64,000 bases of DNA from Girardia tigrina. Lineage: Eukaryota. Both the position numbers and the translations under genes were made by a program. The stretch covers positions 1 to 64,000 of the forward strand of contig MQRK01249724.1 in assembly GCA_001938485.1 (NCBI GenBank), given 5' to 3'. The notes beneath the pieces are model-generated. The model had not been told where the DNA came from and did not search any database. It worked only from the letters and a program-made list of their open reading frames with translations. This document shows, piece after piece, positions 1-64,000 of the stretch (the first letter of the stretch is position 1; every line of letters begins with the position of its first letter).

Positions 1-507
1 TTCCTCACGATAAAAAGTATCTTATAGATTCATTCATGCATGCAACAAGTAAACCACATGGATACCTTTTCATAGACTTTACACAAGAATGTCCAGATAA
101 TCAACGACTTAAAACTTATGTATTTCATTCCAAATACATCACCATGTATAAACAAAAGTTATGATTACATGACTTGTTCATGAATTTTACTAAAGTACGT
201 GTTAAAATCAAACAAAAGAAGTCTGCTGTAAAGAACAAGTCAGCTGTAAAGAAGAACAAGCATCAAACAAAGAACAAGCCAAGCCAGCGAAAGTTCATAT
301 ATGAAACTATAGCCAGAGTAGTGGCTGCAAGAAAAGCCTTTAAGAAAATACCGCAGACATAAACGACAACAAGTATGTGATTATTTAAAGGTCATGATGC
401 ATATTGCTAGAAGTATTCCATATTTTGAAGCATTATTGAAAAGTGGATCGCGCAGATGGGATCTATTAGACAAGTTTCCATCATTTGTAAAGAGCGATTT
501 CATCGCT

Positions 508-1895
508 TAGAGCGTATTGAGGGAGAACTCTCATTTTCACACTACTCCTATTCTCGAGAATTCTCGAGAAATACTAAATTTTACAAAAGTTTCTTTTATT
601 TCATTATGTTTTTTGTCCAAATTTTTGACTGTCTTTTGGAAAAATGGTTATATCATTATATAAGAACTGATAATCTTGTTCCCGTAAATAGTTGGGATTT
701 TGGAGGAACTTAATTAATGACACCATCAACTTATTTCTTCTCTTAGATATCTGAATCTTTAGTTCATTCAAAAGTTTTTGCTTAATAATGAATTTTCGGC
801 TTCAAGTGTATAAATAAAAAATACAATATCCCTTCGGCTGTAAACAGATTAGTATCTTTGCGGCTCAAAGCTTCAACAGCAAATTTTGCAGGGGTCAATG
901 TGTTAAGATTAAGCTTGACTATATGTGTGTTCTCAGGTCCCCAGAGGCTGCTTATATTTAATTCAATCAATACTTTTTTTATGGGATCAATTACCCTCAA
1001 GAACCGCTCCACCATAATCTCTGCAAACCGCTCCATCGCATGCGACAATCTAAAAGTAATGAAAATCCTTTTTTTTGTACATCTATTATATATTTTTGCA
1101 AAATTGAATTTTTTATCGGTGAACTTTTAAAAAATTTTACAATTTACCGAATTTTTTTTATTGTATCATAAACACACGTCATTAATTAGAGAATACTCTT
1201 CAACTTCATAATCCTCTTCGGCACTTAAATCTTCTATATTGTTGTTATTTTCGTGATCAATCTCTTCCGTTTCATCGTCAGAATCACTTAAGGGTACCTG
1301 ATCTATTTCTCTCGATTTTTGTATTGCGTAAACAAACCAATTGTATTGCGTGATTATAACATAGCTGTGTGTCGGCCGGTAACAAACTCCAAAATTTTTG
1401 CATTACACTAGCTCCATCGCTTGTTATCATCATAATATCTTTTCAATATTCTACCCAAAATCCTTAAGTTTATCTTCAACCATTTGCAGTAATATTTCTG
1501 ATGTGCAATTGTGTGTTTTGCAATTTTATTTTCTTTATTTTATTGCTAGTATCGGCTTTAATTTCCTCATAAAATTCGCTAATTAGCTTCATTATATCTC
1601 TCGGTTATTTTGATGTAAATCCCAGTTCTTTTACACTGCTTCGTATAAATTAACTTTTAGATATTTGAGACACGATGAGTACATCTTTCGCGACCAGTTT
1701 AGCAACAATTTCTTTCAAACTTGGGCTCGTGCTACGAAAGAATTTATCAATGGTTGATTTCAATTCTGTATCCACCGCAGTTTTTCCTGGATTGGCTAAG
1801 GATTGGGTTTTTTACGGTCCGAATCATTGAATGTTCCAAATGTCGATGCAAACCCGTTGTTTGAGAGTTTTTGCATGATATTTGTTAAATTGATA
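508..1895 (-). mobile_element. Degenerate hAT DNA transposon (BED finger plus transposase remnants)
   Basis: Minus-strand fragments: QISCKNSQTTGLHRHLEH (BED finger, ~1830-1890), DGASVMQ (~1400-1420), QLCYNHAIQL (CxxH, ~1340-1370) and LTPAKFAVEALSRKDTNLFTAEGIL (ORF 782-1048). A TAGAGCG terminus at 508 is followed by GAGAATTCTCGA subterminal repeats. Confidence 0.75.
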
Positions 1896-2050
1896 TGTCT
1901 GCGATCCTTGCCAGTTCATCCAGGGAGACATTAGTCGTGACTACGGCCGTGAGTAGCTGTAGTTGTGGCGGGAGTGCCGCGGTGAATAGCTGTCTGACGG
2001 TGTCTTCGTCTGTGATATTAATGCCTAGTCTCTGCAGGTTGGTTTGAGGC
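1895..2050 (-). mobile_element. Ty3/gypsy gag-like fragment abutting the hAT BED finger
   Basis: Minus-strand EDTVRQLFTAALPPQLQLLTAVVTTNVSLDELARIAD resembles the gypsy gag LF..LP....SLDELA..AD helix; locally GC-richer. Confidence 0.5.
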
Positions 2051-4269
2051 TTCACTAATCATTTTGTCGAAATTCATTTTGCCAAAAATTATTTTTTTAG
2101 TTTTTTCCATTTTAACGTGTTTTTTAATATCGTTAAAATTGTTATTTTTTTAAAGAATTTTACAAATAAAAATATAAATTTTTACATTTTTTTTCTTAAT
2201 TTTGGATAAAATTTTTGAACTAAACAAGTTTATAAATCAAATAATTCAAAATAATAAAATATTAAAATTACTGTATTCTTTCATAACTTCATGACAGTTA
2301 TACACGTCTTTTTTGTGTTATAAATTTTATTAAAAACAAGAAAAAATAAAACCAAAGCAACAAAAATTTATTTCAAAACATCAACAAAGTAATTACAATG
2401 TCAAATTACTAGTAATATTTTTTTAATACTGCATTTTTGAAGCGGAGGCATCATAATTACTGACGATCACAAGTAGGTTACGGTTATATAATTTATACTT
2501 CATTTTTTCTAACCGGAAATATATTTAAATTTGATCTAACTCGAGTATAATCATCAAAAACAAGTTTCTCCTCAAGCTGTAACTTATTTACTAAAGATAA
2601 TAATAAGGGGTGAAATTTACCATTAATCATTCTTCTAAAAGCATTATGCTACCCCTCGACAGAATTATTTGTAATCCACAAGTTAGATATGGTTCGTTGA
2701 TAACAATTCCAGAAACTGATTGGAAATGTTGGGTTGCGTCTTACGGAATTAATTTCAACAACACCAATATAATTTAATTTGAAATAGATTATCACATTTT
2801 CTAATTCAATTAGAAATATCAACTCGTTTAACTGAGTCCCATAGTTCACCTCTGCACTCCTGGAGTGCGAGCCGATAATCATAGATATTGGTGCTTGTGA
2901 TCGCCGGGCCGATCGCATAGCGATCCCCAAATTAGATAAGATTCGATAGAAGAAAATACGAGAAGCGGTTCGAAAGATTTATTCATAAACAGTGCAGTCA
3001 ATATTGACGCGGGCGGAGAGGTTGATAAAAGACTTTCGAGTTTTCACCATGATGGTTTTTGTTTTTAGTTTTTGTTTTTTTCGTTTATTTAATAATTTAT
3101 TTAAATTAGCATAGTAAAACAAATGTTTTATTTAAATTTTAAAATTAATTGATTTTTGTAATGTGTTTTTTATTAATGTTTTTTGCGTTAAATGAATATT
3201 GTATTTTAATTTAAAATTTAAATTGTTGTGAGTCGTACACAACAGTCCACCAAAGCATCAAATGAATTCAGATGTTTAGCTTTGTAAATAACAAAGTGAG
3301 GCAACACTTGTGATGCATCTGTGTTAGCGCAAACCAACACTGTAAATAGTTTTTCCACATGTCAGAGAAATTAGGTTGGCACCCCGTGATCCACGTTTTA
3401 AGTAGCTATATGAGTCACTTTTGTCTATATTAAGACCATTCTCGTCAAGATTAGAGTTGGCTTGGCGAATTATGGAGAGAATATTCATCAGAATGATTAG
3501 AAATCATTTCAAAGAATATGACCAAAATATGGGAAGTCACATGTTGTGTACCACCACATTCACGTTTGTTTGAAGAGAAATTTATTTTTATTTATTGTCT
3601 CTATAATTGATGTTTATCGCCTTCTCTCTATTTCTATCATTATCTCTTTTACTATCTCTATCTAATTGTCCTTTGTTGCAGTGTAAATACAATTCGCTCA
3701 CAGCTTGAAATGTACTGTTTAAATTTGTGTTTTTTTTGTTAATATCGGAAATGAACTTTTTTTTGATTTGTAAATAGTAATCGATATCGACAATTATACG
3801 TTTTTTTCTGTTTAATTATTTTTAATGAAAATTTAATTTGCATATATATAAATATATTTGAAAATGGTCGAAATTGATATTGAAATTTCTATTTTAATAT
3901 TATTTACGAAATTAAATTAAAATTATTAAAAAACGTTATGAATCAGGCAATTAATTTTTTAGCGACGAGTTTGTTTAACTGAATGTCGATTATTGTTAAA
4001 TTTGTCTGAATATATTTTTGAATCCTTAGACATTTTTTATTTGATTTTGAAATGGACTTGGAGTTTGATATTTTTGTCTGCTATTCGATATGGACAATTT
4101 ATTAACGATAAAATATTTCCAAATGATAGAATTTTCGTCGCAGCGGTCAGCAGCAAGGCCGTTTTCTCGATTCTGTCAAGGCTTGGGAGTCGCGTGAAGA
4201 GTTCGCCGATTTTGTGAGTCGCGAGCCCGCCGTCCTGCTGAGAATACAACATCACAACTTTAGACCGTG

Positions 4270-4636
4270 CAGTTGTCAGATTTGTGACTTTCTCTTTGTC
4301 AACATAGTAGCCCAGTGCTTTTGGAATCCACGAATGAAATCTTTTCCAGAACCGTTTTTTTTCATCCCATGGTGTTCGACGATTGCTTTCGATATAGTAC
4401 TCCAGTACCATGCTTTCTATCCAATGGTCATCCACACTGGGATTTGGTCATTAATCTTTCTTCATCTGTTTTTCTGCCTTTAGGATTAGGATGTTTGTGA
4501 TTGATCTGACAGTCATTCTGGGAATATGAAATTGCTGTGCTGCTGCTGATATAGATAATCCATCATGTACTGCATTACCACATTTGTCATTCTTTGAGTA
4601 AACAGATACTGTTTTAAGCACGTACTTGCACACCAT
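4270..4636 (-). mobile_element. pogo/Tigger-like transposase N-terminal remnant (psq HTH, CENP-B-type HTH)
   Basis: MVCKYVLKT..YSKND..NAVHDGLSISAAAQQFHIPRMTV matches the psq-type HTH start of pogo transposases; frameshifted continuation in ORF 4037-4435. Confidence 0.65.
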
Positions 4637-5789
4637 AATCTCAACAAAAATTTTTATGACAATTTAAAAATTCCGAATTAAATGATAAATAATGCATTTA
4701 ATAAAGAAATGGGATTAATTTCGGAATTAAGTTTAGAATTATTTAAAAAGAGTAAAAATGAGTCAAATTTTAAACTAGAAAATGCATTTACTTTTATTTT
4801 TTGTTTTATCGATGAAAAAAAATTAAATATAAAGTTACCCGAATTTTTAGCTTACTATAAAAGCACTATCATTATGAAAACTGTTAAAAAGCGTGGAAAA
4901 TTTTTGGCGATAATTAAAATTTATAATAATTAAAATCTTTCTTTTTTTACATTTCCTTTTTAATTAGTTTCTCTTTTTTTTAATTTTTGGCGAAATTGCG
5001 TTTTTTTGCAATTTCGATTAGTCAACATGCATCGAAATTATTTCTATATTCGAATATTTTGAAAATCTTCACAATTTAGTAGCGATTTTTTAGTGTTAAA
5101 ATTTTCTTTTTCTCGAAATTGCGGTTTTTTTCGATGTTGCGGGGTGGTGGTAGCTCATGTTTGACACCGTTGGCCTGTGGTCGTGATATTCGTCCGAGCA
5201 TCGTGATCGGATGCTCGTTATTTCGGTCGGGCCGAACGAATTCTGTGACAAGATGGAGGTAAGACCTGTTGTCATTATAGTCGTCGATAATCGAGGTGCA
5301 GACTAACTACTGGCTCCGACGTGTCGTGATCCTTTTTTTGCAAATGCGTTTGATCGGGTATAGCCCAGTCGAGTGCCCACTATCGGGATTGAGAAGTGAC
5401 AAATTCATATTAACATTGCAGAGAAAACGAAGAAGTGATGTCGTATTATTTATTTCCGCCATTCCAAAAAATTCATGCATACCATTTTTTCGTAGTATCT
5501 CGAATTGTGTTTATTACTTCATTAAAACATCATATATTTACATACTCGTAATTAAATATAATTCAATCTTTCTTAATTAATTTTTTTCTTATGTAGCTCT
5601 CCTATTATCGGTTCATTTTTCATTTTGAGCCCGCAAAGTAAGTAAATAACAGATTAAATTAAATAATGACACAATAAAAATTTATTACTTCAGTCGTTGG
5701 TTGCTTTTCAATAAGTGTCTTTATCACACAGGCCGCAACCAAATAGTCGAAAATTTTTTCAGTGAACAACACTGACTGCTCATCTTCCA

Positions 5790-6396
5790 ACTTCTGATCT
5801 CCCATATGAGCTTCTCAATGAAATATTAAAACCGGTATGATTTGGGATTGTTATTTCAAGATTTAAAGATGCATTATCATGAATAAGATAAGTTTAAATA
5901 AGATAGTTTGAGGCAATCTAATTATTAGTTTAGAAATAAAGTCTTGATAAACTACCCTCTTGATTGATCCCTCCCCAATCACTTTTAAATATATTGGTCC
6001 TGTCCTCGAAATGGCCATAGCAAGTGTCTGGTTTCGGCCTCTATTTGTTGGAACTGTCGCATGTAATCTGGTTCCATTTTGGATCTTCCAGTGGTCTTTC
6101 GGGTCCATAGATTGAGCCCCATCATCGTATATACATTATGTCGAAGACCACATTTCATCCAACATTCTGAGGACATATTGTGATCGTAACTCTTTAACCC
6201 GATCACAATTTCGATTCTCCACAACGACCCGCACCTTCTTTACTGAACAAAAATCTGGCAATGGTTGAGGTGGAGCATGAGACTCCAACACTCTTAAAAA
6301 GTTTTTGATTTCCTTTAAAGTGGCCTCTGTGTATTCTTCTATGTAATCTAATATTTTAATTGCCGAAAAATAAAAAAATGAATCATACTTATACAC
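5790..6396 (-). mobile_element. Degenerate IS630/Tc1-like transposase
   Basis: ORFs 6136-6396 and 5863-6108 give YIEEYTEATLKEIKNFL, KKVRVVVENRN..RVKELRSQYV and VPTNRGRNQTLAMAISRTG, then a frameshifted DNAS motif. Confidence 0.7.
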
Positions 6397-6559
6397 GATA
6401 TAAAAAATAACAGACTGATAAAAAAATAAATTGTCACAGACTCATAAACATCCACCACCAACACAACAAAAAAATATTCAACAATCTGACAACCGATAAT
6501 TAAGAGAAGACGATGACTTGAGAGGTATTACAACATATATTTATTATAAATATATTTAT

Positions 6560-6564
<5 letters not shown>

Positions 6565-6604
<40 letters not shown>
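6565..6604. repeat. (TA)n microsatellite; others at ~23473-23493, 24164-24206, 28741-28781, 31044-31081, 44024-44050
   Basis: Direct observation. Confidence 0.95.
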
Positions 6605-6609
<5 letters not shown>

Positions 6610-7059
6610 CTAATTTTAATTTTTTAAGTCTCTAATTAAATTAAGTTAGACTTTTAGTGAGAAATTATAGTAAAAATTAATAGGAATTAATTTACGATAG
6701 TTTGAAATTCATAAGTTTAAAAAAAATCGATTGAGATTTTAATGAGAAATTAAGGGACACTGCATAAGTAGTAGGACACTACACTCACCATCGAAGTATT
6801 ACTCGTACTCTCCATAATACTGAAATACGTTCGAATTGCTTCCACTATTTAATGATATCCTCAGATTCTTCTATTTACAATGTGATTTCCTGAGGTAGTT
6901 TAGCTAATTATGCAGCATTTTCTAAATTTTATCAAAAATATAAGAAATTGGTAATTTATCCTTATCATTTTTTTCATTGAGTGATGGAATTTCATAAACG
7001 ATATCATTAACAATACCCCAACTGTTGTTTTTTTTATAACTTGTACTGATTAAAATACG

Positions 7060-8091
7060 TTTCTACAGAACTGAGAATATCTCTCCACATTTTTCTTTAA
7101 ATTAGAGTATTCAAACAAATAAAATAAAAACACGAATATTATTTTAAACCTGAATTAGCATTATAAATTTCGATTGTCGTCTTATACTACAGTAGTTCAA
7201 ATTTTTGTCATCTGCTCGTATCTTTTAAAGTATTCGTATGCTTTAGACAACTGTTTTTATAGCATGAAAAATATGCCACTTTCCTTCCAGGTTTTTAATA
7301 GTAAGAAAACGATTTCCATAATCGGCTATCAAGAGTTCACCACAAACATCTTCTTTGTTTATTTTAATCATTGCGGACAACAGAGTTTCTCCATTACTCC
7401 ATAAACGAGGAATATATTCATTCACATTTTGTTCAAATATTTTCAGTTCATCTTTAACACATTTGTCAAGATTTTTTGTATCCATTGTTTATTGGTTCCT
7501 TTCGCCAACTTCGACACTTCCGTGGCGTACTCGTCATTGGTGTTGAAATCTGAATATTTGATAATCTGTAACTTACGATAAGCCTCTCGCGGTCGTAAAC
7601 CAAACATAGCGTTCAATACTCGAAAAACTTTATCGATATTTGCTTGTTGCTTAAACCGACATCTCCATGTATATATTAAGGGCTGATCCACTCAACAAAA
7701 ACTAAAACAACATAGACGCATTCTTTGAGTGCTGCATCGACGTCAACAATACCAATTGCTTCTTCCATAACTCCAAGGATTTATCAACATTGAATTTCTC
7801 AAGATAATCGAGAATCAATTTCACATATGACATCCTGGATAGTTTGTTGTAGAGAGAAAAGTGCAACGAAACAAATGGCTAAAATGTATTGATTAACACA
7901 CATTTCTCCAGAACTGAGAATATCTCTTCACGTTTTTCTTTTAATCAGAATATTCAAACAAATTAAATAAAAACACTAATATTATTTAAACCTGAATTAA
8001 CATTATACTTTCGATTGTCGTCTCATACTACAGTAGTTCAAATTCTTTATCATCTGCTCATGTCTTTTAAAGTATTCTTATGCTTTAGACA
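7060..8091 (-). mobile_element. gag-like relic bracketed by ~190 bp diverged direct repeats (7060-7249 and 7903-8091)
   Basis: The two copies align throughout (cagaactgagaatatctct...tatgctttagaca). Between them, the minus strand gives LLSGSALNIY and VFRVLNAMFGLRPREAYRKLQ, which are gag-like. Confidence 0.55.
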
Positions 8092-10849
8092 TCGTTTCCT
8101 TGAGATAAAATATTCACCAAAAGACTATAGGTGTCGTTACATAACGAGCAAAATCGGGTTTTTTATCCTCCCCCATTTGTAACACATAAAAAGTCTTCAA
8201 TCACCACTCCCCCTACCGTAACGCTTAACACGAATTTTTATTCAAATTTTTTTTAAAATTTAGTAAATATAAAATTATTCTTTATATGGATTCTTTCTCA
8301 TGAATTCTTCTTCATCAAACAAATTTTCACTGTTTGATCAACTTCTTCGTTGTTAATCCATTCGCAAGTTTCAATACTCTATTCCTCAACAGTAACCATA
8401 GTTTTTCCAGGTCATGGTCGGGGGGGGGCATAATGCAATCTTATCTTTACTCCCATCGATATCAAGGATACTATAATTATGATTATTTTTCAGTGTCATT
8501 GAACATTGGCTGAGTAATTGATTGATACATTCAGTTGACTTTTGTCCTTTATTTGTTTCAGGTTTATTAATTTCCCTCATTATGTAATAGAAAATTTCGT
8601 TATGTGATAAGAACAATTTCCTTTTCCGGATATGAATAATCTAATTTTTACCAATCTTAAAGAATTTTCAATCCGATTATTCGTGAGCACAACTTTGATA
8701 TCGACCGGAGTCTTATCGGTCGGTTCCGATCCGAAATGAGATCTTTTATTTTCACGAATATTTTTAATTTCTCGATTACAATTTCAATTCCGCCAAACAT
8801 TTTACACATTTACAATCACGTACCCTTATTTTGTAGAAATTTCCCAATCACTGCACATAAACATTAATCAATTTAATAAATACACATAAATTGTTATAAC
8901 AAATATTTTTTTAATTATATAAAATACAAATACAAAATACATTATATAAAATACAAACAAAGTTTCCGTGATGGAAACTATAGATTCACAAATCGTAACG
9001 AATAGAATCCAAGTTTCATTTTTCGTATTATTACTCGACGCTTTTTCACATTTTTCTTCAATTTATACTTGACGAATTTTTATTTTTTTGGGTTTTTTTT
9101 TACTTCATCATTTCTTTTTCAACAATTTTTCTATTCTTAAAGATCTACGTACTGTAAATTTACTGTATCTGTTGTACTATATCTGTCGATGTTATTTAAG
9201 AAGAACTTGAAAAGCAAATAATATGTTGCAGGTTTTACAAATTCTAATGTTTAATTCTACCTTTTGATTTGGACAGTAAGTATAAATTGGAATATTATGC
9301 AGACTTTGAAAAAGTGAAGTAAATAAGTGAAGTATATTTTCTTTTTCATCTGTCGCAGCATCAACAATTGGTTTATATGATAAATGTATTGGTAAATGTA
9401 TAAATTGATTCGAAAAAAATGTAAATGAGACCATCGAATTGCATTACAACAATGATAATCTGTGCATTTATATGGTTATTATTAGTTAGGTCGATTGAAG
9501 TAATCAGAGAAAGAGAGTGAAAATGGTATCATGTCTTTTATTATTATTGCTCATTTGGAAACTTGAACCGACAAGAAGCGAACTTACATGATCGATGGAT
9601 GATGCGAGAGCGTGCGCAGCGTGACTGCAGCACCATAGTGCGAGTGGGAGATTTTCGGGTCAAAGGGAATAATTTAATTTTAATTTACTCGATTTGAAGT
9701 TTATTTCTCCAATTTTATCAAACGACGGCGAATCGGCGTTCTGGTGGGAAAAAACATCAAATTCAAATTTTTGGGATTGAGATTGAAATTCGATTCAATT
9801 TTAACTTTTCCTCGTAATTGTTCTATTGGTATTGTTCAATTGGTATTCGTTTCGAATAAAATCGTTTTTCCGCCACAAAAACACCGAAATCTCGAAAATC
9901 AAAACAAACATTTGTGCCAGAAAAATTTATTTAATTCGATAAAACAAAAAAAATTAACAATTAAAAATTCGATTAGACAAAAAATAAAAAAATACAATAA
10001 TTCTAATTATTTACAATTTTTCTTTCTTTATCCTTTTTACTTTTCTTTTTCAATTTTTTATCTAAATATCTTCAATTAAACTTTTATTTGCAAAATAATC
10101 GATGTAAATATCGTGATTATCCGTATCCGATCATTCTCTATCGTCCTCGATCTATATCGAGCTGCTGCGTTCTCCAGTTCCGTCCAGTTCTTGTTGGTTT
10201 GACAGCGGCATTCGCTGAAATTGGCATGCCGGTGAGCAGATTGGTAATCGAAGTAAAAACTTTAGCGTCGGCGGATGGCACTCGAGGAATGTAGCATAGG
10301 CTGCCATCAAGCACAATTGTGTTCATACATCGTGGTCTGATGGTGCAAATACACCTGGTCAAAGGATTCATGAACAATTGTCCCATGATGGACAAAATCG
10401 AAATCAATTTCGTGTCGAAATATATCAAGATTTTGAATTGAACACACGCATCATATATTTTTATCATTACATATTTTACCATCACATTACCTTTTATATT
10501 TTTTGTTCAGTAACTTTATTTAATTTATTTAAACAATGCTTTAATTTATTTAGTGTCCAACATATTTTTTATTTTTTCTATTGTTTTTCGGTTCATTTTC
10601 CAACTTCTTTCACTTTCTCTTTATACGTCGTAACTTTTGAATTTATTTTGCGTAACTATAATTCTTTTGAAAAAAGATTTTTTTGTTAGGGAAAAATATT
10701 TTTACTGAAACGGTTGATGTGTTATTTAGTCCATTTTTCGAATCACGATAGTTCTTTTAATTGTCTAAATTCTTTTTTTTCTTTTGTTCAATACCTCTCA
10801 AATTTTGAAAAAAAATCTCAAGTGTCGCTGGATTCTTTAACTGTCACTA

Positions 10850-11218
10850 CAGTGCAGGCTAATTTAGTCGAATAATAATGGAATATGAAGAGGAAAGAAA
10901 AAATCCTAGAAAAAATATTTTTCAGTATTTTGTTTACGTAACTTTTACTCTTAACAAGCTTTGTACACGTCGACACATTCTGGTCAGAATAGTAGCACAA
11001 AAGTTTTTAATAATTTGGGAGTTATGTCACATTCTGACATGCTTGCCAGAGTTCTTCTTTAGACACATTTCATTTGCGAATCTGCTTTTTGAGCAATGGC
11101 CAGGCCGTCCCGATGGGGCTTGCATCTTGGATGTTAGTAGACCAGTCAAGCAAATGAATTCCACAATTGTCCAGATGCTGCATGGTCACATGAGACTTGT
11201 GACAAGAACGTTATCTAA
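10850..11218 (-). mobile_element. Tc1-like transposon 3' end (TIR plus C-terminal catalytic remnant)
   Basis: TA|CAGTGCAGGC terminus at 10850. The minus strand reads DN/SCHKSHVTMQHLDNCGIHLLDWSTNIQDASPIGTAWPLLKKQIRK*NVSKEELWQACQNV, a decayed DNAxxH...WPxxSPDLNPIE region. Confidence 0.8.
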
Positions 11219-11877
11219 AAAATGAGCTATTTTTAGAAGAATGATGTAACTTGTTCGTACTACATACTGAAAGTATGAACATAAAATAATTCTTCATTAT
11301 ATATATACATAGGCCTTTCTTCTATTTTACATTATTCCATGAAATCCACCGACACTAGTATATATTAAAATTCCTCGGAATTAATGTGTCTAATTTCTCA
11401 AGTTTTTACAGATTCGAGAATTGAGATTTTGTAAAGATGTTAGAATTTTATTTTATATTGGTAATTTTAGGGTGTGTACTTTAATGGTTTCAATGCTTGT
11501 AAGTTAAAGAATGTCAATATCTTCTAATAATTTTAAAATTTTTTGTGAATACCTTTAAGTGTGTTTGTTTCAAAGAGGCATATTTTTTATAAATAGTTAT
11601 TTTATAACCATAAGTTCTAACAATAAATATATTATATAACAAAGTTTTTATAATAAATGGTTTTTTAACAAACAGTTAAGGATCACAATAGAACAATGTC
11701 TAGAAATACATATTTTTAAAAAAATGTATTTATTTTCAACAATATTTTTTCAAAAAGTAAAATTTTAAGAAAACCAATGCATCTATAGCTTTATCTGACA
11801 GTCGATTTCTCAATTTTGTAAGAAAATTATTTGAAATAGAATAATTTCTTTCACACTGAGTTGAGGAAACAATTCAG

Positions 11878-11950
11878 TAGGGATGCACCGAAGGGCAAAA
11901 TTGGTCTCTGACCGCAGCTGGAGCCGGACCGGAGACCGGAGTCGGAGAGA
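11878..11950. mobile_element. hAT-type terminus with (A/G)CCGGA subterminal repeats
   Basis: TAGGGATGCACCGA terminal motif followed by gccgga/accgga/gtcgga repeats; no partner end found. Confidence 0.45.
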
Positions 11951-12309
11951 GACTTTGAAGCAATATATTGATATTTTCTATAAGTGTTTTTTAAATTATT
12001 CGTTTTTAAGTTCTTTATTTTCAATCAGATTTTTTCATCCTCCCCCAACTGATATCCTATTACAAAGTATTTTTTTATGAATAAATGATTTCATGTTATG
12101 TAGATGCATCTCCAATTATTATTGAAGAAGAAATTATTAGGTTGCCCTAAAAGTTCCCGTTCAAGAATGAAAAAAATACAATTTTTTGTGCAAGAATTTA
12201 TTTCAAATAGATAACAATTAATCTTCAAATTACAAAAAAAGTTTACAATAAAGTTTGTTTTAACTTCACTTAAGCGGTGTGGATAAATTAAATTAAATAA
12301 ATTAAATTA

Positions 12310-13581
12310 GCTTTGTAATCTTGTAGGTAGTAATCTCGAGCCTAACATTTACACTTGCTCCATCACTAACAATTGCAAAAATGTCCGATTTAATACTTAT
12401 ATTGAAAAATACAAACTTTTTTTTTGTAATAAATTCAACCATTTTTTTCTGAAGTAAAGAATTTTTTGAGTATTAGATCAAGATTTATTGATTCATTCGT
12501 GTCAAGGTATATATGTATAGTTAAAAATCGCTTATTGTTATTCCCAGCCAAATTGAAAATTTACCACGATTTTTTATATCTACACTTTACTTTTAAGCTT
12601 GGCGTAAACTTCTTGTTGAAACACTAAAATTTTCTTAAGAATAGTGGCTGGATTTTTGGGTAGTTTATCCACTTGGTAGTGTTTATTTTGATAGTGTTTA
12701 TTGAAATCCCATCAAAACAGACCAATTTCGAAATCTGGAGTTCCGTCTTCATGTGTTTAAAGTCATAATCGAAGTTGTTAATTAACTTCGTCCGAATTGA
12801 TGTTTTCTTTGCAATGATTTCTTTTTTCCTTCAAATTATACATCTTTTCTAGATGCCGAATTTACCCAGATGTTGATGATTTCGGGGTTTTAATTTCTTT
12901 TGAGCAAATTTAACATATACCAATTCCACATGTTTTTGAGAAATATACCCAGACATTAGTATGGGTTGTATTTGGATTTTTATCTTGACTCGTCGAGTTC
13001 ATTTCTTCGTGATTTTAATTTTCACCTGTTGTTGAATTTATAACGTTTATAAAATCATCGATTTTTGTTGTTGTTCATTGATTGGAAGTTTTTTGAATTA
13101 CTTAAAATTCTACAAAAGAAAAATAAACAAAATTTTAAAAGAATTCTAAAACGTACTTTTTAAATTTAAAGATTTTTAGTTAATATGGTTAATATTATTT
13201 TATTCGAATTTCTTTGTAAACAATACTTTAAAAATAGAAATCTATTGCAACAATATTAAAAGTTATTTTTTAAATCCTTAATGTTTTTTTATATAGATTT
13301 TAATTTTAAAAACCAGTGTTAATTATTATTTATTCAGTTTAGAAAATAATTTTTATGATATTCTTCAATTAATTGTAACTTTGAAATTTTGAGAAAATTT
13401 AATAATTTAAATTTTTTTACGATACAAATGATAAATTGAACACAATTGACAATTCCAAATCATTTACAATGTTTTTTAAAACAAATTTAACAGGTTTTGG
13501 TTATTTTCTCGATTTTCGACTTCAAAAAAATCGAGAATTGAGAATTCTCGAAATATTTCTCGGTCAGGAACTTTCGCTCTA
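12310..13581 (-). mobile_element. Second degenerate hAT element (5' part), same type of end as 508-1895
   Basis: BED finger NVWVYFSKTCGIGIC*ICSKEIKTPKSSTSG*IRHLEK (12845-12958), ELQISKLVCFDGISINTI, and AIVSDGASVNV (~12345-12378). CGCTCTA terminus at 13575-13581 with GAGAATT/TTCTCG repeats. Confidence 0.75.
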
Positions 13582-14189
13582 GAAATACTACTCTGAATTC
13601 AACGATCTATTCATAATTTTAACACTTGAGTTCTCTTCTGGGCATCTCCACTCAGTTAATCTCTCATTTCGAACTTTGCCACAATCTATCACAACAAAAT
13701 TATTAATTATAACCGACAGTTCTAACATTTGTTACCTTCTTTTGCACTTTTAATTTCATTCAAATCTGGATATTCAGAACCAAAGATTTCGTTAATTTCT
13801 TTCCTCTCAGAACATCATCATTTTTCTTGTTGTCCAGAATAATTTGTGCTCAACTCCTAACGACCTCGTCCCGTCTTTCTACTCTGAAACCGCGGACTTC
13901 ATTTTTGTCGGTAACATACTCGGAATCCGCCTTACATGATTTATAACTCTTTCTTTTTATGGAAAATAAAATTATATATCTAAATATCTTTATAGAAAAT
14001 ATTAGTTTTTATAAAGAAATTGTTAATTTATAATATAAAGTAAATGAAAATTTTTTTGTAAAAAAATTTATTTCATTAAACTTAAATGCTATTGTTCAAT
14101 AATTGATAGTACATGGTTGAGTGGATGACTAGTTACATGCATTTTAGTTAGCATATATAATTCATATAATTTAGCACGTATAATCTATT

Positions 14190-14810
14190 AATCACTCTAT
14201 CCGTGCAACTCTGACTTGCCACACCAGTAACAATTATGTCCCTTTTGTCTAGATTTCTGTTGAATGGCAGCCATATTGTAGAATGATTCATAGGCGACAG
14301 TTTTCCATGGTGTATCAGAGTTGTATCGATTGAATCTTCAGCCATAAATTTCTTGCCAAACTTTCGCATAATAGCGAATTATCTGCATATATTTTTATGT
14401 GTATCCTCTTCCAACAAAATTCTGCAAAATGCATCTCTCAGTGGCTCATTCACGAAATTAACTGGAAATTTACAGAATTAAGAAATTTGACGAAGATGAC
14501 TTATAAAATCAGCGATTGATTGTGATTCAGTTAACTGAGCAGAATACAGATGGGTTCTTTCAAATAATTTATTCTTGTCCGAAAGAAAATTTTCATCAAA
14601 AAATTTACGACACGGTTGTTTTTCCTTGTCAGTCAGATTTGGCCAATTAATTTCATCGTAATACGTAGAAACTTTTGTACCCAGACAGCAATACGTTCAA
14701 TTTGTCTTCCTTGTTAACTTTCGCTACATTAGCAAATCTTTCAAACTGTTTGACAAAAACATCAAAGCCTTCTGTCGTCAAATCTATGAGAGTAGTATGC
14801 CCAATTTTAC
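14190..14810 (-). mobile_element. LTR retrotransposon gag-protease relic
   Basis: GFDVFVKQFERFANVAKVNKEDKLNVLL (gag N-terminus-like) followed by AEDSIDTTLIH (decayed D[S/T]G protease-like motif). Confidence 0.5.
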
Positions 14811-16129
14811 CATTTTCAAAGAATGATTGAATAATAAAGTAACGTAAATTTAATACAATGATTATATATTTAGTATTCAATATACGATAATAGAGAATAA
14901 TAATCACAAAACATAAACGGCGATTTTTTCCCATTTATACAAATATTAATTGTAACATTAAAACTGCAATACATACGAGTTGTTCACAAAGTTTTGAATT
15001 TGTATTCCAATTTCAAACAGATTAATTAAATTTTAATTTACAATATTGAATAATCTTTAAAAGAAATATTTGAACATCATAAAATATTGAGAATTTACAA
15101 GCAAGACCGTTTTGTGACACGTTTTATTTATCAACCCCAGATTTGATTTAATTACTGTAGTGAAACAAATTACACTTTAATTGCTTGAAAAACTTTTTTA
15201 AATTCAACAGCAAATTTGTTTATTAAGTGTTTACCTTCATCAAAACTCTACTCGTTTTTATAATGAACATCAAAGTTTCAATATGATAGCGTGTGATGCA
15301 TCGATAAGTTCATTAAACGATCGATGCCATGTTTCAAGAATTATAAGCTATAAATATTATTTGTTAAAAATTAATTCAAATAATTCAGTTTTTGATAAAT
15401 GGTACAATAAGAATAAATTTCACGACATATTGACTGAAACAATAATTGAGTATAGAAGGGTTTCGGATTTGGGAACAGCTATCATATAGCATCAAAGATT
15501 TTGGTGTCACGCTTTTAAACTACATCAGTTGATTGCGCCACGATTCATCAAGATTTCTAGGGCCACTACAGGTTGCCGTGATGCAGCAGCTACTTCTGAA
15601 ATCGAACTATTGTTTTGAACTAAGTCAGCGCAATCGATTTGCAATAATATATGACCATATCAGTGACATAATCTAAAAATTTTAGCTTGAAAGTCGTTAT
15701 TTTGTGTCGTAAATTCAATTCCAGTAAAATATCTATGTATTTGCATTAAACTCGCCAGGTTTCGAATTTATCGTTTGAAGGCGACTTCTTTCCTGTAACA
15801 TCTGAAAGTGAAAAAATAAGTTATTGGACGGAGGAACAATCTGTTGATAACATATGCGACAAAAGGTATGTATTGTGACGGAAGCATGATCATAGTATGA
15901 TTGAAATAGTAAAAGACGGAATGGGCTGAATAAATCGATTACCGCCTTAATGGACAAAAATGAAATTGACAAAGGGACAAAATGGCACAACAAACCTTGG
16001 CACACCCGAATGCATTGTAACAGTTTGCATAATTGAAATTAATGTAGTATATTACATATAAATTTAAAATAACATAAATAACTTAATAAATAGCTTGTAT
16101 CCGCCTCTGATATATGAAAATGACATATT

Positions 16130-16530
16130 TGTCGAGTCCGCCCCATTCTATGGACATTTTTGAGTCTCGAGTCATTTTGCATGATCCTGAGCCCCCAGGT
16201 TATAGGTAACCCCCTAATCATTTTATTAAGCTCGGCACTCGACACAATTCTCCATCTGACATATACGAGTTATACCAGACTTCAAGTTACCTTCGGGTTC
16301 AATCTGATACGAGTAGTCCCCGGTCAGAAGCAACAGGGTCCAAGGGGAATGAACTTTGTACACTATTTACACGGAATATCTTCTCAATTTCTCGCCTAAT
16401 GCAAATGAATGATACGATAGTACGGCCCATCACGCATCGTACGTTACATTTAAGACAATTATTATAAATCAAACTCAAAATTATACTCTACCGACTTTAT
16501 ACTTCTCATTTTAGACGACCCTGTAACGAT
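16130..16530 (+). mobile_element. LTR-like repeat family A, copy 1
   Basis: TGTC start; shares acatttttg, gagcccccag and ccttcgggttc blocks with the reverse complement of ~60930-61163. The 3' end is uncertain. Confidence 0.5.
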
Positions 16531-17639
16531 ATGTCATGTTAAGGTATTAGTTATATATACCGACCAAATTAGTTATATTTACCGACCTAACACTGGTTGA
16601 TCATCTCTGGAGGTTCACAATAATTAACATTCATCGAAGTCAAAACCACTTTATATTCTCTCAGTAAACAAGGAGGGAAATAACGGAGCAATTATGATAA
16701 TAGTTCATAATATAGGTTAGTTTATACTACAATAATTTATATTCTTTGTCGTTGAACACTAATACTTTTGCAAAGATGAAATTGTAACTCTTTGAGAGAT
16801 ACCGAATAGAGCGTTTAATAGGGGTTAGTATGTGAAAAGTATTCGTGACGTAACTACGGGACTCATTTATTTGATTTATATATTTATTATAAAACTGTCT
16901 TCTAACTATTTCCCCCATTAATAATCCGTTTATTGATCTACCTTCATATAACTCTCATCGATTGATGACTTTAATCAAAGGAAAACATCTTTTAAATATT
17001 AAACGGGGATTTTTATTCAAACTAATTTTACATTATACTGTTTAAAATGGAAAAATTCAAAATAAAAGAAGTGCATAAAAATTTTAATAAAGAGTGTCTT
17101 CAATTAGGAATGTTTTTAAACTCGAATTTATCGTATTTTATCAATTCTCTTATAAATTTTAATTTGATTTTAATTCAAAACAACCTTTTAGGTACTATTT
17201 CAACTTAATCAACAAACACAAACCAATAATCCCATCACCAATAAATTATTTGATGATTATTTAAATGTTAAGAAATTTTAGATATTATTTTGGCAAAAAA
17301 ATTTGGAATATCATCTTAAAAACTATTTCAGTGTATTATATATAAGATATCCAAAATCTGATCCTGACCAACTAACCATAGATTTTGATTTCCATCATGA
17401 ATCTATTATTAAACAGCATTTTTTATTTTTACGACCGAAAACGGAACAATTAGCTAATTTTTTATACAGATTAAAATACAAAATAAAAATTACATAAATG
17501 ATATTAATAATAAATTTTAAATCCAACGATCAATGATCGCTAAGCGATCAAAAGTATATATCAGTTTAAAAAAATCAATAAAAATTAAATGATACTGGAT
17601 TCAGTATTTTAATAATTCGGTTATTTGATTTATCTTGTC

Positions 17640-17782
17640 TAATTTACGTTCAAGAGAATTTCCAAATCAATTCCAGGAGAATATAAAATTGTACAGAATA
17701 GTTCTTTACTAATTTACGTTTAAGAGAATTTCCAAACCAATTCCAGAAGAATATAAAATTGTACAAAATAATTCTTGACTAA
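17640..17782 (+). repeat. ~70 bp tandem duplication, with a partial third copy near 17835-17860
   Basis: aatttacgtt(c/t)aagagaatttccaaa(t/c)caattccag(g/a)agaatataaaattgtaca occurs twice. Confidence 0.85.
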
Positions 17783-19134
17783 TTGTCGCACAAATATTTT
17801 TTGTGAAGAGTTTTTATATCTCAGTATAGCGTACGCTCAAAAGAATTTCCAAAACAATTTCCGACGAATTCTCGCGGTTGACTATTTACCAACAATACAA
17901 ATCTCGTTTTGACTAAAATTCTGTATATTATTGTACAATAAGTTGTAAGTTTAATTTTGTTTAGAATATTCTCACGATTATAATTAAATCCCATCTCTAA
18001 CTTTAGTTTTTATTTAATTATAGTAAAAAAATAACTATAATAGTTATAATAATATTAATCAAGCATTTCAAATCAACACTCAAATTAACATTGAAACATA
18101 AATAATATAAATATGATGTCTGGTAAAATAAAAAAGATCACAATACAAATTTCAATATAAATTAGTTCTGATAATAATAATAATCTGACATAATCCAAAA
18201 TCTACACTCAATTTAACACCGAGAAACAAAATAAATCAAAGATTCAAACAATAATATAAAAAATGGATCTACAAAAATCATTTAATCATCAAAAAATCAC
18301 AATATAATTTTATTGAAAATATAATTTTTTATATCAAACGACGCGATCGACCGCCTCGTATTTACTGATGGTGTTTAAGTCCTATAATTGCAACAATCAT
18401 TCCTCAATTAACAGAACAATTGACAACAACTTTTAGAACAAATTTTGATTTTGAAACGACGCGTAAAAGCTTCGAAGATAACCTATAAGTCAACGACAGT
18501 TAAGTCAAACGGTTAGATCCAACAGTACCAGACCAGTCGAGAGAACCTGAGAGGAACGATCGACGCTTCAACACAGAACGAGTCTATCGAAGAAAAGCGG
18601 CGGTACCGATACGTGAAAGATTCGGGATTGCAATTTGAGACACCGATAAACGAGCCGAGTTTAACGTTTGCGAACCGATTCACATACACCGACGAGACAT
18701 TCGACCAACCTCCGGATATCGAGATTACTATTAATTCTTTTTGTTTATTATTTTATTTTATAGTGTCGAAAATTTATTGCGTTTATCTGATTGTCAATAA
18801 TTAACAATAAATGTATATGAACCTCTTCTATTTTCGTTGATTCATCTAGAGTTTCAGTGATAACCCCGTTTAAGCTTTGGAGTTTTCTTTCACCAGCCGT
18901 CGTCGCCGTTCGAACTCTCAATGCGAATTAATATCGATGATTTCAAATCGTCGCTAACTCTAATGAGACAGATCAATACGACTAAAGGAATTGAAATAAG
19001 TTACTTTTGTCTAGAAGTATGCTTTCAAACCATATTTCTCGATGATTTCATTCGAGAAGTGCGAGAGAAATTCGATTATGACTATAAAATTATAAATTAA
19101 ACCACAATTTCTGATGATTTTAACAATCCAATTT

Positions 19135-20043
19135 CGTAACGCGACCTGTTAATGGATTTAGAGTAGTAAAACAAATAAATTTTTCTATCGAAATTATTTT
19201 CTTTTATCGTTTTATTATTTTGTGTTATTATTAAGAGTTTAAAGGTTATAATAAGGCAATTCGAAGGTTGTAAAAGTTTAAAATGATTCCAACGATTTTA
19301 CAGATTTGGCTGATTTTCCGATTCGATTAAAACTCCGAGTTAATTTTAGTGATTATCGACTCGAAGTACTAGAATAATTTGGGGAACCTGATGAAACAAT
19401 GATTGAATGAATTTAGCGATTTAATCAATTTACTCGATTTTGATTTTAATAATTATTTATGATATTGATGTAATTAACATGAATATATTCGACGTAAATG
19501 TAAATGACATTAATACAAATTATATAAATATGGATGACAATGATACAATACACAGTAAGAAAACAATGATTTTGCGGAAGGTGTAGAAGGACTGTTTGTC
19601 GATATGTTGTGAAATAAATGAACTACACAGTGATAACGACATATACTACTATTGCTAGCTAATGCTCCTATAAACCCAAGAGTGCCACAAGTTACGACAC
19701 AATGCCGCAGGTTATAAACTGACACAACAGTGCAACAAGTTTTTTTTTGCGAACTGAACGTAGACACGATCAATAAGTTTATTATGAAAAATAATATGCA
19801 AATCATCCCCGAGCGACGCTAAGCTAGGTGGGGGGCCCATAGCTCATCCCATCTTTAACTGAACCCAAAGGCCCCTTGAGCTTGTCACTGCTAAGCAGAT
19901 GTCAGCAAGATAGGAGGCGTCCGACCCTACATATCACATCGTTTAAAATAGGAATAAAATTACAATGGGTTGTAGTTGACCCTTAACAATCACTGGGAGC
20001 TCAAGAGTCATCAGAAATGTTCCAACTCAGAAGGGTCGTGACA
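19135..20043 (-). mobile_element. LTR-like repeat family A, copy 2
   Basis: 19803-20043 aligns with ~60925-61163 (atcatccccga...ggggggcccatagc...cactggg.gctc...gggtcgtgaca). The minus-strand start is TGTCACGACCC. The left boundary is approximate. Confidence 0.65.
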
Positions 20044-20783
20044 ATCCATAAAAAGAAAAAATAACAAAGATGTAATTACTTTTGTCCAACGAGAAAAATT
20101 TCGATAAATGTCAACAAAGCAATAACCAAATAACGATATGTCGTCTCTTTCAAATGATGTGTTAAATAATTTCTTCGTTTTTCGGAATCTTTCTATTTTT
20201 TTCGAAAACAATAAAATAGAATCTTGATTATAGTAATTGAAGAAAAAATTGATCTTCAGCTGTCTACGGAAATAAAATGAATATCGGTTTTCTTTATTCT
20301 TCTACATGCAATAATTTTGAAAAATCCAGTACATAACAATAAACAACAAAATTATAAGTCAAACTAGTTCAGTAGAAGAAAGTCGTAAAATAGTCTTTTA
20401 AGATTTTTTTATGTTGATTTGTGATTAATATATTGATCACTTTATGAATTCAAAATTTTATGTTAATTTCGCTTGAAGACTTAATGTCGTCAAGCATAAA
20501 ATATAAGTAATTATTTATTAATGAAATAATACATAAATAATAAATAGTTTAATATAAATAAATAAATAAAATAATATACTGTTGGGATTCTCTAAATAAA
20601 AAATAGTAAAATATATAAAATTAGCCTTCCGTTTTCCTAAAATAAAAATAAATCAAAAAAAAATAAATTAATAAATAAATAAATCAAATAAATAATCAGG
20701 ACGCATAATCCCATTTTAACCTTCCCTTTGTTTGAGCACATTGCTCAGGGACGCGAGGCGGTTAGTTGGGATAATATCAATGA

Positions 20784-21608
20784 NNNNNNNNNNNNNNNNN
20801 NNNNNNNNNNNNNNNNNNNNNNNNNNNNNNNNNNNNNNNNNNNNNNNNNNNNNNNNNNNNNNNNNNNNNNNNNNNNNNNNNNNNNNNNNNNNNNNNNNNN
20901 NNNNNNNNNNNNNNNNNNNNNNNNNNNNNNNNNNNNNNNNNNNNNNNNNNNNNNNNNNNNNNNNNNNNNNNNNNNNNNNNNNNNNNNNNNNNNNNNNNNN
21001 NNNNNNNNNNNNNNNNNNNNNNNNNNNNNNNNNNNNNNNNNNNNNNNNNNNNNNNNNNNNNNNNNNNNNNNNNNNNNNNNNNNNNNNNNNNNNNNNNNNN
21101 NNNNNNNNNNNNNNNNNNNNNNNNNNNNNNNNNNNNNNNNNNNNNNNNNNNNNNNNNNNNNNNNNNNNNNNNNNNNNNNNNNNNNNNNNNNNNNNNNNNN
21201 NNNNNNNNNNNNNNNNNNNNNNNNNNNNNNNNNNNNNNNNNNNNNNNNNNNNNNNNNNNNNNNNNNNNNNNNNNNNNNNNNNNNNNNNNNNNNNNNNNNN
21301 NNNNNNNNNNNNNNNNNNNNNNNNNNNNNNNNNNNNNNNNNNNNNNNNNNNNNNNNNNNNNNNNNNNNNNNNNNNNNNNNNNNNNNNNNNNNNNNNNNNN
21401 NNNNNNNNNNNNNNNNNNNNNNNNNNNNNNNNNNNNNNNNNNNNNNNNNNNNNNNNNNNNNNNNNNNNNNNNNNNNNNNNNNNNNNNNNNNNNNNNNNNN
21501 NNNNNNNNNNNNNNNNNNNNNNNNNNNNNNNNNNNNNNNNNNNNNNNNNNNNNNNNNNNNNNNNNNNNNNNNNNNNNNNNNNNNNNNNNNNNNNNNNNNN
21601 NNNNNNNN
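20784..21608. other. Assembly gap (N run); other gaps at 21905-21974, 23494-24160, 59873-60008
   Basis: Runs of N; ORFs spanning them are artefacts. Confidence 0.99.
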
Positions 21609-22336
21609 GGGCGTCGGATTCATCAACACCACATGTTGGTGCATATCATATTTTTTGAACATCCAGTGAACTTTTAAAAAGAATAATAATAATATTAAAT
21701 GCAAAAAAATAATTTAAATTTTTAATTCAAAATTTTTTATATTTTTGTATATATTTTACATGTATAAGCAAAAATTTGGTATAAATACCCTTAAAAGTTT
21801 GTCAAAATTAGAATAAAATATAAAAAGAGAAAGAAAAAACAAATAAAGAAGGAAAAATCGAACCGAAATTTAAACATAAACAAAAGAAGATTCTATATCA
21901 ATTANNNNNNNNNNNNNNNNNNNNNNNNNNNNNNNNNNNNNNNNNNNNNNNNNNNNNNNNNNNNNNNNNNNNNNTCATAATATTTGTTATTTGGTTTCAA
22001 TTACAAATAAAGTTACAATATCAATTATTGAGCTGGGTTCGAGCATCGAACAAGCAACGCAGCCTTCGATTAAAACAACTCAAATTATTATACCCAGCAT
22101 TAAACGTCTAAAACCCAACAATACTGAGTAAATGATACATAAATATACATAATAATTAAGAAGTAAAATGATACCAACATAATACATAAATAGTAAATAA
22201 TTTAATATAAATAAATAAATAAGTTTATACACTGTTGAAGCTAATTATTCCAATGAAAAGAATTGAAAGTTTGTGCTCCATCAGAAACTAATACTTTTTC
22301 TTCAATACGATACATCTCGTTTTTTAAACTTTTTTT

Positions 22337-22421
22337 GGCGTCGTAACGTCCCCGCGTCGAAATGTGCCAGCGTTGAAATGCCCCGGCGTCGAAACGGCTG
22401 GCGTCGAAATGTCCCGTACCC
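22337..22421. repeat. Array of five 15-16 bp GCGTCGAAATGTCC-type units ending in CCCGTACCC; probable complex TIR of a MULE (Phantom-like) element
   Basis: The GC-rich tandem units are seen directly. Family assignment is by resemblance to the repeat-containing TIRs of Mutator-like elements. Confidence 0.55.
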
Positions 22422-22750
22422 GTTTGACTTACTTGCTTCACTTAAACAAATGGAAGATGTGGAAGCAGTCTTTTCTCCACTTCAGCTCTTCAAATCAAAA
22501 GGTTGTAAACAACATGCTTTTAAAATATTGAGAGCCATTTTGTTAGTGGATTCATATAAAACTAATTTGTTTGAGTTACAAATTTCCACATTTTTTACGA
22601 TAAAGAGAAAATAAGAAAACGTGTGAAGTAAAAAATTCTATAGAAATTCAACACACATCACAAATTTTTATGTATTAAAACAAACTTAAAATATTTATAC
22701 AATAATTTCTAAATTACAAAAACGCCATTTATCGGTATAAATTTACTTTT

Positions 22751-22790
22751 GACAACATGTTTCGCCTTGACAGGTATCTTCAGGTCTTCT
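22751..22790 (-). ncRNA. Minimal type I hammerhead ribozyme-like motif (Penelope pLTR type)
   Basis: Minus strand gac-CTGAAGA-tacct gtca aggc-GAAAC-AT-GTT-gtc: CUGANGA/GAAA core, short stem II, palindromic ACATGT stem III and 3 bp stem I. It lies within an inverted repeat (22701-22972). Confidence 0.6.
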
Positions 22791-24160
22791 CTTTGATGTC
22801 TGTAAAGCGATATTTTATACTTGCTTGGTTGTTATGCAAGTGATATTACGTAACTCACGGATTAATTTATTGATGCCAATTAAAATATAAGGTGAAACAT
22901 GTCAAAAATAAATCTTATACCGATAAATGGCGTTTTTGCTATTTATTTCTTTCATTGCCATTAGAAATTATTGAAAATAAACTGGAAGTACTAAAAATAA
23001 TTTCTAAATTGATTTTTTAGCCTCACTTCGAGGATGTTAATAAGTTGTTAAAAATCAAAATGCTAAATAAGTTAATCTAAAATTGGATATCGAATTCTGC
23101 GGGGCAACATTAAGTAAATTAAGTTAAAATTTAAATAGAATTAAAATTTGATGATTAATTATTGGGCCACACAGCTTTTTTTGATTTATTTAGATTTAAC
23201 TGTTCTGATTGCAATAGAAAACATCCATAAATTAGTATGCCAATATTCTTTGTTTAAATCACAATGAATTTGCTGAGCTATCAAAGTATCATCAGCGTGT
23301 TTCTGATACCTTATTTACTCTTCCGGTTTAAGTATTCTGAAAGAAAATTGAAAATTACACAACCATGTAGTGCCAATGGGCAGTTAAATTTTTGAAATAT
23401 CCAGTGAATCATCAACGCAGCAGTTTCTCAGCAGATAGTTTCCAAACTGTCAACATGTTTTCGTTCAGTTATAATATATATATATATATATATNNNNNNN
23501 NNNNNNNNNNNNNNNNNNNNNNNNNNNNNNNNNNNNNNNNNNNNNNNNNNNNNNNNNNNNNNNNNNNNNNNNNNNNNNNNNNNNNNNNNNNNNNNNNNNN
23601 NNNNNNNNNNNNNNNNNNNNNNNNNNNNNNNNNNNNNNNNNNNNNNNNNNNNNNNNNNNNNNNNNNNNNNNNNNNNNNNNNNNNNNNNNNNNNNNNNNNN
23701 NNNNNNNNNNNNNNNNNNNNNNNNNNNNNNNNNNNNNNNNNNNNNNNNNNNNNNNNNNNNNNNNNNNNNNNNNNNNNNNNNNNNNNNNNNNNNNNNNNNN
23801 NNNNNNNNNNNNNNNNNNNNNNNNNNNNNNNNNNNNNNNNNNNNNNNNNNNNNNNNNNNNNNNNNNNNNNNNNNNNNNNNNNNNNNNNNNNNNNNNNNNN
23901 NNNNNNNNNNNNNNNNNNNNNNNNNNNNNNNNNNNNNNNNNNNNNNNNNNNNNNNNNNNNNNNNNNNNNNNNNNNNNNNNNNNNNNNNNNNNNNNNNNNN
24001 NNNNNNNNNNNNNNNNNNNNNNNNNNNNNNNNNNNNNNNNNNNNNNNNNNNNNNNNNNNNNNNNNNNNNNNNNNNNNNNNNNNNNNNNNNNNNNNNNNNN
24101 NNNNNNNNNNNNNNNNNNNNNNNNNNNNNNNNNNNNNNNNNNNNNNNNNNNNNNNNNNNN

Positions 24161-24209
<49 letters not shown>

Positions 24210-25771
24210 TCAGGTGCAAAAGTTTGTGAACGCTTGTTGTCTTTTGCACCCAACTGCAATTATATTGACAAAAGCACACCAAAACACAAAGATTTTATTA
24301 GAACATTATAATAAAGCAAAAATTTATCAAAATTTGTCATAACTGGCACATAAACCACGAAAAACCAGTGCATATTTAGTATTTACTGGTTTAAGAGTAT
24401 AAATCAATGGAAAAAAAGTTAACTATAACTGCTAGTTGGACATTCATTTATGTACAAGCTTTCAAATTTTGACTGAATAAATGTTAAAAGATTTTTTTCG
24501 GAACTAAAATAATTTATTAAATATTTTCAAAATCATAAAAAACAGTACAAATAAATTTCTAATCAAACCGAGATCATAGAGACATTTAAATCTGAATAAA
24601 GATCATGTACAAAAAAATAATTTTTATCACGCGATTATAATTAAATTGTATCCATTGATTAATAAAACTTTTGGGGACCCATAAACAAGGAAACTATCCT
24701 AATTCATTTCACACTTTGAACAGATTTAGCCATTTATTCTTTATCCAGTTCAATATCTCCAACGAACAAAAAGATCATCAAGTAAATTCTTGAACTGTTT
24801 TTCATTTCAGCTATTTCTTATCATAAAGGGCGTTTTCCTATTACTTACATCATCTTATCTATCCAACTGACAATACTTTTACTCTGATATTATATCAACA
24901 ATAATACAATGACTGCTCTGCCCGACTCTCAGGATGCCCAGAGTATCGGATGGAGGTAGTTTCATCGCGCAGCGTTGATATTCCTCGCTCTCAGAGTGCT
25001 GGGCCCATTTTAATTCACAAATTGTCGGAGACATATTAATGAATATTACGGATATGTTTCTTTCACGTCAACAAAAGAATTCAATTTCGAGGTATAATTT
25101 TTATTCAAAAAAATATTAGAAAAATGATGAATTCATTCGCATAATTGTCGATCGAGAAATTTTGATAAACAAAACAGATAATTCGTATATAATTCGATAA
25201 GTCAAATTAGTTGTTCATACAAATCCAATAAGCAAAAAAAGATAGTAGTTTAGTCCCGATCTATCATAAAATAATTGTTCATATGATTTCGAAAATCAAA
25301 ATGAAGCAGATAATAGCTCAAAATATAGATCAAACGAAAAAAATCGATGTTAATTTTTTGTTATTCACCATTCAATCGATCGATGGTTGTGCCTTCATTT
25401 CTAAATTTTAAACATTCAATCGGCTTTTTGGGTGGTCAGTAGATATAATAATACGTGTATAAGCCAAAATTAATTTAAAATAATTTTATTTCAAAAAAAA
25501 TAATTTTTTTTAAAAAAAATAATTTTAATCAAAGGCCACATCAAAGATGCGGCCTCCGAAAAACAATATTCTTCTAATAAAAAAAATAAAATTATTTTTT
25601 TTGAAATAAAATAATTTTTTTAAATTAAATTCAACTTATACACGTATTATTATATCTACTCTAAAATGGAAAAAAAAATTTTATTAAAATTATTTTTTAC
25701 AAAAATATTTTTTAAATTTTATTAAAAATTTTTTTACATAAAAATATTTTTAATTTTATCGGTCAATAAAA

Positions 25772-26645
25772 TTTTTAGCGCAATTTTCATACTGACAATT
25801 GCGATTATTAATTGGTTATCTCTGTGTGGATGGATGGATGTGTGTCCGCAGCTTTAAGTCGTATCTCCTCAACGAAGCAATATCGAGGGCTAGTTCCAAA
25901 AGCAAATATGTTAAGCAAGTTCGGAGGATGATTGTGGGCCAAAAAAAATTCCCGGAATTCCTTCCTGGGTTTCCCGGAAAAGCCAAAAAACCTCGAAAAA
26001 ATGCTGTTTTTGGCCTATATCTCGGCAACCAGACCACTTAGCGACTTGAAACATTTACCAATCGATTCCTACAATAATTTAGAACAATATTGCCGAAGAA
26101 AGTTTTCAAAAATATCCTTTAGTTCGGTCACAAAAAATTAATCATAGTCAAATACTGATATAAACGTTTTAATAATTAATAGACAACTATTAATTTCATA
26201 TGGATTTATTAATTAATTTTAATTAATTTTATATGGGCATTGTTTACTTGATGAAGTTGCTTTTTAGCGCAATTTACGAAAATTAAACCCCTAGATTGAC
26301 CCTCTTATCCTGAATATAAGCTTTTACTTGTGCGGATTATGCGGATTATCGTAATCCGATCAAATTCGGTAATTTTTTCATGGATGTGCTGTCGGATTAT
26401 CCAATATTCGAATTAAAGGCAGCAACAACAAACAATTTTCTAAAATTAATTTTGGTTAAAATTCGATTAAAATCCGCATAATTAAAGTTTCTTCAAGGAT
26501 TCAAATCGATAAGTGAGAATGAAACGAAAAAAAAAATCGTTCGGTCACCAAAAATTAATCATAGTCAAATACTGATATAAATGTTTTAATATTTTGGCAC
26601 CGAATAACATAAGGAAATTGCGCCTAAATTGTCACTAGACTTTTT
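25772..26645 (+). mobile_element. Non-autonomous Helentron (HINE/DINE-1-like) insertion within the left inverted repeat of the mini-element
   Basis: Starts in a T run (tttttAGCGCAATTT) with a nearby inverted copy (caattgcg) and a tgga-type microsatellite. Ends with an inverted AAATTGCGC plus a short tail and T run. A second start lies at 26261, and 26122-26173 repeats at 26540-26590. Confidence 0.55.
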
Positions 26646-26716
26646 ATTAACTTGTTTATAATTGGATCGATAAAAAAGCTTTAAAACGGAAATAAGTGAT
26701 AGAACTCTGTTTTTAT

Positions 26717-27919
26717 CTATTCATTTGAATAAAATCTTCCTAAAATCTTTTCACCATTTAAATCGGACAGTCCATAAGTTATCGGATCAGAGTAATACAC
26801 TTTATAATAAAAATTTCTTTACTAAATTTATGTATATCCTTTTTCAAATTTATTTTTATATCTATAAATTCTTACTCGAGTACCAATTTTGAATTTTGGA
26901 CTTTGTAAATTTGGATTTTGTAAATTTGGAGTGTGTTTTATTAATAAATTAGGATATTCTGATGCTTCTTTTGGAGTTATTCCAATTATCGAATGAATTG
27001 TATTATTATATTCATCTACCAACTTATTTAATAGAGTGATATCCCATTTTTGATTTCCTCGAATTGTAAAATATTTAAATAATTTATTTTTTAGTGTTCT
27101 ATTAAATCTTTCAATAACTACTGCTTTTCCTTCATTATAAGTTGAATATAGAATAATATTATAATCTTTTAAATATTCTTTAAATGATCGATTATAAAAT
27201 TCTGTTCCTTGATCAACCCATAAGTAATTTGGTTTTCTATTATATTTTTCTATTATATTTTCAAATTCTTCAATAATTTGAGTGCCTTTTTTATTTTCTA
27301 ATGGATAAATAAATGTAAATCTTGTACATAAATCAATGACTGTTAAAATATGAATTTGTTTTTGGGAACCTTTTTGTTTATTTCATGCATTTGGTAAGAA
27401 TATTAAATCTGCAGACCAAATATCATCTCTTTTACTTACTTCTACTTTTAAATATTTCTTTGGTTTTTTATATTCATGATGTAATTCATTTGCTAATTTG
27501 AAAGCTTTTGACTGTTTATCTAGTTTAGATTCATCTTGTTCATCTTCGATTGATTCATCTTCAAAGTGAAACTCCGTTTTATCTTCATCCGCTTGCTTAT
27601 ATAAATTTTCAATTGTTTTGGATTTAGCTGTTCTTTCGAGGCCGCCGCCAAATAATAATTTTCCTTTCATAGCTAATTTAATTAAAAATCTGTCTATTCG
27701 TTCTCTTATAGTTGGATTTTGGATATCATTTATTTCATGAATTAGGCGGGTATCATCAATATGTCTATCTTCAAGATTATCTGATCTGTATGCTAAATCA
27801 TGTTTATAACATGCATTATCAACTCTATCAACTGGAATGTTTATATTTGAATTTGAATTTATATTCATATTTTCGGATTTGGAATTTTCTGATTTAATAT
27901 TTTCAGTTTCCATTTTCAT
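26717..27919 (-). pseudogene. Phospholipase A2 (parvovirus VP1u-type) fused to a Polinton-type retroviral-like integrase; one internal TGA, disrupted tail
   Basis: PVDRVDNACYKHDLAY...RHIDDTRLI (PLA2 HD core), then WSADL..NA*NKQKG..ILTVIDLCTRF..LWVDQGTEFYN..KAVVIERFNRTLK..YNNTIHSIIGITP..FKIGTRVRI..FEKGYT, all in one frame. Tail DPITYGLSDLNGEKILGRFYSNE follows stops/frameshifts. Confidence 0.9.
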
Positions 27920-28079
27920 ATTTATAATTTGAAATTGTTACTGATTTATTTTTGGATTGATATTTTTTACATCTGATTTTTTTACATCCGATTTTGGAAC
28001 TGATGAAAATAATTTATTTGAACTGATTATTTTTTTCAACTGATTTTTTTATTGATGCAAAGCTTTAATTTTTAAAAAT

Positions 28080-28625
28080 TTTTAATATAAATTTTTTTTA
28101 ATATAAATTTTTTTACCGATTGGAAAAATGATAGATTAATCGCCAAAAAATTTAAATGTGAAAAAAATTTTAATTATGAGAGATTTATAATGATAGATTT
28201 AATCGCCAAAAAATTTAAATGTGAAAAAATATTTTAATTATGAGAGATTTATAATGATAGATTTAATTTTTTTTTAATGATAGATTAATCGCCAAAAAAT
28301 TTAAATGTGAAAAAAAATTTTAATTATGAGAGATTTATAATGATAGATTTAATCGCCAAAAAATTTAAATGTGAAAAAATATTTTAATTTTTTTTTCGCC
28401 AATTGGCTTATAAATTTTTACATATGAAAATAATTTTTGACTTATAAAAAAATATTTAAAAATAAAATTAGGATTGATAATTCGAACTGATACAATTTTT
28501 TTTAATATAATTTTTTTAATATAAATTTTTTTTAATATAAATTTTTTTACCGATTGGAAAAATTTAATATTAAAATTTTTGGCCTATAAATTTTTTCATA
28601 TGAAAATAATTTTTGGCTTATAAAA
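28080..28625. repeat. Subterminal repeat complex: ~62 bp unit x4 plus duplicated AT-rich blocks
   Basis: atgatagatt(t)aatcgccaaaaaatttaaatgtgaaaaa...ttaattatgagagatttata repeats over 28128-28390; blocks 28084-28128/28520-28561 and 28405-28452/28581-28628 are duplicated. Confidence 0.9.
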
Positions 28626-28736
28626 AAATTTTATTGACCGATAAAATTAAAAAATATTTTATGTAAAAAAATTTTTAATAAAATTTATTTTTCCATTTTA
28701 GAGTAGATATAATAATACGTGTATATGTTAAAATTA

Positions 28737-28785
<49 letters not shown>

Positions 28786-28799
28786 ATATCCAGTACTCT

Positions 28800-29040
28800 T
28801 TTTCCTTGTTTGGAACGCATGAACGTTTTGAACAGTTTAATCAGCATCAAATTTATCTCTAATTTGAGTGATGGTTACTCGCGTTGTTTTTTTTTGAAAT
28901 AATCTCCCCTGGATTGTCTTCGCACTTCGACTGTATTTCCAGTAGTATTTTAAAATAAATTTTCTTTCCTCGAAGGTAGGTCTGGCTGTCATTCTTGTGT
29001 CAGGGACAGAATCTCCAAAAAAGCAATAAGTCATTGGCTA
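28800..29040 (-). mobile_element. Tc1/mariner (rosa/DD41D-like, DUF4817) transposase N-terminal fragment
   Basis: MTARPTFEERKFILKYYWKY...TRVTITQIRDKFDAD*TVQNVH matches the DUF4817 HTH pattern. Confidence 0.75.
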
Positions 29041-29957
29041 TTTGCGTTAATTTAAATGAATACTGTAATAAAAAGTGATGGAAAGTGGCCTTTATTGAGA
29101 TATATTACTACAATAAAAATGACTTTCATCTGTTAATATTTTGACAAAATTAATAAAATCAAAAATAATTATATTGAGCTTTATATGAGTATATTTTTGT
29201 AACGATAATTAAAACAACAATAAAAGACTTATTAAGTTTAAATATGTTGAACTTTACGGGTGTTATGTAAAATCAATTAAAAAGAGTGAAGGTTTTAAAG
29301 TTACTCTTTATTTATTATTTACAATTAATACAAGGTTTATGCAAAGTAAGATTTTAAGTATGAATTTGGCCCCTGGACGATTTTAGTTTTACACTTCGGG
29401 AATCTTCGCGACAATCCGATACTGATTATTTATATGTTTCACGATTACAGTTTACAATGTAGTTATTTAAAAATATAATGGTTTTATTTTAATTATTATT
29501 TTAACAATTATTTTTGATTGTTTTTTTGTTTGAATTTTGTGATCTTTAACGATCATTTATATACTTTGATAAAATAAATAATTAAAATGATCAACTTCCT
29601 TGTTGATCAATTAACTACAAACCGGTAAATTAAACTACACGATCAAACCCTGTTGATCAATTAAATAATTATACGATCAAATTAAATTTTTTTTTGAACT
29701 TTTAAGTTCCTGATCTTATAATTTAATTTCTTTCTTTTTTATTTATCTCCTATTCTTTATTTTATACTTTCATTAAATATAAATTTTAAAATATAACCTA
29801 ACAAATAATACAAGTTAACAGTTATTGATGTGCAACCAAAAATGAGAATAATACAGTTACTTGTTGGATTTTCATATTTTGACGGTAAAGAAAAATAAAC
29901 TCAATTTGATTTTTCCATTAATAATAATGTATTTTTTATTCGTGACTTTTCTTTTTA

Positions 29958-30115
29958 ATTGGGTCAATATGAATTCGGATGATTATCGTTTTTCTTTATA
30001 ATCAGATAAATATGAGTTAGAATAATTAACGTTTTTCTTAATAATTGGATAAATATAAAATCGGATAATTAGAGTTTTTCTTTATAATCGGATAAATATG
30101 AGATCGGATAATTAA
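29958..30115. repeat. 43 bp minisatellite, ~3.6 copies
   Basis: Units start at 29961, 30004, 30047 and 30090 (ggataaatat...ggataatta...gtttttctttataatc). Confidence 0.85.
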
Positions 30116-31039
30116 TATCGAATTTTGATAAATTGTGTTGTAATAGGTTCAGTTGAATAATAATAATTTCAATTAGGAATATGAAAATAAATAGTGGAAA
30201 CAAAAAGTCTACTTTGGCAATATTTAGGCAACTTTTTTTTTGACGATAATTATCATTTTATTTAAATTTTTATTGTATTAAGTTAATAATAGCAAAAATA
30301 ATTAATTGATATTTTTTCCTTTAGATTTCTCTTTTGACTATCTTTCTTTTCTTTATTTATTGTCTTGGGTTTGCGAGATTAAACGCTTCTTTTAATAAAT
30401 TTAAAAAATAAGACAATAACAACAAGATACAAAAATATATGCCAATGCATATGGACTATGAAAGCAAATGTAAACAAACATACTCAAAGATAAATATAGA
30501 TTTACAGATCATAAACGCAAAATATTATATCATAATCCATTAAGTCACCCATCCAACAATTCTTACTATTAAGAAAGAAAGATAAATGAATAACAAGGGT
30601 GTCAGACCATTAGGTTTTGTTTAATAAGAAGTGTAAACCTACAAATACTAACAGAATTCTTTAATACCCTATGTTTATAATTAAACAAATGTGTATAAAT
30701 TTTTGTAGGACACGCAGTATATTTCTGGATAAAATTTGGTACGGCAGAAAATGAGTCTTATAAATCTTTGTATATAAATATGAAGTTACTGACATTAATA
30801 ACTCTGATATTTAACTCGAACTAATACAAAATGGTTTTAACTTTATTGATTAATATTATTGCTAATACCGATTTTATTTGTTTATGTAGCTAAGTTGTCT
30901 TACGTAAAGCACAAGATACTAAATGCTTTGGCGTATATTTTCCGAAGTGCTTTTTATATACTGTTAGTCAAAAATTTTTAATCTTAAAACGAATAACAGA
31001 TTATGATTTATCATTAATTACTACTCCATGAATTTATTC

Positions 31040-31085
<46 letters not shown>

Positions 31086-31529
31086 CCGTGCTAATATTAA
31101 TTGCAAAAAATATTTAATTAAAAATTTGATTTTTTAATTTTAAAGTTTAATTATTTACCATCTTTTTCCTTATATTAGAATTTTTATTCAATATTCAAAG
31201 ATATTGATGGAAACATGGAGCCAAAAATTCTAAATCTTTACTAAGGTGATATTTCGTTTAAAAAGTTTTTTTTCTAATAAGCTACTACCCTCAAACGCGA
31301 TTTTAGAGTATATAACATTGTGATTAAACCATCATTTTCATTTGGTTTCATTATGGTGGTTCAATATTCTTGATCAATTGACGTTTGAATCGAATTTTAA
31401 TGAATTAAGATCACATGATCTTCTTTGTTAATTTTTTATTTTTGAATAATCCAATCGAAATTGTAAATAAAATGTGTTTGTGTGTATGAATTGCGTGTGT
31501 GTGTATAATTGGAAAATTTTAAAAAGAAA

Positions 31530-31717
31530 TTCGACAACCCATGACTATTCTCGAACCATCACTTGGTGTCCTCAACTCGTCGGGGAGACGAACGTGTCTC
31601 TTCCACGTATACGCTTCGGAGTGCCTTCGGGTTCAAACCGTTAACGAGTATGGCCCGGCCGGTAGTTTCAGCGTTCGCGGGGTATGTTTGTTATATTACG
31701 TATTATATTTACACAAT
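31530..31717 (+). mobile_element. LTR-like repeat family A fragment, interrupted by a solo LTR
   Basis: Contains gccttcgggttcaa..acgagta..cccgg and tatttacac, as in 16288-16370. Confidence 0.45.
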
Positions 31718-33225
31718 TGTTACGATCCAACCTTTTACATATTACAAAAGAATAAGGGAATCTAATAGGGAATCTAACTCGACTATTCCCCAGTGTGTTT
31801 AAATAGGCCACATCCGACACGATGACCCACATAAACCATAAAGGCTCAGAGGTACCACGTCAGACGGAGCCGAAGATTCGAACCGCTGCCAGTTGAACTT
31901 ACAGATCATAGGAACTCATGTGAAGACCTTAATGGCCCTATAATATAATAGAATTGTTCAAATACTCTAAATTAATTAATAAAATTAATTACTAGAAAGT
32001 GCAACCGCACTAGTGATTCCGTGAATTTGTAGTAGGAATCCTCAGGTCGAAAATCTATAAACAGATAAATCAGAAAAACAGAAAAAAAACCCCAACGATA
32101 CCTGTGTAAACAGACAGCAACAGACATGCGTCGGAGAATTAACAACGGGAATTGGCGGCGACATCCTGCAAGCAACGTTACAGGTATAATTCCAGTAACC
32201 GACATCTGTTAAAGTCGCAGGGCGTTTGTGTAGCTACCGACGATTGTAAATACCAGGTATAAATGGAAATGGCCTAATGGAGATTTTCTAAAAAGCAAAT
32301 GTAGAAAAAAACCCTTTATTCTTTAATTAACTGATAAGACCAGTCTGATAATTGAGGCACATATGCACTCGCGAATTCTGGTTGCGAGGCAAGGATGAAA
32401 TAAACCGGATGATTGCAATCATGCAATGCATCTCTCATCCTGAAACCAGGCAATTGAGAAATCATGTCAAATAAACCTGCCAAAGTGCGAATCGAAATCA
32501 GATAAACAACATTCACAACAGACATAAACAGTCACTCGCAACTTACTAACATACAGGATACCGCGGCGCATAATTATGATGATTGCAGTCTTGCAATGCA
32601 TCAGTGAGGGATAAAAATTGCGAATGATCGCGAACACGCAATCAACCCCCTTCCATCCTGTCCTTAGATAATTTCAAGGAACAGATATCGATACACGCAC
32701 ATAAGATACCCGAGTGCGTCGGACAATGTATGTGTCCAATCGGGTATAAATACCCGATGTATCTTTGCATGCAACACACAGTTTTTGCATAATTTTACAC
32801 AGCTCTATTCAATTATTACCACACACACACTCATACCCAGAGAAAAATACGATAAACGCACCACAAGCTATTTATCTAATTGCGCACCTAATATTTTCGA
32901 ATTTCTATTAGAAAATTCGAGAAAAATTTATATCTTATGCACGGAACAAAATCACTGAATTATCGCTTAGTTAGCTTTTTTATTTTATTACTCTTATTTA
33001 GATCCTATTTATTGGTAATTTTATCTTATTAGTTCCACAATAGTAACTCTAATACATGGGGATTATGTTTTGTTGTTAACTTTGAATCAATTTATTGAAT
33101 TATGTTCTATTTTATTCGTTTTTACGTTTTGATAAATATTTAAATTGGTTTTAATATATATATATGGAATTATACGTCTTACTTCGTTTTACTGAGCTCT
33201 GTCTATAACTGTTGGATCCTTTACA
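31718..33225 (+). mobile_element. Solo LTR (1508 bp) with 5 bp TSD ACAAT
   Basis: TG...CA termini with imperfect inverted ends (tgttacgatccaac / gttggatcctttaca). ACAAT at 31713-31717 and 33226-33230. TATAAA within the palindrome tcgggtataaatacccga near 32745. Confidence 0.8.
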
Positions 33226-35629
33226 ACAATTCTGATCCTCTGTAGTAACCCTGATCCCGAGAGGAATATTAAGGGATACTAATACTCACACAATAGTCGT
33301 TGTGAGAGAGATGTGGCTTTATTTGTATATATAGTGTATTAGAGTTATTTAGGGGTGATAAATGATGGTATTGAATGTAGTACTGTGAATATAATATAAT
33401 CGCATGAACAGAACATAATATCAATATATGAAAATTTAGCAACGAAATCAAGTTTTAGAATTGTGATCGGGAATAATCTAATTAGTTAATTCGTTTTTAA
33501 TTATCTCAACGTAATATACATTCCGATATAACCTCACAGGTGTATTTGATAAAATATATAATATGAATTCGAGTATATCTGCTTATAAGTTTGTAAATAG
33601 TATCTTCTGAACTCTATTGATTCCTTCTATCTATTACTTTTTAACTTTTATTTATAACCTCATCTAATAACTCAAGTCGATTCTTATCTAGCTATTTGGG
33701 ATTTAAATAAACCATGTTGACGAACATACAAGTAAGTCATAATGGGGTGTTGTGAGCGAGCAGATAATACGGGCAAGCATAGAATATGTCAGGAAGGATC
33801 GATAATAATTAAAGCAATAATTTATGACGTCGGTAGTAAGTGGAACAATTGCGTTTGGAACTAGATAAAGAGCGAATTCTATATATCAGAGAGAAGGGCG
33901 TGGTTGATCGAAATACTAGGGTAACGCGGACTAATAAATCAATGAAGGAATTGAATCGATAAATGAGTTTGATAACAATAATAACCTTCAATTATTTCCC
34001 CTTATTGCTTGCTGTCGTTCGAATAAAATTTTATCTTATTGACGAACTTTGTAAATAATACCTTTTTTTATGATTCCATTAATTTTAATTTATTTTATTG
34101 ACGGATTTTACAAATAATGTTTAATTTATGAATGAATTAATTAAATCCGAATACTTCTACATATCCCGAACAAAAATTCCTTGATTTTTGTTGATTCTAT
34201 CATTCTCCGTTTTGGGGCGTTCGACTATTATGTATTATCTGGTTGTATATTGTAAAAATAGTGATTTGTAGATTCACCCAATACACTATTTTTACTATAA
34301 AAAATAATATTTCAACAAAGTTTAAACTAGCTTAATCCAAAATATCATCAAGATTTCAATATGCTGATGATGAAAAAGATACTGGATTTAATGTAACAGA
34401 TTTGCTTTCTAGACTGTCAAGAAAGCAGAAAATTAAATCGGCTAATCGTGAGGCTGCAACTACTAAAAATAGCAGTGGAGATAATCCGCTTCATAACGAT
34501 CTTGAAGTTAATAAAAATCTTCAAAATGATATAAAAAAATCTTCAAAATCTTCATAAATCTTCAAAGCGTTAAAGCTTCCAAAATTCCTTTTCATGTTGG
34601 TTCCACGACAAATAAATTTGAAATATCTTTCAACAGTGCATCATTGAAATATCCATCAGGAATACTTATCCTCGAAAATATTCGAAGGCATATCACTTTA
34701 CTCCTGTTTTACAATCTTTGTCAAAGAGAAAAGCGACGTTTAATTCGTTGAATATCAAAACTCCGATACGAAGATATTTAAAGCTGGTTAATAAATAGAC
34801 TGAATATATTATTAAATTTTCAATAAGTTAGAAATGGTATGATAATTCGATAATATGTACAATACTTATTTACAAGTCTGATGCGATTCGAACACGATCC
34901 AAATAATAAAACCGAATTATTCAAAACGAAAATAGAATTTTCAAATGTTCTCTCAGTAATTAAATTAATAAATTTTTCCATAATATATTTTGGAACAGAA
35001 TAATAAAATAACGAAATAACGAAAAACAAAAGAAAGGGAATGGGAAAGGAATGGACTTCTACGATGCACTATTTACAATTATAATTATCTACACTACTAA
35101 GAACACGAGTCGGTTACGCGTCAGTGTCTAAGGACAACCTCTCCCGATACCTTGGACGCGGATACGAACCACAGCCAAATCCCAGCTCAGACTGACCTTC
35201 AGCTTCTACAGAATCACCTTTACAGCCTAGAACCGACTTCGACTCGTGAAGGTAACTCCATTTTAAAGGTTTCATGATAAGTTCAGAACGAAAACATCGA
35301 TAATAGAATCAAATATTTAATTGATCAAAGACAACAAAATCAAATGTAAAATATTCAAATAATCAAAGATACTGTCATTAAAATATATAAAATTAAATAT
35401 ACAATAGTATTAACAATAAATAAAATAAAATATGAACTTTAATAAATAAACAAGGAAGAATGATAATATACAAATAATTTTATTTAAAGAATCAAAGTAA
35501 ATAATAGTTGAACCATACCTCCAAACTAAATTAGGAAAATGCAAAATATTATGAAAAATAACAGTCACGAAAATCGTATGCGCAAAATTGTCAAATCGTA
35601 AAAATTGTCGTCAAAGTGTGTAAGGGGTG

Positions 35630-35780
35630 GTAAAAAAAGTGTGTCTGCATCAAATGTGTCGGGTATTTATACTCCGTTACGTCACTATGTTACCCGACAC
35701 ACTCGGGTGTTCTGTGCACAATCCTCCGAAGACAGGATGAGAGGGGGGAAGTGCCGGTGGTATCCTGTTGCGAATCTGTA
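35630..35780 (-). mobile_element. Diverged fragment of the same LTR family as 31718-33225 (TATA region), in opposite orientation
   Basis: tcgggtatttatac...ccgacacactcgggt...gacaggatg..agggg matches the reverse complement of ~32645-32790. Confidence 0.65.
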
Positions 35781-35929
35781 GGTTTGTTTGATTATTCGTC
35801 GCGACATCCACGATTTACGGATATCTTGAAACAACTCCATGTAATCTGCGTCTAATATTATGCACAGATATATCAGGAAAATATTCTTGCTGGATTTGAG
35901 TAACTGTGTAGTCTTACCATATGTCATTC

Positions 35930-36110
35930 ATCTCGTTCAGTAGTTATTTTCCTGCTGTCACTGTTCAATCTTTCACTTTCTTTGGGGTCATCATTGCTCA
36001 ATCGATGATAAACTTTTGCTGTGGTGTTCCTTGATATATTTAACATATCAGCAATGTCTCGATAACTCCAAAGGGCTTCAAATTTCAAAGCAAAAAATAT
36101 GTCTAACTTA
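35930..36110 (-). mobile_element. Tc1-like transposase N-terminal HTH fragment
   Basis: WSYRDIADMLNISRNTTAKVYHR, then frameshifted SRKITTERDE (GRPR-like linker). Confidence 0.5.
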
Positions 36111-36899
36111 ATTAATTAGATAAATCCACGCCTCTTCGTTTATCACCGTTACCGTCGAATTTACTCCAAAAGATTACTTAAAACTCTGACAATAAGTTAT
36201 AAGTTGTGATCATAACATAAATAATACAAATTAATACAATTATTAAAAACTTTGATTTAATAATAATTTTATTCAATAAATTTAAATAATTCGATTTTTA
36301 ATGTTTTTGCCATCTTAGTTTTTTTCGATCATGTAAGTTTGATCTTTAAGTCTCTTTATGATTTTGAGATGGTTCGACCATCCTGTGTTGTCACTGATAC
36401 ATTCATATATGATACATTCAAATATTTCTGTTTTTGATTCTGCATTTCTCGCTTGATGTTTTTCTTATGGATTAATTGCTCTTCAGTTTCTTTTAATTGA
36501 CCAAGTTTTTCAGTTATTTTTTAAAGAAATTTGTTTCTGAACAGTGTATTGTGAATGAATGATGTAAATGATGAGAGATTGATGTTTGAATTGTCTCAGA
36601 ATGAGACAAACACTGATCTCTAAAATAATGATTTATTACACAGTCGATCCACCGAAGGATATAGAAAAGAGTTTCAACCTAATAAAATTCTGAAAATATT
36701 TTTTAGAATTGTCTAAATATATTATGACTGACTTTACTCAGACCGCACAGGAATCAATATTCGCCTAAATACTGTAGTAAGCTAGATTGATAGATATATA
36801 TTCGCCAAGACAAGGTTTTTTTGTACTGCTGACTATATAGTTATTTGAAATTTATAATTTAATAATTTTTAACCAAAAAAACAACATTCCTGCTAAAAA

Positions 36900-39800
36900 T
36901 ACTTATCGTTATCCTCGGATAACAGGAGAACACTCCGAGCTAGAGTCACTCATTGCAGCGTATTACTTTCCCCCCTCGCCGCAATCTGCTGTTGGCGCAT
37001 CTGCCGCGACCGTTGCAGGAACAATAGTCGCTGCATTTGACGTGAGGGGATTCCACTGGCCGGTGTTGTGTTTACTCCATCTCAATGTACAATACTTGAC
37101 ATTGGAGACAATACACATGCGTCTCATATTTTTTGTTGTTGTCTCTGAGAGCTTTAAGGTTTTCAGTATTGTTTCGTTTTCAGTCGGTCAAGAACCCAAG
37201 CAACTCACCACAATGGTACCCAGTCGAACTGTCCATCCCCTGTAGTGCTTTTTATATTTCGTCTCATTGTTTTTTCTTGCTTTGTTTAGAGTTTTAACCG
37301 TGTCTTACGGTGTTTTGACATCGATCAGCCAGAGTTCTTAGTACCCTTATTGTATATTTGTAAGTCAACTCTGCTTTTCGAGTCAGACCACGCGTACTTA
37401 TAGTCTTTATTTATTTGTAAAATTGGTTTTTCCGATGATATTGCTTCCTCAACAATCTGCATCACCGCATTATGTCTGGCAGTAATCATAAGACTATTTC
37501 TTTTACTGAGGCACAAGACATGTATCTGTGTCTCTGTATCTTTGCTGCACGCTCGGCAGAGCGTTTCATTGCGTGGTTTTCTCGGTTTAAAATTAGTTTG
37601 AAGAGTGTTTGTTCGTGAACAGTTCGCCATTCTTCGTTTGTAATGTTTTTACTGTGCATGACACCAACACAATCCTTGTTATTTACAATCGCAACTGCAG
37701 AGATTCCAGCCATCGTTTGTTAGCTCCAATTTGTGAATTTTAGTTTTGCATACAAACGATGAAATTGGGAGGAGATTGAGTGGATGTGAGTTTTATAAAT
37801 CAGGACCGACTCCGTATCAGTGTTGATCTTTAAGCAGATTCCAAGTTCGTTCGTGGTAATTCTTGCTCGCAACCCAATAGAATCGGGATATATAATTGAG
37901 TTGCGAATCTTTATCCATTACGATTTGAATCCGTTCTCTCTGTCGCCTTTATTTAGTCACTCTAGGCAATAGAGAGTGACCAGTCTCTATTTGTTTCGTG
38001 GTACTTATCTAGAGTTTTTACTAAATTAATTAATGTTACGCCCTGAGATGTTGAGTCCAAACAAGTGAGATTTCGAGATACTTGTACTATCGATTGCATT
38101 GCATATTCATCTCTCACTGACACAAGTCCAAGTCTTCTAAGATCCTTATCTTCATGCAAGTATGTGTTGGAGGAGTTCTGGACTGTGCCAAATATTTTTT
38201 ACAATAGTCGTCGGAGTTCGACATCCAGGCCGCCATTAAAAAGTGATTTTTCTTTACGTGATTCCCGTAGTTTGTTAGTTCCCGATTCGGTATATTGTAA
38301 TTTCTAAAATGTGAACCTGGAGTGTATAAATATTTTATACGCCTCCAGTTTTTGCTACGAGAACAACACAGACTTGCTGATTTTTTTCAGATCTTTAACT
38401 GCCGATTTAAACAAGTCTACGGGAGTGTTCTTGGATTTTCGTGTACAGTCAACACCCAAGTAACGGTATACTTCTTCATCTTTAACTATTGGAATGTTAG
38501 TGTGATAAATATTGATGTTCTCAGATGAAGAAGGAACAGATAGATAACCACACTTACTGGGTTTGAACTTCATCGAAGTCCAAGAGACAATCTCCGTTGC
38601 CTTGTCTACCATTGTTTGCAAGTACTCATTCGTTTTTGCAATCAATGCAAGAACCTCGGCGTAAGCAAGACAAGTTATGTGTCCGCTTGTGTTTCTTTGC
38701 CGAATCGTTCATTTTCCTATACTGAATAACAACATCGAAAGTGGGCATCCCGGTCGCACCCCCCGTTTGATTTCTATGTTCTCAGTTATGCAATCATTGT
38801 ATTTGTAAATTGACGCACAATCTGAGTATAAATTACGTAAAATGGAGCACGAAAATTCGTCAACTCCTTTATCTGATAGTATATCCAATATGTGTTCAAT
38901 TGGTATACTGCCAAATGCATCCGTCAAATCTAGGAATGTGGAGATCGGTGTTGTCCATTAATAGGATACACATTACATTATTGTGTTTTGCACACTCGTC
39001 AGATGGACCAGTCCCCTTTTGGAAAGGAGAGATTAGGTTGTTTGTTGTCAACCACTGCTCCATCTGACCGCATAAACATGAAGTGAATAGCGAAACACTC
39101 CATCAATGCAATCGGTCTCCATGACCCGATTTCGTTATGTACCAGTTTTACCTGGTTTAGGGATCATCACTGAGAATTTTGTTCCATTTCTCCGGAATAA
39201 TTCCAATAGTGATGATCTTATTAAACAAGAATGCAGTCAACTGGCAGCCTGGGTCGTAATAATCGATATCTGAATAATTTATGTTGGGAACTCCTGGGCT
39301 GGTTTTCTTTGTTTCCTTCAGAACTGCAACCACCTCTTCTGAAGATATTTGCCTAAATCTAAAGGTTGGTCCTGAGTTAATATTTGGAGATCTGGACCAA
39401 TCTGTTATGGGCGGATCACCAGATTTCGATTCTTCATATTTAGTTAAATTTTCGATAGATAATTCACAATCCACGCTAGTATCATTTAATCTATAGCTTT
39501 TTTTTGTTTATTTTGTATTATTTTTTTTCTATCTTTTCTATTCCTAATTTTATTAAGTTTTTTATCAGCGTCAAGGTTCTTCGTAGTTTTTTTCTAGTTT
39601 TTAAGATATATTCTGTAATCTTATGTTCTAATTTTTCAGAGCTCAAAAGTTTTACTTTCTTCAATTAGTTTTGTTATCTTATCAAACCTTTGAGATCTGT
39701 CCTCCTTTATTTTGATTTGTTTCTCTCTATTTTTTATTTATTTATTTGATTTTATTTTTGTAATATCATAAGTGAGTTTTTTTGCATCAAATTTTGGAGT

Positions 39801-42800
39801 GCAATTGTGATACAACTGTCATATAACGTTTGCAATCCAGTATCCACTCTTTGTAAATTGGTTGGATGTTGAGAAATCAACCACAGGCAGAGTTTTCCAT
39901 TTATTTCCATCAATTATGAAAAAGAGATTAGATTTTTGTTCAGATTGTTTATTGAAATCTCCTGGTCTTTTGTGAGAGCATTCATCATATTGTATATAGT
40001 GCTTGTTTCATTATTTGTATTGAAACCAAGCAATATCCACTGAAACTCTCAGATACACAGTAGACACAAAACTCGATTAATATTTATAAAATCTTCCATT
40101 TCTCCGGAATAATTTCAGTAGTGATGATCTTATTAAACAAGAATGCAGTCAACTGGCAGCCTGGGTCGTAATATGATATGATATTTTTTTCTTTATATAT
40201 GAATCATTGTTCATCGCAATTTCAAAGGTTGATTGCGATGTCAACGTAATCCATTCGTCTTTTGGTGGGAGTAATTTTATCAGATTATTCTTTTGAGAGT
40301 ACTCGAATCTAAGAAGGTTAGCAACAGTCTCTCTTTTTGTACTCTTTTATATTCTGTTGGCTAACTTTTTTAGAATATATTACTGATTTTACCGCTGTGT
40401 CCCTGACATTGTCACCTCCTCCTATTCTTTTATTACTTCTGTTTAAGATGTGATGTCGCAATTTGTGACACCGCATACGGATATCAGGAATATCTATGTC
40501 AAACTGCGGGCAAGCTTTTTTTAGTAATAATATTTTCTAGAAATCCGCAGACGAAAGCACCAAAGTCCTAATTGTTAGTTTGCTGCTCACATTCTGCAAA
40601 TATTAAAGGAAGCTTAACTTTATATAATTTGTTTTTCTTATCCGTGATAACTATTAATTTCAGAAAGTAAAGGAGATACAAGTGCAATGACTGTACAGCA
40701 TACTGCCTGTAATATTTCTGCAAAAGTATTATTTTTGCGTGTTTGATTTGCGTGAGATTTTTCTTTCTTATCCTCTGTATTTTTAAACACTTTCTTTGCC
40801 GTATTGTAGCTAACCCGATGTTTGTGTGTGTCGGCTATAAAATGAAAAGTGTAATTTTTTATTTATTTTTATTTATTTATATTTTTTTGTTCATAAGAAA
40901 GAAGAAGAATAATTGAAAGAAAAAAATTATAAGAAAGTAAAAAAATGATAGAATAAAGAAAATTATATATAATCAAGCCAAATTATTTTTGGCTTAGTAA
41001 TATATATAAATAATCGATAAACTCGATCATAAAATACATTAGTTATAATAAATACAACTTGGACATTCAATTCCGTGGAAAGATTAGAATTCAATTTCGA
41101 CATTTTAACTCGTGAAAAGACAATAACTCTCTTATTGTCGGCCGTATCAAACTACTCGAGGATCTTACGGAAAACAATAATTATAATTGAGTTTTGTTTT
41201 TTCTTACTTAAAGCAGGAATAGACACTTACAGTTGGATTACTATTTTAATTAAAAAATTTTGAAAAAATTGAAAAAAAACACTGAGTTGTTATTCTTTAA
41301 TATATTGAGTTGATAATATCTGACGTTTTAGTTTTGTTCTCTCTTATATTTATTCTACGATAAAAAAACCAGATTAAATTTGAACTGTTTACACTATTAG
41401 TTATTTTTGTAGAGGTAATCTGGTTTTTTTACACTGCCAACCAATGAGTGTTGTTGTAATTAATTATTTTTATTTATTTTTTTATTACGCATGACTCGTT
41501 TTTTCCGTGTTCCGTTTTGCAAAGAATCAGTCCAAGTCATAATTGCCATTAAATAACTTAGTAGCTATATAATCTGGTAGAACCAGAAATTTAGAAGAGA
41601 TGCTGACGTCTTTTAAAAATGTATTGATGTCCTCATCGTCATACCAATATGTTGGGTCGGGTGGCCTGTTTGCATCTTTGATACCTATCAAAGTCATAGG
41701 GCCATCATGTCAATTGGTTTTAAAATTATTTTTATATTTTTTATTTTTAGGTGCAACAAATCGTGAGAATATAATAGAAGCTTCCGATAATATGTCATTG
41801 TCGCTCTCCTCAACAATTGTCTTATCCGCCAAAACCTCTGATGACTGACTGTCGGTCATTCTCAGACTCGCATCCAAGTCGACAGGGTTGGCGAACTTTG
41901 CAACTACAGTTATTCAATTATCGGCCGTTCCCAGACTCGTAATCGGGTCAACATTGTTGCTTACAACAGTTGGCAGTACCATTCCGGTTGTATTGACACG
42001 TGTGTCTTTGTTTTTTTAATGTCTTTGGAGATGATGATAATGTTTTTTTGGAACGACAATAGTTGTTTCTGACACGACAGTAGTTTTGTCGGGCATGATA
42101 ATATTTTTCTCGGGCACTTCTTTAATATCATTCGCTGCAAATAGTGCTTTAATAATTACATAATTGTTTAGTTGGATTTTATGTAATTTTATGATATTTT
42201 TTATCCTATGTTTAAGTTCGACATAAGCATTTCTCAATTTATATGTAGTGTCCAAGTTATTTAAAGCTCTAATTTTACTGATTTTATTCTTTGCAGTTTC
42301 ATTACTATCTTTTTTTAGAGTCGTGTAGTTGAACAGATATTTCCTCACACAACAGTCGAATAGCAATGCCGTAGCCCTTGCAATTTTCGTGGCACCGATC
42401 ACAAATTGAGTTTAGGATATAATCCAATTTCTCAGGAGAAAAAACAGTCGGTGCACTGTGAACCAATAAAATTTCTCTCTAAGTGTCAGGAGCCGGAAGT
42501 CCCAGTTCAAAAGCAGTTCTATATAGCCTATCTATAAACCAGCGTGGAATACTTTTAGTTATATTAATTCCTTCCGCTAATAAATGTAAATTATTAATAG
42601 AAGTAGATAATAATTTATTTCTCTTAAATACTTCTAGGATGTTTGAAGCTTCGTCAGTGATTATTACTTTTTCTGCTGTTACAATAGTCGCTACCGCCGA
42701 TGATTGTGTTTTAATTTGTTCGTGTAAAATTTTAAAAGCATGGTGGAAGTTTTCTCTCGCTAGAGTCTAGCGTAATTAATTATTTCATATACCGTCAAGC
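36900..42800 (-). mobile_element. Degenerate NeSL/R2-superfamily non-LTR retrotransposon (Ulp1-like protease, RT, CCHC, restriction-like endonuclease)
   Basis: Protease: YWYDDEDINTFL (41612-41650) and ECEQQTNN*DFGAFVCGF (40540-40595). RT: KTSPG, WRPIALM, FLDLTDAFGSIP, GVRPGCPLSMLLF, LAYAEVLA, KFKPSKC, YRYLGV. C-terminus: CRACSKDTETQIHVLC, RHNAV, RVDL, IDVKTP. GC-rich 3' UTR at ~36900-37070. Confidence 0.85.
40075..40172. repeat. Internal duplication of RT-region sequence 39183-39262
   Basis: ttccatttctccggaataatt..gtgatgatcttattaaacaagaatgcagtcaactggcagcctgggtcgtaat occurs at both sites (copy spans ~40095-40172). Confidence 0.85.
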
Positions 42801-43299
42801 GAAAAATAATAATAGAATTTAAAAATTCGATCAATAGATTGAAGGCAATTATTAATATATTATTATTAATTAATATAACAGAATTAATTTCTTTTTAATA
42901 CGTATATCATTTAAATTTTTATTATTAAAATTTCCAACATACATCTCGAGTATTTATTTGTGTACATAGTTTAAAAAGGAAACAAATTCAAACGAAAGAA
43001 GATGTCAACCACTCGTCTCTTTGACCATTTGTATTCTTTGATTATTACGGTTGACTATTGTGATTGGATTATTTTGTGTTTGATTTTTGACTGGAGACAA
43101 AGGTGATTTTATTATTTTATTTTACTATTTTTTGAGGGTGAATTGATTCGTATTAAAGTATATGATTTTTTATGTTTTGTTGGATAATTATTGAAATAAA
43201 AAATAAAAACTGATATTTTCTAGCGGCTAGACGACTTAATGTCGTCAAACGTATGAAAAAAAAATAAATAAAGTATAAATAAATAAGAAAGTTTATACA

Positions 43300-43760
43300 A
43301 TGCATATTAACGCTTTCAAAGAGCGTAAATTGAGCTTCGTTCGACATGATTACACGTCTCCAAAAGTCAGGTTCACCGGCTACGATTTTCTACATGTTTA
43401 GACTATATTGGGCGCGACGAGTCTTGTCTTAAGAATCATTTAGCCAATTGTATTTTCTATGGAAAAAAATGCAAATCCAACTTCAGAATTTTCTACATAG
43501 TCGAGGAATGCATGCCAAACTATTGAGCACGGCTCCGATACGATACCTTCGGACTTTCGGCAATGTCAGCGCTTTAGGCTTTAAGCACATCATTTTGTAA
43601 TCCGGCGTGGACGCTTCTTAACTTTAGGTGTTGATGTTGCCACTAATCCACTTTAACCAAATTTCTCCACTAAACGCAGAATCATCTTCGGTGTTAGCAC
43701 ATTTCGGTATTTACTTCTATACGCGCGTTGCGTTAGAATAACTGATGACTAGTTTGGAAA
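43300..43760 (-). mobile_element. Tc1/mariner (rosa/DD41D-like) transposase remnant
   Basis: PKMILRLVEKFG*SGLV..KKRPR, then EPDFWRRVIMSNEAQFTLFESVNMH (decayed FSDEAHF.L.G.VN motif). Confidence 0.65.
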
Positions 43761-44023
43761 TAAAATTTCACAATTCCTGCTCAATCTTTCGGTGTTTAGT
43801 GCTAAATGGTCAAAATTGGGATCAGGTCGAAAATCTTCCCATCACTTTTAATTTAATACTTAATTCAAGCATTAAATTAAGAATTACTATTGAATTTAAT
43901 TTTGAATTTAGTATTGAATTTCTTTACATGATTACAAAATTGTACTGGTTTGACGTGTCACGATGACGTTGACATCGGGAAATCTGTTTTTTAAAAAACA
44001 TCGGATACCACAAAAAAGCAACC

Positions 44024-44055
<32 letters not shown>

Positions 44056-47000
44056 GGTATTTAGAAAATAATCTTTTACTCTCTTTTTACCTGGCAATTT
44101 AATCAATATCAAGATATCTAACTCGGAATCAGAAGGTTCTTCCAACTATCTAAAATGAATATTATTTCATAGATTGAGGATTGATACCAAAACTTATCTC
44201 ACTAGAGATACTGTTGGTGTGAGGGTGGGCGTAGCGCGGTTAGTAGTAGTCAGTGTTTCTGGGATGAGGGGGGACGGAAAAACCAATCTCCGGCATTCGC
44301 CTGCTGCTGATCAATCTCGTCTCCGGGAGGCTGAAGAAATGTTTGAATCTCCATATGATACGCAATTCATCGCTAAGAACATCCTACTTGGTAGAGTCCA
44401 TTTCTTTGCCATAAGCTCGTCACCAGGAACAACATCGTCGATAATAGCTCAAATCCTTTTGAATGAACGGACTCATGATTTTTAAATCTAAATCCTCATT
44501 GATTGATTGGCCGTAGGAACATAGAATTGGCATTTCTTTTTGAACACATTCAACCGCGGATCCGTGACAAATTTTCATTTTTTTTATCAGGAGAACATCA
44601 GCCGAAAGACGTAAATAATCGCGATAGAAAAGTTTAATGTCGCTAATTGATTCGTTAATCGGTGAATAGATTGTATGCGGTAAATCGGTAAAATTAATTT
44701 TTCTCGAGCTGATTATCTCAACAGCTTAGGCTCTTTGACTGTTATGCATTCTTTCATATAATTCAATAAATTCATCAGAGTATTCACGTAAATCTTATTC
44801 ATTTTCAAAAAGAAGAGAGGAAATGATTTTTTTTATTTGAAGCGATTAATTTCAAATTCAATTTTTTACAACAAAGCTCAATCGATCAACCTTCTTGCAC
44901 CAAACAATAATAACCATTCACATTAACCTTAAATTTCGCCAAAATCCCCCCCCCCAAATTATTTCATTAAAAATTCAATACAAAACCCAATTTCATAAAT
45001 GACTAATTTCCGAAATTCGCCAATTAATTTGATTAAACAAATCGAATAATTTTTAATTATTTTTTTATCGTTTATTTATTTTTTTATTACATTCTTTTTT
45101 TATTGCTTTTTTTGTTTTAAATATTTTTGAAATAGTATTAATTTATTATTTAACATAAGAAGTGTTCGAAAAACATCATATAAAGTATAGATAACAATTC
45201 CCAAAAACAATAAAGCTTAACATACAATCGTTTCATTTTTGGAATCGATCGGATAATGTAACAAATAATGACAAGTTTTTATCAAGAATTCGGTTTAAAC
45301 TTTTCCACTTTGATCATGATGTGGTGAATTCCTTTTTGACGGTCATGTTTTGTAGTTTTGAACGTTGAGCGATTTTAATTGGAGTATCGAATTATCAGCT
45401 CTGTATGATTTCATTCATTTTCTCGTCTTTCAATTGCTTTTCTCGGGTGAGTTCTTTTGCTTCTTCGTCAGAATCTCGTTGAACTTCTCCTTTCAACTGG
45501 TAATCGTCACACATCATTTTGTGATATTCGGGGAGTTTAGATCTCTCTGTTTTTAAAAAAATCATGATTTTCTATCGAATTACGGTAGTTTGTATTACGG
45601 AAACGGACTAATGGGGCAAAGATTACCACTAACCCGTCTACGCAATTACTTATTAAATCGAGTAAATAAAAAAAATATAAACTGTTGAATAAATGTTATA
45701 ATTACAAACAACACTTAACAGAAAGAGGAGTTAATATAGTACACAAGTTGTTAAAACACAAAAGAGTACGAGATGTAGGTCAAAAAATATAGATTCCGAT
45801 GATACGCTAAGTAAAAAAATATGATAAACGTTACTTTAGAATCAGGTCTCGAAAACGATATACCGGAAGTGAAGGGATAAATCGCTTGCCGGATCAAACG
45901 ATGGGATGTTTCGTTAGAGGAAATAGCGATGACTGGAGTATCACTGGCTGGACTAAACAATGACCTATTCCTTCGATTGGTTCTTTTTCTGTTTTACTGG
46001 TAACCTAGATAAGTTGGTCCAACAGTTCTAATGTACCCGATTCCGAAATTAGTCGAGCGGGATTAATCAACTCGCCGACAGTGATTCGAATCGGAAAAAT
46101 TATTGTTTCGTCGATGGACGGTTTGTTGGGAGAAACGAGAGAATAATGAGCTCTGATTCCAATAACTTTACAGTATTTTTTAAAGATCGATTTAATTATT
46201 GATCATTTAAAATTTTAAATTATTGTCATTGGCAATGTCATTTAATATCATTTGGTCGTTTAACATAATTCTAAATATAATGAATTATTTCCACAAAAAA
46301 TAAATAAAAGTAAACAAAAAAAATATTCCACTCAGTAAAAAAATAATACATATTCAATAAAATAAAATTTCATATGCAATAAAAAAATAGAATGTTTTAC
46401 ATAATCACAAAAAAATAAGTAAAAAAAAATCATAAAAATTCTACATGCCAAAACCGAAAAACATGGTGATACACTACAATTTGCTAAATTTCTCTTTCAG
46501 TGATTCTCTTCTCGGAAGAAATATATTCTAATCGAGTTTTAACGATTTCCTTCGCTTCTGATAAATCCTGTTTGATTAAAACCAGTCTGATCGATTTGTA
46601 ACCACGTTATCATCATTTGACTGGACGAGATCATCCTTGTCGCCTCCCTCCCGACGGCGAATCAAGCAGATACTTTAAATTTAACTTGTAACTTCTCGCT
46701 TGATGATTGAAATTTCTTTAATATTTATATATCGAAAGAGATATTCTCAAATCGATGCCAATTATTTAGTTTCTTTATGGAATGTTACAAGCGATATTTT
46801 TCAAATATAAAAATAAATGATGGAACAATTCTTCAGAAATAACTTTAGTTTGTAGGTTTGGGAGACAAGTCCAGATGTTCAAAGTGGAAGATTGATAGAT
46901 TACGTTTGATAGATTTTAATTTTTGCTTTTTTGCAGAATAGTTGAAATCTTATACAACTTTATTTGAAGTAGATGGATCTTCTGCCTCGAATTCCAGCTT

Positions 47001-48039
47001 GAAGAGATCCATATCCAATTCTTCTTTGAAAAATTTTCGCGCTGCCATTAGGCTTTTTTCGGTATCCAATGCCGAGATTACATGTTCGATCTGGGCCTTC
47101 TGCTGAATTGCCGTTGGATTTTGTGTCGCTTTCTTTGATTGAGGCTTGTAGAAATATCAAATTCAATCTCAAAGAAGAACAATAAAAAAATCTTTTCAGC
47201 TTTGATCTGTTGAATTTGTTATTTCTAACTAGTATAAATCGTGAAGAAAAGATCAATTACGATAAACATAGACTAAGTTAATCAAACTGTATAATTCTCT
47301 TTGAAATTTAATGAAATTAGTCGTTATTTAATCAACACTAACAATTAATTAATAAATAAGAATAATAAACTCGATTGTTGAGCAATAAAAAAATTTTTAA
47401 TGATAGTAACCTTTACAATAGTAACACCATGCTATCCAATAAAGTAATTGAAACAAAGCCACTATATATGGGAATTCAGAGTCAATGATTATACCACAAT
47501 ATAAATAGTAAGCTGATTAAAAAAATATTCAGTGAGGAGAATCACACGATTGATACATGCAATGACAGTCAGCAAGTTAGTCGAACAGAAAATTCGCAGC
47601 TAAGCATAAATATAAATTATAATAATTTCTGGATTGATTTCTATTTTGATTTCTAAAGCTTCTTCACTTTTAAAATCTTCTGTTGAATGATATTGTAATC
47701 CCTCCAAGATTCCACAGTGCTTCTATATTTAGGAATTGTAATTTGCGGATGGATTCTATTTGTATTTGATTGCCACAATTGATGGATTAATTACTGCTCG
47801 AATACAAAGTTCCAAATTCTTTTGGGTAATTTCCCATGATGAGAATTTCTGCAATCTGTTCGATTGTGACCTATCCTTTCCGAAGATAAGGATGGATTCA
47901 GATATAATGTGCCACTCAATTGACCCGGTGGTCATTCCTACGCAAAATCCTTGCGTGGCTGTGGCACGTTGGTGCTTGGAGGCGGATTTCAGGTCGTGGG
48001 AAGAGACGAATTATGATCTCACCCACCAGATCTTTGCTT

Positions 48040-48470
48040 TCTGACAAATCCCTTAGATACTGCTCATCATCGTCACCATTGAATATAATTAGGATTTTGT
48101 CGGCCGCCATATACAGCGAATATAATTCCTCTTCACGACTGAAGTCCAACAGTTCGTTGATCGTGTGACAATCTTTTCTCAGGAAATTAAGCGCCTCCAG
48201 ATGGAAATGTTCAGCATTTCGAGACACATCGATCATCCAAATTTTCCCGTCATAATAAACAAGATTAAATTCAGTCAAATTCACGTGAATCAATTGACAA
48301 TTGTGAAACAACACTCATATTTCCCGATTTGTTCATACAATTCCACCTTCTCGGTCTCAAATTCAAAATCTTTCAATTTTGGCCTCTCCCATCGATCCAA
48401 TCATCGGCATCACAAGCACCATGCTTTTCTGTTTAATCAAATTCATAAAAACCAGATCGCATTTATATAC
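48040..48470 (-). pseudogene. RIO-family atypical kinase pseudogene fragment (RIOK1/RIOK3-like C-lobe)
   Basis: Frameshifted VLVMPMIG / PKLKDFEFETEKVELYEQI / LFHNCQLIHVNLTEFNLVYYDGKIWMIDVSRNAEHFHLEALNFLRKDC. The catalytic HADL is altered to HVNL. Confidence 0.85.
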
Positions 48471-49479
48471 ATTTAACTTTTGCAACGATTCACGCAACAT
48501 TGCTCTAATTTAAAACGGAACAATTCACGGAAAACAATTTATTTTTCCATATTTATATTTAAATTTCGCCAAAAATTTCAATAAAAAATTGATTCATTTA
48601 AACAATTTCATCTAATTAATCACGTACGCAAATTTAATCACAACAACTTTTTAAAAATTTCACCTTTACGTATTTCATTTAAACAAATTTTCGCTCAAAA
48701 CATTAATAACTACTACACAATAAACAAAAATTTCATCTTTATACAAAAATTCAAATGGACGGATCTACGTCCAGATTTCATTTTTTAATTAACCGTTTTG
48801 GCAAGATCTTTTTTTTGTTTCATTTGATTTTTTTAATTTATTTAATTTTTCAAACACAAATAAAACTTTAATTATTCAAAAAGCACAAAGTCGATAAATT
48901 AATCGAAAACATAATAAAACGTCCGTGTATTATTCGGTGTATTATCGAGCTTTTCATAAGCCGCACATTTTATCGAATCCTTCAGTTTCTTTGATTGAAC
49001 ATTTTCGAATATTTTTTAATCGTTAGACAAAGATTTTATTTTTGAAACTTCCAAATAATATTTTGGTTTCCATGATGGAAACTCAATTAGACAGAGCGCA
49101 ACTCGGGACGAATCGAATCCAAGTTTCATTTTTCGAATTTCTATTTTTTGGGGGGGTTTACTACGATATCAGTCCCTCTAATGTGAATCGAACATTAGTT
49201 TTAAATTCGAAATTTCCGTATATAAAAATGATTCTTCTCAAGTATTTCAATAGAGGAGTAAAAGAAGTGTTGCTCCAAAAACTCACAGCTGCTAAAGCAG
49301 GAAATAAAATAGAAAAAAATCGAAAACTGCAATTAATTACAAACTATTATATATGGTAGCAGAGCGTGGTTTAAATTTTTTGAATTAAAGAAGGTAATAA
49401 TTCACTTTTTAAATGAGAAGTTTATTAATTATAAACGAATTAATCAACACCAAGGGTGACCGTGACATAGAGTTTTTGA

Positions 49480-50888
49480 CGAATTGTTCTTCCACAAAGG
49501 TTGATTTCGAGTAATATATTTATAATAATATTGAAATTTTAAATTAGTTTCCTCATCTTAGTTTTATTATTTTGTATTTAGATTTGTAGAAATTGAGAGT
49601 AACTTGTTGTTGAATGGTTGAACATGTATTGAGTATTAGAACTTGTTCATTTTTATTTGATTTTCTTTAAACATGTAGTTTGTCTTTTGTTGAATGAACT
49701 ATCACTCTATTTGGTTTGATAATTTGAGATTCAAAATATATCCAGCTTAAAGTATAATTTTGATCCAGTTCATCGATAACGCAAGTCAACACATTTTTTG
49801 GCTTTGACAAAGGATGGCTAGATTCAGTCAGTTCTTGATTATAATCAATAAGGTTTTAAGTTTAACAATGTTCTTGAAAATAATCGTACGCTTTTTAAAT
49901 ATTTACTGAGGACTTTATTGAGTTTGCTGGTCTTAATAATTTTTGATCACGATGGTTCTGTAGTAATCAAATTATAAACGTCTTTTGTTCAAAGTTGCAT
50001 AAACATTATAAATTGAGTAGGGAACAATTCTTTAGCAATAACTTTATTGAGTATCACAAAGTAGATGAAAAATATACAGCGACGGAATGAATAATGGAGG
50101 CCTCTTTATTACACTTATTAACAAATAAATATAATTTTCTTTTCATGTAGACAAGTTTTATGCTCTGTTTACTTCTTTTTGTGTGAACATTAATTTAAAA
50201 TTGTACGGGTATTTCTATCCGATTTTATATAATAAAAATATTTTTAATAAATTTCCAGTAGAACTATATATCTGGCAGCATCGGTAAGCAAACGATAAAA
50301 ATTTTCTCTATCAATAGCAAAGTCTTTGATAATTTGGTCAATTTCAAAAGAAACATCAGCAATAGTCAGAGATTTATGGAACGCAGTAGATCGTAAAAAG
50401 TTTGCTCAGGATTTTTAAACAATCTAACAAGATTATGACCAATATTTATACCAATATTTCATCAAAATCAAGATAAAAGTTTTCTCCCTGTAGCATCAAT
50501 TTGATTTTCTGAATCATTCTCTCAAATAAGAAATCAATCTGGTCTCTGCAATGCGTTTCAGAAGGAAGTAGATGGTTCATTGATTTAGAAAGCTGGAAAA
50601 AATTGGCTTTCATTAAGTTCAGTGGAATTTCCACACTCAAAAATGCTTCAGTGATTTGCAAAGTAAATTGCTGATTCTCATTCACTGTTGTGATTTTTGG
50701 TTGATCAACAAACCTTCGAGCCAACTTAAGATGTTTCATTGACTTCTGATGTGGATTAATGATGAATAGTTTTTTACAGCAAACTTCAACATTGTAAAGT
50801 TTTCAAACTTTTCCAACAACTGTAAAATCATTTAGACTTTTCAAAACAGCAGCATTTGCCTCTCAAACCTTTTTTTACCTTTTGGCAT
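49480..50888 (-). mobile_element. Degenerate hAT-related transposase (CGGBP1-like type)
   Basis: FTLQITEAFLSVEIPL..LPSETHCR..IKLMLQGENFYLDFDE (ORF 50446-50739) and LLTDAARY near 50270-50292; many stops and frameshifts. Confidence 0.65.
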
Positions 50889-51095
50889 TAAATTAAACTA
50901 AAAATTCAAATTAAATTATGTCGGTTGAATAGGAAAATAAAAGTATAAAAATACTAAGTAATTCGGTAACAGTTACGTTTTTAGCACAATTTCAAAAAAT
51001 GATTTGTTTGTATTCTTCAGTATTTTCTTGTTTTAATTGTTTTTTAACTCGTGCATCTGTACATAATTTGTCTAATGTTACCCTAATGTTGTGTT

Positions 51096-51330
51096 CTATT
51101 TGCTTGTTTGTATATTGTCCTTCAAGCGCCTTCTAAAAATATTTAAACCCTGATTTGCAATTTCAAAACTGGACGACAAATTCCAAACTCTGTGAACAAG
51201 CCCTTTGATCATACCCTCTCTGTATTTTTCCTCACAAAAACTCTGTGGTATTGTGTAAAGACCTGTATCTGTTGCCTTTCTGAATAATTCAGTTTTATAG
51301 CCTCTGTAAAAGTTATTATTCCGAAAATGG
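51096..51330 (-). mobile_element. Penelope-like element RT C-terminal (thumb) fragment
   Basis: KTELFRKATDTGLY...S....KYREGMIKGLVHRVWNLSS matches the PLE YRKxTxTGxY...LxxRA pattern. Confidence 0.75.
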
Positions 51331-52174
51331 TGGAATAACAAATTTTACTAACAAATAAATAAAAATTATAACGTTATCTTAACGTAATTACAACCAAAGT
51401 AAATAACAAAAGAAAATTAATAAATAAAATGATAAAGATAACCCGTGCATTTGATAGAAACTTTTATTAGAGAGAACAATGTCTAACAAGCTCAAAATAC
51501 TCGGTAAGTAATTAATTAATTTGTCATTTAAATTGTCAATAATTTTTATTGATGTTAATATTTTATTAACATACATTAATTATTTTAACATTTGCAGTAG
51601 TATTCCGGGCTTCGCCTACCTCCTTAGTTTTCCCGATTGGTTCCACCGTAAATGTTGATAAAATTAAATTGCATGTCATGAAAAATAATAAATACGATCT
51701 TTTCATTCTTGTTTGTTGGAGTTGTTTAATCATCGTTATCTAACTGTTTTTCGAGCAACGTGAAGCGTCAAAATATTATAAAGTTGTTATTTCACTAAGA
51801 TCTTGATGTCATTCTTTGATATTCTTGTCGGGAATTTGAGGGCCGCCTTTACAACGATATTAAGGTCTCTATATGTTAATAGAAAATTTAGACTTCGTGC
51901 TATTGTTATAAATAAATACATTTGGTTCATAAAAATCATACCAAAACAAAAAAAATCACAACATCAATCCATCATACGTCACATGCGTCACACACAAGAA
52001 AACTTATGTACAAAAATAAAACTAATGAGATCAAGACATTGTACAATTAACGCTTAAGCAAAACAAAAACATATACTCATTTTCTTTTCGTACTCGTAAT
52101 CTAAAACTACAAGAGAAAAAGAAATCCATATACAAAACACACGGGAATAGTGTTTCACAGCCTCCATTCATCCT

Positions 52175-52997
52175 AGTGACAAGAAAAATTTTCTTTTTCC
52201 CAATCCATCACCAGTTTCGTTTGAGTCGCACTGAACATAGACACGAGAAACTCGCTCGATGATTCCTTACACTTATCATAGATAATTTGAAATTGATCAG
52301 AAAAACTATTCAAATTGTCGTCAAATATTTTATCACTCTCGTCAATCACCGACTAACTCAGCCGATTCAAATTTATGACAGTCGAGTCTTTATTGAACAT
52401 TTTGATTAATCTCATCGGCATACAAATAAAAATTTCCGATTTCACATTAATCGACTTCTTGAAAAACAGAAACACTCGGATCTTCCTCTTGTCCAATTGG
52501 AGGTCTTCCAAGAGACAGACATTCATGGAATGTTTGCTTGGCCAGCTCAATTGTCGAGCATAAAACGACTGTTCGCGGATAACAAACTGACCGATCACAA
52601 TCGGTATAAGTATTGGTCGATTGGAGAATCGTGGGGATAATCAGTATTTAAAATGCGGTGGTTTTTGCGGAACCATTTGAAGCGATTGTAAATAAATTCA
52701 AGTTTTCCAGCATGACGGGGATCGCTTGCATTTGAAATGGAGTCGGAGATTTGTAGTCTAGTGTCGAGAAACAATTGAGAATCTCATTTGACATTTGATA
52801 TTCTGTGATCAATTCTTGAAATGTGACAATATGATCGGGAATCGGACAATTGTTCGATTTGATTTGGTTTTTTGCACGAATTTTACTCACTTTTCGTTTT
52901 TTGTGATCGATTTCTTTTCTTTTTTAGTGGTATTTATTTCTTTTTCATTAATATCTGTTCCATCGACTAGTAATTTATATGAAGCATATGAGTCCAT
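52175..52997 (-). pseudogene. DDX52: DEAD-box RNA helicase DDX52/ROK1 pseudogene (N-terminal domain only)
   Basis: ATG at 52997 (MDSYASYKLL), then a frameshift. IPDHIVTFQEL..Y..PTPFQMQAIPVML..ASNGSAKTTAF* (Q motif, decayed Walker A), VIDESDKIF (DESD typical of ROK1), MFSAT. Confidence 0.85.
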
Positions 52998-54238
52998 TTG
53001 AATTTCGGTAAATTTGAATATTTTAACAAAAAATTAATAAAGAAACCAAGGTTTTTTTAAAAATTTTTTTATTGAATTGAAATTGTGATCATTTTTTAAG
53101 AGGACACATACACGCAGGTACAACCAATCAAATTCACAAAACTCTTTACCTTGACACACATACACAATTAATCATATTTACATTCACCCATAGGCGCCCA
53201 CAGAACTTTTTCCTATGGGGAAAAATAAAACTTATCTTAGGTAAGCCTCCCACGACTGATCGGATAACTGAGTATTATAGACCTTTGTGAGTCATAAAAA
53301 AGAAAAGGAGGATAGTGTAGCTCGACTGTCCCCCAGTACGTTTAGATGGGCCCCATCTAACACAATTGATCCTTAGACCGCAAGGATCCAGAGATATCAT
53401 GTTACACGTAGCCAGGTATTGCCACCATCGTCCCATCACCTTAATGAACCTTTATAGAACCCTAGAAGAAAAATTAATTAACAAATGTTGGGACCAGAAA
53501 GTTTTTCCTTCACGTAAGCCTCTGGCCTATTCATTGCACCGGCACCGAGGCACCAGAATCTAAAAAACTAAAAATAACATATTATAATTATAATTTATAA
53601 TTAATTAATTAAAAAAGAGAAACTTTTAATTGGTTTTGACCCTTGGATCCTGTCGATTTGAATATTTTATTGTGAGAATTTGATTTGTTGACGTGGGTTT
53701 GATAGGAATTTTGGCCATCTCCGGGTTGTTTCTATCTGTACACTGTTGACTTAGTGATGGATGATTGTAGGTTGACTGTGACAATTTTCTGCTTACTGGT
53801 TCTGTGAGTTTTTGTGACGAAAGATTGGTATAAATTCGTCTGAATTTGTACACTCTACCAGAACTTTTATCATCAAATATTTTTTAAAAGGAATTTGACT
53901 TGGTGTATTTTACCTTTTATTTTTTTTGTTGATGGAGGTTTGGGGATGTCCTCATGGTTGCCGATCCGTCCATGGGTAACAGCAGGTGCTGATAGTGCCT
54001 GTCGAGACGGTTGACGATCAGGTAGTAAATATTTCTCGAGGATATTTGCAAGCTACCGATCTGTCAATAAGGGACGACGGGTGCTTTTAGTACCTGCCGA
54101 GCCTGTTGACGATCTGGATGTGAAAAGACGTTATTGTTAAACTGAGGATTTGTCTTTACTTATCTCCATCAACTATTTTTTATTTATTTTTTTTATTTTT
54201 TAACATCAATAAATCCACTTTTCATCCTCATTTAGTTA

Positions 54239-54990
54239 ATGAATCGACCAATTTATGAAAAAGAAGATAGAGGGTTGTTTCGCGAGCTTCAGAAAAGGAG
54301 GAAAGAAATTGACAAAATTACAAAAGAGTTATCCGAAAAAACAGAGCTCGAGGAATACAGAAGAATTTCAGTTCACAAACCTATGGTGGACAAATATTTG
54401 TTATCGCAACAAAAAATAAAGGCCTTACAGGTTGAAATTACCGAGTTGAGGATTCAACAAAATATGTCGGAGTACCGCAAATAGATCATAAAGAAAATCT
54501 CCCAAGAAGATCCTGCGACGATGAGACTGCTTCTAGAATTGCAGCAAAGGAACCCATGGATGCGAAAGATGGAAACCTTGCTTCATCTTCAACAATTCAT
54601 GCATCTATCACTAAGGAATATATGATGGCATCAATGACCAGCAAAATGAGCCGAACAAAGAAAAGGCGCGAGCAAAGAAAACGAAAGGCGCAACTATTCC
54701 AACAAGCAGAAACTGAATTGAAAAAGATTCAACCATTCTGATTCGTACCAAAAGAAGCAGAAAAATATCCAGCAAAGCGGATTTGAAATAGAAGAGACTC
54801 CTTACTTTAAAATGAATGAACAACTCATGGCTACAGACCCTGGCGGTGTATTCAATGGAATGCGAAAATTGTTTGATGTTAAGTCAAAGGAACAACAAGC
54901 TCGCCTTCGCTTTCGATCCATTACGACTGGACAGGGAGAGGAGTTTATAGTTTTATCCGATTCGGAAAACTGATGATGAGGAGTGGATTA
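54239..54990 (+). pseudogene. Disrupted coiled-coil/basic ORF of unknown origin (possibly a retroelement accessory ORF)
   Basis: Adjacent ORFs 54239-54484 and 54556-54741 with charged composition; no recognisable domain. Confidence 0.3.
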
Positions 54991-55260
54991 ATTGATTTAT
55001 CGGATGATTTCAATTTTTAATAAATCTTTAATATGCAAAGTTTTGTTCATGTTCTTTTCAGTAAACATATAAAATCCAATTTAAAATCAAATAGTAGAGA
55101 AATGATAAGATAAATAATTGAATATAAGAGTCGTAAGAACCCGAGAGCTGCTTGATTCTCCTCACATGTTAGAATCATAGGGCCATGAGTATAATCGGGC
55201 ATGATATTGATCTCTGATAAATGATAGGTAGAGACACTCTGTAGAGAGGCATATCAAAAT

Positions 55261-55382
55261 AATATGTTGGGTCAAAATAAACTCAGATGCTAAATCATAC
55301 CATGAAACAAATAAATTTATTTAATAAAATTAAAATAATAATTTCACACCCAACATATTGTTTTTAGCACCCAACGTGGGGC
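55261..55382 (+). mobile_element. Miniature/internally deleted LTR followed by a tRNA-Lys primer binding site
   Basis: aataTGTTGGGT...ACCCAACAtatt is a 12 bp inverted repeat (TG at 55265, CA at 55355) with an internal AATAAA. TAGCACCCAACGTGGGGC (55365-55382) matches the Lys1,2 PBS TGGCGCCCAACGTGGGGC at 16/18. Confidence 0.65.
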
Positions 55383-56206
55383 ATGCCGGCATAATATTAT
55401 TTTGATCAGATAAAAACCAACTTATTCAAGTTTCGGTAGTGTTATAGGTTTTTATTTGAACATAAAGAAACGTTTATTTCTCCTGATAAAAACGATGGTG
55501 AAATTTATCATGTAAAATATCATACATAAAATATAAACTGAATAAAATAAAACACGAAATGTACAATAAACGGAATCCTTTAATAATTGAAAATAATATT
55601 ATAAATCAATTAAAATAAAATCTTTTACCGACGGGAAGGTTACTTATATGGTTTCTAATTCCTTATCATGATAACCCCATCAAAAATTTATATCATACGT
55701 TCTTCTTTTGGAGATCGTATTAGGAAGAAATAACCATATTTCTTTTTTTTAAAAAAATAATGTACTTGAAAATAATAATTGAATAACAATAATCCTTTGC
55801 TTTGAAAATGTATAGATACACAATCACAGTTTTCAAATCATTTATCGAAGGAAGTTGAAATCAACAAAGTATAATAATATTGTTTTTGATATTAATATTC
55901 AGAACTTAATTTATTGGTAATCAACAACTTGTTCTCATATCTTTTACAAATAATATGCTAAGAGAAAGTATTAGTAACGCTTCATAATATCAAAATAACT
56001 AAAAAAATATATTAAGTGAGTGCATAAGTTCTGAATCTTATTATGGAATTAGAGATATATGTGATTTGAATTTTATTAAGTAAAATAATGATTTCATGAA
56101 TTGTTTCGTTTTAGGATTACTAAAATTCGTCCATTTATGATTATGAAAAAAATCAGATGCAATTTAAATCATCAAATATTCACTGGACAATCATCACTAA
56201 ATTTAA

Positions 56207-56374
56207 CACATTGAATGCTGAGTACGAGATATCTCATACTTTGGCTTACATTACTAAGACGCTAAGTACGAGATATCTGCTGCGCGCATGAGATATGCCT
56301 GCGGCGCGGCAGTAAACTTTTTTGTCCCACGCGTAGCAGAAGTTCGATGCATGATGTCAACAGCAGTCAATGTG
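56207..56374. mobile_element. piggyBac-family MITE (168 bp)
   Basis: TTAA on both sides; 14 bp TIRs CACATTGAATGCTG / CAGCAGTCAATGTG (1 mismatch); internal TACGAGATATCT repeats. Confidence 0.85.
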
Positions 56375-59049
56375 TTAAAATAAATTAGTTCGATTAAAAC
56401 AAAAAGAAATTAAATTTCTTTAAACATTGGATGATTTGAGTATATTTCTTTCAATCAAATTTTGAGTAATTCAGATGAATTGTTGTTTGTTTTTTTTTAA
56501 GTTATAGTAATAAATATTAAAACAATAATTCGTTTTTTTGTATTTAAATAGTAAAATAAAAAAGTAACTTCCTACTTTCAAATTTGATGAGGGACTATGT
56601 GGATCTTTGCGAATGCTACATTGGATTTAGTTCTTGCAGAGAACTTTATGGTTTGAATGTTCTCAGATAGATCATGATTAGTTTGATGAGAGCCTCGTGT
56701 TTCTGATGGTCTTGAGCATCTGTTCGTTTTGCGGAATCTGGTAAAAAAAATAATAAATTGACGAAAATATAGTAATAACATCATAACTGATTTTGGAGGT
56801 CCAGCACAACGAAAGTCATGGAATTTTCTTTTATAAATCATTGTTTTATTCGTGAAAAGAAATAAACACAATATAATAGAAGTATATTTTGCAGGATACC
56901 ATTGTTAAAAAATAATAGTCCAGATAAATCGATGAACTACTATTTTTACCCAAAAAAAGAAAAAATATGACGTGATACTAACCAAACCAATTTCGGTTAT
57001 TAAAGGTTTAGTGAATTTAGTATATCTGATTGCAAACAAGTAATGGTAGTGGGAAGAAATAAATGATATGACAACCAAACAAAATAGTTATCAATAACTT
57101 TTATTAACTCAACTTTTAAAAAGTAGCAAACCAGTCTTTTGAATCGATCAAATGTACGTTAGTGTCGTCAGAGAAAATTTCGATTGAGATAGATTCTATT
57201 GCGGATTTTGTTAGTGTCGTCAGAGAAAATTTCGTATATTGCTTCAGTTTTCGCAAATAAATAGTTAATAAATAGATAATAAAATTATCTGCAGCCAAAA
57301 GAAAATAATTTGTTATTATAGGCTATCGATTTTATAATTTGTGATTGATCTCGTTTTGAATTTTTAATTTAAAACGAAATCATAGCTACATAATTATAAT
57401 CTCGTAGTGATAATTATAATTTTGTAACATAATTATAATCTTTCATAAAATTACAATTTCTTTCTTTCAGTCTTTCTTCTTTTCCTTTACATTCTTTTGT
57501 AAATTACATTCTTTATAAATGAAATAAGCCATAAATAAAATTTATCACAAAAAATAAAAAAACAAAAAATAACAAATATCGCATGCCATAAAGGCAAATA
57601 AAAAAATACATACATATATAAAAATACTCACGACATAAATATGGCACTACAACCATCATTCCTTGCTTTTCAATTTAATAGGGAATTCATAATTTGATTC
57701 CTGTTATAAAAAAGAAATTTTTCTACAAGGGGTAGATAACTTATACATCTGGAGTTTGGAATTGATGGCAGGAATATGGCGAGAGATTTTGTTTTGTTTT
57801 TAATCAATTTTTATACCATTTCATAAAATAGTGTGCATTCTGTGCGTCTTGAATAAAGACATATGATGAGAAAGAACGAAATTAAAACAACATTCGAAAA
57901 ATAATCAAAGTTTGTTTGTCCAGAAAGGAATCCGTACGATCAAATTTTTTTTAATAATTATTACCGAATGTCCTAATGATCCTTATCGATGTCCTAAAAT
58001 AAAAAATGAAAATTAAATATAAAACTTTTGTATCTTAAAAAATAAACAACTTACAACGTAAAAATACATTTAAATGACAGATTTCATTTAGTTAACCACA
58101 AAACTGTTATTTAAAACTGTTATTTTGTCTTAGTTTGTGAATACTTTCTGTTTAATATTAAATCTAGTAGGCCTGGCACCAGCCTTTTTTATGGGGAACA
58201 AAAACAAACAAATTCTTTGTTCTCATATATACAGCCATGAGAATATATATATTAATATATATATAATAATAAATTATTTACCTATTTACCATAATAAATA
58301 TAAATTATCTATAAATAATAGAGATAAAATTTAAAGAAAACGTAAATAATCAAATAAAGAATTTTAAGAAAATTATATTGAAAAGGAAAATAGAACTTTC
58401 ATTTAGCAAATATGATTAAATTAAAAGACCGAAAGAATATAAAAGAAAAAGACACACAAAAAGGTGCCCTGAAAGAACATAAAAAGACACAATAAAGAAA
58501 TTATATTTTTTATTTTTAAAGGCGAATTTTCGAAATCAGATTAATTATTACGGAATTCTAAAAATTCACGTAACATAATTAATTCAGACCCCCACTGAGA
58601 TATAGTGAAAAGTTATCTGAATTAATTAACCACTTGCCTGAGTTAATTAATATGCTCTGATCGTATATAAACCTCTCAGTCAGAGGAAAGAAAAGATTTA
58701 TTTGAATTAACGTTTGAAAAGTGCAAATAAATAGAATTAAGAAGTGCGGCTATATCATATAATTTATATATTTAACTTTGTTCGGCGCAAGTATTAATTG
58801 CTTCACCAACTATTTAAAATCTTAAAATCTCGAGTGACTAAATTTTAAACTTCACCTGTAAAATATTCTGTAAACAATTGTAGATATTAAATAAATATTT
58901 TTAATCGAACTTGGTTTCTTTCTTGTTGAAAAATTTTTTTAATCTCCTGAATTATATGGTTTCCATCACTTTCAATTTCCTTTTGCCATCTTGTTGGCTT
59001 CAACACTGGGTTTCATTTTCATGTAATTCATTGAACGAATTTACCGGAG

Positions 59050-59320
59050 AACGACCATCTATGTGAAAGAGATATGTAGATGATATATTTTTGATTTTGA
59101 GAGATAAATCTTATTTAAAATCATTCTTAAGTTTCATGAATTCTATTCATCAAATTATCATTTTCCCGACAGAATTTGAGAATAATAAAAATCTCCTATT
59201 CATTGATGTTCTTGTAAAACGATTAAATGTAAAATATGAAACAGAATGCTATAGAAAATCTACAAATACAGGACTTTATACATAATCGAAAGTTATTGTG
59301 AGGAGAGGTACAAATGTTGA
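59050..59320 (+). mobile_element. Penelope-like element reverse transcriptase fragment
   Basis: RPSM*KRYVDDIFLI..FLSFMNSIH..I.FPTEFENNKNLLFIDVLV..TECYRKSTNTGLY. Confidence 0.85.
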
Positions 59321-59364
59321 GTATTAAAAATCTTTAATATAATTATTTACTTTTTAAACACAAA

Positions 59365-59460
59365 CCTTAAATCTTTAATCTTAAATCTGTAATCTTTAAT
59401 CTGTAATCTTTAATCTGTAATCTTTAATCTGAATTCTTTAATCTGAATTCTTTAATCTGA
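59365..59460. repeat. 14-15 bp tandem repeat (aatctttaatctgt / aattctttaatctg)
   Basis: Direct observation. Confidence 0.85.
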
Positions 59461-61333
59461 CTCCAATTATTCAGAAAGGACTTCCAACATAAATATGTAG
59501 ACAACGAACACAAATTATTTTATGAGATTTTATTTTAAATAACAAAAATTAACAAGTCAAAAATAATAATAATTCAATTCTTGATGACAGACCACAAACA
59601 CAAGTCAATATTTCGTGCGAGTTAACAGATTACAGTAAAGACTGTGAATCTCCAAAAACGAACGATGATTTGATTAAAACTTAAAAATTAAAAAACCTTT
59701 TTCTCCCATACGGAATACTTATGGTTTTTTAAAAAAACAATATTTTAAAGAATAAAATAAAAATAACAGAATTTTAAAAAAAATACTAAGCACTTTTCAT
59801 AATGCACTCAAAAGGACAAAATAACTTCTCTGGGTCAGAAAAGACAATTTTAGTGTACCCTCAGTTTTCAATNNNNNNNNNNNNNNNNNNNNNNNNNNNN
59901 NNNNNNNNNNNNNNNNNNNNNNNNNNNNNNNNNNNNNNNNNNNNNNNNNNNNNNNNNNNNNNNNNNNNNNNNNNNNNNNNNNNNNNNNNNNNNNNNNNNN
60001 NNNNNNNNAAGAGAAATTTCTGATCATTTTCTAGCTTTTATTTATAAATTCGTGTATTATTACATGCTTATTTTTCTTAACGAGAAAGTTTGGGTTGAAA
60101 CGATATGAGCCGCACTTTTCTTCGTTCAAAATTATTTCTATGTTCAAAATTATTGTTCCACGTTATTAGTGAAATTGGAGCGATAAAACAAACGAAAATG
60201 TCGAGTTATGTAATAATTTAACTTTATGATTTATTTAGTTGGTTATTTTATTGATTTACTATCTACGAGATTAAAATTATCCAGAGTTAACTCGAAAATT
60301 ATTTTGTTGGCAATGATTTGCTGAAACAATAAATCGAATAGTTTACAACCTTGTTAAAACCCAAATTAGTTTAGTAGGGGCTTATTGAACTAAAAGTGAA
60401 TTAATAGAAGAGTTTGTCGATCAAGTGATTTAGAGAAATTAATTGGATAATCGAATTCAGTAAATCACTTGATTACGAGTTTCTTTATGAAATAAGTCTA
60501 ACAATATTATTATAAATCTAAGTGACATTCATACAATTGACATAATTACCGTAAATGTGAACGATAAGACACGAATGAAATAAGTGGGAATTCCGAATGG
60601 TAAAATCACCATACCTGGGAGAGCAAGGGGCTGGTTGTCGATATACTGTTCGCATAGATAAACCAATACAAGGCAACTGTACCAAGGAAACCGCCAATTA
60701 CGATAACGATATTTAATAATGTTGTTATATCACAATTGAAAGTGCTGGAATTACGACAGTGCCGCAAGTCTCATCACACTGCATTACTACAAGTCCTACA
60801 CAACATAACACAATGCCATAAGTTACAGACAGACTTAACAATGCAATAAGTCCAGTACATAATACATAACAACGCAACAAGTTTACAACATATAAAAGTA
60901 ATAACTTCGAACATAATACATATATCATCCCCGATCGACTCTGAGTTAGGTGGGGGGCCCATAGCCTATCCCGTCTTTATCCGAACCCGAAGGCCCTTCA
61001 GACTCGGCACTGCTAGCCAGATGTCGAGCGAGAAGAGGCGTCCGACCCGCGTATATAAAGATATAAATCAATATTAAATAGATGTTGGGTTGTGATTGAC
61101 CATTAACAATCACTGGGGGCTCTTGAGTCAACAAAAATGTTTCCACTCAACGGGGTCGTGACAAATCTGACTCCAATTAATCAGTAAGGACTTCCAACAT
61201 GAATATATAAATAATGAATACCAATTCTTTTATGAAACTTTATTTCAAATAACAAAAATTAACACGTCAAAAATAATAATAATAATTCAATTCTTGATGA
61301 CAGAACACAAACACAAATCAATATTTCGTGCGA
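59454..61333 (+). repeat. ~168 bp direct repeats at 59454-59620 and 61164-61333
   Basis: aatctgactccaatta.tcag.aaggacttccaacat...tcaatatttcgtgcga at both sites. Confidence 0.9.
60200..61163 (-). mobile_element. LTR-like repeat family A, copy 4
   Basis: Homologous to 19xxx-20043; minus-strand start TGTCACGACCCC; left boundary approximate. Confidence 0.65.
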
Positions 61334-62027
61334 ATTTCGAGCAGCGGAATGATTGTAATAAATTTTTATTTTTTGGTTTTAATTTGGTTTTGTCAATCGT
61401 TATATGTGATAATAATATACATAGTTTTCAAGATTGTTTTATTTATTTAAAAAACAACGAAGTGGGGATTATTCAAAGCGAACAAAATATTGTAACAAAG
61501 TGTTACAAAAGGGAAGAAAGGGTTTTAAATCTTGGAAAATTACGTTACGTAATAAATGGATGGCCATTTGTAAAAAATAAATTATTCTATTTCTCAAAAA
61601 ATATTGCTGAATAGAAAAAGAATCGCATTCGATTATTCTGTTAATTTATTTTGGACAACAAATAATTAATCACGGAACTGTTACCCTGAGATTTTTTCAA
61701 ACAGTTTCGAAATATAATCTCTTTTCTCGTTAAATCCCTGTGATCATTACTCCATTTGTTTCATCTTATCTTTTCCTTATTGTTGGTTAACTAAATAATT
61801 CAATCATAATCAAATACATTTTATTTTTATTTAATTAACATTTAAGTAAAGGTTGATTAATTTTTTAAAATGAATATCTCTTGGAATAATTTATGTATTC
61901 AAAAAAATAATTTCTAATATCAAATTCTAATTAATTTAGAATTATTTCATATATTTTAACTAGAATTGTACACTGGCGCAAAATTAAATATTTTTATGAA
62001 TAATCAGCCATCTTTGTATCTGAAATA

Positions 62028-63522
62028 CTTAGGCTATCCCAAAAGTCCTCAGGTGGCCTTTAAAAACACACTAATATTCTACCAAATTTAATCAAATTTA
62101 GACTGAATATTATTCAGACTGTCATAAATACTGTGTTAAAATTTCAAAGCATAAAATTTGACACTTACCAAAAAAAATAATATTATTAACCAACAAAAAA
62201 AAATAGATGCAGCGAATTTAAAAATTTATTTAAAAAAAATATTTTAAAAATTTCTTAAGCAACAACATATTCACCATTGTTGTCAATAACCAACTGACAA
62301 TAGTTAAAAAGTTTATCTAGTTGATTTTTTAATGTTTCTGTTGATAAAGAATTAAAAAATAATTTACAAGCTTCTTCAATTTCTTCATGTGATTTGAAAA
62401 CATGATTTTTAAAACTTTTTTCCATTTTTGAAAATAATAATCTGTCACACAGATTAAAATCTGGACTAAAGGGCGATTGATAATTTTTTTTCAATTTTTC
62501 TTCTTTCAAAAAAAAAGTTTTTTCTTTGCTAGAATGAGGTCTTGCATTATCATGCCACCCCTTAAGTTCCTTTAGCTTAATGCTGTTAGATCTAAGTTTC
62601 CGCCATTTTTCACCGGTTTCATGAACAAAGTTCACATACGCCTCGGAATCAATCTTGGTACCATATGACAGTGCTTTTACATTAAAACGTTTGTCGCAGG
62701 TAAAGGTTACGAAAACGATAGATTTTTTATCAGTTATTGGCGATGGCTTTATCACTTTTGGTGGAACAGCATTAGAAGGAATCCAAACTTTGTGATCTTT
62801 CTTTCCTCTACCTTGGAAAAAACCCGTCTCATTCTCGATCGCTATGTTGGAATATGCTTCATCACCCATCTGTGAAATTACATGGCGTATATGCTTTGCA
62901 GTGTTAATGCGTTGTTGTTTATTAGTAGCAGAAAGTTCGTGAGGGACTCAAACAGAGCAAACTCTTTTGTAATGAAGTTTTTCACGCAAAATTTTGTGGA
63001 CTGTATTTTTGCCTAAAGAAAGTTCATTTTCAATATAACCCAAAGACGCATTTGGAGCTTCATCAATCACTTCTTTGACTGCTTTAATCTTTTCATCGTC
63101 TATTAATAACGGCCTGTCACTTCTTGATGAATCGTCGAAGGACGTCCGCTTTTCTTTTTTAAAATCAGTCAACCATCGTTGAATAGTTTTCAGTGCTGAG
63201 TGATTTGCGTCTTCCCATGCCTACTGAAGTTGCTGAAGAATTTCTGAAGCAGAGAATCCTCTTTTACTTTGAGTTAGAACAAAAAAACGTTGGCAACATT
63301 TATTTGGTCTCATTGTTAAAAACCGCTTGATTTGAATTCGCTGCACTTTTAAAATTTCAATACTTTAATAAAACAAAATTTTACTTTTTTTAATTTTATG
63401 CTTTGAAATTTTAGCACAGTATTTATGACAGTCTGAATAATATTCAGTCCAAATTTGGTTAAATTTGGTAAAATATTAGTGTGTTTTTAAAGGCCACTTG
63501 AGGACTTTTGGGACAGCCTAAG
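62028..63522 (-). mobile_element. Full-length mariner (DD34D-type) transposon with 131 bp TIRs and TA TSD
   Basis: TA|CTTAGGC...GCCTAAG|TA; TIRs at 62028-62158 and 63392-63522. Confidence 0.95.
62255..63313 (-). pseudogene. Mariner transposase with two in-frame stops
   Basis: MRPNKCCQRFFV..LQ*AW..IQRWLTDFKK..SRSDRP..CSV*VPHEL (WVPHEL), IENET (first catalytic D replaced by N), HDNARPH and PFSPDFNLCD, with 34 residues between the second and third D. Confidence 0.92.
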
Positions 63523-63819
63523 TATATTATTTTATTTATCTTCAAAATGAAAGCGCTTCTATTTTTTCTTTTAATTTAATGTTTTTTTAGTATTAACATA
63601 TTTGACATTTTCTTTTTACATATACATTGATATAGAAATAATTTTGACTGAATTAAATTAATAATGAATGAAAATTAATAATAAACTCATTCATTAAAAA
63701 AATGTAACTTAATGAAATTGTTATCTTTATAAAATTTGGATTCAAACATGAATATAATAAAGTTATTTTTCGACTAAAATAACTTGAAATATAAAATATT
63801 AAAAAATATTTTAAAAGTA

Positions 63820-64000
63820 CTATGTGTATAAATTTAAATCAGCTGTTTACTTGTAGATGACGTCAGTGAGCATATTAAGCTACCAAAGAAACATCATACT
63901 ATTTTGTTTGAATGGAAAGCTTTGTTTTTTGGCTTTAATTTCTAGAAATCGGCTGCTGAACAACATCGACTACTTGTGAAAGCCTATGGTGAGAGTGCAT
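63820..64000 (+). mobile_element. 5' end of a second, Mos1/mauritiana-like mariner (runs off the window)
   Basis: KALFFGFNF*KSAAEQHRLLVKAYGESA resembles the Mos1 N-terminus (LIFCFHLKKTAAESHRMLVEAFGE); TA plus a TIR-like sequence at 63818-63848. Confidence 0.75.

Follow-up and report, generated by a model that had tools for sequence, protein, structure and literature searches.

A compact Polinton-like element of Girardia tigrina, probably an internally deleted genomic fossil, with a long terminal palindrome and a broken PLA2-integrase gene

The element described here consists of inverted repeats, subterminal repeats and a single minus-strand gene for a PLA2-rve integrase of the kind found in Polintons and Polinton-like viruses (PLVs), and it is probably a genomic fossil, that is, an internally deleted Polinton/Maverick or PLV of the Polintoviricetes lineage. 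It lies within a 64,000-nucleotide stretch of Girardia tigrina DNA, which we call the window, and its features are collected in Table 1. The unit measures 3,304 bp, of which 867 bp belong to a Helentron-type insert; the remaining 2,437 bp agree with the size of about 2.4 kb given in the original prediction. The Polinton origin proposed there is supported by the integrase family, the clade, the end motif and the repeats. For the compact form, two options had been left standing, a deletion derivative and a member of a family of minimal integrase-only satellites; the former is favored on the grounds of the pseudogene, the loss of half of the PLA2 domain, the lone copy in the window and the virion-module genes that neighbor a related integrase, L002. 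What the element itself shows directly is its ends, its gene family, its lesions and its insert.

Table 1. Features of the element and its right flank (positions in the window)
Feature	Position	Strand	Remarks
Left terminal palindrome	25438..25660	.	223 bp, imperfect, 83% A+T (G+C 0.166)
Inner left inverted repeat	25661..25776	.	Carries a 37-bp tandem duplication absent from the right copy
Secondary DINE-1/HINE-type insert	25777..26643	+	867 bp; non-autonomous Helentron features
Gene part homologous to relatives	26702..27835	-	Half PLA2, linker, rve integrase
Low-complexity stretch	27836..28048	-	Degenerate units of 15-17 bp, sharing the gene's frame
Right subterminal repeat region	28061..28623	.	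Tandem units of 16, 63/64 and 86 bp plus duplicated blocks
Inner right inverted repeat	28624..28701	.	Inner part of the right repeat
Right palindrome arm, initial 40 bp	28702..28741	.	AGTAGA facing outward; remainder absent
(TA)21, then ~17 bp ending TACT	28740..28797	.	Weak candidate for a degenerate right palindrome tip
Flanking transposase 5' fragment, outside the element	28819..28992	-	DUF4817 helix-turn-helix

The left end begins at 25438 with the predicted AGTAG, as part of the motif AGTAGA, and the palindrome that starts there ends in TCTACT. Its outer stem is perfect over 26 bp and its arms are bulged, pairing with 88 matches and 14 mismatches around a small G+C-rich stem-loop (about 25534-25555; z -3.46). 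The predicted folding energy is -55.4 kcal/mol (z -11.7), and 0 of 200 shuffles were as stable. This 223-bp palindrome had been overlooked in the original prediction. The inverted repeats reported there align between 25621-25776 and 28624-28741 over 118 paired bases, with 112 matches, 6 mismatches and a single 38-nt gap; their local score is 177, and 1000 shuffles of two-base blocks reached no more than 75. When the palindrome is included, the left inverted repeat is ~340 bp long, and the repeats are of a length usual for Polintons/Mavericks (tens to about 1,500 bp). Further sites of the terminal 26-mer in the window, allowing up to 6 mismatches, were not found beyond the three known places.

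The right end is lost or degenerate. AG...CT termini on both sides, as in known Polintons, are not present: the right repeat ends inside (TA)21 at 28740-28782. The candidate tip beyond it scores 21, which is equaled by 15 of 1504 window slices, and the flanks of 10 other TA runs score 11 to 17. The original prediction had proposed looking for 6-bp target duplications, and comparison of the left flank with right boundaries from 28735 to 28809 gave none of 4 to 8 bp; their absence says little about the original insertion, because the right junction looks secondarily deleted. The sequence CTTTTT, which occurs 8 bp before the left end and directly after the putative right tip, is regarded as chance. 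The subterminal tandem repeats that had been noticed are present as units of 15, 16, 17, 63/64 and 86 bp between 27958 and 28632, and some of the blocks at 28061-28623 look like the inner inverted repeat. Beyond the element, the fragment of a DUF4817 transposase, which we take to be Tc1/mariner-like, breaks off ~20 bp away with no continuation in the window; nine relatives of it were recovered by a full HMMER search and none by a word-indexed search.

The one gene predicted for the unit matches Pfam rve (E 1e-10) and Phospholip_A2_4 (E 0.0011, under its curated cut-off). The rve integrase has no chromodomain and keeps its D, D and E, and each of these catalytic positions (27407-09, 27212-14 and 27110-12) is the same in all 32 aligned relatives. 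No H2C2, YPYY or GPY/F region was apparent by eye in the translation, and an H2C2 zinc finger upstream of the DDE core was likewise missing from the alignment and from the Pfam matches. An integrase-only satellite would be expected to have an open integrase frame, but the gene is not intact: besides the missing front half of the PLA2 domain, there are two premature stops (27383-27385 and 26717-26719) and two frame changes (near 26830 and 26800). The relative P0174 (79% identical) runs through the C-terminal breaks in a single frame, so we regard these C-terminal lesions as real; the same open frame rules out programmed read-through or frameshifting at these breaks. The stop at 27383 sits within a loop of variable length. 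At a divergence of 1.5 to 4% per copy, 0.8 to 2.2 chance stops are expected in 334 codons, and therefore the gene may have been open when the compact copy inserted. Judged from its sequence, the integrase gene is now a pseudogene, and the element would make no full-length integrase and could not now move alone.

What remains of PLA2 is the second half of a parvovirus-type domain, with the HDxxY motif retained. A profile of 32 relatives aligns to the gene only from position 69 of 416, and alignments of the relatives end exactly at 27835 in 75 of the 120 listed, with 0 extending beyond. Where the window gene has the low-complexity stretch, its relatives have the front half of PLA2, and some of them a zinc finger as well. 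A remnant of the missing half was sought in any frame among 3412 frame fragments, and none was found. The glycine-loop pattern is present in 62 of the 71 relatives that have HDxxY and room upstream, the other 9 carrying variants by eye; the window gene has none. The replacement stretch contains an ATG at 27917-27919 and one stop at 27938-27940, that is, 1 stop in 71 codons of the gene frame versus 10 and 3 in the other frames. So nearly open a gene frame arose in 2% of 3000 shuffles, for a region that was picked after looking. The loss of PLA2 looks to have been in-frame, and a near-open replacement frame with an ATG is what retention of the integrase during the loss of PLA2 would predict.

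Relatives of the gene are numerous (798 at E ≤ 0.001). At the head of the 120 listed stand fusions of rve with PLA2 (40 to 51% identity), and the close relatives among the matches listed are all Polinton-type fusions. In the Atlas, the top relative has as its nearest cluster a PLA2/integrase one with 184 members (score 0.85), which we treat as no more than a lead; Preplasmiviricota is the commonest taxon among the 17 members with a phylum. In a quick tree of 110 of the 120 listed relatives plus 3 rows, from which 10 relatives with <170 aa past the anchor motif were omitted, the window integrase has a long branch (0.76) and shares one side of a branch with L002 (SH-aLRT 100); that side holds 72 rows, 0 with a chromodomain. 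The L002 integrase is 46% identical to the window gene, and its contig ends before any PLA2 part. L002 is the sole clade member with visible neighbor genes. Its adjoining open reading frames resemble adenovirus protease (E 0.037), protein X (E 0.0019) and the C terminus of a double-jelly-roll capsid protein (Atlas 0.97), all of them weak matches under the curated cut-offs or, for Atlas, under its recognition threshold. Since L002 lies beside protease-, pX- and capsid-like genes, the lineage appears to include full virus-type elements. Contig sizes of 69 clade members (median, 3,139 bp; 7 of 69 reaching 10 kb; longest, 36 kb) were set aside as a test for compact relatives, as they cannot separate short elements from fragments. 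A comparison of the phage collection with P0001 gave no match, and a GTDB scan gave 124 pattern matches and 2 confirmed loci, neither with inverted repeats around a lone integrase.

As the original prediction held, no remnant of another Polinton gene was recognized. The 94 frames of at least 38 aa between 21000 and 33000 yielded only rve, PLA2 and the flanking DUF4817 (E ≤ 0.01). DNA polymerase B of the protein-primed type (pPolB) was not among them, and the unit is too small to hold it. Packaging ATPase, protease and major or minor capsid genes were found neither in these frames nor by comparing the window with 13 proteins from two retrieved loci, which matched nothing but the integrase (E ≤ 0.1). 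Rfam gave 0 matches on 24500-30000. In a blastn search of the 64-kb window with the unit, a second copy was not found; only short AT-rich matches (31 to 107 bp) appeared elsewhere.

In the secondary insert, subterminal inverted repeats lie at 25778 and 26615 and a short inverted repeat at 25797; a GGAT microsatellite is found near 25830, and each end has a T run. Its 5' stem-loop has a z of -3.07 and its 3' stem-loop a z of 0.22, within chance. The 5' motif recurs at 26267, a hint that the insert may be composite or nested. Apart from the opposite inverted repeat, no other insert copy or empty site was found in the window. In the published text consulted, DINE-1/HINE elements likewise have subterminal inverted repeats, an adjacent 5' short inverted repeat, a microsatellite and insertion at T runs (PMC4067079); they differ in that the 3' stem-loop here is no better than chance.

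The history that we propose starts from a full element that would have had long inverted repeats ending in a palindrome and would have encoded the PLA2-rve integrase fusion. In this parent, the DDE integrase would have acted at the ends of the linear genome to insert it, and PLA2 would have served as a virion-borne membrane-entry enzyme. The genes for polymerase or helicase, packaging and capsid, located between the integrase gene and the repeats of the far end, would then have been lost from the present copy or a near ancestor through one or a few deletions. Stops, frame changes and the Helentron-type insertion would belong to later decay, in which the right palindrome may have collapsed to (TA)n and the target duplication may have been lost with a deletion at the right junction. 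Defective copies make up 96% of vertebrate Mavericks (PMC8097293). Against the fossil reading, the decay gives no date for the deletion, a full-length element sharing these ends was not seen, the clade context comes from L002 alone, and the in-frame replacement of PLA2 is nearly open.

An explanation that we consider unlikely starts from a single deletion: the resulting 2.4-kb form would have become a once-mobile non-autonomous family, copied through its ends by a helper Polinton or virus and possibly inserted by the integrase that it encodes, once the PLA2 activity, needed for entry only, had been shed. Non-autonomous Polintons are contained in Repbase. Both ends of the element are retained and ~95% alike, the catalytic D, D and E are intact, the number of stops fits decay after insertion, and the 5' replacement is almost open in frame. 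Butterfly Polintons that lack pPolB are reported still to spread (10.1101/2025.02.07.637071), and fragments in Halocafeteria that keep repeats and target duplications have been suggested to be helper dependent (bioRxiv 10.64898/2026.07.28.741278). Against such a family stand the single copy in 64 kb, the missing target duplication and the finding of none more than 79% identical among 240 proteins listed, in a collection apparently without the host's proteins. At 2.4 kb the element is also far under the 12.7 to 24.6 kb of intact vertebrate Mavericks (PMC8097293), and packaging of so small a DNA seems doubtful for that reason. A more elaborate version, which we hold to be rather improbable, posits a minimal ~2.4-kb family from a Polinton-like virus, with an in-frame PLA2-inactivated integrase capable of self-insertion and long fold-back ends, AT-rich and similar to the hairpin telomeres of parvoviruses or poxviruses, for hairpin-primed replication by host or helper enzymes.

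Two further explanations appear very unlikely to us. An autonomous cut-and-paste transposon derived from a Polinton, whose rve integrase alone excises and reinserts it as in Ginger/Tdd, would account for one DDE gene between inverted repeats, which is the Ginger layout and size (Ginger1, about 2.6 to 7 kb; PMC2836005). The ends are AGTAGA and not TGTNR, H2C2, YPYY and GPY/F are not seen, and neither an excision footprint nor a second copy was observed; moreover, the close relatives listed are all Polinton-type fusions, and the remaining half of a virion enzyme indicates a viral parent. The other is an assembly artifact or local rearrangement, with a collapse of the two ends of a long repetitive element, or with fold-back copying that produced the left palindrome in place. 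The assembly has four N gaps, one with (TA)n runs on both sides, the right end sits at (TA)n, and the transposase fragment in the right flank is cut off without continuation. The unit itself contains no gap, and the junction of arm and inner repeat is common to both ends. Of the 102 paired positions in the palindrome arms, 14 differ, and the three arm copies each have their own differences; neither a fresh collapse nor a fresh fold-back would produce this.

As a fossil, the element is of small significance, broken Polintons being more numerous than intact ones, and its one unusual trait is the long fold-back palindrome at the left end. The ends thus recorded, a 223-bp terminal palindrome in a PLA2-integrase fusion lineage, offer a cheap probe for the parent element and for the question whether palindromic ends go with replication other than by pPolB, as proposed for protist virophages in a 2026 preprint. 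If the compact form proves to be multicopy, it would be a documented case of a virus stripped down to a mobile unit with only an integrase, and the question of Polinton excision and replication could be tested on a tiny substrate. If the hairpin-primed minimal family were true, a virus would have been caught becoming a one-gene transposon that uses no protein-primed polymerase.

The literature available to us as titles, abstracts and passages contained neither an integrase-only mini-Polinton family nor a PLA2-integrase fusion; gene maps may show the fusion. With Polintons/Mavericks, including the adintoviruses as described in the portions of PMC8502044 consulted, the element shares an rve integrase with D, D and E and a parvovirus-type PLA2 domain. 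Its AGTAGA end motif matches 5 of 6 bases of (AGT)2, which along with (AG)3 is the motif expected at Polinton ends, and its inverted repeats of a few hundred base pairs are like those of vertebrate Mavericks (46 to 1,447 bp). It differs from Polintons/Mavericks in lacking pPolB, ATPase, protease and capsid genes and a 6-bp target duplication, in its size (2.4 kb versus 12.7 to 24.6 kb) and in its long terminal palindrome. Its PLA2 is fused to the integrase, whereas the adintovirus PLA2X is a gene with a pX-like C-terminal domain, for which those portions mention no fusion (PMC8502044). Members of the Gossevirus group and group 2 Maverick-Polintons have protease and phospholipase genes (bioRxiv 10.64898/2026.06.19.733378), comparable to the neighbors of L002 and to the PLA2 fusion; the element is not assignable to either, because assignment to these groups rests on capsid and ATPase genes, and those are absent here. 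Ginger1 and Ginger2/Tdd (PMC2836005) similarly have a lone integrase-like gene between inverted repeats and are of similar size, but their TGTNR ends, 4- to 5-bp target duplications and H2C2 zinc finger are not seen here, and they are without PLA2. Terminal palindromes and repeat-retaining remnants are already known, with a precedent in a 2026 protist preprint. Endogenous virophages/PLVs of Halocafeteria seosinensis likewise have the inverted repeat capped on its outer side by a palindrome, linked there to particular rve integrases, and the same genome has repeat-retaining fragments without most core genes (bioRxiv 10.64898/2026.07.28.741278). The palindrome illustrated in Halocafeteria is 52 nt long versus 223 nt here, the likeness being one of layout, and the palindrome-ended elements there are, unlike the present one, complete, about 24 kb long and flanked by target duplications.

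The unit at 25438 to about 28741 is a real feature of Polinton/PLV origin and is a broken, probably internally deleted remnant. It spans 3,304 bp and shrinks to 2,437 bp once the Helentron-like insert is removed, which matches the ~2.4 kb of the original prediction. The inverted repeats noted at both ends were confirmed: 25621-25776 pairs with 28624-28741 over 112 matches, 6 mismatches and one 38-nt gap, and the pairing score of 177 far exceeds the maximum of 75 in 1000 shuffles. Subterminal tandem repeats, also noted, fill 27958-28632 with units of 15-86 bp. A Pfam scan (E<=0.01) of 94 frames of at least 38 aa within 21000-33000 recovered nothing beyond the two halves of a single gene and a piece of transposase in the flank, and among 13 proteins of two related loci the integrase was the sole match to the unit; both results agree with the claim of one gene and no other recognisable Polinton gene. 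That gene is broken, however, by 2 stops and 2 frame changes, and the front half of its PLA2 domain is absent. No target site duplication was found at the unit.

The left end, 25438-25660, is an imperfect palindrome of 223 bp that was absent from the original description (fold -55.4 kcal/mol, z -11.7, 0 of 200 shuffles), with a perfect outer stem of 26 bp. At the right end, the inner repeat leads into the palindrome arm, of which the first 40 bp are present before the sequence turns into (TA)21; the ~17 bp past this tract may be a degenerate palindrome tip, with a score equalled by 15 of 1504 window slices. Because the arm-to-inner-repeat junction is common to both ends and each of the three arm copies has diverged, we infer that the arm belonged to the ends of the mobile element, and the whole palindrome presumably once stood at the right end too. 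The AGTAG terminus of the original description holds only at the far left, where the motif faces inward; within the paired repeats it points outward. In the right flank, a transposase fragment breaks off beside the element, and the window holds no further part of it; this suggests that the right junction later suffered a deletion. The mix of transposon fragments suggests an invertebrate animal as host.

The gene lies on the minus strand and joins a PLA2-like domain to an rve integrase. We found 798 relatives, and the best of the 120 listed carry the same PLA2-rve fusion at 40-51% identity. All 32 aligned relatives share the D, D, E of the integrase and the H, D, Y of PLA2 with the window gene. 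Stops interrupt the gene at 27383-27385 and at 26717-26719, and its frame changes near 26830 and again near 26800; P0174, a relative of 79% identity, has an uninterrupted frame where the C-terminal breaks lie. The profile of the relatives matches only from position 69 of 416 onward, and 75 of the 120 listed relatives end their match at 27835, with none extending past it. Lost with the front half is the glycine loop, the calcium-binding element of parvovirus PLA2, so the PLA2 domain here is probably dead. With the insert set aside, 58 bp separate the gene end from the left repeat. Upstream of the gene, a 63/64-bp subterminal unit (28127-28389) contains TTTTTTGGCGA on the minus strand, which we take to resemble an E2F site; this stretch could be a remnant promoter.

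Scanning of bacterial and archaeal genomes yielded two contigs, L001 and L002, both probably misbinned eukaryotic or viral DNA. The last gene of L001 encodes, in a single frame, an adenovirus-type protease (E 1.4e-4), an rve integrase and a chromodomain, and it points outward at the end of the block, as in the window unit. No polymerase-like ORF or bounding inverted repeats were seen in L001; its other ORFs give the impression of capsid, ATPase and pX, without Pfam hits. The L002 integrase is 46% identical to the window gene, at a single locus whose contig ends before any PLA2 part. Its neighbours, individually weak matches to adenovirus protease (E 0.037), protein X (E 0.0019) and a double-jelly-roll capsid end (score 0.97 in Atlas, a protein cluster resource, with recognition below threshold), together form a virion module, and its place in an archaeal bin is probably a binning contaminant. 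In a quick tree of 113 rows, the window integrase, on a long branch, and L002 fall within a 72-row chromodomain-less group, whose separation from the other rows has SH-aLRT 100; L001 falls outside it. Among P0001-P0120, this clade sits on contigs of <=36 kb (69 with length), whereas many chromodomain-bearing relatives sit on contigs of 0.1-3 Mb; hosts of the clade seem poorly assembled or unsampled. Several of its members start with a C2H2-type zinc finger.

Features of the window and of the related loci
Feature	Position	Strand	Details
Secondary insert	25777-26643		subterminal inverted repeats, 5' short inverted repeat, GGAT microsatellite, T runs both sides
Transposase fragment, right flank	28819-28992		
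Decayed non-LTR retrotransposon	37300-42800	minus	reverse transcriptase fragments, Pfam RVT_1; R2/NeSL-like look (impression)
RIO1 kinase fragment	47916-48314	minus	E 3e-13; passes into unrelated sequence; possibly pseudogene
Stretch resembling DEAD-box helicase start	52651-52923	minus	no Pfam hit; possibly pseudogene
Tc1/mariner-like transposase, two frames	62255-63220	minus	HTH_32 and weak DDE_3 matches
Inverted repeat pair adjoining this transposase	62025-62158 / 63392-63525		95.5% identity
Tandem array outside element	22336-22416		16/32 bp units
Tandem array outside element	29947-30115		43/86 bp units
Tandem array outside element	59366-59459		7/14 bp units
L001	1395-10915		CBDDTI010000389.1, bacterial MAG; ~10-kb Polinton-like gene block, eukaryote-looking DNA
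L002	1-2472		VBPR01000135.1, Thaumarchaeota MAG; Polinton/PLV fragment: integrase, protease-like, pX-like, capsid-end-like, hydrophobic ORF

We favor a fossil deletion derivative of a Polinton/PLV as the likely origin of the unit; starting from an L001-like parent layout, loss of the stretch that separates the integrase gene from the far-end repeats would suffice to produce it. A helper-dependent, non-autonomous mini-family is unlikely, with several observations on its side. At the ~5% divergence between the repeats, chance alone would leave 0.8-2.2 stops in 334 codons; the compact copy may thus have carried an open gene at insertion. Upstream of the junction lie 71 codons, among them an ATG, with 1 stop in the gene frame against 10 and 3 in the remaining two (2% of 3000 shuffles, for a region picked after looking), and a transposon-like derivative is expected to shed the entry enzyme while its integrase frame stays. 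The 64-kb window holds no further copies of the unit, and no relative above 79% identity occurs among 240 listed proteins, in a collection that seemingly lacks the host's proteins (0 of 3 found). We doubt still more a family of ~2.4-kb elements with an in-frame, PLA2-inactivated integrase, fold-back ends, hairpin-primed replication and self-insertion. An autonomous cut-and-paste derivative is very improbable, and an artefact equally so.

The ends, gene family, lesions and insert are established here. In the parent, the integrase would insert a linear genome into host DNA by its ends, and PLA2 would aid virion entry, a role proposed for Polinton lipases (PMC4642659; PMC8502044). Replication would be protein-primed at the AGTAG repeat, a role assigned to the (AGT)2 motif (PMC8097293), or else hairpin-primed, as in the model offered for palindrome-ended elements (10.64898/2026.07.28.741278).

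The insert's repeats, microsatellite and T runs fit the DINE-1/HINE description in PMC4067079; the 3' stem-loop of the insert does not exceed chance expectation. The unit does not qualify as an autonomous Polinton, having neither polymerase nor virion genes nor a target duplication and being too small, and it is not a Ginger element as outlined in PMC2836005. In a largely open-access body of literature, we found no description of an integrase-only mini-family, nor of the PLA2-integrase fusion, although such fusions are common in sequence databases. Among known systems, 96% of vertebrate Maverick copies are defective (PMC8097293), repeat-retaining fragments and terminal palindromes have been described in Halocafeteria (10.64898/2026.07.28.741278), and butterflies are described as carrying Polintons that spread even without pPolB (10.1101/2025.02.07.637071).

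Follow-up and report, generated by a model that had tools for sequence, protein, structure and literature searches.

A parvovirus-type phospholipase A2 (PLA2) and a retrovirus-like (rve) integrase share one reading frame at this locus, which raises the question of whether their fusion is an inherited gene architecture and how the two enzymes might be used together. The window, i.e., the whole stretch of 64,000 nucleotides analyzed here, is AT-rich (mostly 22–40% G+C), gapped, eukaryotic (probably animal) DNA that contains many repeats. Within it, the helical half of the PLA2, a linker and the rve integrase form one frame on the minus strand (27919–26717), with the following features.

27854–27919, minus strand: low-complexity N-terminal codons, without homology to intact relatives
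27647–27853, minus strand: C-terminal half of the parvovirus-type PLA2 (own-profile match, E 4e-22)
27797–27802, minus strand: HD dyad of the PLA2
27641–27655, minus strand: LFGGG, the conserved GxG at the PLA2/integrase border and a candidate maturation-protease site, with presumed cleavage
27497–27640, minus strand: charged linker of 48 residues (15 D/E, 9 K/R), in frame
26960–27496, minus strand: rve integrase core (own-profile match, E 6e-71)
27407–27409, 27212–27214 and 27110–27112, minus strand: integrase catalytic D, D and E, respectively, with the D-D-E triad present
27383–27385, minus strand: in-frame TGA within the integrase core
26717–26899, minus strand: integrase C-terminal domain, which we take to be SH3-like, broken by three stops

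As the original prediction held, the PLA2, the acidic linker and the integrase share the frame, the D-D-E residues and the HD catalytic dyad are present (the latter together with the downstream Tyr/Asp), and the calcium loop (YxGxG) is missing; the N-terminal half of the PLA2 domain has gone altogether, with low-complexity sequence in its place. The prediction also named an upstream, out-of-frame TISNYKY as a possible remnant of this loop, but a profile of the missing half matched nothing in any frame upstream, and the upstream-most of the listed tblastn alignments of 120 homologues end at 27835. Moreover, the frame had been described as broken only by the TGA, while three further in-frame stops (26828–26830, 26822–26824 and 26819–26821) lie inside the same span, where a short part of the C-terminal domain is out of register, and bring the internal stops to four. 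The frame closes at 26717–26719, a few codons before the end of its relatives. A Pfam search of the stop-corrected protein, proposed along with the prediction and made, like the other searches, with X placed at the breaks, recovered rve above the cut-off (E 1e-10), while Phospholip_A2_4 (PF08398) stayed below it (E 0.0011, 19.6 bits against 23.9). The window copy is dead and capable of neither the lipase nor the integrase job.

The protein search returned 798 matches, of which the best 120 were analyzed (coverage of 199–636 residues, which favors fused forms), and 87 of these 120 carry both PLA2 and rve, with the calcium loop kept in 71 of the 87 and the HD motif in 78. Its closest relatives, one 51% and one 50% identical, both encode the fusion intact, and the first third of the window linker is conserved in P0002, the 50%-identical one. 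Judged from these sequence comparisons, the window's lineage has inherited its in-frame fusion. In an integrase tree of 56 rows (one of them, P0016, mis-cut and only 13% filled), the window belongs to a clade with good support whose 17 rows lack a chromodomain, namely 15 fused relatives, one relative with a −1 overlap and the window itself, and its integrase clusters with Polinton-borne integrases. A C-terminal chromodomain, which is part of the adintovirus integrase definition in PMC11071296, is absent in the window and in its nearest intact relatives, and is present in other branches, e.g., P0069, and weakly in locus L003. Polinton context is provided by DNA_pol_B_2 in L001 and by Pox_A32 and double-jelly-roll matches in L001, L003 and L023; L003 is 15.6 kb long with 123-bp inverted repeats at its bounds. 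As for the domains themselves, the PLA2 sequence profile matches AAV VP1 (E 0.002), the predicted model of P0001 folds like foamy-virus integrase (Foldseek E 2.5e-15), and the L003 PLA2 model comes closest to rice PLA2, at Z 7.6 and with an rmsd of 4.2 across 94 residues, a Z below 8 being common for the tool.

Several observations were made beside the family's core. At the precursor N-terminus, the relatives closest to the window, including among P0001, P0002 and P0059, bear a zinc finger of the form CxxC...HxxxxxH, others a DUF5679 domain with four Cys (examined in L003, 7066–7185) and some neither; this N-terminal zinc-binding domain is a candidate genome tether. In L079 (514–2499) and L086 (3–1931), PLA2 and integrase are fused across a very long insert, which gives proteins of some 650 aa. 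Many small viral contigs of 2.6–3.5 kb (L094–L107, L109 and L111–L124, of which L094 was inspected) bear a PLA2-like ORF of this family on its own. The extra viral-contig scans yielded no new two-domain junction, and the six inspected of 35 new PLA2 loci have no integrase behind the PLA2. As well, Polinton-type integrase loci were found in prokaryote metagenome-assembled genomes (L127–L133), which are probably mis-binned eukaryotic virus contigs. Among the further loci, L089 and L125 are the contig of L002, and L126 is the contig of L003.

How the two domains are joined was scored at the DNA level. Of 88 loci, 17 were dropped (10 lacking a domain and 7 with the junction uncovered), and the 71 scorable junctions comprise 37 in frame, 24 with a −1 overlap, 6 with a +1 shift and 4 with an in-frame stop. 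After 31 of the 71 were removed as not intact and four loci from an integrase-only search were added (L131 being left out as a near-duplicate of L130, and L132 and L133 as lacking PLA2), the 44 intact junctions comprise 20 in frame, 18 with a −1 overlap, 3 with a +1 shift and 3 with an in-frame stop. The −1 overlaps sit directly after the conserved GxG, at an A-rich site, and the PLA2 frame stops soon afterwards. An in-phase slippery heptamer (X_XXY_YYZ) lies no more than 45 nt from the GxG in 15/18 −1 loci vs 3/20 in-frame loci, or in 12 of 15 −1 loci when only the usable overlap is counted, and N_AAA_AAN is present in 18/18 vs 3/20, the Fisher and binomial statistics on the junctions having been computed with relatedness ignored. 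In 13 of 15 −1 loci (nine flagged by script and four by eye), the first Met of the integrase frame comes only after the first catalytic Asp, so that translation begun there would give a crippled integrase. The search by integrase alone has no bias towards fusion and gave five two-domain loci, four of them −1 (two being near-duplicates) and one +1, a −1 share of 3/4 after the near-duplicates are merged. Many relatives thus seem, judging from these overlaps, to join the domains by a retrovirus-style frame slip that is apparently undescribed. The window linker itself has a longest A run of 4 and no slippery site. Apart from these classes, L067 (6001–7530) has PLA2 and integrase in the same frame with a single TGA between them in an otherwise intact locus, which may be read-through or a lesion.

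In retroviral gag-pol, the structural protein comes first and the enzyme lies in the −1 frame, and the precursor is packaged and released by the protease. A comparable PLA2/PLA2-integrase precursor, frameshifted or hard-wired, packaged and then cut, is probably the best explanation for this family. In the frameshifting lineages, most ribosomes would yield a short PLA2 virion protein, while a minority would slip by −1 to make a PLA2-integrase, the sole product with the full D-D-E triad; in other lineages, the window's included, the join would be hard-wired and the two domains made 1:1. The PLA2 part, often led by the small zinc-binding domain, would carry the integrase into the particle, where the element's adenain-like protease would cut on either side of the PLA2 domain, at the preceding GG and at the GxG that follows. 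The freed lipase might then serve membrane escape and the freed integrase insertion in the next cell. The proposal resembles retroviral gag-pol and differs from it in that the element is dsDNA, the carrier is a lipase rather than a capsid protein, and a stimulatory structure occurs in only some lineages.

Cleavage is suggested by the border itself. GxG is found at the PLA2/integrase border in 54/63 fused relatives with the first glycine invariant, and a GG motif precedes the PLA2 domain in 63/87 two-domain relatives (by a loose pattern). The stricter adenovirus-type form, (MIL)xGxG (10.1101/341131), fits only 4/63 borders. In mavirus, GG↓X and GX↓G are the sites cut by the protease (PMC6048507), the integrase is inside the virion, and a predicted hydrolase was found cleaved (PMC6048507; PMC6428243). 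The original prediction had coupled membrane entry with a packaged integrase in a fusion. Co-delivery of lipase and integrase in the particle is plausible by the mavirus analogy, but the GxG border, together with a split of frameshift type in many relatives, favors a precursor that is cleaved over a lasting two-headed enzyme. A protein that stays in one piece, breaching the membrane and delivering the integrase with it, is rather unlikely: it would suit the 20 of 44 intact junctions that are in frame, the 9 of 63 fused relatives where GxG is missing and linkers of down to 3 residues, yet it sits poorly with the prevalence of the border motif and with linker lengths that vary from 3 to 73 residues across fused relatives. 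Moreover, KxxxGxG also ends the PLA2 module of PLA2X proteins, before a different tail, and PLA2 occurs with no integrase behind it in L090, L091 and L093, both of which speak against a permanent union.

It could be that there is no recoding, the true gene always being in frame and the −1 and +1 forms being decay or sequencing slips in poly-A. Both mutations and sequencing errors are frequent in A runs, all three phases are found at the run, and loss of one base from an in-frame run gives the −1 phase; in addition, the junction state changes at least seven times on the integrase tree, where some changes may be decay. Individual cases also count against a frameshift, since L002, scored as −1, is more probably an in-frame locus that later gained an indel, and of the sisters L057 and P0059, which have the same linker, the first is −1 and the second fused. 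However, 18 of the 21 shifted intact junctions are −1, and the −1 loci among L001–L088 represent 15 distinct sequences at 90% clustering. An A run of at least six is absent in 18/20 in-frame loci and present (6–10 A) in all 15 of these −1 loci, whose 30 other A/T runs of at least six carry no shift, a control that is conditional on the choice of intact genes. The short tail is also the commonest within ten multi-copy protein clusters, in which 54 of 150 members lack the junction and, among the 96 scorable ones, 78 have the modal short post-GxG tail, 12 are +1-type and 6 are unclear (phase being inferred from tails, not DNA). As well, a stem with pair-keeping changes stands behind the heptamer in L129 and L130. 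The absence of recoding is therefore unlikely.

A_AAA_AAC is a known slippery site. It is found in L129 and L130, followed by a short spacer and a 12-bp stem that shows one two-sided and two one-sided pair-keeping changes, in two distinct sequences only. No conserved downstream hairpin was found across the 15 −1 loci (median z 0.3, pseudoknots being outside the scope of the search), among which downstream structure stands out only in L051 (z −4.5) and L020 (z −2.5). The lack of a general downstream structure leaves room for RNA-polymerase slippage on the A run, by which an edited transcript and not the ribosome would make the join, with the same protein outcome. The runs of 6–10 A in all 15 −1 loci would suit such slippage, and a plain run is the better description of L003 and L073, neither of which has a canonical heptamer within the usable overlap. 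On the other side, several runs are only 6 long, and the stem that lies downstream of a canonical A_AAA_AAC in L129, L130, L051 and L020 favors the ribosome, which makes polymerase slippage likewise an unlikely source of the join. An intron was tried as the means of joining PLA2 and integrase and was rejected: in 11 of 18 −1 loci, no GT..AG that would restore the frame reaches 40 nt, roughly the minimum for animal introns, and 4 of those 11 have none at all. With ribosomal slippage as the preferred route, the evidence leans towards the wider claim that a broad animal Polinton/adintovirus branch would package its integrase in gag-pol style, made only as a −1 extension of the virion phospholipase and released by the protease at GxG, with lineages repeatedly switching between the frameshifted and the hard-wired form.

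The window gene is flanked by the remains of an element, as follows (no strand assigned).

25438–25776: left terminal inverted repeat, beginning AGTAGA
25777–26716: interior segment with a 56-bp direct repeat (26122–26177 and 26539–26594)
28127–28389: subterminal tandem repeats, with units of 63–64 and 86 bp
28621–28741: right terminal inverted repeat, 87% identical to 25621–25736 over 123 columns

Similarity of the left repeat to the other copies ends exactly at 25438. The terminal AGTAGA is similar, but not identical, to the (AGT)2 and (AG)3 of vertebrate Mavericks, for which AG-type end motifs have been described (PMC8097293). The right repeat breaks off in a (TA)n run (28740–28782), so that neither its outer end nor a 6-bp target-site duplication, if there was one, is preserved. 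The outer 223 bp of the left repeat (25438–25660) form a fold-back unit (−55.2 kcal/mol, z −13.9, equaled by 0 of 200 shuffles) with AGTAGA...TCTACT ends, which resembles a miniature element inside the terminal repeat and whose start recurs at 28702–28741. The interior segment holds no Polinton gene remnant except the integrase tail, genes for protein-primed PolB, A32 ATPase, capsid and protease were not detected within the window, and when ORFs of at least 110 aa from L001–L088 were compared with the window by tblastn, 118 of 119 matches fell on the PLA2-integrase gene and one was a chance match. In the absence of any other Polinton gene in the window, the 3.3-kb piece is a deleted derivative and not an autonomous member, and set against whole elements of 15–20 kb (10.64898/2026.06.19.733378), it is an internally deleted relic. 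The locus is an inactive Maverick/Polinton (adintovirus-type) remnant that retains only inverted repeats and a broken PLA2-integrase gene.

Elsewhere in the window, a weak PLA2-like match at 51119–51244 lacks the HD motif and was taken as chance. The minus strand carries pieces of a decayed non-LTR retrotransposon (37328–39507, RVT_1 E 0.008), a RIO1 kinase domain fragment (47919–48314, E 3e-13) and a 230-codon frame (62258–62947) without a Pfam match at E 0.01, which by eye looks presumably like a mariner-type transposase. A search of the phage collection gave no match. A sequencing-run look-up returned 20 of 24 rows with part of the stretch and none with as much as half of it (best 0.45 and 0.39), which is not evidence of copy number, expression or host.

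With both repeats flanking a single gene and no other Polinton gene detectable in the window, the 3.3-kb piece might also be read as a self-standing minimal transposon family, composed of inverted repeats and an integrase gene, instead of a one-off deleted Polinton; its gene is broken, however, and the longer loci with checked neighbors (L001, L003 and L023) are Polinton-like, which makes such a family quite improbable. That a chance deletion joined two separate neighboring genes in the window copy, as the heavily deleted element and the separate domain ORFs of many relatives might suggest, is highly improbable and already refuted by the linker, since the nearest relatives are fused and linker sequence is held in common with P0002.

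With regard to known systems, PLA2 in Polintons has long been known (PMC3671162, PMC5803895, PMC7805220, PMC11296320), and earlier proposals have the lipases of such elements packaged and helping in entry (PMC4642659; PMC8502044). The original prediction allowed for a novel architecture, but the fusion is common among the best 120 matches and already labelled: the proteins of Adinto15303 and Adinto6405 are called 'PLA2-Integrase' in the supplement of the Buck et al. 2024 preprint (PMC11071296), these being 2 of 59 PLA2-named entries in the covered part of supplementary file 2. Both resemble the window lineage in having a parvovirus-type PLA2, GxG and rve integrase in one frame, whereas the window copy is broken and its linker is longer. 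In the main text of that preprint, as far as covered, 'PLA2-Integrase' was found only as a label, without discussion. The PLA2X of Alpha adintovirus (Starrett et al. 2021, PMC8502044) has the same PLA2 module, ending in KxxxGxG, with a proposed role in entry; it carries a pX-like tail, while the window and its relatives have the integrase after GxG instead. In L003, a separate pX-like gene gives an Adeno_PX match below the cut-off (E 0.0048).

Frameshifting in adintoviruses has been predicted before, as −1 slippery-site isoforms of Penton and Hexon-Adenain, and PLA2X is listed beside PLA2X-Adenain entries for some genomes (PMC11071296). In the same source, the split case of Adinto13074 is annotated as two genes, and its integrase starts without the first catalytic Asp motif. 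A PLA2-to-integrase frameshift is absent from the covered portions of this text and supplement (figures being outside that scope), and was not found in literature searches that included PMC11131425 and 10.1101/2023.08.22.554363 and mostly did not extend to subscription papers. An existing gene map or GenBank feature that marks such a frameshift is possible. Mavirus (Born et al. 2018, PMC6048507) is like the proposal in having the integrase in the virion, the GG↓X and GX↓G cuts and a cleaved MV13, and differs from it in that the integrase MV02 and the hydrolase MV13 are separate gene products, MV13 being a predicted alpha/beta hydrolase and not a parvovirus-type PLA2. According to a 2026 preprint (10.64898/2026.06.19.733378), no virions of animal Polintons have been observed so far.

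As a fossil, the window locus contributes little by itself, and the in-frame fusion is widespread and had been labelled before; the newer result is the switch between frameshift and fusion in its relatives, which is worth testing. The combination of a lipase-integrase precursor, a protease site and a frameshift offers a sequence-level argument for the integrase as virion cargo. If the frameshift is true, the published split integrase models of this branch would be N-terminally truncated, and annotations in which the integrase begins downstream of its first catalytic residue would be corrected.
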